DNA of 64,000 nucleotides from positions 92,752,001 to 92,816,000 of the forward strand of contig NW_026262712.1 in assembly GCF_021869535.1 (NCBI RefSeq), in the 5' to 3' direction. This stretch comes from Mytilus californianus. Its lineage: Eukaryota. Position numbers and translations under genes: made by a program. Shown piece by piece: positions 1 through 64,000 of the stretch. How positions within the stretch are numbered: position 1 is the first letter of the stretch; each line of letters opens with the position of its first letter. The notes below the pieces were generated by a model. It saw only the letters and a list, made by a program, of their open reading frames with translations, had not been told where the DNA came from and made no database searches.

Positions 1-54
1 AGATAATATGGTACGTTGTGTGAAAAGGCCATTATTTAGCCATAAAATTCAAAA

Positions 55-205
55 AACGATTGATTAATTGATTGGTTGATTGATTGGTGTTGAACGCCAT
101 TTTCAGCACTTTTGGCTATTTCATGGCGGTTAGTTTGTATCGGCGGAGGAAGACGCAGTGCCGGGAGAGAACCACCACCCTTTGCAAGGAAAACTGACCA
201 TTCGA
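55..205 (-). mobile_element. SINE 3' fragment, same family as 27825
   Basis: Reverse complement gives gtcagttttccttgcaaagggtggtggttctctcccggcactgcgtcttcctcc...gctgaaaatggcgttcaacacc(aatc)n. Confidence 0.75.
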
Positions 206-1387
206 AAAACGAATCAATATTACAATACAATTCCTTTTAAAACCTATTCAGATTTAACTCAGTTATGCTGACTGGTGATATAAGAACTGCGGTTAATCAA
301 AAACAGATATACGATATTGTTTTGTAAATAAAAATAGCATGATATTAAAAACGAAAAGTCATAGATATGACGTATTTTGAGACAAAACTTTATGAAATAC
401 ATGTTAATACCAAAATAAAGAAACAGCGCTGATTTACTGTTCTACATGTTGACGTTAGCTGATGATTGAGCGTAGTGTCTTTACCTTGTAGGAGGGTCTG
501 GTGGGGGGTCCTTCATTTCTGTATTGTTTAAATTTTTATGCCATTTTTCTCTTTTCTTTATACTTTTTGCCCATTATTCTCTATTCTTTATATTTTAGCA
601 CCACCTTATTCTCTATTCTGTAAACCTCCATCCACACCTCTTGTAGAGATGTCAAGAAGGACTAAATATTTTTTCGCATAATTTTCGTGCCTATAAAGTT
701 ATGATTTTAACACGGTCGTCTGGTGTTCCTATGAAGAATAGAAAGACATAAGATGAAAACAAATAGTTACCTTTTAAACTGGCATCATTCATGACTTGGA
801 CCCCACAGACAAGTCCTGTTACTGTTAATAGAATCAATGCTGCTATCATTGTCGTTTCTTCTCCACAGTGTATAATACCTTTCCCTGGAATAAACGTACG
901 CTATTTATACTAAAAACAGAAAACGTGTTGTTTCAAAAAAAGTCATTAATAATTGCAAATTTCAAAACACGGAGGTTGATGATTTATTAAAGAGTTTAGC
1001 CTCATAGCAGTTTGGTCAGATAATATAAATATATTATGCAAATGTATTCTAAATGATAACTTGCCTGGAGAAAACGTGTTTTTGGGTTAGCAATTGTTTT
1101 CAAAATAGCTTTCTATGTATGAATATTTGTTTAGCTTTTTTGTTGTTGTTGATTTCTGGGTTACGCGCATGATATAAGTACATTATGTATGTCAAATCCA
1201 GTTACAATTAAATAGATCATTCTAGATGCTACATCCGACCATAAACAAAATTTCATCAATACAAAAATACACAGTACATACAACATGAATGCAAGTTCAC
1301 ATAAATATAAAAAAAAGTAAAAATCTAAAACAAAGTATAGTGACTATGTTTAATTTCAATTTCAGCAATATAAGAGGGTCTGGATTG

Positions 1388-1843
1388 GGGTAAACGGACA
1401 GAAAGTCACAGGACAAATAGTCACAGGACAAAAAGTCACAAATAATTTGTTCACAATTGTTTGAATATATAAGAGAAATTTCTTGAAATATTTTCTTTTT
1501 ATTACATCTATTCATTTTTAAGTTGAGGAAACTGTTCATAAGCCTTGATAAATGAAAATGTATTGAAATTTAATCATGCAAAGGATATATTTCTTGGCAC
1601 CATGAAGCCATTAAGTACCAAGCCACTTTGACATTTTGTTTTCATAACAATTATTTGATCATTGTTGAAATTTATTGAATTAATATTAATTACAAAGTTG
1701 CTTTATATATAATAGTTCAAAAAGAAAAAGACAAAATAAAATATTTTTAAAATTAGTGTTTTCTTGTTCAAAGAAAAATATTCTAAACAACTGAATTGTG
1801 ACTTTTTGTCCGTGACTTTTTGTCCTGTGACTTCCTGTCCTGT
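1388..1843. mobile_element. Mutator-like MITE
   Basis: TIRs built from agtcacaggacaaaa repeats (1395-1442 versus 1797-1840); 9-bp duplication tctggattg at 1379-1387 and 1844-1852. Confidence 0.7.
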
Positions 1844-1852
1844 TCTGGATTG

Positions 1853-2190
1853 GGGGTCCTTCATTTCTTTATTCCTTATATTTTACCCATTGATCTCTGT
1901 TCTTTATATTTTAGCCCCCATTATTCTCTATTTTTTATTGTTCGTCCTTTTCTTTCTATTCTTTCTATTTTTTGCCCATTATTCTCTATTTTTTATATTT
2001 TTGCCTGTTGTTCTCTATTCTTTATATTTTTCCCATTGTTCTCCATTCTATATATTTTCGCATCCCATTATTTTCTATTCTTTATCTATTTTTTTGCTCT
2101 TTTTTCTATATTCTTTATATTTTTTACACTTTATTCTGAACTTATTGCATATTATTTTCTATTCTGTAAACCCCATCAAGACCCTCTCAT
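1853..2190 (+). repeat. Low-complexity pyrimidine-rich dispersed repeat (shorter copy at 495-645)
   Basis: gggggtccttcatttct...(ttctctattctttatattttt)n...tattctgtaaacc, present twice. Confidence 0.8.
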
Positions 2191-3062
2191 AAAGATAATA
2201 TTTAGCTCAGATAACATTTGTTTTTGGGGCGAGGGGGGTAGTCAAGGTCGTTAAAAAAAACCGGCCTCGTCGTCAAAGCATTAATCCTCATTGCAATGGG
2301 GGGTACTTCGAAGAAATGATCCTGTAACGGCCTTCAAATTAAAACAACATTATTTTTTTACCGCAAATTCATTGAAAGCATTGATTTATCGAGCAACACA
2401 GCAAATTCAAATGCATCAATAGTTTGTACTTTTTTAAAGTTGAATTGATAAACTATTTCAACATTTGATTGCATATTAAAGTAAAAAGTTTTAACTGATT
2501 GGCCATTAAAACAGATTGAAACTAAAAGTAAAGTTTACTGTTTCTTGTATTATACAGATGAGAATTACAAATTTTCACACAGTTGTTTTTCATATTTGGA
2601 AATTGTTGTAAAATATTACATGTTTGTAATTTAGCCGCATTTGTTTCATTTTTTCAACATTGAACGAACCAGTATCAGAAAGTATAGAACTTGCATACCC
2701 GTTTCTACTATTATAGCCGTGGGTTTGATAAATCTTATACTAGTATTATTTGAATTTACATTATATGAAACTAATATCTTAGGGTCTTATTCCCCCAAGA
2801 TTGTCATGATAAACAATAATTGTCAAATGATCTTGAAATAAAGCCAGACTACAACTTTTTGTCTTGGATTCTCTGTGCATGACATTTTAGCTTTCCTATA
2901 AAAGCACTGCAATGTTGCATTTGCTTTCTAGTCCCCCCTCAACGAAGCCAAAGGGCTATCAGTTTGCCCTCCATCCGCCAGTTCGTCCGTCCGTTAACTT
3001 TTCCGCACTTTTTACTATAATGCTACATTTGTATTTGTATCACAGTCATGTCATACGAACTT

Positions 3063-3600
3063 ACTGATCGAGTTTGAGTTTTGTTCTAACGGATTGATTG
3101 TGATCGAGTTTGAGTTTTGTCCAACGGATTGATTGTGATCGAGTTTGAGTTTTGTTCTAGCAGATTGATAGTGGTCGAGTTTGAGTTTTGTTCTAACGGA
3201 TTGATTGTGATCGAGTTTGAGTTTTGTTCTAACGGATTGATTGTGATTGAGTTTGAGTTTTGTCCAACGGATTGATTGTGATCGAGTTTGAGTTTTGTTC
3301 TAACTGATTGATTGTGATCGAATTTGAGTTTTGTCCAACGGATTGATTGTGATTGAGTTTGAGTTTTGTCCAACGGATTTATTGTGATCAAGATTGAGTT
3401 TTGTCCAATGGATTGATTGTGATCGAGTTTGAGTTTTGTTCCAATGGATTGATTGTGATCGAGTTTGAGTTTTTGTCCAACGGATTGATTGTGATCGAGT
3501 TTGAGTTTTGTTCCAATGGATTGATTGTGATCGATTTTGAGTTTTGTCTAACGGATTGATTGTGATCGAGATTGAGTTTTGTTCCAATGGATTGATTGTT
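3063..3600. repeat. ~35-bp minisatellite, about 15 copies, inside a HINE-like element starting at about 2928
   Basis: Unit tgatcgagtttgagttttgt(t)c(t/c)aacggattgattg, abutting with no spacers; upstream tagtcccc...ccatccgcc...cgtccgtccg head. Confidence 0.9.
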
Positions 3601-6600
3601 GTGTAAGTTCTTACCTATGGAAATAGAAAATAACTTGAAAATTTCGGCACTTTTCTCTGTTATACCTGAACAAACTGGAAAGATATATAGTCATATCAAA
3701 AGAAGTTTGACCTGCGTTCCATGTTTAACGATGTTTCACGTAGTTGTGTTCCTTTGGCATTGACAATACGTTTTTCAACACTTTTTCAGTAATGCAGGAA
3801 TCAATAAACTATCATTATTATTACAAGACGTTACAGTTCAATTTTCAATTTTGTTCTGGTTGAGCGAAATTTTGAAGTAGACTTGGCATATACAAAAATT
3901 CTTAAACATGTCCATTTTTAAACATTTGTCAGTAATGCCTGAAACGCTTGACTGGATATTTGGATGTATATACATACATAGTCCTATCACAAAAAGTTTA
4001 CAGATCGACTTTGAGATTCGTTCCAGTTGTATGGAAGCAGTTGAGTGTTTTGGATATTTGTTTGCATGAGTTTTAGTTCTCGGACAAAAAAAGATTGTTT
4101 TTCTGTAGTGCCTGATCGAGTGATTAGATATTTGGGGTATACTATAGTTCTATCATTAGAAACTTGAGATTGATTTTAAATTTAGTTCCGGTAGAGCGAT
4201 GTGTGGTCCTTGGATATAGAAAACAAATTTCACGTATATGCTTTAAGAGAAATAAAAACTTTGATTATTCAGGGGTTGGATTTTGCTTGCCCCTATTGAA
4301 AATATCCGCATCTTTAGATAAATATTCTGACCCAAATAATGATAAGATGGTTTGCAATTACTAGTATATCAGTTACAATGTTTATGCTTGTTCCATTTCA
4401 GTGTAAACTCGTACAATGTAAACATTACAGCCGGAAGAAGAAATTGTATGGCATATGAAAAACTCTCACAATGTATGTTGTATAGTGTTTTACTATAATG
4501 TCTCCAAATATCCACACTGAGGCCCAAATACTTCACAATATGTTGCCAAAAAATAGTGCGCTCTTTACATATGATACTGAACTACTTAAATTTTTGAAAG
4601 TCTTCCCTTAGACCCCTTTTTTAAACTGAAAGATAAGTTGCTGTCGACTATAACCCATGGCTGTGACTTAAAATACTTCCCTTAGTAACCCCACAGTTGA
4701 CTCTGAGGAAATTACACTTTAACATTAGCACTGACCTTTTGATGACGGTCTTATAAATAGAATTCAAACCACTTAATGGAAAGAGCACCCATCGTTAGAA
4801 TCTGTTTGCACAGTCTCTGGTGGTCTACAGTATGTAATCTCACCAATGGTTCCAGACTTATGATTTTGTAAGCTTTTTGTTTCGTCTACAAAGACTGATC
4901 AGTGACGCTCATGCTTGCTGAAGGACAAGAATGTTAAAAAAAGGAGAAGTCCATAAAAACTGACAAAATCAAAGGTTATGAACCAACGGAACGAGTGGAA
5001 AACAACTGTCATATTGATGACTTGGTACAGACATTTTTAGAAGAAAATGGTGGGCTATACCTGGTTTTATAGCTAGATAAATCTCCAACTTTTATGACAG
5101 TTGTTTATAGTTCCGTTATATTGACAAAATTGGGTGAGCAACCTAAAACCAGAATAGAGAGAAAGTGCAGTATGCGCTTCAATGCGATATAACACAAGTA
5201 TTATAGAGTATCTGTTGGGTTATTACTTCGGAATACAGATTACATATCTTAAAGTAAATTATTTTTGATGAACACAATTTTTAAATCAATCATAAAAGTA
5301 CGTTCCTTAAATTATAGGAATATTGATTAGAACACTGAGGGGATGGTTCATGGAAGTGTTGATTGAATACCATTTTATTCAGGATTTTCACTAGCATTTA
5401 AGCATTCGAGTTCTTTAAAGTAATACCCATCCCTAACTGGTGATAGGTTTAGAATTTTATTGTTAAGAAAAGTTTTTCTTTAGGATTCTCTGAAAAAATC
5501 AGTGTGGTAACCACATAATTTCTTTGCAGAAGTTTATTTGGAAACCAACTGTTCTGCTTTATTTGGAAAGACATGATCAAATAAATTCCAACCTTTTTTC
5601 GAGTCATTTCTTGGTCAATAATTAAAAAAATATATATATATATATATTGAATATTTCACCTTGTAACTGAGAACTAAATTTCTGTGCTATTGCCATTATT
5701 CAAGGACTATTTTAGCTCTCTTCAATTTCATTTTCAAAACTATTTTCTGTAACTTCTTTGTCCTTTTTTCTCTTTTTTCTTTTTTTTTTTACTATTTCAA
5801 ATTCATGCAGTGCGCACACTTATTCAAGTATTTGAAGTCAATACAAATGCATCATGTATTGATCATATTTTATAAAGACGTATGTATTATATTGGTTCCG
5901 TTGTTTATTATTCTATATCAATAAAAAGCAACATCAAATACCATTTTATGACTGCTGCAACATCAATACCATTTTATGACTGCTTTTTTGTTGAAACATT
6001 GGACTAAAGCAGTTCATCCGATGATGTATAAAAGAAAAGTTATATTTTCAGTGATTGAACTGAAAGACAAAGAAAAGTGTCCGATGATTATGAGTTAATG
6101 TCGTTTATGTTTGCTATTCCAATATGTATATATTTAAATTATTATGTATATCTACTAAACTAAATGATAAGTAACACCTGAATAAGGTTTAGTAGGATTA
6201 CTGTAACTCACATCTCCTTTTGCTCCTCTTGATGTATATCTTTAAACTATGTCGATTTATGGTTCCATGGTCAGTAGCATACTGTATGCTTTAACATCTA
6301 CATCGTCTAAACAGTTTTCATCAAATTGATCCTCTCTACTCTTCATACTGAAGATGATTGCCATTCATTTTTGCCTGGCTACGCCACTTAAACACATATC
6401 TTCTGCATATAAAAGTAGATGACATGAAGCCAAGGTGAAAAGAAATAAACATCTGAAGGTTTTGACCACTGTTACTGACACTTATGCATGGATACTAAAT
6501 ATGCTATTCCTTATTAACGAGACAGAGGATATCAAGATGACCGCCAAAAACACTGAGTCCAAGAAAATCAGACCACATAATGCTCAAAATAAAAATAAAC

Positions 6601-6789
6601 AGAAGGTAAACAACAGTTTACTAAACAATAAAGACTGAGCAAAACTTGGAAAAGGAGGGGGGTGGTAATATTATGTGGTGTGGAAGCATAAGTAAGCAGT
6701 TCCTATTCCATTAGAGACACCCGTCCTATTGCTCGTTGGTATAAAACAAATCGATGATAAATCGCATTCGATAATATCATATTGTGGTA

Positions 6790-7350
6790 ACATATCCGTT
6801 ATCAGCTGTGACACAGATGCTCTATAACCAAATCATGATGGCGTCTGTAGAATTTTCGAAGGGATGACTTCAACAATTGAAGCGCTTCTCGGGATGTTGC
6901 TACATACATGTTAAAATAGAAAATTCAAAATTCTAATGCTGATATAACTTCTTCCGTCGATAAGTTTAATTCCAAACCAACTCTCGTTGACAATTTCTAT
7001 ATGTAAGTCATCATATGAAACAGACTTAACTGTATCGCTAGAATCCTTTATTTCAAAAATAAAAAAATTCACAATTCTAATACTGGTATCACTTCTTTCG
7101 TCGATAAGTTTAATTCTAAACCAACTGTCGTTGAAAATTTCTATATGTAAGTCAACATATGAAACAGACTTAACTGTATCGGTGGTATCCTTTATTTAAA
7201 ATTCGATGGGATAGTTGCGCTCAACAAAGTTATCAAACTTTGAACTAACTGGTAAGAGAATATCATCTATGTAGCGGACCGTAAAGTTTAAGGATACTGC
7301 TAGCACAGTTATCTTTTTTCTTGAGAAGCTCCAGACTGTATCTCCTGTAT
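6790..7350 (-). mobile_element. Penelope-like RT fragment (second family)
   Basis: Minus-strand translation NFTVRYIDDILL...IKDTTDTVKSVSYVDLHIEI...LKSSLRKFYRRHHDLV, with an internal duplication of about 150 bp (6935-7080 and 7085-7200). Confidence 0.8.
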
Positions 7351-7552
7351 GATGTTTGACTCATTTGAATATATGAACAAGTGAGCAAAATGATTAGCAC
7401 GGTTAAACATCATAGTCTTACTCGTTCTTAAGCTTTTTGTTTCAATAAGAGCTGAAATATGCAAATTTGCAGTAGTGAGAACATTCTAGCACATCAGTCT
7501 AGAGTTTATTGTAAATCGTGTTTCTATATGCTGATATTATAACTGAATTATG

Positions 7553-7826
7553 NNNNNNNNNNNNNNNNNNNNNNNNNNNNNNNNNNNNNNNNNNNNNNNN
7601 NNNNNNNNNNNNNNNNNNNNNNNNNNNNNNNNNNNNNNNNNNNNNNNNNNNNNNNNNNNNNNNNNNNNNNNNNNNNNNNNNNNNNNNNNNNNNNNNNNNN
7701 NNNNNNNNNNNNNNNNNNNNNNNNNNNNNNNNNNNNNNNNNNNNNNNNNNNNNNNNNNNNNNNNNNNNNNNNNNNNNNNNNNNNNNNNNNNNNNNNNNNN
7801 NNNNNNNNNNNNNNNNNNNNNNNNNN
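7553..7826. other. Assembly gap (274 N)
   Basis: Run of n. Confidence 1.
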
Positions 7827-9775
7827 ACTATATACTAGTACCTATATCTATAAATCCATTTCTTGTTTCATACATTTAATTTTAACCTACAAAGTTCAAG
7901 TTTCATACTATATGCAGCACTTTTTTAACCTTACAATGAAAACCCGTTGTGAGTAAGGGAATTTGAATTTAAAAATTCACTGTTAGCAAATTAACAACAA
8001 CTTTGCTTTATACATTATGCAGGATAAAACATATATATACAACATTTAATTGCATACTAGTAATTCACTAAAGACGGGCAAGTAGTTAGGACTAAAATTT
8101 TATTCTGAATAAAATCACAGTTAGAATTGAATATTGTCAGAAAGACTATCGTAGTTAACATGCCCTGAATGCCAGACGTTCTTGTCATGTTCCTGGAGGT
8201 GGTAATATAACATGTATAGTGTTAAAATCAATCACTCTAGGACAGTCTTATGTCGTGTACTTTTTCTTAATTTCTTTTAATTAGTTTACGCTGGTTGTAT
8301 GGTGGCCTTGTCTAGGGTCTAGAACTATTGAAACGTTGTAATATAAAGCTTACAGAATAAACGAAGGAATATTTAAAGAGTTGTTGGATTATAATAAAAT
8401 AACAAAAAAGTTTCAATTTAATACGACATAGAGAACTCTAGAAGGGTATCAATTACATTCATGCTTAGTTAAGTGGAAGCGTAGTTAATTTTATTGATAC
8501 GACTAATCAGTATAATAACTTAACTAAGGAAGTTATTGGTGAAATCGCATACGCGTCTAGCCGCCGTATAAATTTTGGACTTACATCGAAGTCCGGTCTC
8601 TAATCCAAGACTGTTCCCAATTGACATATTTCACCTGATTCTTTGTCATGACAACAACTTTACATATTGTTAAACTATATTCTGGGGGTTTCAGTTTTGC
8701 TGATAAGACACTTTCCATGTCCCAAGTTTTATTTGTATCCGAAAATACAATGCTTAACTTAACTTTCGATAGAATTCTGGTGTTTTTGTAGAAATAATTG
8801 TACTAAAAATTGTCACATTCTATTAGACCTGTGGTGCCTTCTTTTCTGTAAACGTTTTATGTGGCGAAGTGTTCACAAATTCACAATTATGTTCAAACGT
8901 ACTTAAAATATATAAATATGAAATTATGATACTTTTAATTAAAGTTACGATTGCAATACTTTAAATGGAAAATGTCCCTGGTGTGAAGTTAATTCTAGTG
9001 ACGTGAATTGTTCCCACTTTTTTATTCACTACTTTCGATAGATTGTTCAGTCAGCAGCTGCTGTTTACGGTTGAAGACTGTAATCTATGTTGTCCTCTAT
9101 ATGTTTTTTTGGTTGCTGTCTCATTTTTAATTTATATGTGATCATATGTGTATGAATATCATAAAGGATGAGACAAGTCCATGATATGTTTGATGTTTCT
9201 TTTGAGTCTGACTGCTGTCTGTTAAAAACATATTAAGTGTAGTAAAAAGTTTAATACTGACTTAAAACAAACGTCAAACATATTCGAACTCTGTGTACGC
9301 CGTGACAAGAAAAAAAATATTCCACTTTTGTTGAGGCGATTATATTTATCATCATTATTTTATCTATAATAGATACATTATGAATAATGTATTCATTATT
9401 TCTAATTCTCCTGCCTCTGGAATATTTGTGACATCATAGACAATATTCTGTGTATATCAATCATCGATGACTAAACAAGCAGCTGTTAATCATAAAAACA
9501 ATCAAGTGACAGCTTCAATCATTCCAAGCCATGCAGTATCTTCATTGTTTCGGAATGGTCTTAACACTGAAACACCTAGATTTCCCACCCAAACGAAAAA
9601 CATATCAAACAAGCATTCAGTGAGTATTGCATTGCAATACATAGTCCCCTACCGGTTAAAAATTCATTGTAATGGAGTAAACCTACCACTAAATTCTTCA
9701 AACAATTTACTAAAGAAAAGGAAAAAAATCCAAAATGTCATTTATCTTAATACAATGTCTTTTACAAATCTTTAA

Positions 9776-11882
9776 AATAAAATGCTCCGCAGGGCGCAGC
9801 TTGATACGACCGCAGAGGTCGAACCCTGAACAGTTGGGGCAAGTATGGACACAACATTCAAGCTTGATACAGCTCTGAATTTGGATTGTGATTAAATATT
9901 TGACACAGCATAGGTTACTGACACAGAATGAACGTGGTCTAAGAACTTAATTTTTTTTTATTAAATTGGACGTTCACCTATTATGGTCCAATATCCAAAA
10001 TCTAAATACATGGTTAGATTCAGCATATCAAAGAACCCCAAGAATTCAATTTTTGATGAAATCAAACAAAGTTTAATTTAGGACCCTTTTGACCTCAATG
10101 TGGACAAAGTTGATAACAGGGCCCAAAAATCAAAAATCTAAATACATGGTTAGATTCAGCATATCAAAGAACCCCATATATTCAATTTTTGTTGAAATCA
10201 AACAAAGTTTAATTTTGGACCCCGATTTGGACCAACTTGAAAACTGAGCCCATAATCAAAAATCTAAATACATGTTTAGATTCAGCATATCAAAGAACCC
10301 TAAGATTTCAATTTTTGTTAAAATCAAACTAAGTTTAATTTTGAACACTTTGGACCTTAATGTAGACCAATTTGAAAACGGAACCAAAAATTAAGAATCT
10401 AACTACACGGTTAGATTCGGCATATCAAAAAACCCCAAGAATTCAATTTTTGATGAAATCAAACAAAGTTTAATTTAGGACCCTTTTGACCTCAATGTGG
10501 ACAAAGTTGATAACGGGGCCCAAAAATCAAAAATCTAAATACATGGTTAGATTCAGCATATCAAAGAACCCCATATATTCAATTTTTGTTGAATCAAACA
10601 AAGTTTAATTTTGGACCCCGATTTGGACCAACTTGAAAACTGAGCCCATAATCAAAAATCTAAATACATGTTTAGATTCAGCATATCAAAGAACCCTAAG
10701 AATTCAATTTTTGTTGAAATCAAACTAAGTTTAATTTTGAACCCTTTGGACCTTAATGTAGACCAATTTGAAAACGGAACCAAAAATTAAGAATCTAAAT
10801 ACACGGTTAGATTCGGCATATCAAAGAACCCCAATAATTCAATTTTTGATGAAATCAAACAAAGTTTAATTTTGGACCCTTTGGACCTCAATGTGGACCA
10901 ATTTAAAATCGGGGCCCAAAATCCAAAAACTTAATACACGGTTAGATTCAGCATATTAAAGAACCCCAAGAATTCAAGAATAAAACCCCATTGAAATTGG
11001 TCAAGAAATAAGCAATTAATACTGTGCAATTGAATATGTCTTGCTATTGCGCAATACCGTACAATTGACAATTTCTTGCTATTGCGCAATATTGTGCTAT
11101 TGGATATTTCTTGCTATTGCGCAATACTGTGCAATTGAAGATTTCTTGCTATTGCGCAATACTGTGCAATGAAAGATTTCTTGCTATTGTGCAATACTGT
11201 GCAATTGAAAATTTCTTGCTATTGCACAATACTTATTATATAATAATTTACACATCCTGTTTGGTGTGTATCTCCTACCATATCATTATTATTTGCTTTT
11301 AAATATAAATCAGAAATAACCAACTTAAAATGGAAAATTTAAAAAGAAAAAAAAAAGGAAAAAAAGAAAAAAAAGGAAAAAAAAAAATCCCCCCCCCCCC
11401 ATTTTTTGAAACCCCTTATGATTCATCACCCCCAAACTCAATCCCAGCCTTCCCTTTGTGGTATGGTACCTTGCAGTACAATTTCAGAAAGATCCATACA
11501 CTTACACACAAGTTATTATCATGAAACTAGAAAAATGCTTGTTTTTTGCCCCTTTTTTGGCCCCTAATTCCTAAAATTTTGAGGCAATTACCCCCAAAAC
11601 CAATCCCAGCATTCCCTTTGTGATATGGAACCTTGTGGTACAATGTCAGAGAGATCCATACACTAACACACAAGTTATGTCTGGAAGTTACAAAAATGCT
11701 TATTTTTGGCCCCTTTTTGGCCCCTAATTCCTTAACTGTTGGTACCATAACCCCCCAAATCAATCCCAACCTTCCTTTTGTGGTATTGAGCCTTATGGTA
11801 AAATTTCACGGAGATCCATTCACTTAAACTAAAGTAAGAGTGCGAAAACCAATGTGTCTTCGGACGACGCCGGACGACGCCA

Positions 11883-11917
<35 letters not shown>

Positions 11918-11973
11918 CAACGTCATACCAATATACGACAAAAAAAAATTTAATTTTTGCGGTCGTATAAAAA
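9776..11973 (-). mobile_element. Helentron/HINE (pearl-like) non-autonomous element with an internal satellite array
   Basis: Inverted motif tacgaccgca (about 9805) / tgcggtcgta (about 11958); terminal hairpin tatacgac...gtcgtata followed by an A-run; (GAC)n microsatellite at 11880-11916; about 130-bp subunit array at 9990-10990. Confidence 0.7.
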
Positions 11974-12134
11974 CGAGTTATTTCCCATTGAAGAGAAATC
12001 TAGTAATTAATAAGTATTTCATCAAAAATTTAATTCTAGGGAAAGTTAAAAAATGAGTTAATTCCCTTTGAACAGAAATCTAGTAATTATTAAGTATTTC
12101 ATCAAAAATTTAATTCTAGGGAAAGGGCTTTAAC

Positions 12135-12356
12135 TGAACAAGGAGAAAAGCTAAAATCGTGAAAATCGAACTTGACCTGTAACTTGTCATGATAAAACAA
12201 TACACCAAATATCAAATCAATATCTTCAAGCATGAAGAAAAAAAGTCTGGAAAACTTATTTGTCAGACTGACGGACGGACAGACGGACGGACGGACAGAC
12301 AGACGGACAGAGTACAAACCTAAAGTCCCCTTCGACTTCATCTGTATGGGACTAAT
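12135..12356 (-). mobile_element. HINE-type element with GGAC/AGAC microsatellite
   Basis: acggacggacagacgg run followed by aaagtcccc...gggacta hairpin; a related copy lies at 39455-39670. Confidence 0.7.
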
Positions 12357-13039
12357 TAACAACAATTCCCTAAAGGTTTTCTTTAATATATGCCTACATG
12401 TAGGGTATAAGTAGGAAATATAGGTTGTGGTCATAGGATACGATTTTTCTTTCGGCTTGTGAACGATTTCTTATAATTCGAAATTAAAAATAGATTTCCG
12501 AATTAAAGAATATATGACATTGTACAGTTACTTGCAAAATTAATACAGTTAAATCCCTATAGAATAATTGGTGGAAAATGTTTTAATACCTTTTTGAAAT
12601 GTTCTTCTGAAATTATTGATTAAGACATAAAGGTAACAGCTTATATAACGTTACATTGACTATAGAATACGAAGCGGGGCGTTACACGTGCGTTTTAAAT
12701 GTCTGTTTCGCTTTAATTTTAATGACATTTGCGCTTAAACAAAAAGGAGTTTGCGATGTTTCAAAGACATTTAAGCTTTTTCCTAAAAGGTATTTTCAGA
12801 CTTTGAATTTGGATTTTGCCCTCTCATGTGTTCTCCGTTTTATGTGACCTGCGGGCTTAACCTGGTGGAGTTAAAGATATTCAACGGAGACGAATTTATA
12901 TAAGTTTGTCTTTTTACCGAATCCATTTATTTCTGTTGTATGTTTGTCAGTTGTGCACGTTTGAAAAATAAAATATTGTTTAAACTAAAGGCATTTTGTT
13001 GAAGTTTAAAAGTTAATTACTATCCAAACCAAATATGAT

Positions 13040-15128
13040 CATTCCAGCACTTCTTAGTCTGAATCGCTCACCTGTCAAAATTGAAATAATACCTATTATA
13101 ATTTGCAAGATAAAATGCAAAAACGTGAATATAAGTGAAAAATGTCATTTGAGGGCAATAACTCCTATGATGAGTTTTCTGATTATTTTGATGCATACAA
13201 GAAGTAGGTAGATATTGAAATTCTGAGCATTTTTGCACCTGTTATTACTTTAATATTATAGTTTTCAAGATACAAGACAATCATTGGATTATACCCTTAT
13301 GTTCTATTTTCAGCCATGGTGGCCATCTTGGTTGACTGACTAATTAAAAAACACAAACATTGTACTACATACCCTAGGAATCATTCACCCCAAGTTTGGT
13401 AGAAATTGGTTCAGTAGTTTCAGAGGAGAATATCTTTGAAAAGGTATACGATGGACAAGGAAATTAGTAAAAAAATTGTCATTCAGGGCTATAACTTCTT
13501 ATAAGCACCTGCTTGTTTCTGTTATATCGTTTTTTTTGTAGATCTTGTATTTCAGATTATTTTTGCTGTTTAGTTTCTGCTATAATTTTTGAGATAAAAG
13601 GCAACAACACTAAAAATAGTCAAATAACTGTTGACACAGAGATATGTCTTGCCTGTTCAAAAATTCAAAAAAAGATTATCTGATGGACAGCAACATTGCT
13701 AACCAATTCAATTCAAGTCGATGGGGGCAGAGCCTTGAACAAGTCTTCAAACTGATATGTAATTATAGTAATGCGATTTTATAGAACATATCATTGATCT
13801 ATCACAAGTAGTTCCTATCAAACTGATTTAAGCAGAAAACTTAACATTAAAAATTGCCAATTAATTCAAAGTCACTGGACCATGACCTAGAAGACAGATC
13901 CTCGAAATAGTTGTCAATCTAATATGTAGTACTGATAGTAATGTAACTTTATAGAAAATATCAATGATCTATTACAAGTAGTTCCTTTCAAATTGACTTA
14001 AAGGAGATGTGACACAATTTTTGTTTTTCTTTTTAATTTATTAATAAATACTAGTCTTAAAACAAGTTTCACATAATTTTGCTAGTCAAAACCTGATCAA
14101 TCCTCATTTTTTAGGTCAAAGAATCCATCCCTTGTCAAAATCAATGATTTTTATTTTGATAACGTTCACATGATTGTGCTTACGTCAGAAGTTCCAAGCT
14201 GAGAAAATGTCTCAAAATGGACGGTGTCGATCACTTTTCTGCATAATTAAACAGTTTTCCGGGCAACTCCCAAACTTTGGATATTCTACCTTATCAATTT
14301 GAGCCATTAAGTGTGAAAAATAATCAAGTAGAAGACATTTAGCAAAAAAGTTAACATTGAAAATGGCTAATTAAATCAGTCACTGGACCATGATCTAGAA
14401 GGCAGGGCCTCAATATAGTCATCAAACTGATATGCACTGATAGCATATACAAAATATCATTGATCTATCACAAGTTGTACCTATCATCTGACTTAAGCAG
14501 AAACTTAACAATTGTTGACACATCATCTGCCGTCGCTGCCAACACCGCCTGAAAAGCATGACACATGTATGACTTTCTGTGATTTCCATCACAGGTGATA
14601 CAAAAATCCTGATTTACAGGCAATAACACTTTATGGGGTCATTAAATGGTTTAGATTATATTGGCATTTATGTAGATCTTGTGTTGCTGATCACTTTTGT
14701 CATTAATAGCTTCTACCTACCTAATATAGATTTTGAGTTATTATGCAAAAACATAAAAATTAGCCAAAAATCATCATTTAAGGGCAATAACTCCTAAATG
14801 TGTCATCAGATAATTTTGGTGCAAACAAGAAGTAGGATGATCTTGATATTCTGAGCACTTGTGTCCATGTCAGATTTTCTTTATCTATTACAGTTTCAAG
14901 ATATAAGACAATTAATGCATTTTACCCATTGTTCTATCTTTAACCATGGTGGACATGTTTGTACATGGACGGGGAAAAAAACACACAATTAATACAAGAT
15001 AGCCTATGGATCACTCACCAAAAGTTTGGCAGAAATTAGTTCAATAGTTTTAGAGGAGAAGATCTTTGAAAAATATTAAGACTACAGATGAGAAGTGATG
15101 GCATGGCCCTTTGGGTGAGCCAAAAAGG
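13040..15128 (-). mobile_element. HINE-type element (gctcacc/ggtgagc family) with a nested 31088-like element at about 13625-14606
   Basis: Ends aatcgctcacctg ... ccctttgggtgagccaaaaa; repeated ggcaataactcc core; nested cacagagatatgtcttgcc...gtgatacaaaaa. Confidence 0.6.
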
Positions 15129-18067
15129 TACAAAAGCAACCTGTCTGTTATATTGCTTTCAATAACTTTGTACTCAAGAAGAAAAAACTATGTTTTTACT
15201 ATATAAAAATTTTATTTTTACAATATCAATCTTGAAAATTAAACATTTTTAAATACTGAACACAATAGCAAATTGTATCTTGTCATGTATATATATATAA
15301 TATGTTTAAAATTTTAATGAATCAAATTCAAAAAGTACCATGCACTACTCACTGATATCAGAATAAACTTCTAAAAAGATAATTGTCTATACAATCAAGT
15401 AATTAATTATTCTGATTCTAATATCTGTAAAGAAGATTGGATTCACAAATATAGTAGAATTCGAAGATTCTGCAACAAGCATAGAAGCACTATTCAGACA
15501 TTATTAAACATGATGCACCAAAATAGCCTTAAATAACAAACAATAACAATATGTATGTGGTATATATACATCTATATATAAATATAGTCAGGGATACCAT
15601 CAATGAGACAATACCTCTACATAACAAAAGATATCCAGAAGTTAACTTATATGTAGTCTTCAACAATAAAGTCATATTTCATTCATCAGCTGACTATAGT
15701 TTTTGACATGTAAGGAAAAGGACAAGTCTTTTTAAATATTAAGAATTTTGAAAAGAAGAATCTGTGTCCATAGGTCACCAACCCTGCTAGCAATATATTT
15801 CTATGTTCAGTGAACTAAAAATCAGGGTCAAAACCCTTATAAGGCATATCACTTTAAAAGTTAACATCAGAATGAACATGTATCCCAAGTTTCAAGTTGA
15901 TTTTACCACAACTTCATTGTAAACTACATGATAGATGAATAGACAGACATACAGACGAGAAAACATAATAACTACTCACTTTAGTAGATGGGACAAAAAA
16001 ATATTGTTTTCAAGTTTCTGCTTTGTTTCCTAATACCGTAATTAAGTCTATATTTGTTTTGTATGTAACATTGACTGTATAGTGACCTCTAGATGTCCTT
16101 TTCTTGTCAACTTGTGATGTTGCCTCTAAATGACATTACCTTTACATTGCCTTTTGGCTGTAATGGTATGAAGATATAAAATTATTATATCACAGGAGTA
16201 AGTTCACGAAGGGTTAAAATTGGCCCCAAGATTTTAATACTACAAATTTTACAAAGAATTAGTTATGATATAACTATGCGTACAAATTAACTTCTTTTTG
16301 GAACATCACATTAAAAATATCGAAGAAATGACCCCTCAAGTATGCATTATTTGTGTTGTAAGGTAAATTTTGGTCAAATTTTCAATAATTCTTAACAGTT
16401 TTTAACATAATTTACTTTGGCCGCCACCACTGATCCATAAGGTTTTATGTCTAGGGTTTCAATATCATCACTAGCAACTTTTGGCTACAGTACATTTTGG
16501 ATCCTAGGTTGCGGCCAAGTGTTTCCGGAAGCTATTAGGTCAGAAAAATGCACAAAATCTTTTTTTTTTTTATATTACAGTATATCCAAAATGTGCTGAC
16601 TTTGAAGCCTAGAATGTACTCTAATGAAGAGATTTGTTGAACCTAGTAGTAAGGCTTTTGAAATAGATCCGTTTAAGAACCAAATTATGGCCATTTTGAA
16701 ATTCTATGAAAAAGTTAAAATTCAAGGCCATATTTGGCCTAAAGTGAACCTTGTCCTTTACATGTTCGAAACCAAGTGACAATTCATTTATTCCTTATAT
16801 TTTCCTCTATTCATTACAGTCACACCGTGTATATTGTTTTTGCTGAAGACTTAGGGACATTTTTCAAAACATCTCTCACTCCTTGCTAGACACCAACAAT
16901 TAAAATTCAAACTTCAACACCCTAAAGTCTATAAATCAATTTGTCTGAACAAAAAGTTGGGATTCATGGTTCCAATTGTTCCAAAATGAAACAAATGGAA
17001 CCATTAATAAAATAATAATATTCTACAAAGAGGGTAGAGCAATATGAAGGTTTTGAAATTTGGACTACAACTGGATAAAGAAAGTATATGGTATAGGGAC
17101 AAAAATTTAACCTTGCACCAGGTAGTCCATTGACCCAACTAAAAGTTTGCAAAAAATAGTTCCTATTTTCAAAGTAAACCATAATAACAATCTCATTAAA
17201 ATCAGTACTATGTTTGTCTCAAATGGCATAGTTTGAATTAATCAGAGCCAAAAAAACACCAGCTGATTTTAATCAGATTGTCATAAATAATAGCAAATTT
17301 ATTCAATAACTAACAATATACACTATAAATAATAGAATTTGAAAAGAGTTTCATAGAGCCCTGTGTCTGGCCTGAAAATGTCACTGTCAGTGTAAAAGTG
17401 TTATGTTGACTGCCAAAAACTAAGTCCTAACTTCAGTAAAATACAGAAATTTTTTTAAAAATAATTTTTTTATCTTGAGATATTATTTCTTGATCATGAA
17501 AAAGCTTCTGTCCAAGTTATGTAACATTCAATAAAAGTTTAACAAAGTTATTGATGTCTTTAAAATTTTTAGACACAGACTGAATCTGAATGTTGATAAA
17601 TCCAACGAGGCAGATGATGAATGTAGGATCCCTATGGATACCATCTTGTCTTTTGATACAGGCAGGACAATAAAAGCATTGTCCTTTTACAAACCAATGT
17701 AGGAATTTTGTGTCAGAAATCACATAATTTTTTTTATCTAAATGATAAGTCTTCCAAAGGAATTGCACTCCAGTATCAACATTTGCTTATTTCATAAAAC
17801 ATCTGGTAATCTTATTGTTTTCTGCTATTTATCCATCAATAATGGTGCAGGACTCCATACTACCTTAAAAATGACAAACTGCTTTATAGTAAAACATGCA
17901 AAAATAACATATTGAATTGAAAATTTAACAAATTATTTATAACATAATAACTATTTATATGATGATTTTTTTCAATGAAATCAAACATGTACAATAGCAT
18001 TGATCTAAGTATCATGGATTTGATACATCACTAATGACATTCTCACATTGATTGATGATTGATACCA

Positions 18068-18297
18068 TCATGGCATGGATTTGAAATCACTAATGGCATT
18101 CTCACAAGTTTCTAATTTCTTTTCAACTTTAAGTTTAGATTCTGCCAGTTTATTCTTGACCTCTGACATTTCCATAGTCTGGTCAGTTAATTCGTGAATT
18201 TCTGTTTGGAGCTGCTTCACTTTATCTAGGTGGTATTTTAATATAGAATTTCTGCTTGCAACTGTTTCCATGTTGGACTCACATTTCACACAAACTT
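18068..18297 (-). CDS. ANK gene terminal exon (coiled coil)
   Basis: tttctatttgtag|(E)VCVKCES...[50 protein letters not shown]; heptad pattern. Confidence 0.72.
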
Positions 18298-21200
18298 CTA
18301 CAAATAGAAATATCATTTTATATCATTGTTTAAGTGGGATCTCTGTGGGAATAATGATTTTATTTTGTTTTATTTTGGAATTGATAGGGATGCATGGGGT
18401 AAGGGATGCATGGGGTATACACTATTATACACTAATGAGACATCAACCCAACAACAACAAAAAATAAAATGATCCAATAGACACAGAGGTTGAACCCTGA
18501 ACAGTTGGGGCAAGTATAGAAACTACATTCAAGCTTGATACAGCTCTGAATTTGGATTGTGATTAAATATTTGACACAGCATTGGTTTCGACACAGAATG
18601 AATGTGGTCAAAGAACAGAAAAATTTGTATTGGATTTTTACCTATTATGGTTCAATATTTAAAATCTAAATACATGGTTCGATTCAGCATATCCTAGTAT
18701 ACCAAGAATTTAATTTAATCATTTATTAATGGACAATATTAGCTAAGTTTTCAAAGGTGTTCACTTCATCAAAATACATATATGCTATTTTTAGACATTA
18801 TATATATAAATAAATATTGTTTGGGGTATACCATCTTTCCGCAAGTTTATTGTTTTCTGTTTGATATTAAATTAATATTTAAGATCCATTTTGTTACATC
18901 TGGTGATCATTTTATTTGGCAATCGCCAATGGCAGTCAGCAGGGTTTAAGAACATCCGTTGTTTGACCTGCAAGTCAAATGCGTTTTGTTAAAATATACT
19001 TTTTCACTTTTTTGGTCTTTTGGAAAATGTTGTTTGTGCTGTATTTAGACCCCTTTACCAAATTTGTTTTGCATGCACCGAAAGCTTTATTCTTATAGAG
19101 CCTAGGAGGTCGAGTGGTCTAGCGCGTCGGTGCAAGGCGACTTGGTGCCACGATATCTCAGTAGCATGAGTTCGAATCACGGCCAGGGAAGAACAAAAAA
19201 TTTGCTTCCGCAAATTTACAGATCTAAACATTGTTGGGCTGTTGTTTAGACGAATTATATATATATTTATATATATAATGTCTAAAAATAGCAAAAATCA
19301 ACATTCAATCTATCTAGGAGTGGATCAGTTTGAAAAAAAAAAACTGATGCAGTTACTAAATTAAATTATATAACTGCCTAAGAATGTAACTTTAACACAC
19401 GAATGAGTGTTATAAAAATAGTTGTCATATTTTATATATTCACGCAATATTTCGCTAAACAAATTAGCGTCATCAGGCGTGTGTAGCCATCCAGGTAAAA
19501 AATCAGATGCTGTAAAGAAATTTTTGCAGCTTAATGTAGATGTCTTTGAGATTTTTGGGTCTGTGATAAGCAATAACAGGTGATGGAAAAAATTCTTTTA
19601 AGGAAGAGTCATTTTCAATAAGACGCCAGTGCTTGCAGACAGTAGATGAAATATTTGTCAAATCGGGATGGAAGATGACAACAAACGGAATTCTATCTGT
19701 GCAGGTCGTCTTATCTTTGTATTTCATAAGGATCTTTCGATGTTTTTCTTGGGCTTTATCGAAAGCTTCCTTGATATTTTTGTTTTTGTATCCTCTTAAT
19801 TTTAGTTGTTTTCTGAGTTGTCCCAAACGGTCGTTGAGTTTGGATTCCGAGGAGCAAATTCGCTTTAGTCTGATGGCTTGACTGTAAGGAATGCTCTATG
19901 AGCAGTGTTTTGGTTGACAACTTTTTGGAGAGAGAAACTGGTGTTTGTCAGTTTTTTTTGTGTGGAGATCTGTTGTCATGACCCCGTTTTTTACAAATGT
20001 GGTGGTGTCGAGAAACGCAATTTTCTCGCTTGAAAATTCAGATGTAAATTTTATTGAATGATGGAACTTGTTACAATGATCTAAAAAGTCTTGTAGATGT
20101 TCTGCAGTATCGTCCATTTCATGGCAATATCATCAATCAAACTGAGCCAAGACAAGTGTTTGTATGGCACACTCAAAAGAATGCGTTCTTCAAGATCCTC
20201 ATAAAAAAAGTTGGCAAAAGAAGGTGCCATTTTTGTTCCCAAACTAGTACCGTCAATCTGTAAAAAGTGCTTGTGTTGAAAATAAAGTTATTATTTTCAA
20301 GCACTAGTTTAAGTAACAGAACTAGACAGTCAGTTGGGGGATGTTTATCCTTTCGAGTGTTCCATACTTTTTCACACGAGGTTATTCCTTCATTTTTTGG
20401 AATATTAGTGTATAAAGAACACACATCCATCGAAACCAAAATTGTGTTGTTAGGTAAGGGACTTAAGGAATTCATTTCTTCAAATAGTCAGTTGTATCTT
20501 GAATATGAAATGGCAGTTGTCTAACATGTGGTGTAAGATGGTAATCAACAATTTCTGAAATTTTTTCAGTAGGATGACCATTAGCTGATACTATAGGTCT
20601 CCCTGGAATCCCTTCTTTATGGAGTTTTGGAAGTAAATAAAATAGACCAGCTGTGCGAGTTTCATCTGGGCGTAGATAATCGTATGTGTTGTCATCAATT
20701 TGTTTATCTTTCTTCATTTCCGAGAGGACGTCATTTTTTTTTTTTCTGATTAGTTTGATCACATGTTAACTCTTTATAAAATTTAGTATTAGAGAGCTGA
20801 CGATTCCCTTCTTCAATGTAGTCTGCCTTGTTCATCACAACAACGGTACTTCCTTTGTCTGCTTGTTTGATAACAATGTCGTCATGGTCTTTTAAGTTTT
20901 TCATGGCTTGGCTTTCTGACTTCTTTCTATGTTGTGATGTTACACTATTGTTTCAGATAAGGGTGAAGGTTTGGTACCATTAAAACGTTTAAACCCGCTG
21001 CAATTGTTTGCACCTGTCCTAAGTCAGGAATCTGATGTTCAGTAGTTGTCATTTGTTGATGTGGTTCATAAGTGTTTCTCGTTTTTTATATAGATTTATA
21101 GACCGTTGGTTTTCCCGTTTGAATGGTTTTACACTAGTAATTTTTTGGGCCCTTTATAGCTAGCTGTTCGGTGTGAGCCAAGGCTCTGTGTTGAAGACCG

Positions 21201-23251
21201 TACTTTGACCTATAATGGTTTACTTTTTTAAATTTTGACTTGGATGGAGAGTTGTCTCATTGGCACTCATACCACATCTTCTTATATCTATTTGAAATAG
21301 TCCATACTTGTTTACCACTGATTGAAGATCTGACTTCAGCTTTAACTGATGTTATAAATGATTCCAAATTATGGTTTTTGCTTTTAGGTGGATTCCATGT
21401 ACTTTTCTTTTTAAATCTGAGGATGCATATGTCTCCTTCATCACTTTCATATTCAGATTCATTCATTCTGGTTTCTTTTAAATTTTTCTTCTGTTGTCTT
21501 CTGAAATGTTCTTTCAAACGAAGACGCCTGGCAAATTCTTCTACATCTGTCTCTAATTGTAAATTATTGAAGGTAGCTGGTACTGGACAGAAATTAAGGC
21601 CTTTACTCAATATTTTTTCTTCAAAGGCAGTTAGTTCTATTGATGACAGATTTACAACTAAATTATCTTGGACTGAGTGTTTATGTTTCTTAAAACGTTT
21701 TTTTCTCTGTCGTTTAAATTTACTTTCTCTTTAAATTTGATTTTTTTTCAAAAACAGAACTTTGTTAGTTGAAACGATCTTGTATGAATTTCTTATTCTC
21801 TGTGGCTTTGAAATTTTGTTTTTCTATTTTTTGGATGTGGGATAGTCTTCTCTGAATTACTTCCATGTCTTTAGTAGTAACAGGCAGTGGTGATTTTAGA
21901 AACGTTTCATTTACTTCTGAATTAATTTGTTTGTAACTGTAGATAGAAAAAGAGAGTAAAAGTTGAAGAAGTCGGAAAGATCAATTGAATAAAATATCGT
22001 CCGAACGTTTCATAAACCTGTTTACACCCAGTGTTTGAGGTGTCAATTTGATATTTAAACCTTTTGGTATTATGTTGTCATCTATGTACGATTTAAGATT
22101 TGAAACAAATTCACTGTAACATACATATATAAATATATATGTTACAGTGAATTTGTATAAGCAGGGATTATGTAGAATCCCTGATTTTTCAAGAATTTTG
22201 CATAATCACTAAAATCATTAGTGATTATATATAATCCCTAGAAATGATCAGTGATTTTACATAATCACTGAAAATTTTAAGAATTCTTTGACAAATTCCC
22301 TGAAATGATTTCAGGGATTATCAATAATACAAAGATCCTTTGCTTGATAAGAATAAGTCAAATTTGACAAATATATCATATGTATTACCCTTTATGGTTT
22401 AAGTGGACAGTTTTCATTCACTGTCCATTTATCAAATCTTATTATAAAAGTGAACAGTTTTACTGGTGATATTCTATTCAACTGTGTTGAACCACATTTA
22501 GTCATAAACAAAAATGTATTTAAAATTGAAATTATTAATACTAACATGAATGCATAGATCATGTAATTTGTTGTAAAACAAAGGGAATGAAAGGGATTGA
22601 ATCTCTATTTTATGTTTTCTTTGTTCCAAAGAACAAGGAATTCAAACTAAGCAAAGCAATGCAACTAAAGGTACAGAAACACAAACAGAACACATGCTTA
22701 ATGGATTGAACACAATTTTGGATGTGGCCAACATTGGCTGTAATGTTATACCGATTCCGGCGATTTTTTCTGCATGTTGATCATGGAAAAGGAGACCACA
22801 AAAGTATATGGGCTGTTCCATAAAAACATACATGGGAACCAGGGAAGGCACTTCCAAATCTCAACTATGGGTGGGTGTCATCTTTGTTTATGCATAGTGG
22901 AAATATAAACGAAATTCTAATATGCCTCTATAGGTGGTTACCCCATTTTTGAAGTGCCTTCCCTGGGTACCATGTATGTTTTAATGGAACAGCTCTAATG
23001 ACCATTGTTCATAAAAGGACTGAAAATGAAAATGCTTTGCTATGAACCATGAAAATTTTGTCAGATATTACACAAGGAATCAATTAGAAGTGTCTGATTG
23101 ACCATTTTAGCACCTTCAGATGTTTCTGATTAACACAAGAATATTGTGCTTACAAATTTAATATTCATGTTTCTAAAATTATCAGTGATTATACATAATC
23201 CCTGAAAATTGCAGGGATTCTACATAATCCTTAATTATACACATTTTTTGT

Positions 23252-23295
<44 letters not shown>

Positions 23296-26200
23296 TAATT
23301 ACTCTAAATATCACCATAACAATGTTAAATCTGCAAATTTGTGGAAGCAAATTTTTGTTCTTCCCTCGCCGAGATTCGAACTCATGCTATTGAGATATCG
23401 ATACAATATTGTAATTAAATATTTGACATAGCATAGTTTTCTGACACAGAATGAATGTGGTCTAAGAACTTAAAAATTCAAAATGGGACATTCACCTATT
23501 ATGGTCTAATTTCCAAAATCTAAATACATGGTTAGATTCAGCATATCAAAGAACCAATTCAATTTTTGATGAAATCAAACAAAGTTTAATTTTGGACCCT
23601 TTGGACCTTAATGTGGACCAATTTGATAACATGGCCCAAAATCCAAATACATGGTTAGATTCAACATATCAAAAAACCTCATATATTCAACTTTTGTTGA
23701 AATCAAACAAAGTATAATTTTGGACCCCGATTTGGATCAACTTGAAAACTGGGCCCGAAATAAAAAAATATAACTACAAGTTTAGATTCAGCATATAAAA
23801 AAAAACCTTGAATTCCATTTTTGTTAAAATCAAGCTAACTTTGACTTTGGACCTTAATGTGGACCAATTTGAAAACCAAGCCAATTAATCTAAATACACG
23901 GTTAGATTCAGCATATAAAAGACCTTCAAGAATTTATATTTTGGTGAAATTAACATGATTAAACAAAGTTTAATTTTTGACCCTTTGGACCTTAATGTGG
24001 ACAATTTGAAAACTGGGCCCAAAATCATTAATCTAAATACACAGTTAGATTTAGCATATTAAAGAACCCCCAGAATTCAATTTTTGTTGAAACCAAACAA
24101 AGTTTCATTTTGGACCCTTTGGACCTTAATATGGACCAATTTAAAAAAGGGCCCAAAATCAAAAATCTAAATACGCGGTTTTGGTATATCAAAGAACCCC
24201 AATAATTCATTTTTATATGAAATCAAACAAAGTTAAATTTTATACCCTTTGGACCTCAATGTGGACCAATTTAAAACGGGGCCAAAAATTCAAAATCTAA
24301 ATACACGATTAAATTCAGCATATCAAATAACCCTAAGAATTTAAGACTTTGAATTAAACCCCATTGAAATTGGTCAAGAAATAAGCAATTTACACAAAGA
24401 ACTAGGTACGAGAAGGCTACCTTTTTGTTATTTGAATTTGAAAAGCTAAATTTAAAAAAAAAATATCATTCAACATCATTCAGATGTTCACAAGACATCT
24501 GTCAGATATCAATATCTTTACTTTTGAATTGTTTCTTAGGTATTTGTGTAAGGGCTTCAGCCTTTTTACATCTAATGGAAAAATGCAAATACTGCCAAGA
24601 TAGATTCATTTTGAAATCTTGTCATTAGTATTTAGATCAGTCAATGCCTTACTCAAAAAGATGTTTTTCTACAAGATTTCTTATACAAAGATGTGTATCA
24701 AGTACATATGTGTGTAAAGACTTGGTTCATAGCTAATTTTACCAAAAAATTATGAGTAAATTGCACTTTTAGGTCAAATACATCAATTTCAACATGCTTA
24801 TGATGTCATAATGACAACACAACTGACATTTCTGAACTCAAGTTTCCAGATTAATTCATCCTATTCATTTATTTATCAAGAAAATTAACATTATTTTGAA
24901 AGAATTGAAAATGTTTCCTTTTGAAATTTCATGGGACAAATATTGGCACTAGTTATATCTCCTACTTGATTTAGGACATACATGTATGTTAGGTTTACAA
25001 CTATCAAAATACTTGTATTCATTGTACATCCAAGAACAGAAGTTCAGTTAAAGGGGCATTAGCTACGAAGTTGACAAACAAATCAAAATATGACCTACGG
25101 AAATCTTCAGAGATCATCTCAATGGTTAATTACATGGAGATGGCGTCTATTCTAAAATACACACGAAATGTTGATACACACATTGTAAATTGTTTTTTTT
25201 TTTACTTTTTGTAATTTGGATAGATGTTTTAGTATGTTGTAAAAAATCAATGAACATGGATTTGACAATTAAGGCCCCTTTAAGATAAGTTTCCAGTTGA
25301 TATAAATTTTTGCACAGGCATTGTTTACTGAACAAGCTGACAGTTGAACTTCTTCAATATATAAGAACCAGATTTTTTAATTAGAAAAATATGATAAGTT
25401 AATTTATTTGACAAGACATAATAAAGGCAACAAGATCACATAAGAAAATTATTCTACTTTATAAAAAAAAAACAAAGTGCAGAGAACATGGAAAACTAAA
25501 GACATTTGGACTTGAGTGTATGGTCATCGATTCAACCTGGTATGTTGATAAATGTTCTGAAGCTAAGATGTTACCTTTGTACTGTTTTTCAAGATTGTCT
25601 TTCTCGTCCATATATCTATCCCTGTCCTTGTACAGCGTTTCTAGAAAATCATGTTTGGTGTTTTCACTACACATAGACAGATAGGACATTATTCCTTTTC
25701 CGTTCCCATGATCAGAATCTATACTACCTTTAATAATATAAGAGGTAAAAACACATTCAATATAATCATGGTAATCTAACTCAAATATAGAAGTACTTCT
25801 GTGTTTTTAGTATTGAATCATTTAAATATTGAATAATTACATTGTATCTTCATTGAATTATTTAATAATACTTTATGCTAAAATGCCACATTTCAAACTT
25901 GATCTGTGTTTTGTGGTAATAAGCATTGTGTATAAGTTTCATAACGTTTGGTTGAGGCAAACTTAAGTTAGAGAACGGAAACTAAAAATTTTGCAATTTT
26001 TCCATTTATAAAGGGGCATAACTCTAGAACAGTTAAAGTGACGCCACCAAAATTCAAATTTGATCTGTGTCTCTGGAACGGTTAGAGTGACGCCACCAAA
26101 ATTCAAACTTGATCTGTGTTTTGTGGTAATAAGCATTGTGTATAAGTTTCATAACATTTGTTGAGTCAAACTCAAGTTAGAGAACGGAAACCAATTTTGG

Positions 26201-29200
26201 GACGTACGGACGGACAAGGGTAAAACTTAATGCCCCCACCGCTACGGCGGGGGCATAAAAACAAACAGTTATATTAATAGATTATTTTCGTATAACTGAT
26301 TTTTGACTCCAGAGTATATGATTTTTCGACAGGTTACCTTCTCTGATGTAGGACATTCTGGTACTTGGTCTAGTAAGAGCAACTAAAAGAAGTAAATCAA
26401 GCTAACATTTGGTGCAATTTGGGAAAAGATTGACTGCTTTCTGATCATGCTGATGATTTTGTTGTGTATAGAAAACTGTTTTAAACAAAAAAACGCTCAG
26501 GATGAAATTTAAATGCAATGGCACAGGCCATGTGAAAATTGCCAACAAATCTATGGCTTGCATAAATTATTACTTAATTAACATAAATATGATATACTTA
26601 CAGGTAGAAGACTGACTTGATAGACTTTGAAATGGGCTTGTATTTGATAGTGCCCTATAAAAAAAGGTTGTCACTTTTTTTTATATGGAAATGCATATTA
26701 CTTCTCTACCATGCTGTCTGAAAAAAGTGCATGCAAAAAAAAAACAACATGAAATCTGTGTGGCTTATATTTCTACTAGAAGAACATTTCAATTTCTGTG
26801 ATTTCTGTTAACAGCCATACTATTTAAGAGTCTACATCTTCTCAAATAATGTCAGACTGGATCAATAGTATTCTCCGATTAATTTTTATTATTTTCTTTT
26901 CTTTCTAATATCGCTGTTGTCAAAGTCAGCAAATATGACAACACTTTGAAAGCCTTATGACAACTTAGTTGTCCTGAAAAGTAAATTCATATACTAGACT
27001 GATGCTTAACAATGTTATGTCTACCCTTATTAAAAAGATTTGCAATATTGTTTGAACAGCTATTTGTAGCGCAGAATAACATTTTGACTTTATGGAAAAA
27101 TGGCTAAAAAATATTTAAAATATATTTCATCGACTCTTTAATATTGGAATTCCTGTAGGTTTTAACATATTTGTCCCTAAAAAAAACAATTTTAAAGAAA
27201 GTTGACCATACCTTGTTTATCTTTAATTCTTGCAAAAATTTTTTGGATCGGCATATGAACATTTTTTTTAACTTAATCTTTAGTTTTAATACCATAATAG
27301 CACTTTTTACATAATAATTCTAGCTGTATGGTTATGCACTTGACTGAAGATCTATTTTTACTGTGTGGAAGATCTATCATGGCAAAAGATTCTCTGTTGT
27401 TTGTCATCTTTGTGGTTTTGCTCTTTGCAATATCTGTTCATTATTATTTGATTTTTTGGACTACATAAATTCCTCACAAATAATCAGTGCTAGCTCAGAC
27501 TCATTTGGACACTGATGGGCAGTTGTCTCTTTGGCAATCATACAACATTTCTATAAGTCTATGATAACCAGAAATATGCAAAGATGTAAGGTCATTCCTT
27601 TTATTTCATTTTCTCTAGTATAGCTGGTATTTTCCCTAAATATAATGTGTTTACAGATAATCTGTAAATCAGCCATCAAAATGAGCCAGATTAATTAAGC
27701 AACCTGACCTGTTTAAGACTTGTCATACCTGCATATACACCTATCAAAGCACTTCAAGGGTCATTTGAATACAAAACCTTTATAATTTTTCCTTGATAGC
27801 AACATTTCCATTCTTACTCACTTGAGGGGCCTTGGTGGCCGAGTGGTCTAAGTAGTCGAACTACTGTATCACTAGCCTGTCAACACTGGGATTGTGATGG
27901 GATCCTATCTTAATTGACTAGGATTGTCAGTTTTCCTACAGAAGGTCATGGTTTCATTTCGGGCACTCAGGCTTCCTCAACCAATAAAAACTGACCACCA
28001 CGAAATAGCACAATAGTGCTGAAAGTGGCATTAAAAGCCAATCAATCAATCAATCTTACGCACTTGTTTTACTGGGCCTTATATAGCTAACTATACAATA
28101 TGGGTTTTTCTCATTATTGAAGGCATTACAGTGACCTATAATTGCTTATATCCAAATTCATTTGAACTCCTGTGGATAGTTGTCTTATTGGCAATCAAAC
28201 CACATGCTCTTACTTTTATATTGGTTGAATATCCTACCTGCATTATTAGTTGATCATTTAATTTCTTTCATTCCATATATATAAAAAAAAAACATGTACC
28301 TCTGATCAGCCAATGAAACCTCCATCTCCACTGAATCATCATCCTCTATCTGTAAGGTAGACCAAATCAGATATATATCAAACAGATCCTAATATTCAAT
28401 TTGGAAACAAATATACAGTCCTAATTCTTTATAAGAATTCCATATTTAGTGGTTGCTAAAACACATGCAATTCTTAATTTTGAATGTGGTTTATCAAATG
28501 TTCCAAAATTTTTATTTACCTGTTGGAAACTACAGTCATTAGGCCATGAAAAAATTAGTGTTTGTCTCCCAGGTCAATACTTTTTTTCTTTTTCTTTTTT
28601 GCAGGTGAAAGAAAGGTATTGCTTTGGTTTCTTTTGACAATTTTCAATGACGCTTTTTAAAATTGTCTGACAATCTCTTAAAAGCATGTCAACATTGTTC
28701 AATTATCATTCCTTTAGTTTCATATAGCTTATACCAAAATATAGAATGTAAAACAAGAATTTACTGTCAGGTTAACATAAAATAAAAAGTTTTTCCTGCC
28801 TGACGGGTCTTAATAATTTTCACATGTTAGGGGAAACCAACATTCATTTTTCCATGGCCTTAAGAGACATTGATCAAGTAGGTTTTTACAGTTTTTTGTG
28901 AAAGAATTACCTTAAGTAGAAAAGCTAGATTTTGCTGGTCATAAAGTCATATGCTACTGATATAGTTAAACATAAGAATTTTTTATACTTGTTCATCATA
29001 TTCAACAAATTTGTTTGCAATTTTCATTAAGAGAATTTGAAATTTTGATATAAAGAAAAAGGTAGAATGCATTTACTTAATCAGTTAAACTTTCTTGTTT
29101 TTTAAATTAAAATATTACATGAATGTTTATTGTTAATTATGCAATAGATTTAAATAAATTTTGTCACAAGTTGCCACCTTTTTTACAGACCGTATTATTT

Positions 29201-32200
29201 GTAATTTAAGCAATACTTTTACAGCATCCCCTACTAGACATGCTAGAAAACAATTAACAATATATTAACTAGTCACTCATATATTGCAATTGATCATTGC
29301 CTGAGTTTATTAAGGGTTAACAATGGTCGTCAGTAAATGGGGACCTTTATAATATCGACATTTTCTGATGTCTACATGTTGTCCCTATGACAAATATCCC
29401 ATTTCTTCTCCTTCAATAGAAATACCTTTATGTACTTGATTGGATGGTCTTTGTCATTACAGCTTGATGAGACCGAAGTTATGTCTTTCCTTTTGCAACC
29501 ATTTGATGTACTAGATACTACTGTAATTTGGGGAGATGTTTGTGATACTGTCATGTCTGAAACATGCTGTGAATTTGACTCATCTGAATATCTAGTATTT
29601 AAGAATTTGTCCACGATCGTACTCATAGTTGTATTTGGCTTTGGTAAAGTCTTTGAATGAGATTCACTGTTGATGGATTTTTTTACATTTTCTTTAGGAA
29701 TTTTATTGACCGACATGATCTTATCTTCCTGACATTCACTTGATTTCCATGTTTTTACTGTGGATGGTATTGACTGTTTTAGAAGCAAACCTTTAGAGGC
29801 CAAAAAATCGGAAGCTTTTGATGCAGGAATAACACAAAATGTCTGTCTGGACCAAGGAACTCCTTTTCCAAAATCAGATGATTGAATTGAATTTTTACTT
29901 TGTGTAATATTATCATCATTATCAGTACAAGATGACTGGTTATTTTCTGTACTAATTTTTTTAACATGTGACACTATATTTTTGTGCTTTAGTTGATGAA
30001 TTCCTTGATGAATTGTCCCTGATAAAGGAAAACTAGCCACTCTTTTCATTCTTGCATTTTTTCCTCTCAGAACAATAGGAACATTTTTCGGAACATAACC
30101 TGGTGCGACAGATAAACTATCAACAAAACTATCTGACGGACTACCTAAACTGTCAGTAATATGAATTTGATTCCCTTTAATAGCATAATATACTTTCTGC
30201 TTCTTCTTTTGTGCAGGCTCTGGCACTTTTCCAGTGATTTGATTATTGGAATCTAAAGGTAAACACAAATTGTTACCATAGTTACTATCTGATTTCTCCG
30301 ATACATTTATATCCTGTAAAATAAGAGCGTCATTTCCCTTGCTCATGTCTACTGGTGACGGTCCAACCCAATCTTCATACCGTTTAATGTTACAGACATG
30401 AGCTGGTGTTGAATTTTTCATCTGTGTGACAGAATCTGCATTGTTGATAGCATTTGAAGTTGATGTCACTCTTGTCAATTCATTATTCAGGTCTTCTGAT
30501 TTGGGAGAGGATTTTATTCTACAATCAGACCTTTCTTGTTTGTTAGCACTCAACGAAGTTGATGAAATGTTTTCTGATCTAGATGAGATTTTAATTTGAA
30601 AATCTTCCTTTTTTTCATGACTTGCACTGGGAGACAATGAGACTTTCATTTGTTTTGGTTTAATCAAACCTTTTTTGGACTCTGGGGAAGTTTTTGTATA
30701 TACATGTGAAGATGAGCATGGTGAAGATGGTATTTTTAAACATCCTTCATTTGGTTTATGATTAGGAGAGATTTTCATATCATGGTCTGCTGTAGAAGAT
30801 AGAGTTCTGTCATTTCCAGAGGTTGATTTTGTTCTGGTAATTTTTCGTATCAGTTCTGTCTGTTGCTGTGAAAAACGAGTGTTTTGACAAACAGGTTGTT
30901 CTGTTCCTTTCTTTAGGTTGCTGTATTCCATTGACTCTTTACCAATCTTTATCAACATTGTGGAGATTTTTTCATTACCACAGCTGAAGGCAACATCTAA
31001 TGCAGTCATCCCCTGTTAACAAAAAAGTGATTCAAAATATATCTGTATAATGATGTTCAGTAGGATTAAATAAAACAAATAAACTGTTATCACAGAGATA
31101 TGTCTCGCCTTTTTGTAATTTTGATAATGCAAATGTTGAAATTAAAATAGCAATACTTTAACATGTAAGTTATGCAAATATTCAAAGTCTATGAACCATG
31201 ACTGAAGGTACATGGCTAAACAATCTCCATGGAATGAGATGTGCCAATGCTAATACAACTGCATACCAAATACCATTGACTTATTATAAGTCGTTCCCTT
31301 TAAACAAACCTAAACACAAACATTAACTTATAAACTATGTAAAAGTTTCAAAGTCAATGAACCATGATCAGGGGTGGGGCTATATAATCTCCATGGAAAC
31401 GATAGTTGTAAATGCCAATAAATTTGCATACCAAATATCATTGACTTAACATTGGCAGTTCATCTTAAACTGATCTAATCACAAACTAATACATGTAAAC
31501 TAAGCAAAAGTTTCAAAGTAAATAGACCATGACTGAGGGGCAGGGCCAAATATTCTCCATGGAAATGAGATGTGCTAATACTTATACAACTGAACACCAA
31601 TTAACATTGGCCTACCACTAATGGTTCCCCTTGAACTGACCTAATCACAAACTAATACATGTTAACTTAGCAAAATTTTCAAAGTCTATAGACCATGACT
31701 AAGGGGGCGGAGCCAAATAATCTCCATGGAAATGAGATATGCCAATGCTTATACAACTGCATACCAAATATCATTGACCTACCACTAGTGGTTCTCCATA
31801 AATTGACCTAATCACAAACTAATACATGAAAACTATGAAAAGTTTCAAAGTCAATAGACCTTGACTGAGGGGGCAGTGCCAAATAATCTCAATGGTAATG
31901 AGATGTGCCAATACTAATATAACTGCATACCAAATATTATTACCTACCACTAGTGGTTCACCATGAACTAGACCTAATCACAAACTAATACATTGTTGAC
32001 GCCGCCACCGTCGCCTGAAACAGCATACCTATGTCTCGCTTTTTGACTCCGTCAAGGCGAGACAAAAAACTAGTTAATTTCATATAAAAACAAGTGGCTC
32101 CAAGGGGCCAGTATAACTCTCCTGGCTTTTTTGCATTAAACTGACACAATGCAACAATTATATTTTTAGTTGAATGGAAACTTAGTTTCTGTCTATCCAT

Positions 32201-35200
32201 TATATATTTCAAGAAAATAACCAAAAATGACAAAAATGGGATAAAATTGTCTGTTGATTGACTATTTCATTCATATCGACTTATTTGTGGACCTTGTGTT
32301 GCTGATTATTTGTGCAGTTCAAAGTTTGAGACTATCTATTACAGACATCAAGATAAAAGGTAATAAAGAGCTGCACCATGAGCGCATGATACACCTGTCG
32401 CTTTTTCAAAGAATAAAGTTCCATAACTCCTCAATGTCATATCAGAAATTTATAAAAAACTAAAGGGAGGTTATTTTAATAGATATAAACCAGTCACCAA
32501 AGTTTCATGAAAACTGCTCAAAGCACTTTTGAGTTATTGTCCAAAAACTGGAAAATTACCCCTTTTTTATGAATAAAATCCCATAACTGGAAAATGTAAA
32601 ATCTAAAATTTATAACAGTATACCATAATACGTCCTGTAAACGGGCGTATAAAAACAAAAACACTAAATTTGATCAAAGATCATAACCTAATTAAGGATA
32701 ATAACTTCTATAAAGAGTTGACTAAAGAATTCAGTTATAATATCTATAAGTAGATCCCTTTTGGAAACTGCATTCAAATTAAAGTAATTTACATTTTTAA
32801 CCATTATAAATATGAATGTGACAAAAAAGTTACCTCATTATTTTTAAGCCCAAAATCAAAATGTACAGGTTCCAACATGAATTGAATAGTATTGTAGTTC
32901 TTGGAGAATCTGGCCAATATATGTACAGGAGTATCACCATTGTCATTCACTGAGTTCACAATGTAACTCAATTCTAAAATAATAAAGGACAATAATTAAA
33001 AAAAATACTTTTTTTTGTTTTTTAGACTTTTTATTAAATATCTTACAAGAAATGTAGGCATCAGATCGCTAACAATGTTATTTTCCATACAATTTCAATT
33101 TCAAAGTATGTAATTTTCATAGTAAATGCAAATGTAGCAGGGTTCGACATTAACATGATTAACGGCTGTCCAATTGCCCAGGACAAGTGAAAGTTATCAT
33201 TGTGCAAGTAAAAGCTGTAGTGTATTTGTCCTATGGGCAAGTAAAAAACTCAAAATTAACTATGATTATAAAGATGGAAATCACATGATATGTTGTGGCA
33301 TAATATAATTTGTAAAAGGCTAGCTATAAATACAGGTAAGCAGTCAGGGGACTTATTGAAATAAGTGGCTTTTAAATCACTTATTTAAGTAGCAAATTCG
33401 AAGTTTTGTCACAAATTGTGATTTTGTAGTTTTACCAAAATTTTAAACACATAGCTTTAGATAATATCTTTTCATTAGTAAAATTGAAAAAAATGAACTT
33501 TTTGCCTCTTTCAAGCATCAAGGTTTATGCCTTTGATGCAATCATTTAGCTGCAAATTCTATTTTACTTGAAAAAATGCTATAAAAATGGCTTTACATAA
33601 TGAACTGATACTTTCTCAACAGATTTTTCCCAGCAGTGGGAGTATTTTTCCTGTAAAATTCAAGGTTTCATCTTATAGATTATGTAATAAAATTCTACTG
33701 TTCGTGATCAAAATTTCACTGTTCGGGGGTGTTGAAATTAGTGGGGGTTATTAAAATAATGATACTTAAAGAAGTGATTTTTTGGAAGGAAATTGAGGTA
33801 TGATACTTGAACAAGTGATTTTTATGTCATTATCCTAGATTTAGTACAAGGTCATCACCTGACATGACCCGGTCATCCTATCAACACAGATGTTGGTTCT
33901 GATAATTTTAGCAACATAATTAGTTCCTGGATCATAAGTATTCTATATTTAAAGCTACAATAAAATTAAATCACTTAGTTTAGTGATTAATTTGTACTAC
34001 TTAAATAGGTGATTATTAAAGAAAGACAACTCTTACTTCCAACCTTTATGTAAATAATGTTACTTGAATCAGTGATTTAGAAAATCACTCATTTAAGTAA
34101 GTCCCCTGACTGGTAAGGCAAGCTATAAATACAGGTAAGGCAAGAATCACTGGGAAGGTACTAAATCACTTGTGATTTGAAAAACATACATGTTACTTCA
34201 ACAGCCAGAGCTCAGACATAAATTAGTCTAATTTTGCTTTTGATTTGTAGAGGTCTAAATTTGCATGTTTCATCGGTTCTCTCCCTTTATTTAAAAAAAA
34301 ATGTTTTTCCAACAAGTCAATATATGTTAAGCAAAAAATATTTGACCTTTATCAAAATGTTGCGATTAATGATTTCTTCAAGGCGAAAAGTTGCCAAAAT
34401 TGGCTAACTTCAAGACCCATGCACAAATATAAAAAGGTAATGAAATTGAGAAAACATTGTTAGGCAATGCATTGTCTTCTGAACAAAAATGTCCATTCAC
34501 TTTCTGGTACAACCATTTATAACCACTAAAATTGGAAAAAAATGAAGATTTAAAAAAATGTTCAATCAGATCATTACTTGTACATGTAGCTTATTTATAA
34601 ATAGCTCAGGTCCTTGTAAATTCTCTGAAAGATTGTCTTGTCATCATAGGTGATTTACTTTGACCACAAGGTCAAATAATGTGTTTTCATCCTGTTTCAT
34701 GAAGCATAAATAGACTTAAAACATGTTAAACAAGTCTGTCCTTTTCTGACTAGGACAAGTCCCAAATTGTAAACACATTTTTATCAAAATACATAATTTG
34801 ACTTCTTTAACATGGCTAGAGGTATAGGGGGAGGGTTGAGATCTCACAAAACATGTTTAACCCCGCCGCATTTTTGAGCCTGTCCCAAGTCAGGAGCCTC
34901 TGGCCTTTTTTAGTCTTGTATGTTTTTTAATTTTAGTTCATTTATATGTTTTGGAGTTTAGTTTGACGTCCATTTTCATTGAACTAGTTCACATTTTTGT
35001 TTAGGGGCCAGCTGAAGCCCGCCGATTTTCTCACTGTGTTGAAGACCCATTGGTGGCTTCTGGCTGTTTTCTGCTCTTTGGTCGGGTTGTTGTCTCTTTG
35101 ACACATTCCCCATTCCCATTCTCAATTTTATTAAGTAAGAAACAAAAACAGACTTGTTTATGTCGGAGCTCTGACTGTTCCACATATCATGACATCTTTA

Positions 35201-38200
35201 AAGGTGCAATATATGTACTTGGTCTGTATTTAGGATCTAATTGAAATTGTGTATACATTAAAACTTGGCAAACTACATCTGAATTCTGAATATTAAACAA
35301 GAGGCTCACATCATGTCATGAGCCTGAATCACTCACTTGATGAACACTGCTTATGAGGACCTTTAATTGAACATACTAGTTTTTTGTTTTTTTTGTGTTG
35401 CTAATCATTTTTTGCAATTTATACTTTTAACCTACATGTAGCACCTATACTTTTAGAAGAAAAAAAACAACCAAAACTGCAAAAAAAAAATTAAAAATAT
35501 TTAAATTGACATCTCAGGGACAACAACCCTAGAAGAAGTCATCAGATTTTCTGAAACTTTCAGGGTAGATAGATAGATCTTATCATGTTGAACATTTTTT
35601 GCAAATTTCACTTTTAAACTAGCTCTACAGCATGTACAATTTTCAAGATACCAGCCAAAAACTGCTAAAATAGGAAAACACTGATATTTCAGGGGCAAAA
35701 ACTCCCAAATGGATTGACATGTTTTTCTAAAATCAACAGAGTAGATAAATCTTGTTGTGCTGATAATTTTTACATTTTTAACCTAACTCCTATTATAGTC
35801 AGATAACTGCCAAACACTGCAATAATCTGTAAAAATAGATATTTCAGGTGCAATTACTCCAAAACCTGTTATTAAGAGTTTTCTTCGATTTTCACGAACA
35901 TACATCTGTTTGTGCTAATCATTATTTCAATTTACACTTTACCCTAGTTCATATATTTTTAAAGATAATCATAAAAAATCCGTGAAAATTGGTAAATACT
36001 TACATTTCAGGGGCAAAGCATTACAAAGGGTCTTTAGATTTTCTAAAATATCTAGGGTAGATAGAACATACCATGTTAAACAATTTTGTGATTTACACTT
36101 TTAACCTACCGGTAGCTCCTATAGTTTTGGAAACAATATCCAAGAACTGCCAAAAACTTAAAAATTAACATTAGAACGGATGACCAGTGTTACCCTAGTT
36201 TTCTTTAACTGTTAAAGTTTGTGATATATTAGCCAAAAACTGCAGATTAACCCCTATGTTTTTTTGTGTCAAGGTGGCCATGTTGGTTGATCAACCTCGA
36301 CTAAAATCACTAAGTTCATATAAGATATCCTTTTGATAAAGCAGACAAACTTTCTTTTCATTTATTGAGCTGTTTCAGATGATTAAATATTTAAAGAAAA
36401 GTTAACCAACGACAGATTACAAAAGTAAAACAAAAGCATTTTAACAGCCATTTGTACTACTATACACTTGTAGAAATATTTCCCCAATCTTAAACACATA
36501 TACCATTTATTATGCATTATGCAGATCCAGTTAAATTATCTTTAAATGCCTTCAATCTTTTTTAAAATCTGAAATACCAACAAATTTTGTGTACATCCAT
36601 GTCATTTGGTCTCTGATGGAAAGTGATTTCATTGGCAATCATACCACATCAACTTATTTTTATACAATTTTATATACTTCTCCATAAAGAATTTTTCATA
36701 AACTATGTTATTTTTAAGTCACATACTTACTAGGGTAATCTCCTTTATACCGGTATGATTTTTTAAACCTGGTGATTATACTGTAAATCCATGAAATATA
36801 ATAAGCCTGTTTACTTTTGCTAATGTTATCTTGTAAAGGGAGACAACACATATGTAACGGCATATTTCCATCCTTATTTTTGACAGTTAGACTATCTTTC
36901 CAAAAGATAGCAAGGAGTTCATTGATTATATTTCCTATCTCATGAAATGCTATATCTTTGTTTTCCTGTAATAACTCTATCATTTTATGAAGAACTGTAT
37001 GACCATCTCCAGAATATTTTGGTAGACACATTTTGTTTCTAAGCAGCCATTTAACTAATTCAACTTTACCTGCAAAAGAGTTCATAACTACAATAAAGAC
37101 AACTTTCATACCTATGATCAAACTTCTCTTCACAACAATCATTTTAACATTCAAATACAATTGTTCCAAGTTTTTTTTTTTTTTATATACATTTTGGATC
37201 AGGTTCTAGTGATCCTTCTAGGGCACATTGGTTAATCTCCATTCTTTGATAGGATTTATGTTGTCCAATCTTCAGTTTTCCGTGTATTGTTTTATGAACT
37301 GTTGTTTGTTTATTTTTCATTTTTCTTAAGACCATTATTCTGTCTGTTTTTCTTTGACTAATTGTTTTTGGTTGACCTTTAGGTATCTTCTGTTTTTGGT
37401 TGACCTTTAAGTATCTTCTGTTTTTGGTTGACCTTTAGGTATCTTCTGCCTCTTTTTAACAAGGGCCTTTGAGACATTAATTACTAGACAGTATTGATTG
37501 ATTGTAGGTTGCTTAATGTCCAGTGCCAAATCAATTACATTAATTACTAGACAGTACAGTGAGCCTGTATTCCTAAATTATTCAAGGTTTTGAAAACAGA
37601 CAAGCAAAGAATTACTCAGATTCAGTAAATAACTAAGTTAAATCTGTCCACCACAAGCATAGTATGGGATTTGTTCTTAAGATTTTTATTATTTTATTGA
37701 AGAATGTAAACAGATATTAAGTCCACAGTTTTATTTTTCCTTTGCTCAACATTATTGTACGTGTCTGATACCTTCCCAAAAAAAGTTAATTCCAAAAATC
37801 TGATTATTTTCATGGCTATTTTGTTTTTCATCTCCATCATGTGAGGAATGGATTGCATTGAAATATAATATTCGTGAGGCTCTAATTATAAAGAAAATTA
37901 TGTATCGCTTAAAACATGTTTTGGCTTGTGACAGTCTAAGCTTGTTTTTACTTCATAGTGTCTTAGCTCAGACTGATACAGACTCTCTGTTTTTATGCCT
38001 AAAATTGTATTGCATTGTGGACAATGAATCGACAATTTTATTGCATAAATTGTTTACATTTGAGGCTTAAGAAATTGTCAATAAATTCATAACAATTATA
38101 GTACCAAGCGCAGCAGCCCAATGGAGCATGGTAAGTCTATACTCTAGATTAGGATCAGGAATATCTGCACTCACATCCCATCCTCCATTCTGAAAAAAAT

Positions 38201-38561
38201 GACATCTGCCTATAAATAGCTTTTATCGATTCATTATTTTAGCTAATGTGAGATCACCTTGCACAAAGAAAGCTATATTTCTTTCAGTCTGAGTGTTTGT
38301 CTTTTTGTCTTTTTTTTTTTGTTTTTTGCCACGGCATTGTTAGTTTGTTTTTCAACTATGAATTTGAATATCCTTTAGGTATCGTTCTTCTCTCTTTTAC
38401 ATTTTGTTTACTAACCTGTAGAATGACCTACATTGTATCTTAACAATGACTAAATTAAACGTTAATTATACTACATAACTCACCTCCTCACAAGTGTCGA
38501 ATGTTTTAATCAACTTATCGAGTTCAGAAAAATCTGTATCAGTTCTTTTTACATTAACCAT
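18068..38561 (-). CDS. Ankyrin-repeat protein (5 N-terminal ANK repeats, long Ser/Lys-rich region, C-terminal coiled coil), spliced, about 900 aa
   Basis: Exons in transcription order: 38561-38484, 38189-38105, 37069-36731, 32973-32834, 31012-29426, 28349-28300, [26382-26338 tentative], 25727-25575, 18297-18068. Phases are consistent except for one unresolved junction after 28300. ANK motifs: [67 protein letters not shown]. The last two exons join as [43 protein letters not shown]... Confidence 0.8.
18470..18712 (-). mobile_element. Fragment of the 9776 element
   Basis: cagaggttgaaccctgaacagttggggcaagta...attcagcatatc matches 9812-10030. Confidence 0.8.
19100..19275 (+). mobile_element. tRNA-derived SINE (second family)
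   Basis: A box ggtcgagtggtctagcgcg, B box gagttcgaatc, non-tRNA body and (TA)n tail. Confidence 0.75.
19440..21900 (-). mobile_element. Penelope-like retroelement (RT), degenerate, in the last ANK intron
   Basis: Frameshifted ORF pieces: [133 protein letters not shown]. Confidence 0.88.
20975..21292 (+). repeat. Abundant dispersed repeat (gtcaggaatc...ttggcactcataccacatctt) inserted in the Penelope-like element
   Basis: Interrupts the PLE ORF between SGKQVWTIS and [16 protein letters not shown]; related copies at 4930-5140, 34800-35130, 40425-40750, 41400-41720, 47845-48215, 58255-58556 and 59470-59720. Confidence 0.8.
22140..23255. mobile_element. Non-autonomous TIR element with TGTTACA...TGTAACA ends in a (TA)n context
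   Basis: About 100-bp imperfect TIRs (gggattatgtagaatccctg / cagggattctacataatcc), with TA-rich flanks on both sides. Confidence 0.7.
22810..22995. mobile_element. Small MITE nested in the 22140 element
   Basis: gggctgttccataaaaacatacatgggaaccagggaaggcacttc versus gaagtgccttccctgggtaccatgtatgtttaatggaacagctc. Confidence 0.75.
23295..23403 (-). mobile_element. 5'-truncated inverted copy of the 19100 SINE
   Basis: gcaaatttgtggaagcaaatttttgttcttccctcgccgagattcgaactcatgctattgagatatcg is the reverse complement of the 19150-19215 sequence. Confidence 0.8.
23405..24392 (-). mobile_element. Truncated, diverged copy of the 9776 element
   Basis: Same ttagattcagcatatcaaagaacc subunits, ending with ccattgaaattggtcaagaaataagcaatt. 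Confidence 0.8.
25575..25727 (-). CDS. ANK gene penultimate exon
   Basis: aaag|(G)[50 protein letters not shown], then G|gtaaca. Confidence 0.7.
25882..26262 (-). mobile_element. HINE-type element (atgcccc hairpin family)
   Basis: ggacgtacggacggacaagggtaaaacttaatgcccccaccgctacggcgggggcataaaaa; internal duplication. Confidence 0.75.
26338..26382 (-). CDS. ANK gene tentative 45-nt exon
   Basis: ttacttcttttag|...[14 protein letters not shown], then G|gtaacc; a phase 1-1 reading fits the downstream exon but not the upstream one. Confidence 0.35.
27825..28054 (+). mobile_element. tRNA-derived SINE with (AATC)n tail
   Basis: A-box-like ggtggccgagtggtctaag head; core ggttt...gggcactcaggcttcctcaaccaataaaaactgacc; (caat)n tail; 12-bp TSD cttactcacttg / cttacgcacttg. 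Confidence 0.8.
28300..28349 (-). CDS. ANK gene exon (acidic)
   Basis: cttacag|[16 protein letters not shown], then AG|gtacat. Confidence 0.55.
29426..31012 (-). CDS. ANK gene large exon (ANK5 plus Ser/Lys-rich low-complexity region)
   Basis: 545-aa ORF 29372..31009; aacag|GGG ATG ACT (GMTALDVAF); likely donor AAG|gtattt at 29426. Confidence 0.85.
31088..32070 (-). mobile_element. HINE-type element with about 5 internal ~165-bp repeats
   Basis: Repeated ccatggaaatgagatgtgccaatgc...cataccaaatatcattgac units; terminal hairpin tgtctcgc...ggcgagacaaaaaa. Confidence 0.75.
32362..32655 (-). mobile_element. Short HINE-type element
   Basis: Terminal hairpin atacgtcc...gggcgtat followed by an A-run; head aaagagctgcaccatgagcgcatgatacacc. 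Confidence 0.55.
32834..32973 (-). CDS. ANK gene exon (ANK4)
   Basis: (K)[46 protein letters not shown]|gtaact. Confidence 0.88.
33341..34112. mobile_element. MITE with 5-bp TSD
   Basis: TIR cagtcaggggactta / taagtcccctgactg; gtaag on both flanks. Confidence 0.75.
34800..35130 (+). repeat. Dispersed repeat, closely matching the inverted copy at 58255-58556
   Basis: gagatctcacaaaacatgtttaaccccgccgc...cattccccattcccattctcaatttta. Confidence 0.85.
35296..36420 (-). mobile_element. Degenerate HINE-type element (gctcacc family) with repeated core
   Basis: aaacaagaggctc...gagcctgaatcactcacttg head; repeated atttcaggggcaa core; ggtggccatgttggttga. Confidence 0.6.
36731..37069 (-). CDS. ANK gene exon (ANK1-3)
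   Basis: cttttgcag|(G)KVELVKWLL...GHTVLHKM...[13 protein letters not shown]...YP, then A|gtaagt; lies within ORF 36714..37169. Confidence 0.88.
38105..38189 (-). CDS. ANK gene exon (ANK1 start)
   Basis: ttttttcag|[28 protein letters not shown], then G|gtacta. Confidence 0.85.
38484..38561 (-). CDS. ANK gene first coding exon (probable)
   Basis: ag|AA ATG then [26 protein letters not shown]|gtgagt; phase 0 matches the next exon. The start codon could lie in an exon further upstream. Confidence 0.7.
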
Positions 38562-39454
38562 TTCTACTATTATAGGATGATGTTTTGTTTTGCAATCAAC
38601 ATAACAAAATGGGGGACATAGCTTTCCCTCATTATTTGATGCCATCCTAAAATATAAAATAAATTATTCAATTACTAACTACATAAATGACTTACATATA
38701 CAGTATGCACCAAAATCTTTTCCAACTAATAGTCCAAAGAGCATGTATATCATGTATATAGAAATATATTGAAATAGGCCAATAAATCAAAGTATTTTTG
38801 ATGGATTCTGTTTGTTTTTTTTTTGCATTGAAAAGTATTTTCCTTCAGCATGTTCAGAAAACAACAAGCATTCTGAGAATATTGCATGGCAATACATAGT
38901 CCCCTACAGGGGTAAAAGTTCATTTTACTTGAACAAAATGCTAACTTGATCTATAACATGTCATGGTGTAAACAAAAAGTAAATATCATGTCAATATCTT
39001 CAAGCATGACTAAAACCAGTGTGGAAAACTGATTATATGTGTGAAAAAAAACATAAGATATGATTAATAGTTCTCTAAAATTAGATATGATGTAATACAG
39101 TGTATATCTATTTTCAAATTATAATCAAATATAATTAATAGTTCCAAATATTTTTTCTTTCATTTGTCACAAACTAATATAGATTTGTAACTTATCTATA
39201 AAATGTCAACAACTTTTATCTACACAATGTAATGTATTGAAATATATACATTAACAAAAATAGATTATTATTTAATTAAAGGATTTCTCTTCGTAATTTT
39301 TTTTATATCTATAGCATTCAGAAAATTAGTTTATACTAAATAACAAACAAACCTGCCAAAAAATTCTTCAAATAATTTAACAAAGAATGTCTTTTAAAAA
39401 ATGAGTTATCTCCCTTTGTACAGAAATATGGTTTAACATAGTACTCTAACATTA

Positions 39455-39670
39455 GATATGGTCCATAACTCTGGACTAAATCATCAGACCGGAACAAAAT
39501 TCAACTTGATCTATAACTTGCCATGATAAAACTATATACCAAATATCAAATCAATATCTTCAAGAACGAAAAAAAATGTGTGGAAAGCTGATTTGCCGGA
39601 CTGACGGATGGACAGACGGACGGAGTGCACACCTAAAGTCCCCTTCAACTTTGTCGGTAGGGGACTAAAA
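39455..39670 (-). mobile_element. Same family as 12135
   Basis: caaatatcaaatcaatatcttcaag...gacggacgg...ctaaagtcccc...ggggactaaaaa. Confidence 0.7.
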
Positions 39671-39938
39671 ATACATTACAGGACAGGACTGTAAGAGCAG
39701 ATGTATGCACAGAATGGACAGAAGGGAGCATAAAAAGGGGAGCACTGCCATCTACACTTATTTCTGGCAAGGTAAGACATTGTCATGACTGTTTTCAAGC
39801 CTGCAGAAAAGGATAAAATAAACAAACACCCCAATTTCATTCAATTTGTTTTATTCACATGGTATTGAGGCTTCACACAAATTATTAAACAGTATAACAA
39901 AAGACAGATCAGTTTCCATAATTTTGGAATGTATATAT

Positions 39939-40418
39939 AACTAGAGGCTCTCAAGAGCCTGTGTCGCTCACCTGTATTTACTGATGCTTTGGAAATCATG
40001 TAAAATAAGGTTAAAATCATAATTAATAGTATTAGATATTAGATATTATAATGATATCTAAGATAATAACAAAAAACTGCAAATTTTTGTAAAATTACTA
40101 ACTCAGGGGCAGCAACCCAACAACAGGTTGTCGAATTCTTTTGAAAATTTCAGGGCAGATAAATCTAAATCTGATGAACATTTTTGCCACCTGTCAGATT
40201 TGCTCTAAATGCTTTAGTTTCAGAGATATAAACCAAAAACTGCACTTTACCCCTATGTTCTATTTTTAGCCATGGCGGCCATCTTGGTTGGTTGGCGGGG
40301 TCATCGGACACATTTTTTAAACTAGATACCCTAATGATGATTGTGGCCAAGTTTGGTTAAATTTGACCCAGTGGTTTCAGAGGAGAAGATTTTTGTAAAA
40401 AGCTAGGTGAGCTAAAAA
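39939..40418 (-). mobile_element. HINE-type element (gctcacc/ggtgagc family)
   Basis: aactagaggctctcaagagcctgtgtcgctcacctg ... ctaggtgagctaaaaa. Confidence 0.75.
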
Positions 40419-40939
40419 GGGATATGAGGTATGATTGCTAATGAAACAACTATCCACCAGAGTCCAAATAACTCTATATAAAGCAACTATATAGGTTACT
40501 ATTGTGCATTCCACAATGAGTAAAACCATTATACTGTACAGTAAGCTATAAAACCTGGAAAAGAAAGGTGAAACATATCAAGCGAGAAAACCAAAGGCCT
40601 AATTTGTGACAAAACAATTATAGAAAGACAAATATGACAGACAGCAACTTATAACTACCACTGAATTACAGGCTCCTGATTTGGGACAGTCACACACAGA
40701 ATGTGGTTGAGCTAACATGTTTGTGAGCATTCAATCTTCCCTCTAACCAGCTGAGACAGTTATATAAAAGCACAATGTAAGTAGAAACAGTAAAAATTAG
40801 TTGGAACTGGCTCGACTTTCAAACAGATTTGCACAAAGCACAAAAACAACTAATTGATTATTAACATGGTTAATAATGTCTTAACACTATTTCCAAAAGA
40901 CAACTTTCGAGTTCGTTGCATTTCCGTCAAAAACTTTGG

Positions 40940-41010
40940 TTTTAGTGAACATCATTTGTGCGTTTAGGGGCATTGTCACTTCCGTTCCTATGTTGAGCGA
41001 TTGGCTGAAA
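40940..41010 (-). promoter_or_regulatory. Putative promoter of the ANK gene
   Basis: Minus strand reads CAGCCAATCG...GAACGGAAGTGAC (CCAAT box followed by an ETS-type CGGAAGT) in a locally CpG-richer patch upstream of the first coding exon. Confidence 0.35.
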
Positions 41011-41839
41011 AAATGATAATGCTATATTGCACGAATTATTCGGCAAATTAAAGTCTTAAAATTGATAATCAGCACTGCTGTCATTAGGGAATTGTGATTA
41101 AGTACTTACGGAACAAATATTATTTCTAGTTTATCCTGCATAATGATAATCACAAAGACGCTTGATGAACTTTAATAGAGCAGGGGTACAGGCGATCTCC
41201 TCTATCTGGTAAATGATGTCACAAAGGCGCACAAAATTGAAGGACATAACTCGAAAGTGGTCTATTGATGTTGTATGTGTACTGTATGATATTTCAGTCT
41301 TAGACACATAATTTTTTTATTAGTTGTTAAATTGTATTTGCTTTGAACTAGCTTTTAGTAACTGTGAGTACTATCAGATCTGTACTACGTGTCTTTTCTG
41401 TTATTATTAGGGTTTTATGTGCTCAGAATCATTCTGATGAGTTAAGCTTTTTTCAACTGATTTTTATAGTTTGTTCTTATGGTGTACTGTTACACCACTG
41501 TCCCAGGTTTAAAGGTGGAGGGTTTGGCGCCAGCAAACATGTAACATAAACCCTGTCACATTCTGTATATGCCTGTCCGAAGTCAGAAGCCTATAATTCA
41601 GTGTTAGTCATTTGTTACTGAATATCATATTTGTTTTTGTTTTATTGTTTTGTACATAAATCAGGCTGTTAGTTTTTCTTGAATTGTTTTACATTTGTCC
41701 ATGTTGTCAGTTGGGGCCTTAAATTTACAGTCTACACTATAAGCCACTAGTCTGAAGTCCCAGGCTAGTAAAATTTTATTCAGACTAGTAAATATTTGTA
41801 TAACTTTGTTTCAACACATAAGAAAAATGTCAGAATATT

Positions 41840-43474
41840 GAATTCTAGTCAAATCGGCACCTGGTTAAAGCAGCACCTAATGTAGTCATTTCGGCACCCA
41901 TGTAAAATATGTGGAATATGCCGATTTTTTTCGGTAAAATGATTGCAATTAAAATTTAAAGTAGGTGTTATCCACAAATATTGACTTTAAAACATCTTTG
42001 TGGATTTCAGTATGTTTTTTTTGTTGTTCAACTTAATATGTCTTCGAGGTATTGGATATTTGTTATGCATGTTTTGAACAGTTGAGAATTTGCATGATTG
42101 TTGGTTTTAATGCTGTTTAAACCTTCCTGAAATACCACCTTAATTTCATATAAGTTTGCATGTGAGTTTGATAACCAAGAACGTGTCATTACGAGCAACA
42201 ACCAAGCTGGTGTTTAAACGGCAGGGAAATGTAAGTATAAGAATTATTCATTTTGTCCGTTTTATTTAAAGATGAATATTTTGCATGCTCATTGGTTCAT
42301 GGTTGATTGAACTTTATAAAAGTTCCAACTTAGTTGAATATTTGAACTGATTCAGAAACTCTTTATTGCTAATAAAACCAAACTGTGTAAATAAGAAGAA
42401 AATATAAGTATCAGACATTTTTTTTTATTTATATATTATATACATATATATAACAGTTGATCCCACAAGTACAGTAAAACATAAGTAAAAGTAACAGTAT
42501 GCACTAATCTATTGTCATGATTAACTATTGTCTTGAAGCAAAGCACTATATTAACATCATTAAACTAAGATTACATGTATTCAATAATAAGAAGCACTTT
42601 TACAGCAGTATCACTTTATAAATATCAAAGACAGTCTACATGTAAACATAATATAGCAAGCACTGTGTCAATAACTGAATTTGTCACTTTGCCGGTGGAA
42701 CATAAATGGCAGCACATTCGCGTAGAAGGTTGCTGGCTGATGTTGCACGTTCACAATAGTCATTCCATAGGCTGAAAACCTTGCCTTGCACTTGTCGACT
42801 CTTCTTCCGTTGGTAGCGCTGTAGTTTACCCTCAGTTACAAGTTTCAGTTGAAGGGGGATGTCACCTGCCTCTGCAAACAGTTTAGTTACCATCTGGTAG
42901 AACGGGACAGGTCCTCTGGTAGCTACATTGGTGTTAAAGCAGTTGTGCCATCCCTCGACATCATTGTTGGTCCGAATGGCTGACATGAATACACTCCAAT
43001 GGTTGATCTGGAATATGGTGCTGTCTATCCAGGTGGAGTACACATAGTTCATTACGGGAACTATGGCCTGTGGTGCTCTGGCATCTAACTGGAGGAAGGT
43101 ATCGGTGATGTGCTCTGGTGGCAGGAAGGGAAGAGCCATCAGTTGTCTCAAGAAGGTGTAAACACTGTCTTTCTGGTTGTAGGCAGTCTGAAAAATTATA
43201 TACAAATTAAATACTTAAAACAAATTTGAGAAAAACAAATTATATAATGTAAAACACTGATGCTATTATAGTTTTTGATTATAAAAATTTTATAATTAAG
43301 CTGTATTGATTTTGAATAAAAGACAATTATCATAGTTGTAAAAAAAAATTCTCAATATCAACATTGTTGAAGACAGTACAGTGTGCTATAGTTGTTTACA
43401 TCAAGGCCATTATATTTCTGGAAAGTTGTCTCATTAGCAATCATACCACACTTCTTTTCTATTTGATCAGACAT

Positions 43475-43521
<47 letters not shown>

Positions 43522-45336
43522 AATGTATGTTACCTGCAGACCATGTTCTTGCACCTTTCGGAATACTGCTTGGGACCAGGATGGCATAATGTGGAAACTG
43601 CTGCTTCAGTGCTTGCCACAAACCAGCTTCAAAATCAGCAACAAAACCATCAAGGGAAATGTCTTCAGGTAGTCTGTGGTCAATGAACCTTAAACCTGTA
43701 AAATATTATAAATATTAGGAAAATTAAAATTAATTATAACATGATCCATAACACAATTTAGTTGGATTTATTGATAACTGACAAAAAATACACAATTGGA
43801 TTCCAATTAAATTTGACAAAACTACTGAATTACAAACAGTACAATTCCAACACATAATAACTCAGAATTTGTCATGGTAATGAATGTAGTATATGTGTTC
43901 ATGTTCTTGTAATAAATTATTAATAAATATTGAAAAAAAATACCTCTGATGCTTCTGTGCAGTCCTGGCAAACCCATTCCAACTGAGTGGATTCTCTCAC
44001 AGCTTCCCTGTACTGGTCTCTAGATATACCTACAACAAACAATTACAATTGAAACTGGACTATTAAAGAATGTAAGAAATTGTTTTTTTTAGTAAAGAGA
44101 GATAGAAGATGAATTATATTTCATCGTACATTGTAGCAGATATACTGATATATTCTGTATTTGAATACGCTTGTTGAGCTATAAGGCTCAAAGTTAATAA
44201 ATAATTAGAATTTGAAAAACTAATGTATATATATATATAAGACAGACAGACAAACAGAATAGTTTATTATAGTGTCACATACATAAAATATAAAGAATCT
44301 GAATAAAATTCACAATGTATTAAAAAATGTGTAATTATATGTATGCCATAGCTTTCAACCATTCAATGATTTACCATCAACAACAAAATTAAAAATTATC
44401 TTTTAACCAATATCTATCGTAAGAGTATGTATAAAGATCTTCCAAAATAATGTGTATGGCAGGCTCTTGACACAATAAAATGAATCTCATATGGAAGAAA
44501 TTGGCTGTTACATCGGAGAGTTTTGGATTAAAGAGAACTGGTCTGAATATTGGGAAATAAAAATATTCTTTTCTAATCTATAACATATTATAAGCGCCCT
44601 TAAAAGTGTCCTGCATATTTATTTAATAAACAAATTAAAGAGAACTATAAGTTAGATTACTTACCCGTATTACAGGTTCTGTGCTGCCAGCCTGAACATC
44701 TTTCACACTGAATTGCCTCTTGTCTTGGCCTAACTACTTTGGTTCACTTAATACAGCTGTCGTCTGACATTGTGATAGTGAAGAGGGGGCTCATAGTTTT
44801 CCCTTTTATTGGTTCTAATTTTCTCATGATTTAATAACAGCTTGGGTAATGGCTTCATTGTTTTTTTATTTAAGTTTTTGAAGAAAAAACATCAATAACT
44901 ACCTGTTTAGAGTTAAAACAACAAACATGTTAATTATTTAATTGATAAAAGTTAATATTTAATTAATTGAAAAGAAAACTAATCAAAACATCAGTCATAG
45001 AATGTTGAGAAAACTTCAAACAAATTAACTTATGTATTCTAATATAACTGCTAAATAATTAACATGTGATGATTTTCAACGATTTAAGAATAAAATAAAT
45101 CCCACCTAAATTTTGTTAAACATAATTAGAAATTGATAGATCATTTATACAAGTCATATTCATAATTATTTATATTATATCAAACATGTCAAATATTATC
45201 GGATGCCGATTTGACCACCTAAATGCCGATTTGACTATAAAAAGGTGCCGATTTGACCGGATGCCGATTTAACCAGGTGCCGATTTGACTTTTTCTTTAG
45301 GTGCTGATTTGACCAGGTGCCGATTTGACTTGTACC
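41840..45336 (-). mobile_element. Mutator-like (MULE) DNA transposon, internally deleted, PHD-finger transposase
   Basis: TIRs: agtcaaatcggcacctggttaaagcagcacctaa (left) versus ttaggtgctgatttgaccaggtgccgatttgact (right, with tandem gtgccgatttgac subterminal repeats). 9-bp TSD cagaatatt at 41831-41839 and 45337-45345. MULE motifs DFEAGLWQAL and RTNNDVEGWHN. Confidence 0.9.
42684..44770 (-). pseudogene. MULE transposase pseudogene with N-terminal PHD finger
   Basis: Exons 44770-44665, 44029-43944, 43695-43534, 43187-42684. C4HC3 PHD with the second Cys replaced by TGA (44746-44744). Phase mismatch between exons 2 and 3 indicates lost exons. A small deletion removes the CxFH motif and shifts the frame before WSQAVFRKVQEHGLQ. 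Confidence 0.85.
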
Positions 45337-46013
45337 CAGAATATTGGTCTTCAGACTAGTAGTTGGAAAAGATTTTGGTGCAGACTGCTTTTACAGGTTA
45401 CTATGAGGTAGTCGTTAACTTTGCTCAGTGTTGAAGGCTGGAACTTTAACCATAATCTTTGTAACTGAGCACAGGAACATATATATTGACGTTAGATATA
45501 CTGTTCCCAGCTGAGCACAAGACTTTAATGTACATTGAAGTTCTTTTGCAGAAAATTAACTGTACATATTTGTTTTTAATACTAGCCTATTTATATCATT
45601 TCAACCTTTTTTTTACATGTAGATGAAAGAAGAAGGAGATGTTAGAAAGTGAAGGAAAAACCCATAAATTATTGATTTTCTGTTTCCATTAAATATTTGA
45701 CTTGTAAGCAGAATGAAATAATTGCAATTTACAAACAAGTTACCCTATGAAGTTTTAAAAAAAGGGGGACGTCCACCTTGCTCTTTTTTTCGAAGGAGAG
45801 AATAGTCAAAATAAAATTTAAGAAAAGAAAACGAATTTCTGTATTTCCAGTTTTAAAAATTAAAGATTACTTTTTAGCAGTTAATCGTGGATCTTGTAAT
45901 GTAAAAACTAATGATTATCAAGTTTTTTTTTTCCTCCAGTTGATTAAAAATTGAAAACAAAAATAGTGATTTCGTTTTGTAAGTTTTAAAAATTAGAACT
46001 GAATACAGACAAC

Positions 46014-46119
46014 ATGGCAAACCGTTTTGCTTTCCTGCTTATTTTATCAGTTATACAAGTAGACGTTTGTTTCTCGTTTATGGCAGGGTTATATTGTGGA
46101 CTTGATAACTGTTATGAGA
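46014..46119 (+). CDS. DNAJC25: DNAJC25 exon 1
   Basis: MANRFAFLLILSVIQVDVCFSFMAGLYCGLDNCYE, then donor A|gtatgc. Confidence 0.88.
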
Positions 46120-49100
46120 GTATGCAGTTTTAATTTTGCATATAAATATTGTTGAAAACATTATAACCAGAAAAAAATGATATGCACTATATTCACCATC
46201 TGCTAAACTTTAAAGTCAAAATGATTATGACGTCTTTGAAGGCTATATTTTATTTTTTTGCTTGGACGCGTTCCGGTGTTGCTACCTTTGCTATATATAT
46301 TTCATGCTGATACACACTTTGACAACATTTGTATATAACCCTCATTGCTGTCTACAAATTTGATCCACCTAAGACTTTTTGAGTTATATTGTGTGTGATG
46401 AGTGTGTCACTAGCTAGACTTGGGGTTTTCAAGTTTAAATCATGAAAAAATATGTTGTCTTTCATGGTGGTAACTACAAAAACTTTCAATTAAATAACAA
46501 TTTCAGAATTGTGTCTGGAATAACTAATACGACCAATACAGTGCTGTCAACAGTCAAGTCTCAAGCAATTTCTGTGAGACTCACACATTTTCATGCTTAT
46601 TTGACAGGATTTTTCTTTTATCTATTGTTTTTTCTCTGTGATCTTTACAAATCTCAAGCATTTGCTTCATGAAAACTTGACCGCCCTGCCAATCTTGAGT
46701 TGTTTTTTATGAGTGGGTTACACCGGTTGATGGTGACCCAAGGTCAATCTGCGTAAATGACATAATCAAACAAATGTTTCTTACTGTGATGTATTAACAT
46801 TCAATTATTTTTTATCTCCCTTTGACGGATAGGTATGCTACTAGTGGTAGGTCAATGATATTTGGTATGCAGTTGTATTAGAATTTGCACATCTTCATTC
46901 CATGGAGATTGTTTGGCCCTGAACCTTCAGTCATGGTTCATTGACTTTGAATATTTTGCTTAACTTACATGTTCAAGTATTGCTATTTTAGTTTCAACAT
47001 TTGCATTTTACTATCAAAATAGCAAAAAGGCGAGACGTATCTCTGTGTTAAACACTTTAATTTCTCATTCATTCTCGAAAATTTATCTAAAATAAAAAGT
47101 CAAACTGCTAAATATTTGAGTCTGCACCATCAGCCACTAGTCCGATGTCCCATACTAGTTAAATTTTATTCGGACTAGTAAGTATTTGCAAATATTTGTT
47201 TAGACGCATTAGAAAATTGTTGGAATATTGGTCTTTGGACTAGTAGCGGGAAAAGATTTTGGTGCAGACTGATATTTATATACTCCTTAACCATGTACAT
47301 ATATACATGTACATCATGTACATATAATATTAAGGAAGAAGATACTAAATCCAGACAACTTCTTGGTAAAAAAAATGATGGTCAGAATAGCAACAAATGC
47401 TCATACATTGTGTAAATGTAGCATCACACAGAAGACTAGATAGAGCAACATGAAATTACGAACCAAACCAGATACCAGTGACGAAGTCAGATATATGTAG
47501 TTAAGAAGGGAATGCAGTTTCTACTCCACTAGTTGTATCCTTTATGTTGCTCTGACGATGACACGTAAACATCTTGGAAAGTCCTGTTTAATTTTCATGA
47601 TTTTTGTGATTTTTTTTAAAAGTAATTTTTACAGAATTTACATCACAATTATTTTTACCTGATTGTATTTACCTTTATCCATTATGACCAAGCAAATATT
47701 AGTAATTCACATTTTTATTATCTTTTACACATGTACATGTATTTGTTTTATTTTTAGTTTTGGGTGTCACAAGAGATGCTACCAAGGTAGGACATTTTTT
47801 TTTAATTCTGAAAGACTCTAGCCATGCTAGCTATTTATATAAAAATATCAAGATGTGGTATGATTGCCAATGAGACAACTCTCCACTGTAGACCAAATGA
47901 TGTAGAAGTGAATAACTATAGGTCATGTACGGTCTTCAACAATGAGCAAAACCCGTACTACATAGTAAGCTATAAAAGGCCGCAAAATGACTAATGTAAA
48001 ACAATTCAAATGAGAAGACTAACGGCCTGATTTATGTTTAAAACAATAAATGAAAAACAAATATGATATACAGCAACAAACAACAACCACTGAAATACAG
48101 GCTCCTGACTTGGGACAGACACATACAGAATGTGATGGGGTTAAAATGTTTGTTGGCATCAAATCCTCCCCTTAACCTGGGACAGTGGTGTAACAGTGCA
48201 ACATATATAAAAGAACAAACTATTAAATGTTTTTTTCTGCTCTTAATAGATTGAAAGTCCACAAGGTTTGGTGGCAAGTTTGAATAATTGCCATCACTCA
48301 GTGACCTTTTGCAGCATTATCAGAAACTTCTAGGTTCATTTCAGCCAACCTTGGCAGAAGTAAAATATTAAAGGCTTAATAAACTATGATCATGATGATA
48401 AATATTTCATTTCAATCTTATCATGCCTTTTGAGATATTCTGTGATAATACATGTACAAAAATGTATATCTAATATAAAAATTGGTTGAACTTATCATGC
48501 TAATCATTAGTCCAAATTAGATTGGCTATTGAATGTACTACAGTACAGATTTCGCGAAAGGCTTCCCAAACTCCGAACACCAAGTTTTTTCTTGGTGTGA
48601 CACCAGGAAACTCCGACATCCTTCCCTAAATTCTCGGAGAAATTTGGGAGTATTCCCTCCGACTTCCTCGTAAATTCGCTACCTTTTGTTTATTGTATTA
48701 GCGACATCTCTCCCAGTCCGGTGTGACGCAGTGTCACACCAGGTAATTAATTGCCCTAATCCTTCTGATCTATACCGGCTTGCGACAGTCAAGGTATGTG
48801 AGATTACTTATGTAATTAAACAGTTGTATTTCCTGTCTGTTGATAATCAGGTTATATTTCTGATTGCTTGAAACAAATAAAAGATTTAAAAGCAAAACGT
48901 TGTTGTTAATTCTTTCAATTACACTGTACATTTAAAAATAGTTTTTTTTTAATAAAAACTATATTTGATTTTTACCTCGTTTTTTTTTTCTGGTCAGTAA
49001 ATTAATATTTAATTTACAAAAAAAGATATACTTGTGTAAAAATAAACAGAGACTTACGCTGAATAAATGTGGGCAGTTTAAAGGAAAATTACATGTCTCA

Positions 49101-52100
49101 AAGTTTTGTATACAAGTAAAAAAGAAAATATTATTCACTATTCGTTATGCTAATAAGTCCACACCATTTTCATTTTATGATTACATAATTGCTTGAAACA
49201 AATTAAAGATTTAAAAGCAGAATGTTGTTGTTAATTCTTTCAATTGCATTCAAGTTTTATAACAAAAACTATACTTGATTTTGACCTTGTTTAAGTTCAT
49301 CGGTAAATTATTTTATTTACGAAAAGAGTCATACTTGTGTAAAAATAAACGGAAACTAACGCTGAATATAAAAGTTTAAAGAAAATTACGTGTCTCAAAA
49401 TTTGTATATGCAAGTAAAAAAGAAAATACTATTCATCATTCGTTATGCTTGATAAGTCTACGGCATTTTCTCTTTACCATTTGTTGGCATTACTTTAGGA
49501 TAAATAATTACATTTCGGCTACAACAGGAATACTTCTATAGCTGCATCAACTCGTCGTTGCATAAAATTGAATATTCATTTACGCACAATGAATGTAAAC
49601 TTGTGTGTTGTATAAAGGACAGTGATTTTTAAATTTTTTAAAAGAAATTAATTGCCGTGGGAAGACGATACACATCTCAGTGGTCAACAGTCCGTGGTTG
49701 AACTTTGAACTTGACTTCGCTCACAATATTGAATGCTAAAAATAGTGACATCAATTTTGTCCACAAGATTTTTATTTGGCGGGAAATATTATCACGTAAC
49801 AGTAAACTCAGGTGACCTTTCTGGATGATCGTGGGAAAATTCATTCGGGGTTTAAGTTTGCTTTGGAATGATTGACATTTGTATGCCTTAAGATTGAGGC
49901 TCTAGAAGGTCCTTTTACAATTGATTAACCGGAATCTAAAATATAATCCTTTTCTGAATAAACGAACACCAGCCTTTTAATTTTACGTTTCTCAGTCAAC
50001 ACAGGACATAAACCTGGACATTATTTATACGTCCATGGTCAACAATATACATAAATGGTAGATGAAAACAGGATGCATGTCGTTCAGTTCCTGTTGGGCA
50101 TTGGTAGAGATCCTCTGTGAAAATGTGTAGATCGTAAAAATCCGATCCACATTTTTTTCACATATTTCTTTCTTGTAGAACACGATATAATTTCATTTAA
50201 ATATTCTATAATATTAATTGTTGAAATACTTCTTTTTTAAATTTCGCCAAGGACTTTTAACGAGCAGTTAAATACGGATTGCGCCCATCCAATTTTATTT
50301 TAAATAATAAAGGATCAATAACAGATCATAACAAGAGATAAACAACACATGATTTTTTTTCTTCATATAATTAAATTAGGTTGTGATTATTGTGTTGTGT
50401 CTGGGCGGGGAATGTCTCTCAGTGTTGTGTTTTTATGAATATAGGGCACATTGCATACAAAACGTTTTCCCTTCGTTCAACAGAGTTGTCACTTTACAGT
50501 TTCTTTTCTGAGTTCAAATATTTCAAGTCGGTAATCTACCAAGGTAGTGAAACATAATATTTTACATTGCAAAATAAATTGAAAGTAACAGAGTTCACTT
50601 GTTGATCCGATAAATTAACTCTTGGGTTTAGATTGGACAAATTACCGTAAAAACATCATTTTGTTTTAAGCCAGTTGATATTTATATATTGAACAATTAA
50701 TGAACCAGATAATGCTCACTGAGTAGGTCATAAAAGATTCTAATTGTAGTAAAATCGTCTTTGTTGAAAAAACAAAAATTATGACCTGACCGGACTATAA
50801 TAATAATACAAAATAAGTGTTTTATTCGTATTTTTATACGTTTGTACGTTTTATTTCAAATGACAATGACATGGGGCAAATACATACAAGAATAATTATC
50901 TTATTTTGAATGAAAATGTCACATTTTTATCTGTCAAAGAAAGGAAATTTTAATACCGTGTTTTAAAGCACACAGGTGCAATCAAGATCGATTAAATGTA
51001 CAAAGGTAATAAATCTGGCTAATCTGATTATGTTGTCACGCGTCATTAATTTTCAGTACATCCGATGGGCAATAAACCAATTAACAGCTACACGGTGTTG
51101 AGAGAGAATCTTTGGATGAAATTGGGAGTATAATCCATGATTCGCGCTGTGACACCGCTACACTCCGAGCAAAGGCTTTGAAATGATGTAGAGAAGCTGT
51201 CAAAACACACTTTAGTTATTACAGGCATAATTTTTCTTTAATAACATAGGTGTACTATGCATGATTGGCAAACTATGAACTGTGATATCTTCTTAAGTTT
51301 AGTATACATAAAGACAATAATACTATCAATAGAACTTGTATACATTTTAACAAAACAAAGGATGTATATTGCCTCATTGAAACATGTAACATACATATGT
51401 GATCACAGTTTTTGGAGTTTTTAGTCCACAATAACAAATGTATGTTATTTTTCTCTAATAACCCTGTAGAGTTATATCCCTGACTGATGTATGGCTCTTT
51501 ATACTATTAATATTTTTTTTGTACGAAAACCATTGTTTTTATTCATGAGTTTTTTTATTGATATTTTGCAGACTGAAATAACTAAGGGCTACAGAAAATT
51601 AGCAAGGAAATGGCATCCAGACATGCACAAGACAGAAGTAAGTTTTTGTGAAATACAATGAAGGCAAAACAAAAATAACCCAACCATGTCCTTTCTCTTT
51701 ATATTTATGGATTTAATCTATATATAGCTACTATTAATTAAAGGCTATTTTATAGGTCATAGTAATGTGTAAATTTCAAGGCTATTGTTTATGATAATTT
51801 GATAATTTGTTTATCGGTGCCAGAAGTCAACAATATCAAATGTTTCAAATTAAACTCTGTATTACCATGATTACTTTTTTTCTATTGACAGTAATATCTT
51901 GCATGTACATAATATGCACATTATCATTTCTTTGAAGATAATGTAATGCAACTAACAATTAATTAAATCCTAAAAAACTTAACATGATATAGCAATATAT
52001 GTATATTGATATTGCAGAATTTAAGACTAGGAATTTTGGTTAAACTGAAAAATATATTTTTTCCATTTTTAACAAACATGACCAGAAATGAAAGAGAGGT

Positions 52101-55100
52101 GAATTTATTGCAAAACCTTTTTATTGAAGATAATGTAATGCAACTAACAATTAATCAAATCCTAAAAACTTAACATGATATAGCAATATATGTATATTGA
52201 TATTGCAGAATTTAAGACTAGGAATTTTGGTTAAACTGAAAAATATATTTTTTCCATTTTTAACAAACATGACCACAAATGAAAGAGAGGTGAATTTATT
52301 GCAAAACCTTTTTATTGAAGATAATGTAATGCAACTAACAATTAATCAAATCCTAAAAACTAAACATGATATAGCAATATATGTATATTGCTTGCAGAAT
52401 TTAAGACTAGGAATTTTGGTTAAACTGAAAAATATATTTTTTACCATTTTTAACAAACATGACCAGAAATGAAAGAGAGGTGAATTTATTGCAAAACCTT
52501 TTTATTGAAGATAATGTAATGCAACTAACAATTAATCAAATCCTAAAAACTTAACATGATATAGCAATATATGTATATTGATATTGCAGAATTTAAGACT
52601 AGGAATTTTGGTTAAACTGAAAAATATATTTTTTACCATTTTTAACAAACATGACCAGAAATGAAAGAGAGGTGAATTTATTGCAAAACCTTTTTATTGA
52701 TGTAGTAGACATGGTAGAAATGTTTAATAACCTATTTGATTTGATTTGATTTTCACATACTAGCAAGTGAACATTTTTTGCAAGGGGTTATTTTTTGTTA
52801 TTTTTGCAAATAAGATAAAATCTTGTAAAATTAACCTTAAAGGAAGATAAGAGTCAGGAACAACATGAACAAGATTAAGAAAATACAAAAATAAAACCTC
52901 TTGAAAAGGTTTGGACTTTAAAGTTGCTAATTTTAATATCTGCAAAATAAACCATTTTACAGTAGATATTTTGACTTTTAACCTCATATTATTTGTAATT
53001 ATCATATTTCGGATTAAATAAATATGTTATCATTTGTAACAGTTAAGAAATAAAGATTAATGCATTTTTATCTCATACATGTATGTGAGGACATTATGCA
53101 AAGACAAGATTTACATGCAGCTATTACTCCTGCATTGATGGAAAGCTTAAAAGAATTACAACTGCAAAAACCTTTGTTTTTTAGCCACACTTTCATTTCT
53201 TTTAATATAAATTTGTATGGAAATCATTTATGTTGAGATTTTGTCAGACAGTCATTGTAACCTAACCTTTAACCTTATTTTCATATTTTTCTTTACAATT
53301 TACAATAACAATCCATTGTTAGAACCAGGATGCTTAAAGGTTATAACATTGTGCAATACAAAAAATGTTCTGTTAACTTATAGAAAAATGTACACTATAG
53401 CTACAATGTTTGTTATAAAGAAAGTCTTTTTTTTCAATACAGAAAAAGAAAGAAGAAGCCACAGAAAAGTTCAGAGAAATAGGAAATGCATATGAAGTAA
53501 GTGATATATTTAGATTTTCAAATATTCCATTATTATAATAGTCATTGGGGTGTTGTGTTGTTAGTTCCAGAAAAGAATCAAGACTTGAAGAATTAGTCAT
53601 TTAAATTTGATACTTGATCAATGGAATGGTTACCAAGATAGTTATACTTACTGATCTTGACTTTAACTCTAATGAAAGTGTACCTAGAACATTATTGATG
53701 TAGACATTAACTATCAATGAGCAAAAGTTTTATTTCAAAAGGTTTGTTTTACAGAAAGCTTTCATACTTGGTGGGATTACTTCATGTTATTGGTCTTAGA
53801 TAAAAAAAACTTTAAAAAAAACTTTTTTAACACATTGGCACCTTGTAAATTCAACTCCCTTCAGAGTTTTTGCCCAACAGTATTCATTAGAGTATTGTTT
53901 GTCATCATGTGTAGTTGGCAATACTATACTGTCATTTAGTTATGGCGATTATTGGACTTCGAATATCCTTAGGAAATAGCAGTTCATCCACACATTCTAA
54001 CTGCATTCCACATTATACAGCTGGTGGGTGTTTTTTTGCTACAGTGTAACTCTCTTGTAGATTTTAAAATGTTGGGTTAGAGGAAATGTCTGAATAAACA
54101 GCAAATAATTTGATAAAAGAAAATCTGTTAAGACATCATTTCTTTTAAAATATCAACAGTTAGGTAATGTTTTGTCTGTTTTTCTTAGACTTACGGTTTT
54201 GTATTGTCCCTTGAGATCTACTTCCTCCTTATAGCTTAATTGTCTTTTGATTAAGCATAGAATTTAGATTAAAATATGTATTTTGCAAAGATTTTGAAAA
54301 AAATACTTAAATGAACTCTGTTTGAATTTCCTTGAATTATTTTTTTTAAGCCATATCAAAATGAAATCAAAGTTCCTCTCATTTTGTATCTAACTCATTT
54401 CAGTTAATAGGTTTAGGCAGAATGGACACATTTAAAAGATAAATTAAAATCAGTATGCTTAATTTACATTAATTTTGTCTCTTGAATTTGGTGATCTTGT
54501 ATTTGAATAAACATGTGTCCTTAAAATTCTGATGACATAGATTGTACATAGATTGTTTTTATTTAAAGATACTAAAAGATGAGGACCAAAGGAGTGATTA
54601 TGATTACATGTTGGACCATCCAGGTAAATGTCAGAGTATTCTAACTTTAAACAATGAAAAAAATTAAAAACATTTCACAGAGTAAATGATTGTTATTTTT
54701 TCTCAAATTTAATATAGTTATATATTTCTAATAAATTATTTTCGATCTTATAATTTGAAAAAAAATTCAGGTAAAAACTTAAGCTATGGAATTGTATTCT
54801 GAAAAATTAAGATACAATGTAACTTATATATCGTGGAAACAGATTTGAATTTTTTGGCAGAAGTGTGAAAAGGAGGTAACTGGTGATTGTTTAAGATAAT
54901 TTGTTGTTAAAAAATGTGTAAATGATATTATATCTATCAAAGCAATAACAATAACAATAGCAGTGCATAGAGTTGATTACCCAATATAATGTCCAGTTAG
55001 CAATATGAAGAAAAGAATTTTTTTAATTCAGAAATTTGTCAATCTAATCTCTGTTTTCTCTCCAAAATTTTTAGATTTCATAATTAACTTTTTCAGATGA

Positions 55101-58100
55101 GTTCTTTGCCAATTACTATAATTATTACAAGAGAAGATATGCTCCCAAAGTAGATCCCAGGATAGTTATTGGTGTAACAATTACAGTTATATCATTTATA
55201 CAGGTAAGAGTAGGTGTTATCTTTAAGGAGTGAGGGATATGTTGGATTCACCTTGTCTGTCCATCCGTTCATTCGTCCAACAAATTTTTATGTCACACTT
55301 TCACAGGTAGTACTGAGCAGAATGACTTCATATGTGATCAGCAGCTTGATAGTGATGACTAGTAAAACGTCAGGGGTTTCTAAATCTGCGAGACACCTAT
55401 TTCCTGTTTTCAGATTCTTTGAATAATGATTTAGGGTTAACATTGATAATTCAATCCTTAGATTCCGCTGCTCTAGATCTACAATCATGACAATGGCTAC
55501 ATTAATGCCTGAAAGCGTAGTCAATACAAAATTATAAATTCAAAATGAGCTCAAGATTTACCTATCCTGATAAAATTAAGCTATCAGCTGATTGACTCTC
55601 TCATTCAGAGAGCACCAATCAAAATCCTGGATTTGTGACACAATTTTGATTGTATAAAGAGTTCAGGCCCTCGTGAGTGGGAGAGTCAATCACAGGGATC
55701 GACTGAATTATTTGGGTTAGAGTTGGGTATGCTAAGCACAACAAGGTGTGCAATATTTTGTAAGGTATAGAGGTGCCAGTAGGTGTTCTCTAGTTATGTA
55801 GGTGAGAATAGGTATTTTTCAGTTGTACCTGTAATGGGTGAGAATCAATGACACTTAAAAGGATTTTTATTCAGTGAAGCCAGAAGTCACTATTCAAACA
55901 TTTGGTGAGTCCTTCTATTAAAGTGATTTAGCTTTCAATTGATTTGTTTTGTATTTAATATAAAACACTATTTTATTACAAAACCAGGTTTAATACCTAT
56001 CTGATACATATATAACAGTAACTCCTCATTTTCTTTGGAAAATGTCTGTACCAATCCAGGGTTCTCACTTAGGCGAGTCCACAAGCCCTGAACGGGTGAA
56101 TACTTGTCTGGACTCATTATTTTTATGCCCCCGCCGTAGTGGAGGGGGGCATTAAGTTTTACCCTTGTCCGTCCATACGTTCCAAAGTTGGTTTCTGTTC
56201 TTTAACTTTAGTTTGCCTCAACCAAATGTTATGAAACTTATTCACAATGCTTATTACCACAAAACTCAGATCAAGTACAAATTTGGGTAGTGTCACTTTT
56301 ACCCTTCTTCAGCTATGTCTCTTTATAAATTTATATGATATGCAAGCAGGGACATCATCTGTGTCCCATGGACACATTCTCCATTTATTTCAAAACTGGT
56401 GAGTCCAAAGATGCATCAAGATTTTAAAATGATGTATCAACTGAGCCCAAATATAATCGTTTTATGCAAAAGTTTAAAAATAATCCATATTTGATGTCAT
56501 TTCCTTGCTCAATTTTGTCCTGGACACTGAAATAATGAATAACATAGCTATAAAATTTCATCTTCTCACCGTTGGGCTTGCCATGGCCAAAAATGACAAG
56601 TCCCTGGTCTCGCCTTCAAAAATTCTTAGTGTGAACCCTGCTAATCCAGGAATATGACAGTTGTTTTCCTTTCTTTCTTTTAGTTTAACCTTGGAGAGTT
56701 CGGTATTTGTGTTAATACTTTTTTGAATTGAGAAGCTGTGTATGACACCAAGGACATAAGAATGGACTGACTCACAAAAAGAGTTAGTGCTTTTTTTCTT
56801 TGGGTATTTTCAATTAAGAAGGGTTATGAGACCTGTAAACAGATCAAACAATATAATCTGTTCTCTTGCTGGGAAATATAAAATATATCATCTAACATTG
56901 GATAATTTCCTTTTCCAGTACTGGGGTGCTTGGAATAACTACAACAGTGCCCTTGATTATGCTTGTAAAGAAGCAAAATACAGACATAGGGCAATGGATA
57001 TTGCTCAATCAGAGGGGCTTGTTACTGGTGGAAAGAATAATAGGAAAAAAGATAAACGATCAAAGGTAATATTTTACATCAGTTAAGTACAAATTAAAGA
57101 TTTGATTAAGATACATGCCATTATTTTATACAGTCAAGTCTGTCAATTAAGGACACTTAAGGGAAGGTAGGTAGTTGACCCTTATAGACAGCTGCAGATG
57201 CTGTTTATAAAGAGGATGTTATTGGGTTTTTTTAAGTACTGTACATGCTTACATGTATTCTGATATACACTGCAATATACAGTTCATGTACATTTGTTTA
57301 CATTCATGAATCATTCAAAGAAAATACTACTAATACACCATGAATTATTTGCTATTTTAGAAATGGCAAAATATTACACTGCTATAATTGTATTTGATAT
57401 TCTTCATACTTCCTATTCCAAAATCTTTGCTAAATCTAGATATGTTGGTACAACAAGAACAGCCTAATTATTATATATGTATATTTGCGGAATTCATAGG
57501 AAATATGAAGTGCACCAGGTATATACACTGGCAACACTGTGTTCATGGGTTTGTATTGTGGCTAATAGAACGAAACTGAGAACAATGTTGATAAGCAGTA
57601 GGTCAACTGGAACAAAACATAAAATCAATCTGTAAGTCATCATTATACATTTAAGTACCATAAATTAGCTCCTGATCTGCAGGCAAAACAACAAAATGAC
57701 TGGGCAAGTACAATTTTGCTGAGGTTTTAAAGGCTGTAATTCAACAAATTGTCAGTGAGCCGGAAAGAAGCCCAAGCTTGATCTGTAAAAGCTGTTCATC
57801 CTTTTAGAATAATAGAGTAAAGTCCATAAGTCATCATCATATAGAATATACCTAAAAACGGATTGACATCTGCAGGCAAAACATAAAAAGTCTGGACAAC
57901 TGTTTGAGGTCGATTGCACAGACATTGATAACACAATATATCCAAGTCTTTTAGTGGCAGTGGAATATAAATCTATAATGATACATGTACATGAAATTAG
58001 ATTTTTTTTTCATAGGAAGAAATTAAATCTGAAGAAGAAGCTGTCATAAGAAAAGTAATAGAAGATAAAATTCATATACAGTAAGTTTATATGTAAAATT

Positions 58101-61100
58101 CTCTGGACCTTGATACTTCTTTCATTGACTAATATTTCTTTAAAAAAGATTAAATTTGAAGATATAAATATGCAGTAGGGAGTAGGATATAATACATTTG
58201 ATTTAAGAGTGTCTTTCTTCTGGGATATTAGCAGTGTGTTTTAATTAGACAAATAAAATTGAGAATGGAAATGGGGAATGTGCCAAAGAGACAACAACCC
58301 GACCAAAGAGCAGAAAACAGCCCAAGGCCACCAATGAGTCTTCAACACAGTGAGAAAATCCTGCACCCGGAGGCGGCTTCAGCTGGCCCCTAAACAAAAA
58401 TGTGTACTAGTTCAGTGAAAATGGACGTCACACTAAACTCCGAAACATATAATAGAACTAAAATTAAAAAAACATACAAGACTAACAAAGGCCAGAAGCT
58501 CCTGACTTGGGACAGGCGCAAAAATGCGGCGGGGTTAAACATGTTTTGTGAGATCTCATAATAAATGCTTATTTGAAATCATTTGAATTTCATTAAAAAT
58601 GGAAATCAACAATTTTTGTCTCGCCTTGACGGAGTCAAAAAGCGAGACATAGGTATGCTGTTTCCGGCGTCGGCGACGGCGTCAACAATGTATTAGTTTG
58701 TGATTAGTCTAGTTCATGGTGAACCACTAGTGGTAGGTCAATGATATTTGGTATGCATTTGTATTAGCATTGGCACATCTCATTACCATGGAGATTATTT
58801 GGCCCCACCTCCTCAGTCAAGGTCTATTGATTTTGAAACTTTTCATAGTTTACATGGATTAGTTTTGTGATTAGGTCAATTTATGGGGAGCCACTAGTAG
58901 TAGGTCAATGATATTTGGTATGCAGTTGTATTAACATTGGCACATCTCATTTCCATGGAGATTGTTCAGCCATGTACCTTCAGTCATGGTTCATCGACTT
59001 TCAATATTTGCATAATTTACATGTTAAAGTATTGCTATTTTAATTTCAACATTTGCATTATCAAAATTACAAAAAGGCGAGACATATCTCTGATAACAGT
59101 TTATTTTTTCTTATAATGGAGGATATTTTAATGACATTGTGTTATCTCTATTTCAGTGGCGGTTATGGAAAGCCAACAGTATATGATATATTATGGGTAC
59201 AGATTGTATTTTTACCATATTACTTATTACAATATATATGCTGGTGGTGTCGTTGGATTTGGAAATTTACCATTTGTAGGAATGAATATGGTGAAGAGGA
59301 GAAATTACATTTAATTAGAAAATTTATGAAATTAGCTACTGCACAATTTGATGTAAGTATAATAGAAATGTTCTTTTACATAGGATGAAATTTTTATATC
59401 ATATAATTGAAATGCAATTCAGGATTAAGAAATATGGAACGGTTATAATTCTAATGTACATTTTTCAATATGAATATAAGAGGATGTGGTTGCAGTGATT
59501 TGACAACCCAATAATAAACAATACAAAATGAAATCTGGAGGCCAATATATGGCCTTCACAATATACCATATATGTGAAGCTCTAAATTCTCTAAAGTCAA
59601 AAAAAGTTTGATAAAGACTATCACAGATATGCTATCAACACTGAATTCCCCTCATTACAATAACCATGAAGATAGTTCCTGACTTGGCACATGCACATGA
59701 ACATTTGGTGGAGTCGAACTATTTTTTTGAGATCTAGATCAGTGGAATAGAAAAAAACATAAAAGAGTTTACAATAAAAATCAGTGCAGCAAAAGCATAA
59801 TAAGTGTATAATAGATACCAAAACCAAAAGTAAAGCAATACTACAGTTTTAATACTTCAGAGTAGAATTCATACAGAATTGTCATAAACGAGAAGGAAAA
59901 TATAATCTTCTACATTCCTTGGACAATTATGATAAATGCAGGTGTATGAAAGCCAGTTTCTGAATTAATTTGAGTTTGTGGTTAAATTTTTCTTGTTCAT
60001 TTCAGGCTTTAGAAGATCATGAAAGAGAAGAATTTTTAAGAAAAGAGTTATGGAAAAAAGATAATTTTACTGTAAGTACAAATTTTACTCATAGTCATAT
60101 TTCAGAGGTAGAAACAATATGTTTTCTTTTTGCAAAATTACAAAACTGTTTCCATGTTATGATGAGATGCAGTGATTTTGTAATACAGATAATTTTTTTG
60201 ATGATCTTAAATGATATTTTAAAAACTGGAAAGTTCAATAAAAAATAAAAGAATCCCTGTTTTTTCCAGTGAACACAATTGTTTGTATTGTATAGCTATA
60301 TAGCCATTATTATGTCTCCCAATCAATGGTAGGATTAGTCAGTTTCCTTTTTTTGTTGGTTCTCATACAACCTTTTGCAGGGCATAACTTTTTTTATCTT
60401 TTCATTTTAAGACTTTTATAGTACACCATAGTTTTTGTCCCTGGTGATCATATATAAAAAAATCCCCACCCATAGACTGTATATACTCTGGACTTTTTCT
60501 TCTGCAGCATAGATTTTGTCTGGTTTGAGAAGTAGATCATAAATGGTTAAACATATTAAAAACAGTTAAGATTCCCACTCATTTATCATATTTATTCTTA
60601 TTTACCTTCCAGCACTTAGATGTGTTTGTTGTGGTTTTCGTTTACTAGAGTGACTTCTATATATGCTATAGATATGAGGGGACATATGTATTAGTCCACT
60701 AAAACAGTTTAACCTGTAAAAACTAAATTTACATCTGATTTCTAACTGGAAAAAGTTTGTTCCATAGTTGTGCAGATAATTTTGTGCAAACTCTTACATT
60801 TTTCTAGAATTATAATTCTATAAAATAGACACAATTATATACCCTTAGAATGTTGTTTATAAGCACTTAAGCCTTAGACTGCTAAGCGTGACTATTGTCA
60901 TTCCGATAACGTAGTCCGCCACTGCTAGGCACGACTATTGTCGTTTCCGTAACTCATTTGTTCACACGGTTACCATGGAATGGGCAGGGTCAATATTCAT
61001 GAGATTGCAGCATTTCAGACTTGTATGAATTTAGATTGGTTCAAATTCAGCGTATTTTCGAGTTTCTCTTGACTTTAAATCAGGTATAAGCAATAAACCT

Positions 61101-62365
61101 GAAAGAGAAAAACTTTGATAAAAAAGATAACAAAATGGCGGATATTGTTTGGCGTGATGGCCAACAAGTTCAGAATTATTTGAATGATAATGACGTGACA
61201 GTCCCGGCCGTTTGAAGGATTTGGACGAAAGCAGAAGATATGATAGATGGAAATAGAAATATCCTAGCAAATCTGCCAACAGAAGACTTTTCATGTAAGA
61301 ACCACAGGGATTTCCCAGACGATGTACGAAACGGATGGACATGAGACAGGATTGTGATGTTTATCATTCTGACGTTCAACTGTGAAACAAAATTGATCAT
61401 CGAAATCGATAGTTCCGAACTTTTCGTTTGTTTTAGATTATTTATTGACGAAACCTTTATCAATGAACCTGTTGGTTAAACTTAATTGTACATAGAAGTA
61501 AACGTCGACATGATTAAAAATTTATTCAACAATACACAAAAGTACAATAGAAATGAATGCAGCAGTCTAAGGGTTAAGGTTTATATTCTTATATCTGAAC
61601 TGGAATCAAACTTACAACTGTGTAGAAAAACAAATGCCTTTATACAATTTGAAGTTTTGGATTGTTAACTGCTTTACTGTTTTACTTCCAATTAAAACAT
61701 GACCAGCTTGCTTCCCATTCAGCTTTTTTGTAAATAGCAATTTGTGCGGTCAATTGTTTTACCAGAGTTACACCCATTTATTAGTGAGAAAAATATTGGT
61801 TGTGATTTTTTTACCATCAGATATCTTTCAGTTTATTTTAGATTGGCTCAAACATGTCAAACATAATAAACTTACTTTTTAATATTGCTTAATGTACATG
61901 TGTTACAGAGGAAAAACAACCTGTAAGATTTGTAATTCATGTTTAAAAATTTGGTAAGATGATTTGGTAAAATATACTGCTAAATTATTTATTTCCATTG
62001 ATCTCAATTTTAGTGGAAAGAGAGAGAGGAAAAATTGTACATTCCTTGGTTATTGACTTCCTGGTTTTGACAGTTTCTGCATACAAGCTGATATTAAATT
62101 TGTATACTTTGTTCAACACTTGCTATTGTGATTCATTTATACCAAAGAAATCCATGAAAACTCTGTGCATGATGCAGCATCATGTTGTATTATTTGTTTT
62201 TAATAAAGAAACTTTCATGTAAATATTTCATAAATATTTCAGAAATGGAAGAAGAACAAAGAAGATGAACAAAAGGCAAAATTAGCAGAAAGTGGACGTT
62301 ATAAAAGTTACAGAAGATATATGAAGTCGGGTGGTCCTGGTCAGATGACCTTTGGCCCAGAATGA
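46014..62365 (+). CDS. DNAJC25: DnaJ homolog subfamily C member 25 (ER J-domain co-chaperone), spliced, 11 coding exons, 337 aa
   Basis: Exons 46014-46119, 47758-47786, 51572-51637, 53443-53496, 54569-54623, 55097-55203, 56919-57065, 58016-58080, 59157-59352, 60006-60071, 62243-62365. All have GT-AG borders and compatible phases, totalling 1014 nt. Translation: signal-like MANRFAFLLILSV..., GLYCGLDNCYEILGVTRDATK, J-domain YRKLARKWHPD...FREIGNAYEILKDEDQRSDYDYMLDHP, YYKRRYAPKVDPRIVIGVTITVISFIQY, GGYGKPTVYDILWVQ, C-terminal GRYKSYRRYMKSGGPGQMTF. These motifs match DNAJC25 as I recall it. Confidence 0.93.
46808..47060 (+). mobile_element. Short copy of the 31088/58615 family
   Basis: ctagtggtaggtcaatgatatttggtatgcagttgtatta...ggcgagacgtatctctgtg. 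Confidence 0.75.
47132..47272 (+). repeat. Intact copy of the small repeat interrupted by the MULE
   Basis: gccactagtc...ggaatattggtctttggactagtag...agattttggtgcagactg equals 41743-41839 joined to 45346-45386. Confidence 0.85.
47758..47786 (+). CDS. DNAJC25: DNAJC25 exon 2 (29-nt micro-exon)
   Basis: tttttag|TT TTG GGT GTC ACA AGA GAT GCT ACC AAG|gtagg = (I)LGVTRDATK; resolves the phase between exons 1 and 3. Confidence 0.88.
47845..48215 (-). repeat. Dispersed repeat (aagatgtggtatgattgccaatgagacaac family)
   Basis: Reverse-orientation relative of 20975 and 41400. Confidence 0.75.
48858..49470. repeat. ~325-bp imperfect tandem duplication
   Basis: ttgcttgaaacaaat(a/t)aaagatttaaaagc at about 48865 and 49189, with colinear continuation. 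Confidence 0.8.
51572..51637 (+). CDS. DNAJC25: DNAJC25 exon 3 (J-domain HPD motif)
   Basis: TEITKGYRKLARKWHPDMHKTE with ag|...|gtaagt borders. Confidence 0.92.
51934..52700. repeat. ~190-bp tandem repeat, 4 copies, in DNAJC25 intron 3
   Basis: gaagataatgtaatgcaactaacaattaat recurs at 51934, 52126, 52317 and 52507. Confidence 0.92.
53443..53496 (+). CDS. DNAJC25: DNAJC25 exon 4
   Basis: KKKEEATEKFREIGNAYE|gtaagt. Confidence 0.9.
54569..54623 (+). CDS. DNAJC25: DNAJC25 exon 5
   Basis: ILKDEDQRSDYDYMLDHP, then G|gtaaat. Confidence 0.9.
55097..55203 (+). CDS. DNAJC25: DNAJC25 exon 6
   Basis: (D)EFFANYYNYYKRRYAPKVDPRIVIGVTITVISFIQ|gtaag. Confidence 0.92.
55215..55530 (+). mobile_element. Degenerate HINE-type element
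   Basis: gggatatgttggattcaccttgtctgtccatccgttcattcgtcc head with GTCC-type microsatellite. Confidence 0.5.
56057..56640. mobile_element. MITE with CAGGG termini (hAT-like), containing the 56119 element
   Basis: TIR cagggttctcacttagg / cttagtgtgaaccctg; flanks ccaatc / ctaatc. Confidence 0.6.
56119..56390 (+). mobile_element. Same family as 25882, inverted, nested in a CAGGG-terminus MITE
   Basis: tttttatgcccccgccgtagtggaggggggcattaagttttacccttgtccgtcc. Confidence 0.8.
56919..57065 (+). CDS. DNAJC25: DNAJC25 exon 7
   Basis: YWGAWNNYNSALDYACKEAKYRHRAMDIAQSEGLVTGGKNNRKKDKRSK|gtaat. Confidence 0.9.
58016..58080 (+). CDS. DNAJC25: DNAJC25 exon 8
   Basis: EEIKSEEEAVIRKVIEDKIHI, then CA|gtaag. 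Confidence 0.9.
58255..58556 (-). repeat. Dispersed repeat, inverted copy of 34800
   Basis: taaaattgagaatggaaatggggaatgtg...gcggggttaaacatgttttgtgagatctc. Confidence 0.85.
58615..59097 (+). mobile_element. Same family as 31088, inverted, with fewer core repeats
   Basis: tttttgtctcgccttgacggagtcaaaaagcgagacataggtatgctg is the near-exact reverse complement of 32020-32070. Confidence 0.85.
59157..59352 (+). CDS. DNAJC25: DNAJC25 exon 9
   Basis: (H)GGYGKPTVYDILWVQIVFLPYYLLQYICWWCRWIWKFTICRNEYGEEEKLHLIRKFMKLATAQFD|gtaagt. Confidence 0.92.
60006..60071 (+). CDS. DNAJC25: DNAJC25 exon 10
   Basis: ALEDHEREEFLRKELWKKDNFT|gtaagt. Confidence 0.9.
62243..62365 (+). CDS. DNAJC25: DNAJC25 exon 11 (terminal)
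   Basis: KWKKNKEDEQKAKLAESGRYKSYRRYMKSGGPGQMTFGPE*. Confidence 0.92.
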   Translation, partial: KWKKNKEDEQKAKLAESGRYKSYRRYMKSGGPGQMTFGPE

Positions 62366-64000
62366 TATCAAAGATCTGAATAGCATAGTTTTTTTTTATT
62401 TATTCTATTGGTGCAGAAGTTTATGTTCTTTTAAGCAAGTAAAGTTGCAATATTTAAGTCACCTTACAATCAGGCAAAAACAATTGTAATATATCACTTG
62501 GAAGGTACTACTGCATCTTTCTTTTGTGAAGTAAGTAAGGCCCCATTTTGACCCTTTCAAAAACTTGAAGAAGAAAAAAAAAATTTTAATACCAGCTTTT
62601 CTATTTAGAATATCATATACAATTTGCATTCTGTAACCAGCAAATATTGACCACAATGAGAGTCCTTACATAAAAATTTCTCTCATAGAAGTATCAAGAT
62701 TTTTTTTTAAAGGAACCTTTTTTAATTGTGCAAACAATTTTCAGTCATTATCTTAATTCTTTGACACTAAAACATATTAATTTTTGGTTTTCATTAAAAG
62801 CCAGTCAGTATTGTCAATTACAGCCAGTGTGATACAGATTCACTGATAGGAATTTCTTCAAGTTTAGGAATAAACAAAAAACCTTGCAGTGATTATTTTA
62901 AAATGAGTCCATATTTCTGTTTTAGCTATTAAAAATCTCAGTTGAATTATATACTCATAATTGCCTGATTGTAGGGAGCTATCTTAGTAGAATCAAACAG
63001 AGTAGGTTAAATGTTTATTTGTGAATTTTAAGAGGATGTTGGTATTTTTGTATTATTTTAAATGTGGGTGAAAGTTTATTAATTTGTATTAGATGAGTTA
63101 GATTACATTAAAAAATAGAATTACATCATTTCACTGTGACATTAACTAAATTGTAAGTTAAAGGCTATTTTAGCATTTTTAGAGAGTAATATTATAAATT
63201 CAGAAATTATTGCATGCATTTTTTTTGCAATTTTTGAAGAATGGACGAAGATTTATTATTGTGATATAAGGAAAATCTGCATACATAAATATGTATCAAA
63301 AATCAGAATGCTAGTTCTTATTTTTGTGATACTCGCCCTGTTGTATTATTCGCATTAATAAAAACATTGCAATAACTTTGGAATTTATAGGTACAATTAT
63401 TCAGAAGTCATATTTATAACAATTGTTTGATTAACTTGTTCCATTTTTCCCCTTTTTATTATGTGCAATGTTTTACAGTTTTTATCAGTGAATTTTGACT
63501 GTTTAATTTGAAATATTTTCTGAGTTAAACATATTTGTTATATCATGTTATTTTGTCTGAAAGTTGCTGCAAATGGTTAGGTTGTTTTTGAAAAATTTTG
63601 TTTAATGTTGCTACTGAATATAGTATATGTTTATTGAAAGCAGTCATTCCCATTGCAATAGTTTCTATATAACTTCATACATATCAATGTATTCAATTAA
63701 ACAAAAATATTTTGAAGTTATTTCTTATGTGACTTTAATTTTATATTTACCATTTAACTAAAAATTATTTGTTTTTTAGAAATTGTTATTTTTTTTTTGT
63801 AATTTTAGTTTTCAAGAATTTGGCATCAATTTTCAAGTTCGAATATTTGTGTATAGATTTAGTTAGTTATGCTGTCAATATTTGGAATTTATGTTTATCT
63901 GATGAATCCAAAGACATTTAAATTTTAAAAAATGAAAATTACAAAAAGAAACTACAAACATTCTGCATTGTATAATGATTTTTTTTCCTCAAAAGCAGAT

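What the first reader, a model, noticed from the sequence alone, without database searches (positions are those of the whole stretch)
18068..38561. Animal ankyrin/coiled-coil protein resembling the fungal Swi6/Cdc10/Mbp1 (SBF/MBF) ankyrin fold
Seen in sequence: the spliced N-terminus reads [30 protein letters not shown]...GHTVLHKM...[11 protein letters not shown]...[12 protein letters not shown]...[18 protein letters not shown]...LKNNEGMTALDV. Two canonical ANK repeats flank degenerate ones, with a YY-helix insert, and the protein ends in a leucine-rich coiled coil. From memory, yeast Mbp1/Swi4/Swi6/Cdc10 share this layout (T.LHWA..G, then AxYYL..., then LLNxQDxNGDTALHIA, then I.NxEG.TA, plus a C-terminal zipper in Swi6/Cdc10). 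Established: SBF/MBF is considered a fungal innovation whose KilA-N/APSES DNA-binding domain was proposed to come from viruses, whereas animals use E2F/Rb. No KilA-N domain is visible here. Inference: this may be an uncharacterised, intron-bearing invertebrate family sharing ancestry with the SBF/MBF ankyrin module.
Basis: partly seen in the sequence, partly recalled or inferred. Interest (0 to 1): 0.7.

Follow-up and report, generated by a model that had tools for sequence, protein, structure and literature searches.

The report
Mussel ankyrin/coiled-coil gene, not Swi6 kin
This is a real, spliced mussel gene for an uncharacterised ankyrin-repeat plus coiled-coil protein that is conserved from corals to bivalves, but its likeness to the yeast cell-cycle regulator Swi6 is no stronger than its likeness to ordinary ankyrin proteins.

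Summary
Nine minus-strand exons (38645 to 18068) reproduce exactly the 932-aa NCBI protein LOC127704146 of Mytilus californianus, and transcript contigs carry three of its splice junctions.

The protein has three parts:
- an N-terminal Cys/His motif, a cap and five ankyrin repeats, with repeats 2 and 3 expanded;
- a roughly 530-aa Ser/Lys-rich linker;
- a conserved C-terminal coiled coil of about 95 aa.

Orthologues with the same layout occur in scallops, Pinctada, Solemya, Lingula, Capitella, Priapulus and cnidarians, at 23-32% identity. All are unnamed, except one scallop protein that NCBI calls 'SWI4-like'.

The Swi6/Mbp1 reading is not borne out.
- For the coral orthologue it is only rank 32, about 3 Z units below the top.
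- Sequence, profile, Foldseek, ESM Atlas and language-model searches all return generic ankyrin proteins first.
- No KilA-N/APSES domain exists, and there is no room for one.
- A Rickettsiaceae ankyrin protein carries the same kind of helical insert.

Best reading: a dimerising, possibly nuclear, protein-protein adaptor of an undescribed metazoan family. Interest is modest.

The parts
38484..38645 (-). Coding exon 1 (aa 1-54), start codon at 38645-38643. An AG acceptor just upstream suggests a 5' UTR exon that I did not map.
   Evidence: Exact translation match to P0001. Junction 38189/38484 seen in contig of run X2.
38577..38618 (-). Family signature C-x3-C-x3-C-x3-HH (aa 10-23, CPPFCYVDCKTKHH) directly before the first helix of the ankyrin stack. 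Possibly a zinc-binding cap (inference).
   Evidence: C14 and H22 are at least 90% conserved across 16 sequences from Cnidaria to bivalves. The first helix of the stack starts at residue 24 in the model.
38105..38189 (-). Coding exon 2 (aa 55-82): end of the cap and start of ankyrin repeat 1 (LHWAAALG).
   Evidence: Junction to exon 3 (37066+3 / 38102+3) seen in contig of run X2. D66, W78, A79, L82 and G83 are invariant.
36731..37069 (-). Coding exon 3 (aa 83-195): rest of repeat 1, the expanded repeats 2 and 3, and the long 'YY' helix.
   Evidence: Helices H108-118, H124-142, H153-162 and H167-191 in the model. Junction 32973/36731 seen in contig of run X1.
32834..32973 (-). Coding exon 4 (aa 196-242): ankyrin repeat 4 and start of repeat 5.
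   Evidence: Pfam Ank_2/Ank_4 at aa 192-266.
29426..31012 (-). Coding exon 5 (aa 243-771): end of repeat 5, then the Ser/Lys-rich linker with the basic cluster KKKQK at aa 511.
   Evidence: No Pfam family. Composition 17% Ser and 10% Lys, plus basic clusters.
28300..28349 (-). Coding exon 6 (aa 772-787), linker.
26602..26654 (-). Coding exon 7 (aa 788-805), linker.
25575..25727 (-). Coding exon 8 (aa 806-856): start of the conserved C-terminal domain (YLSM...DRDRY).
18068..18297 (-). Coding exon 9 (aa 857-932 plus stop): coiled coil ending in the conserved L-x2-C-x2-A-I motif.
   Evidence: Only coiled-coil families and structures match.

Best explanation
The locus is an expressed nine-exon Mytilus californianus gene (LOC127704146). 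It belongs to an undescribed metazoan protein family found in cnidarians, lophotrochozoans and a priapulid. Each member has four parts. First comes a short N-terminal Cys3-His2 motif. Second is an ankyrin domain made of a helical cap plus five repeats, in which repeats 1, 4 and 5 are near-canonical and repeats 2 and 3 have lengthened second helices. Third is a poorly conserved Ser/Thr/Lys-rich disordered linker with NLS-like basic clusters. Fourth is a conserved coiled coil of about 95 residues at the very C-terminus. The most likely mechanism, which is inferred and not shown, is a dimeric adaptor. The coiled coil would pair two chains, the ankyrin groove would hold a partner protein, and the basic clusters and serine-rich linker would allow nuclear import and regulation by phosphorylation. 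Its likeness to yeast Swi6/Swi4/Mbp1 is the likeness that any ankyrin stack with expanded repeats shows. It is not evidence of a special common origin with the SBF/MBF module.
For: - Gene and splicing: the exons reproduce P0001 exactly, and three junctions appear in transcript contigs.
- Family: 14 clusters of single-stretch homologues align from their N-terminus over query aa 8-262. They are named as Mizuhopecten, Pecten, Argopecten, Pinctada, Solemya, Lingula, Capitella, Priapulus, Acropora, Actinia and Sanderia.
- Conserved features: the alignment shows the conserved Cys/His motif and invariant D66, W78, A79, L82, G83, H110, L143, H155 and N205.
- C-terminal coiled coil: conserved nearly gaplessly across phyla, with only coiled-coil hits.
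- Linker: basic clusters of the KKKxKV or KRKS type occur in nearly all members.
- No special Swi6 tie: the PDB sequence and profile lists are headed by generic ankyrin proteins. Foldseek's top 50 lacks 1SW6. The coral model puts 1SW6 at rank 32. ESM Atlas and language-model neighbours are generic ankyrin clusters with no KilA-N. The middle regions of the mussel and scallop proteins miss Swi6. A Rickettsiaceae ankyrin protein has the same kind of helical insert, matching profile positions 167-213 and 175-260.
Against: - 1SW6 is nominally the best of 997 chains for the mussel model, with the largest aligned length at low rmsd (203 residues at 2.9 A).
- The profile of the degenerate region aligns to Swi6 in one stretch of 61 positions at 24.7 bits. 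That is more than the best single-domain score, 21.2 bits, among 3,526 domains of 164 strong generic ankyrin proteins.
- NCBI's pipeline named the scallop orthologue 'regulatory protein SWI4-like'.
- I could not obtain fungal Swi4, Mbp1 or Cdc10 sequences, so no reciprocal or profile-profile test was run.
- Dimerisation, nuclear location and zinc binding are all inferred. Nothing here shows them.
- Expression is low: a depth of a few in contigs, and about none in the part of one raw RNA run that was read.
Confidence: 0.75

Rival explanations
1. One reading: the family is a remote but specific relative of the ankyrin module of fungal SBF/MBF (Swi4/Swi6/Mbp1/Cdc10/Res). This would mean the module predates fungi and that the viral KilA-N domain was later fused to it.
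Confidence: 0.12
2. A cytoplasmic scaffold of the KANK or ANKRD27 kind. The ankyrin domain would bind a coiled-coil or small-GTPase partner, and the C-terminal coiled coil would tether the protein to cytoskeletal or trafficking machinery rather than to the nucleus.
Against: The KANK alignments have high rmsd (4.3-5.9 A). The KIF21A similarity is below Pfam's cut-off and at the level of any coiled coil. There is no KN motif, VPS9 domain or other defining domain. NLS-like basic clusters recur in the linker.
Confidence: 0.13

Closest known systems
Yeast Swi6 ankyrin-repeat fragment (PDB 1SW6) and, by extension, Swi4/Mbp1/Cdc10/Res
   Same: Both are ankyrin stacks of about five repeats preceded by helices, with non-canonical lengthened repeats in the middle. 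203 residues superpose at 2.9 A with the mussel model. One 61-position profile alignment runs across repeats 2-3.
   Different: No KilA-N/APSES domain. Only 17-18% identity. The match is statistically tied with generic ankyrin proteins and falls to rank 32 for the coral orthologue. The range is animal, not fungal. The Cys/His cap and the terminal coiled coil are this family's own features.
Generic ankyrin-repeat proteins (gankyrin/PSMD10, ankyrin-R/B, IkB/Bcl-3, DARPins)
   Different: Repeats 2 and 3 carry insertions of about 11 and 17 residues (my count). The N-terminal Cys3-His2 motif, the long disordered linker and the conserved C-terminal coiled coil are not features of those proteins.
GABP-beta (ankyrin repeats plus C-terminal leucine zipper; from my own knowledge, not tested here)
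   Same: Same architectural logic: an N-terminal ankyrin domain that binds a partner, with a C-terminal zipper for dimerisation, in a nuclear cofactor.
   Different: GABP-beta repeats are canonical and it lacks the Cys/His cap. No sequence or structural comparison was made here, so this is an analogy only.
KANK ankyrin domain (PDB 5YBJ, 4HBD, 6TLH)
   Different: High rmsd (4.3-5.9 A). In KANK the ankyrin domain is C-terminal and the coiled coils are N-terminal. There is no KN motif here.

Membership tests
SBF/MBF family (Swi4, Swi6, Mbp1, Cdc10, Res1/2) | N-terminal KilA-N/APSES-type domain | tested here: not met
   No such Pfam family in any exon, in the whole protein or in the orthologue. 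In the model the ankyrin stack starts at residue 24, and the family N-termini align from about residue 8, so there is no room for a 100-aa domain.
SBF/MBF family (Swi4, Swi6, Mbp1, Cdc10, Res1/2) | Ankyrin domain structurally closer to Swi6 than to other ankyrin proteins, consistently across the family | tested here: not met
SBF/MBF family (Swi4, Swi6, Mbp1, Cdc10, Res1/2) | Sequence similarity to Swi6 above that to generic ankyrin proteins | tested here: inconclusive
   Against: Swi6 is outside the top 60, and absent at E <= 10. For: one stretch of 24.7 bits with the middle-region profile, above the generic single-domain maximum of 21.2 bits. No fungal Swi4 or Mbp1 sequence could be fetched, so no reciprocal test was possible.
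SBF/MBF family (Swi4, Swi6, Mbp1, Cdc10, Res1/2) | C-terminal region homologous to the Swi4/Swi6 heterodimerisation region | not testable with these tools
   Only generic coiled-coil matches were found. No fungal C-terminal sequences or structures were available for comparison.
Ankyrin-repeat superfamily | Pfam ankyrin models above gathering score, and a stacked helix-loop-helix repeat fold | tested here: met
Undescribed metazoan family (LOC127704146-like) | N-terminal C-x3-C-x3-C-x3-HH motif, ankyrin domain with LHWA in repeat 1, and terminal coiled coil ending L-x2-C-x2-A-I | tested here: met
   Alignments A1 and A7. The mussel protein has all three features.

The most novel reading that the evidence does not exclude
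The family is the animal counterpart of the ankyrin-plus-dimerisation module of fungal SBF/MBF. On this reading an opisthokont ancestor already had this cofactor, and fungi made Swi4/Mbp1/Swi6 by fusing a viral KilA-N DNA-binding domain to it.
Probability: 0.1. Interest if true: 0.75.

Novelty: new member of a known kind. Interest (0 to 1): 0.27.

Why it matters
If the Swi6 link were real, it would bear on how fungi replaced E2F/Rb-type G1/S control, because it would show that the non-DNA-binding part of SBF/MBF was inherited rather than invented. The evidence here does not support that. What is left is a clean description of an unnamed, anciently conserved animal protein family with a distinctive Cys/His-capped ankyrin domain and terminal coiled coil. 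The family occurs in cnidarians, lophotrochozoans and a priapulid, and no vertebrate or insect appears among the members I identified. That is a useful annotation and a reasonable target for a localisation and interaction study, but it is not a surprise to specialists.

Tried and rejected
- **Word-based protein searches.** Searches with exon 5, with aa 1-275 and with the scallop orthologue found only Mytilus and scallop orthologues plus generic ankyrin proteins, and no fungal Swi4, Swi6 or Mbp1. As a result I had no fungal sequences for reciprocal BLAST, hhalign or a tree, and I did not type them from memory.
- **PDB profile searches.** Searches with the whole domain (A1) and with the cap-to-repeat-3 part (A2) were swamped by multi-repeat ankyrin chains.
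- **Short sub-profile.** A 34-position sub-profile of the repeat-2 helix (A6) returned only designed PPR and helical proteins and not Swi6. I built a sub-profile of the insert (A5) but did not search with it, because A6 showed that such short profiles carry too little information.
- **Other neighbour searches.** ESM Atlas by shape and language-model neighbours gave generic ankyrin clusters.
- **C-terminal domain.** Pfam and PDB searches gave only coiled-coil noise.
- **Other ORFs in the window.** Pfam found nothing in the larger ORFs, including one upstream at 42687-43205 that might have held a missed N-terminal domain.
- **Literature.** No paper describes an animal SWI4-like or SWI6-like protein.
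- **Earlier notes of this scan.** There was nothing for this place.
- **A wasted call.** The DNA pattern was typed from a guess and is of no value.
Full report
**What is there.** The window is AT-rich animal DNA at about 31% GC. Joining them at GT/AG sites gave an N-terminal protein. A word search with the large exon then returned a 932-aa NCBI protein that is 100% identical, 'uncharacterized protein LOC127704146 isoform X1 [Mytilus californianus]' (P0001), and a 74% identical M. galloprovincialis protein. A search over splice sites found nine coding exons whose translation equals P0001 residue for residue:
- 38645-38484
- 38189-38105
- 37069-36731
- 32973-32834
- 31012-29426
- 28349-28300
- 26654-26602
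- 25727-25575
- 18297-18068

Contigs of small, transcriptome-like runs of the same species carry the exon 1/2, 2/3 and 3/4 junctions with CT..AC ends on the plus strand, which is GT..AG on the gene's strand, at depth 2.8-4. The part of one raw RNA run that was read (about 6%) put almost nothing on the exons, so expression is low.

**Anatomy.** Single exons give only sub-threshold ankyrin signals. The assembled protein passes Pfam's thresholds for Ank, Ank_2, Ank_3 and Ank_4, with the best stretches at aa 66-95 and 192-266 and nothing else. An AlphaFold2 model of aa 1-290, built on a 16-sequence family alignment, has pLDDT 83 and pTM 0.81. It shows:
- a helical cap (H24-31, H39-56);
- repeat 1 (H75-81, H85-93);
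- repeat 2 (H108-118, H124-142);
- repeat 3 (H153-162, H167-191, plus H194-202);
- repeat 4 (H211-215, H219-229);
- repeat 5 (H246-252, H256-276).

After the domain comes a linker of about 530 aa (17% Ser, 10% Lys) with the basic cluster KKKQK. The last 118 aa match only coiled-coil families and structures.

**A real family.** Scoring aa 1-275 against 1.84 billion representatives gave 4,471 hits. Most are giant multi-repeat ankyrin proteins whose scores add up over many stretches. Fourteen clusters instead match in one stretch from their own N-terminus over query aa 8-262, at 27-37% identity. By their source names they are Mizuhopecten, Pecten, Argopecten, Pinctada, Solemya, Lingula, Capitella, Priapulus, Acropora, Actinia and Sanderia, plus unnamed assemblies.

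The alignment shows a signature C-x3-C-x3-C-x3-HH just before the first helix. It also shows invariant D66, W78, A79, L82, G83, H110, L143, H155 and N205, and the consensus DIPDPxxEYRxPLxHWAAxLGK.

The C-terminal domain aligns nearly without gaps from jellyfish to mussel. It starts near Y-L...DRD-x-Y and ends in L-x2-C-x2-A-I. Nearly all members have KKKxKV or KRKS-type basic clusters in the linker.

All members are 'uncharacterized' or 'hypothetical', except that NCBI calls the scallop protein 'regulatory protein SWI4-like' and UniRef calls it 'Ankyrin repeat domain-containing protein 6'.

**Testing the Swi6/Mbp1 idea by sequence.**
- Against all PDB sequences, aa 1-275 hits ankyrin-R/B, DARPins, latrotoxins, NOMPC and gankyrin. 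Swi6 is not in the top 60.
- The same holds for the family profile of the whole domain and of the cap-to-repeat-3 part.
- With a profile of only the degenerate middle (repeats 2-3 and the start of the insert), 1SW6 appears at about rank 50 with E 1.8e-4 and 24.7 bits. Unlike the generic hits, which match only the KDxxGNTPLH core, it aligns in one stretch over profile positions 13-73.
- In a background of 164 strong generic ankyrin proteins (3,526 domain alignments), the best single-domain score for the same profile is 21.2 bits. The Swi6 stretch is therefore a little unusual, but only by about 3.5 bits.
- Much of that stretch (positions 25-57) has canonical ankyrin spacing, by my reading.
- A 34-position sub-profile of the repeat-2 helix does not find Swi6.
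- The middle region of the mussel protein itself (aa 112-200, including [11 protein letters not shown]) finds ILK, ANKRD27 and gankyrin, but not Swi6 at E <= 10. The scallop 'SWI4-like' protein behaves the same way.
- Word searches never brought up a fungal Swi4, Swi6 or Mbp1.
This can be seen in the alignments to ankyrin-1/2.

**Testing by structure.**
- Foldseek against the PDB lists only DARPins, ankyrin-B, espin and the like in its top 50.
- In the search of 48,161 representative chains that does not rely on Foldseek, 1SW6_B is third (15.4), behind the DARPin fusion (15.9) and level with a thermophilic ankyrin protein.
- The mussel's advantage comes from its longer repeat-3 helix (H167-191, against H184-200 in the coral). 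In the alignment this is a Mytilus-specific lengthening, so it is better read as lineage-specific elaboration than as an ancestral Swi6-like trait.
- ESM Atlas by shape gives ANKRD6, PGG-domain, ANKRD27 and espin clusters. Language-model neighbours are generic ankyrin clusters, none with KilA-N.
- A Rickettsiaceae ankyrin protein (P0129) has repeats with the same kind of helical insert. They match profile positions 167-213 at 18.6 bits and 175-260 at 32.9 bits. Such inserts are therefore not peculiar to Swi6.

**Membership.** The defining KilA-N/APSES domain is absent and there is no room for one. An upstream ORF at 42687-43205 has no Pfam family. The structural and sequence criteria are either not met or inconclusive. 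The C-terminal criterion could not be tested. The protein should not be filed with SBF/MBF. It is a member of the ankyrin superfamily and of an undescribed metazoan family.

**How it probably works.** What is shown is the fold, the conservation and the coiled-coil character of the C-terminus. The rest is inferred:
- The terminal coiled coil pairs chains.
- The ankyrin groove binds a partner.
- The basic clusters act as nuclear import signals, and the serine-rich linker is a target for kinases.
- The Cys3-His2 motif may bind zinc and cap the stack.

Taken together, these inferences make the protein a dimeric adaptor, possibly a nuclear cofactor in the manner of GABP-beta. That comparison is an analogy from my own knowledge and was not tested here.

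**Limits.**
- I could not fetch fungal sequences, so reciprocal searches, profile-profile comparison and a tree of the ankyrin block were not done.
- The origin of the 'SWI4-like' name is not visible to me. From general knowledge, such names are usually transferred from the best Swiss-Prot match, so it remains a lead.
- The run of N at 7553-7826 was left alone.

Noticed in passing
window 19506-21730, minus strand (inside intron 8): A string of stop-free stretches in all three minus-strand frames carries reverse-transcriptase-like motifs ([37 protein letters not shown]). It looks like a decayed, frameshifted retroelement in the same orientation as the gene. Pfam gave no significant hit on the fragments.
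   Followed up: partly
window 34813-35132 (intron 3): A stretch of about 320 bases reaches word depths of tens of thousands in the transcriptome-like contigs and about 100-fold in raw RNA reads, with many loose ends at both borders. It is an abundant dispersed repeat, not part of the gene. There is no Rfam match and no notable internal repeats.
   Followed up: partly
window 33400-34110 (intron 3): About 700 bases are covered at depth 30-200 in the RNA-like contigs and about 5-10 in raw RNA reads on both strands, with many fixed differences from the window. This is probably another repeat or a transcribed element within the intron.
   Followed up: no
window 38646-38649: An AG acceptor sits directly before the start codon, and a transcript contig carries 12 further letters at one end of exon 1. 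A 5' UTR exon probably lies upstream, but I did not locate it.
   Followed up: no
P0015 (Mizuhopecten yessoensis XP_021360894.1): NCBI names this orthologue 'regulatory protein SWI4-like', while every other member is 'uncharacterized'. The name may mislead automated annotation transfer to other molluscs.
   Followed up: partly
P0002 (Mytilus galloprovincialis), aa about 211-213: Compared with the M. californianus protein, this model lacks the segment that corresponds to most of exon 4, jumping from GDTP straight to GMTALD. This is likely a skipped or missed exon in that annotation.
   Followed up: no
window 7553-7826: A run of 274 N (assembly gap or masked).
   Followed up: no
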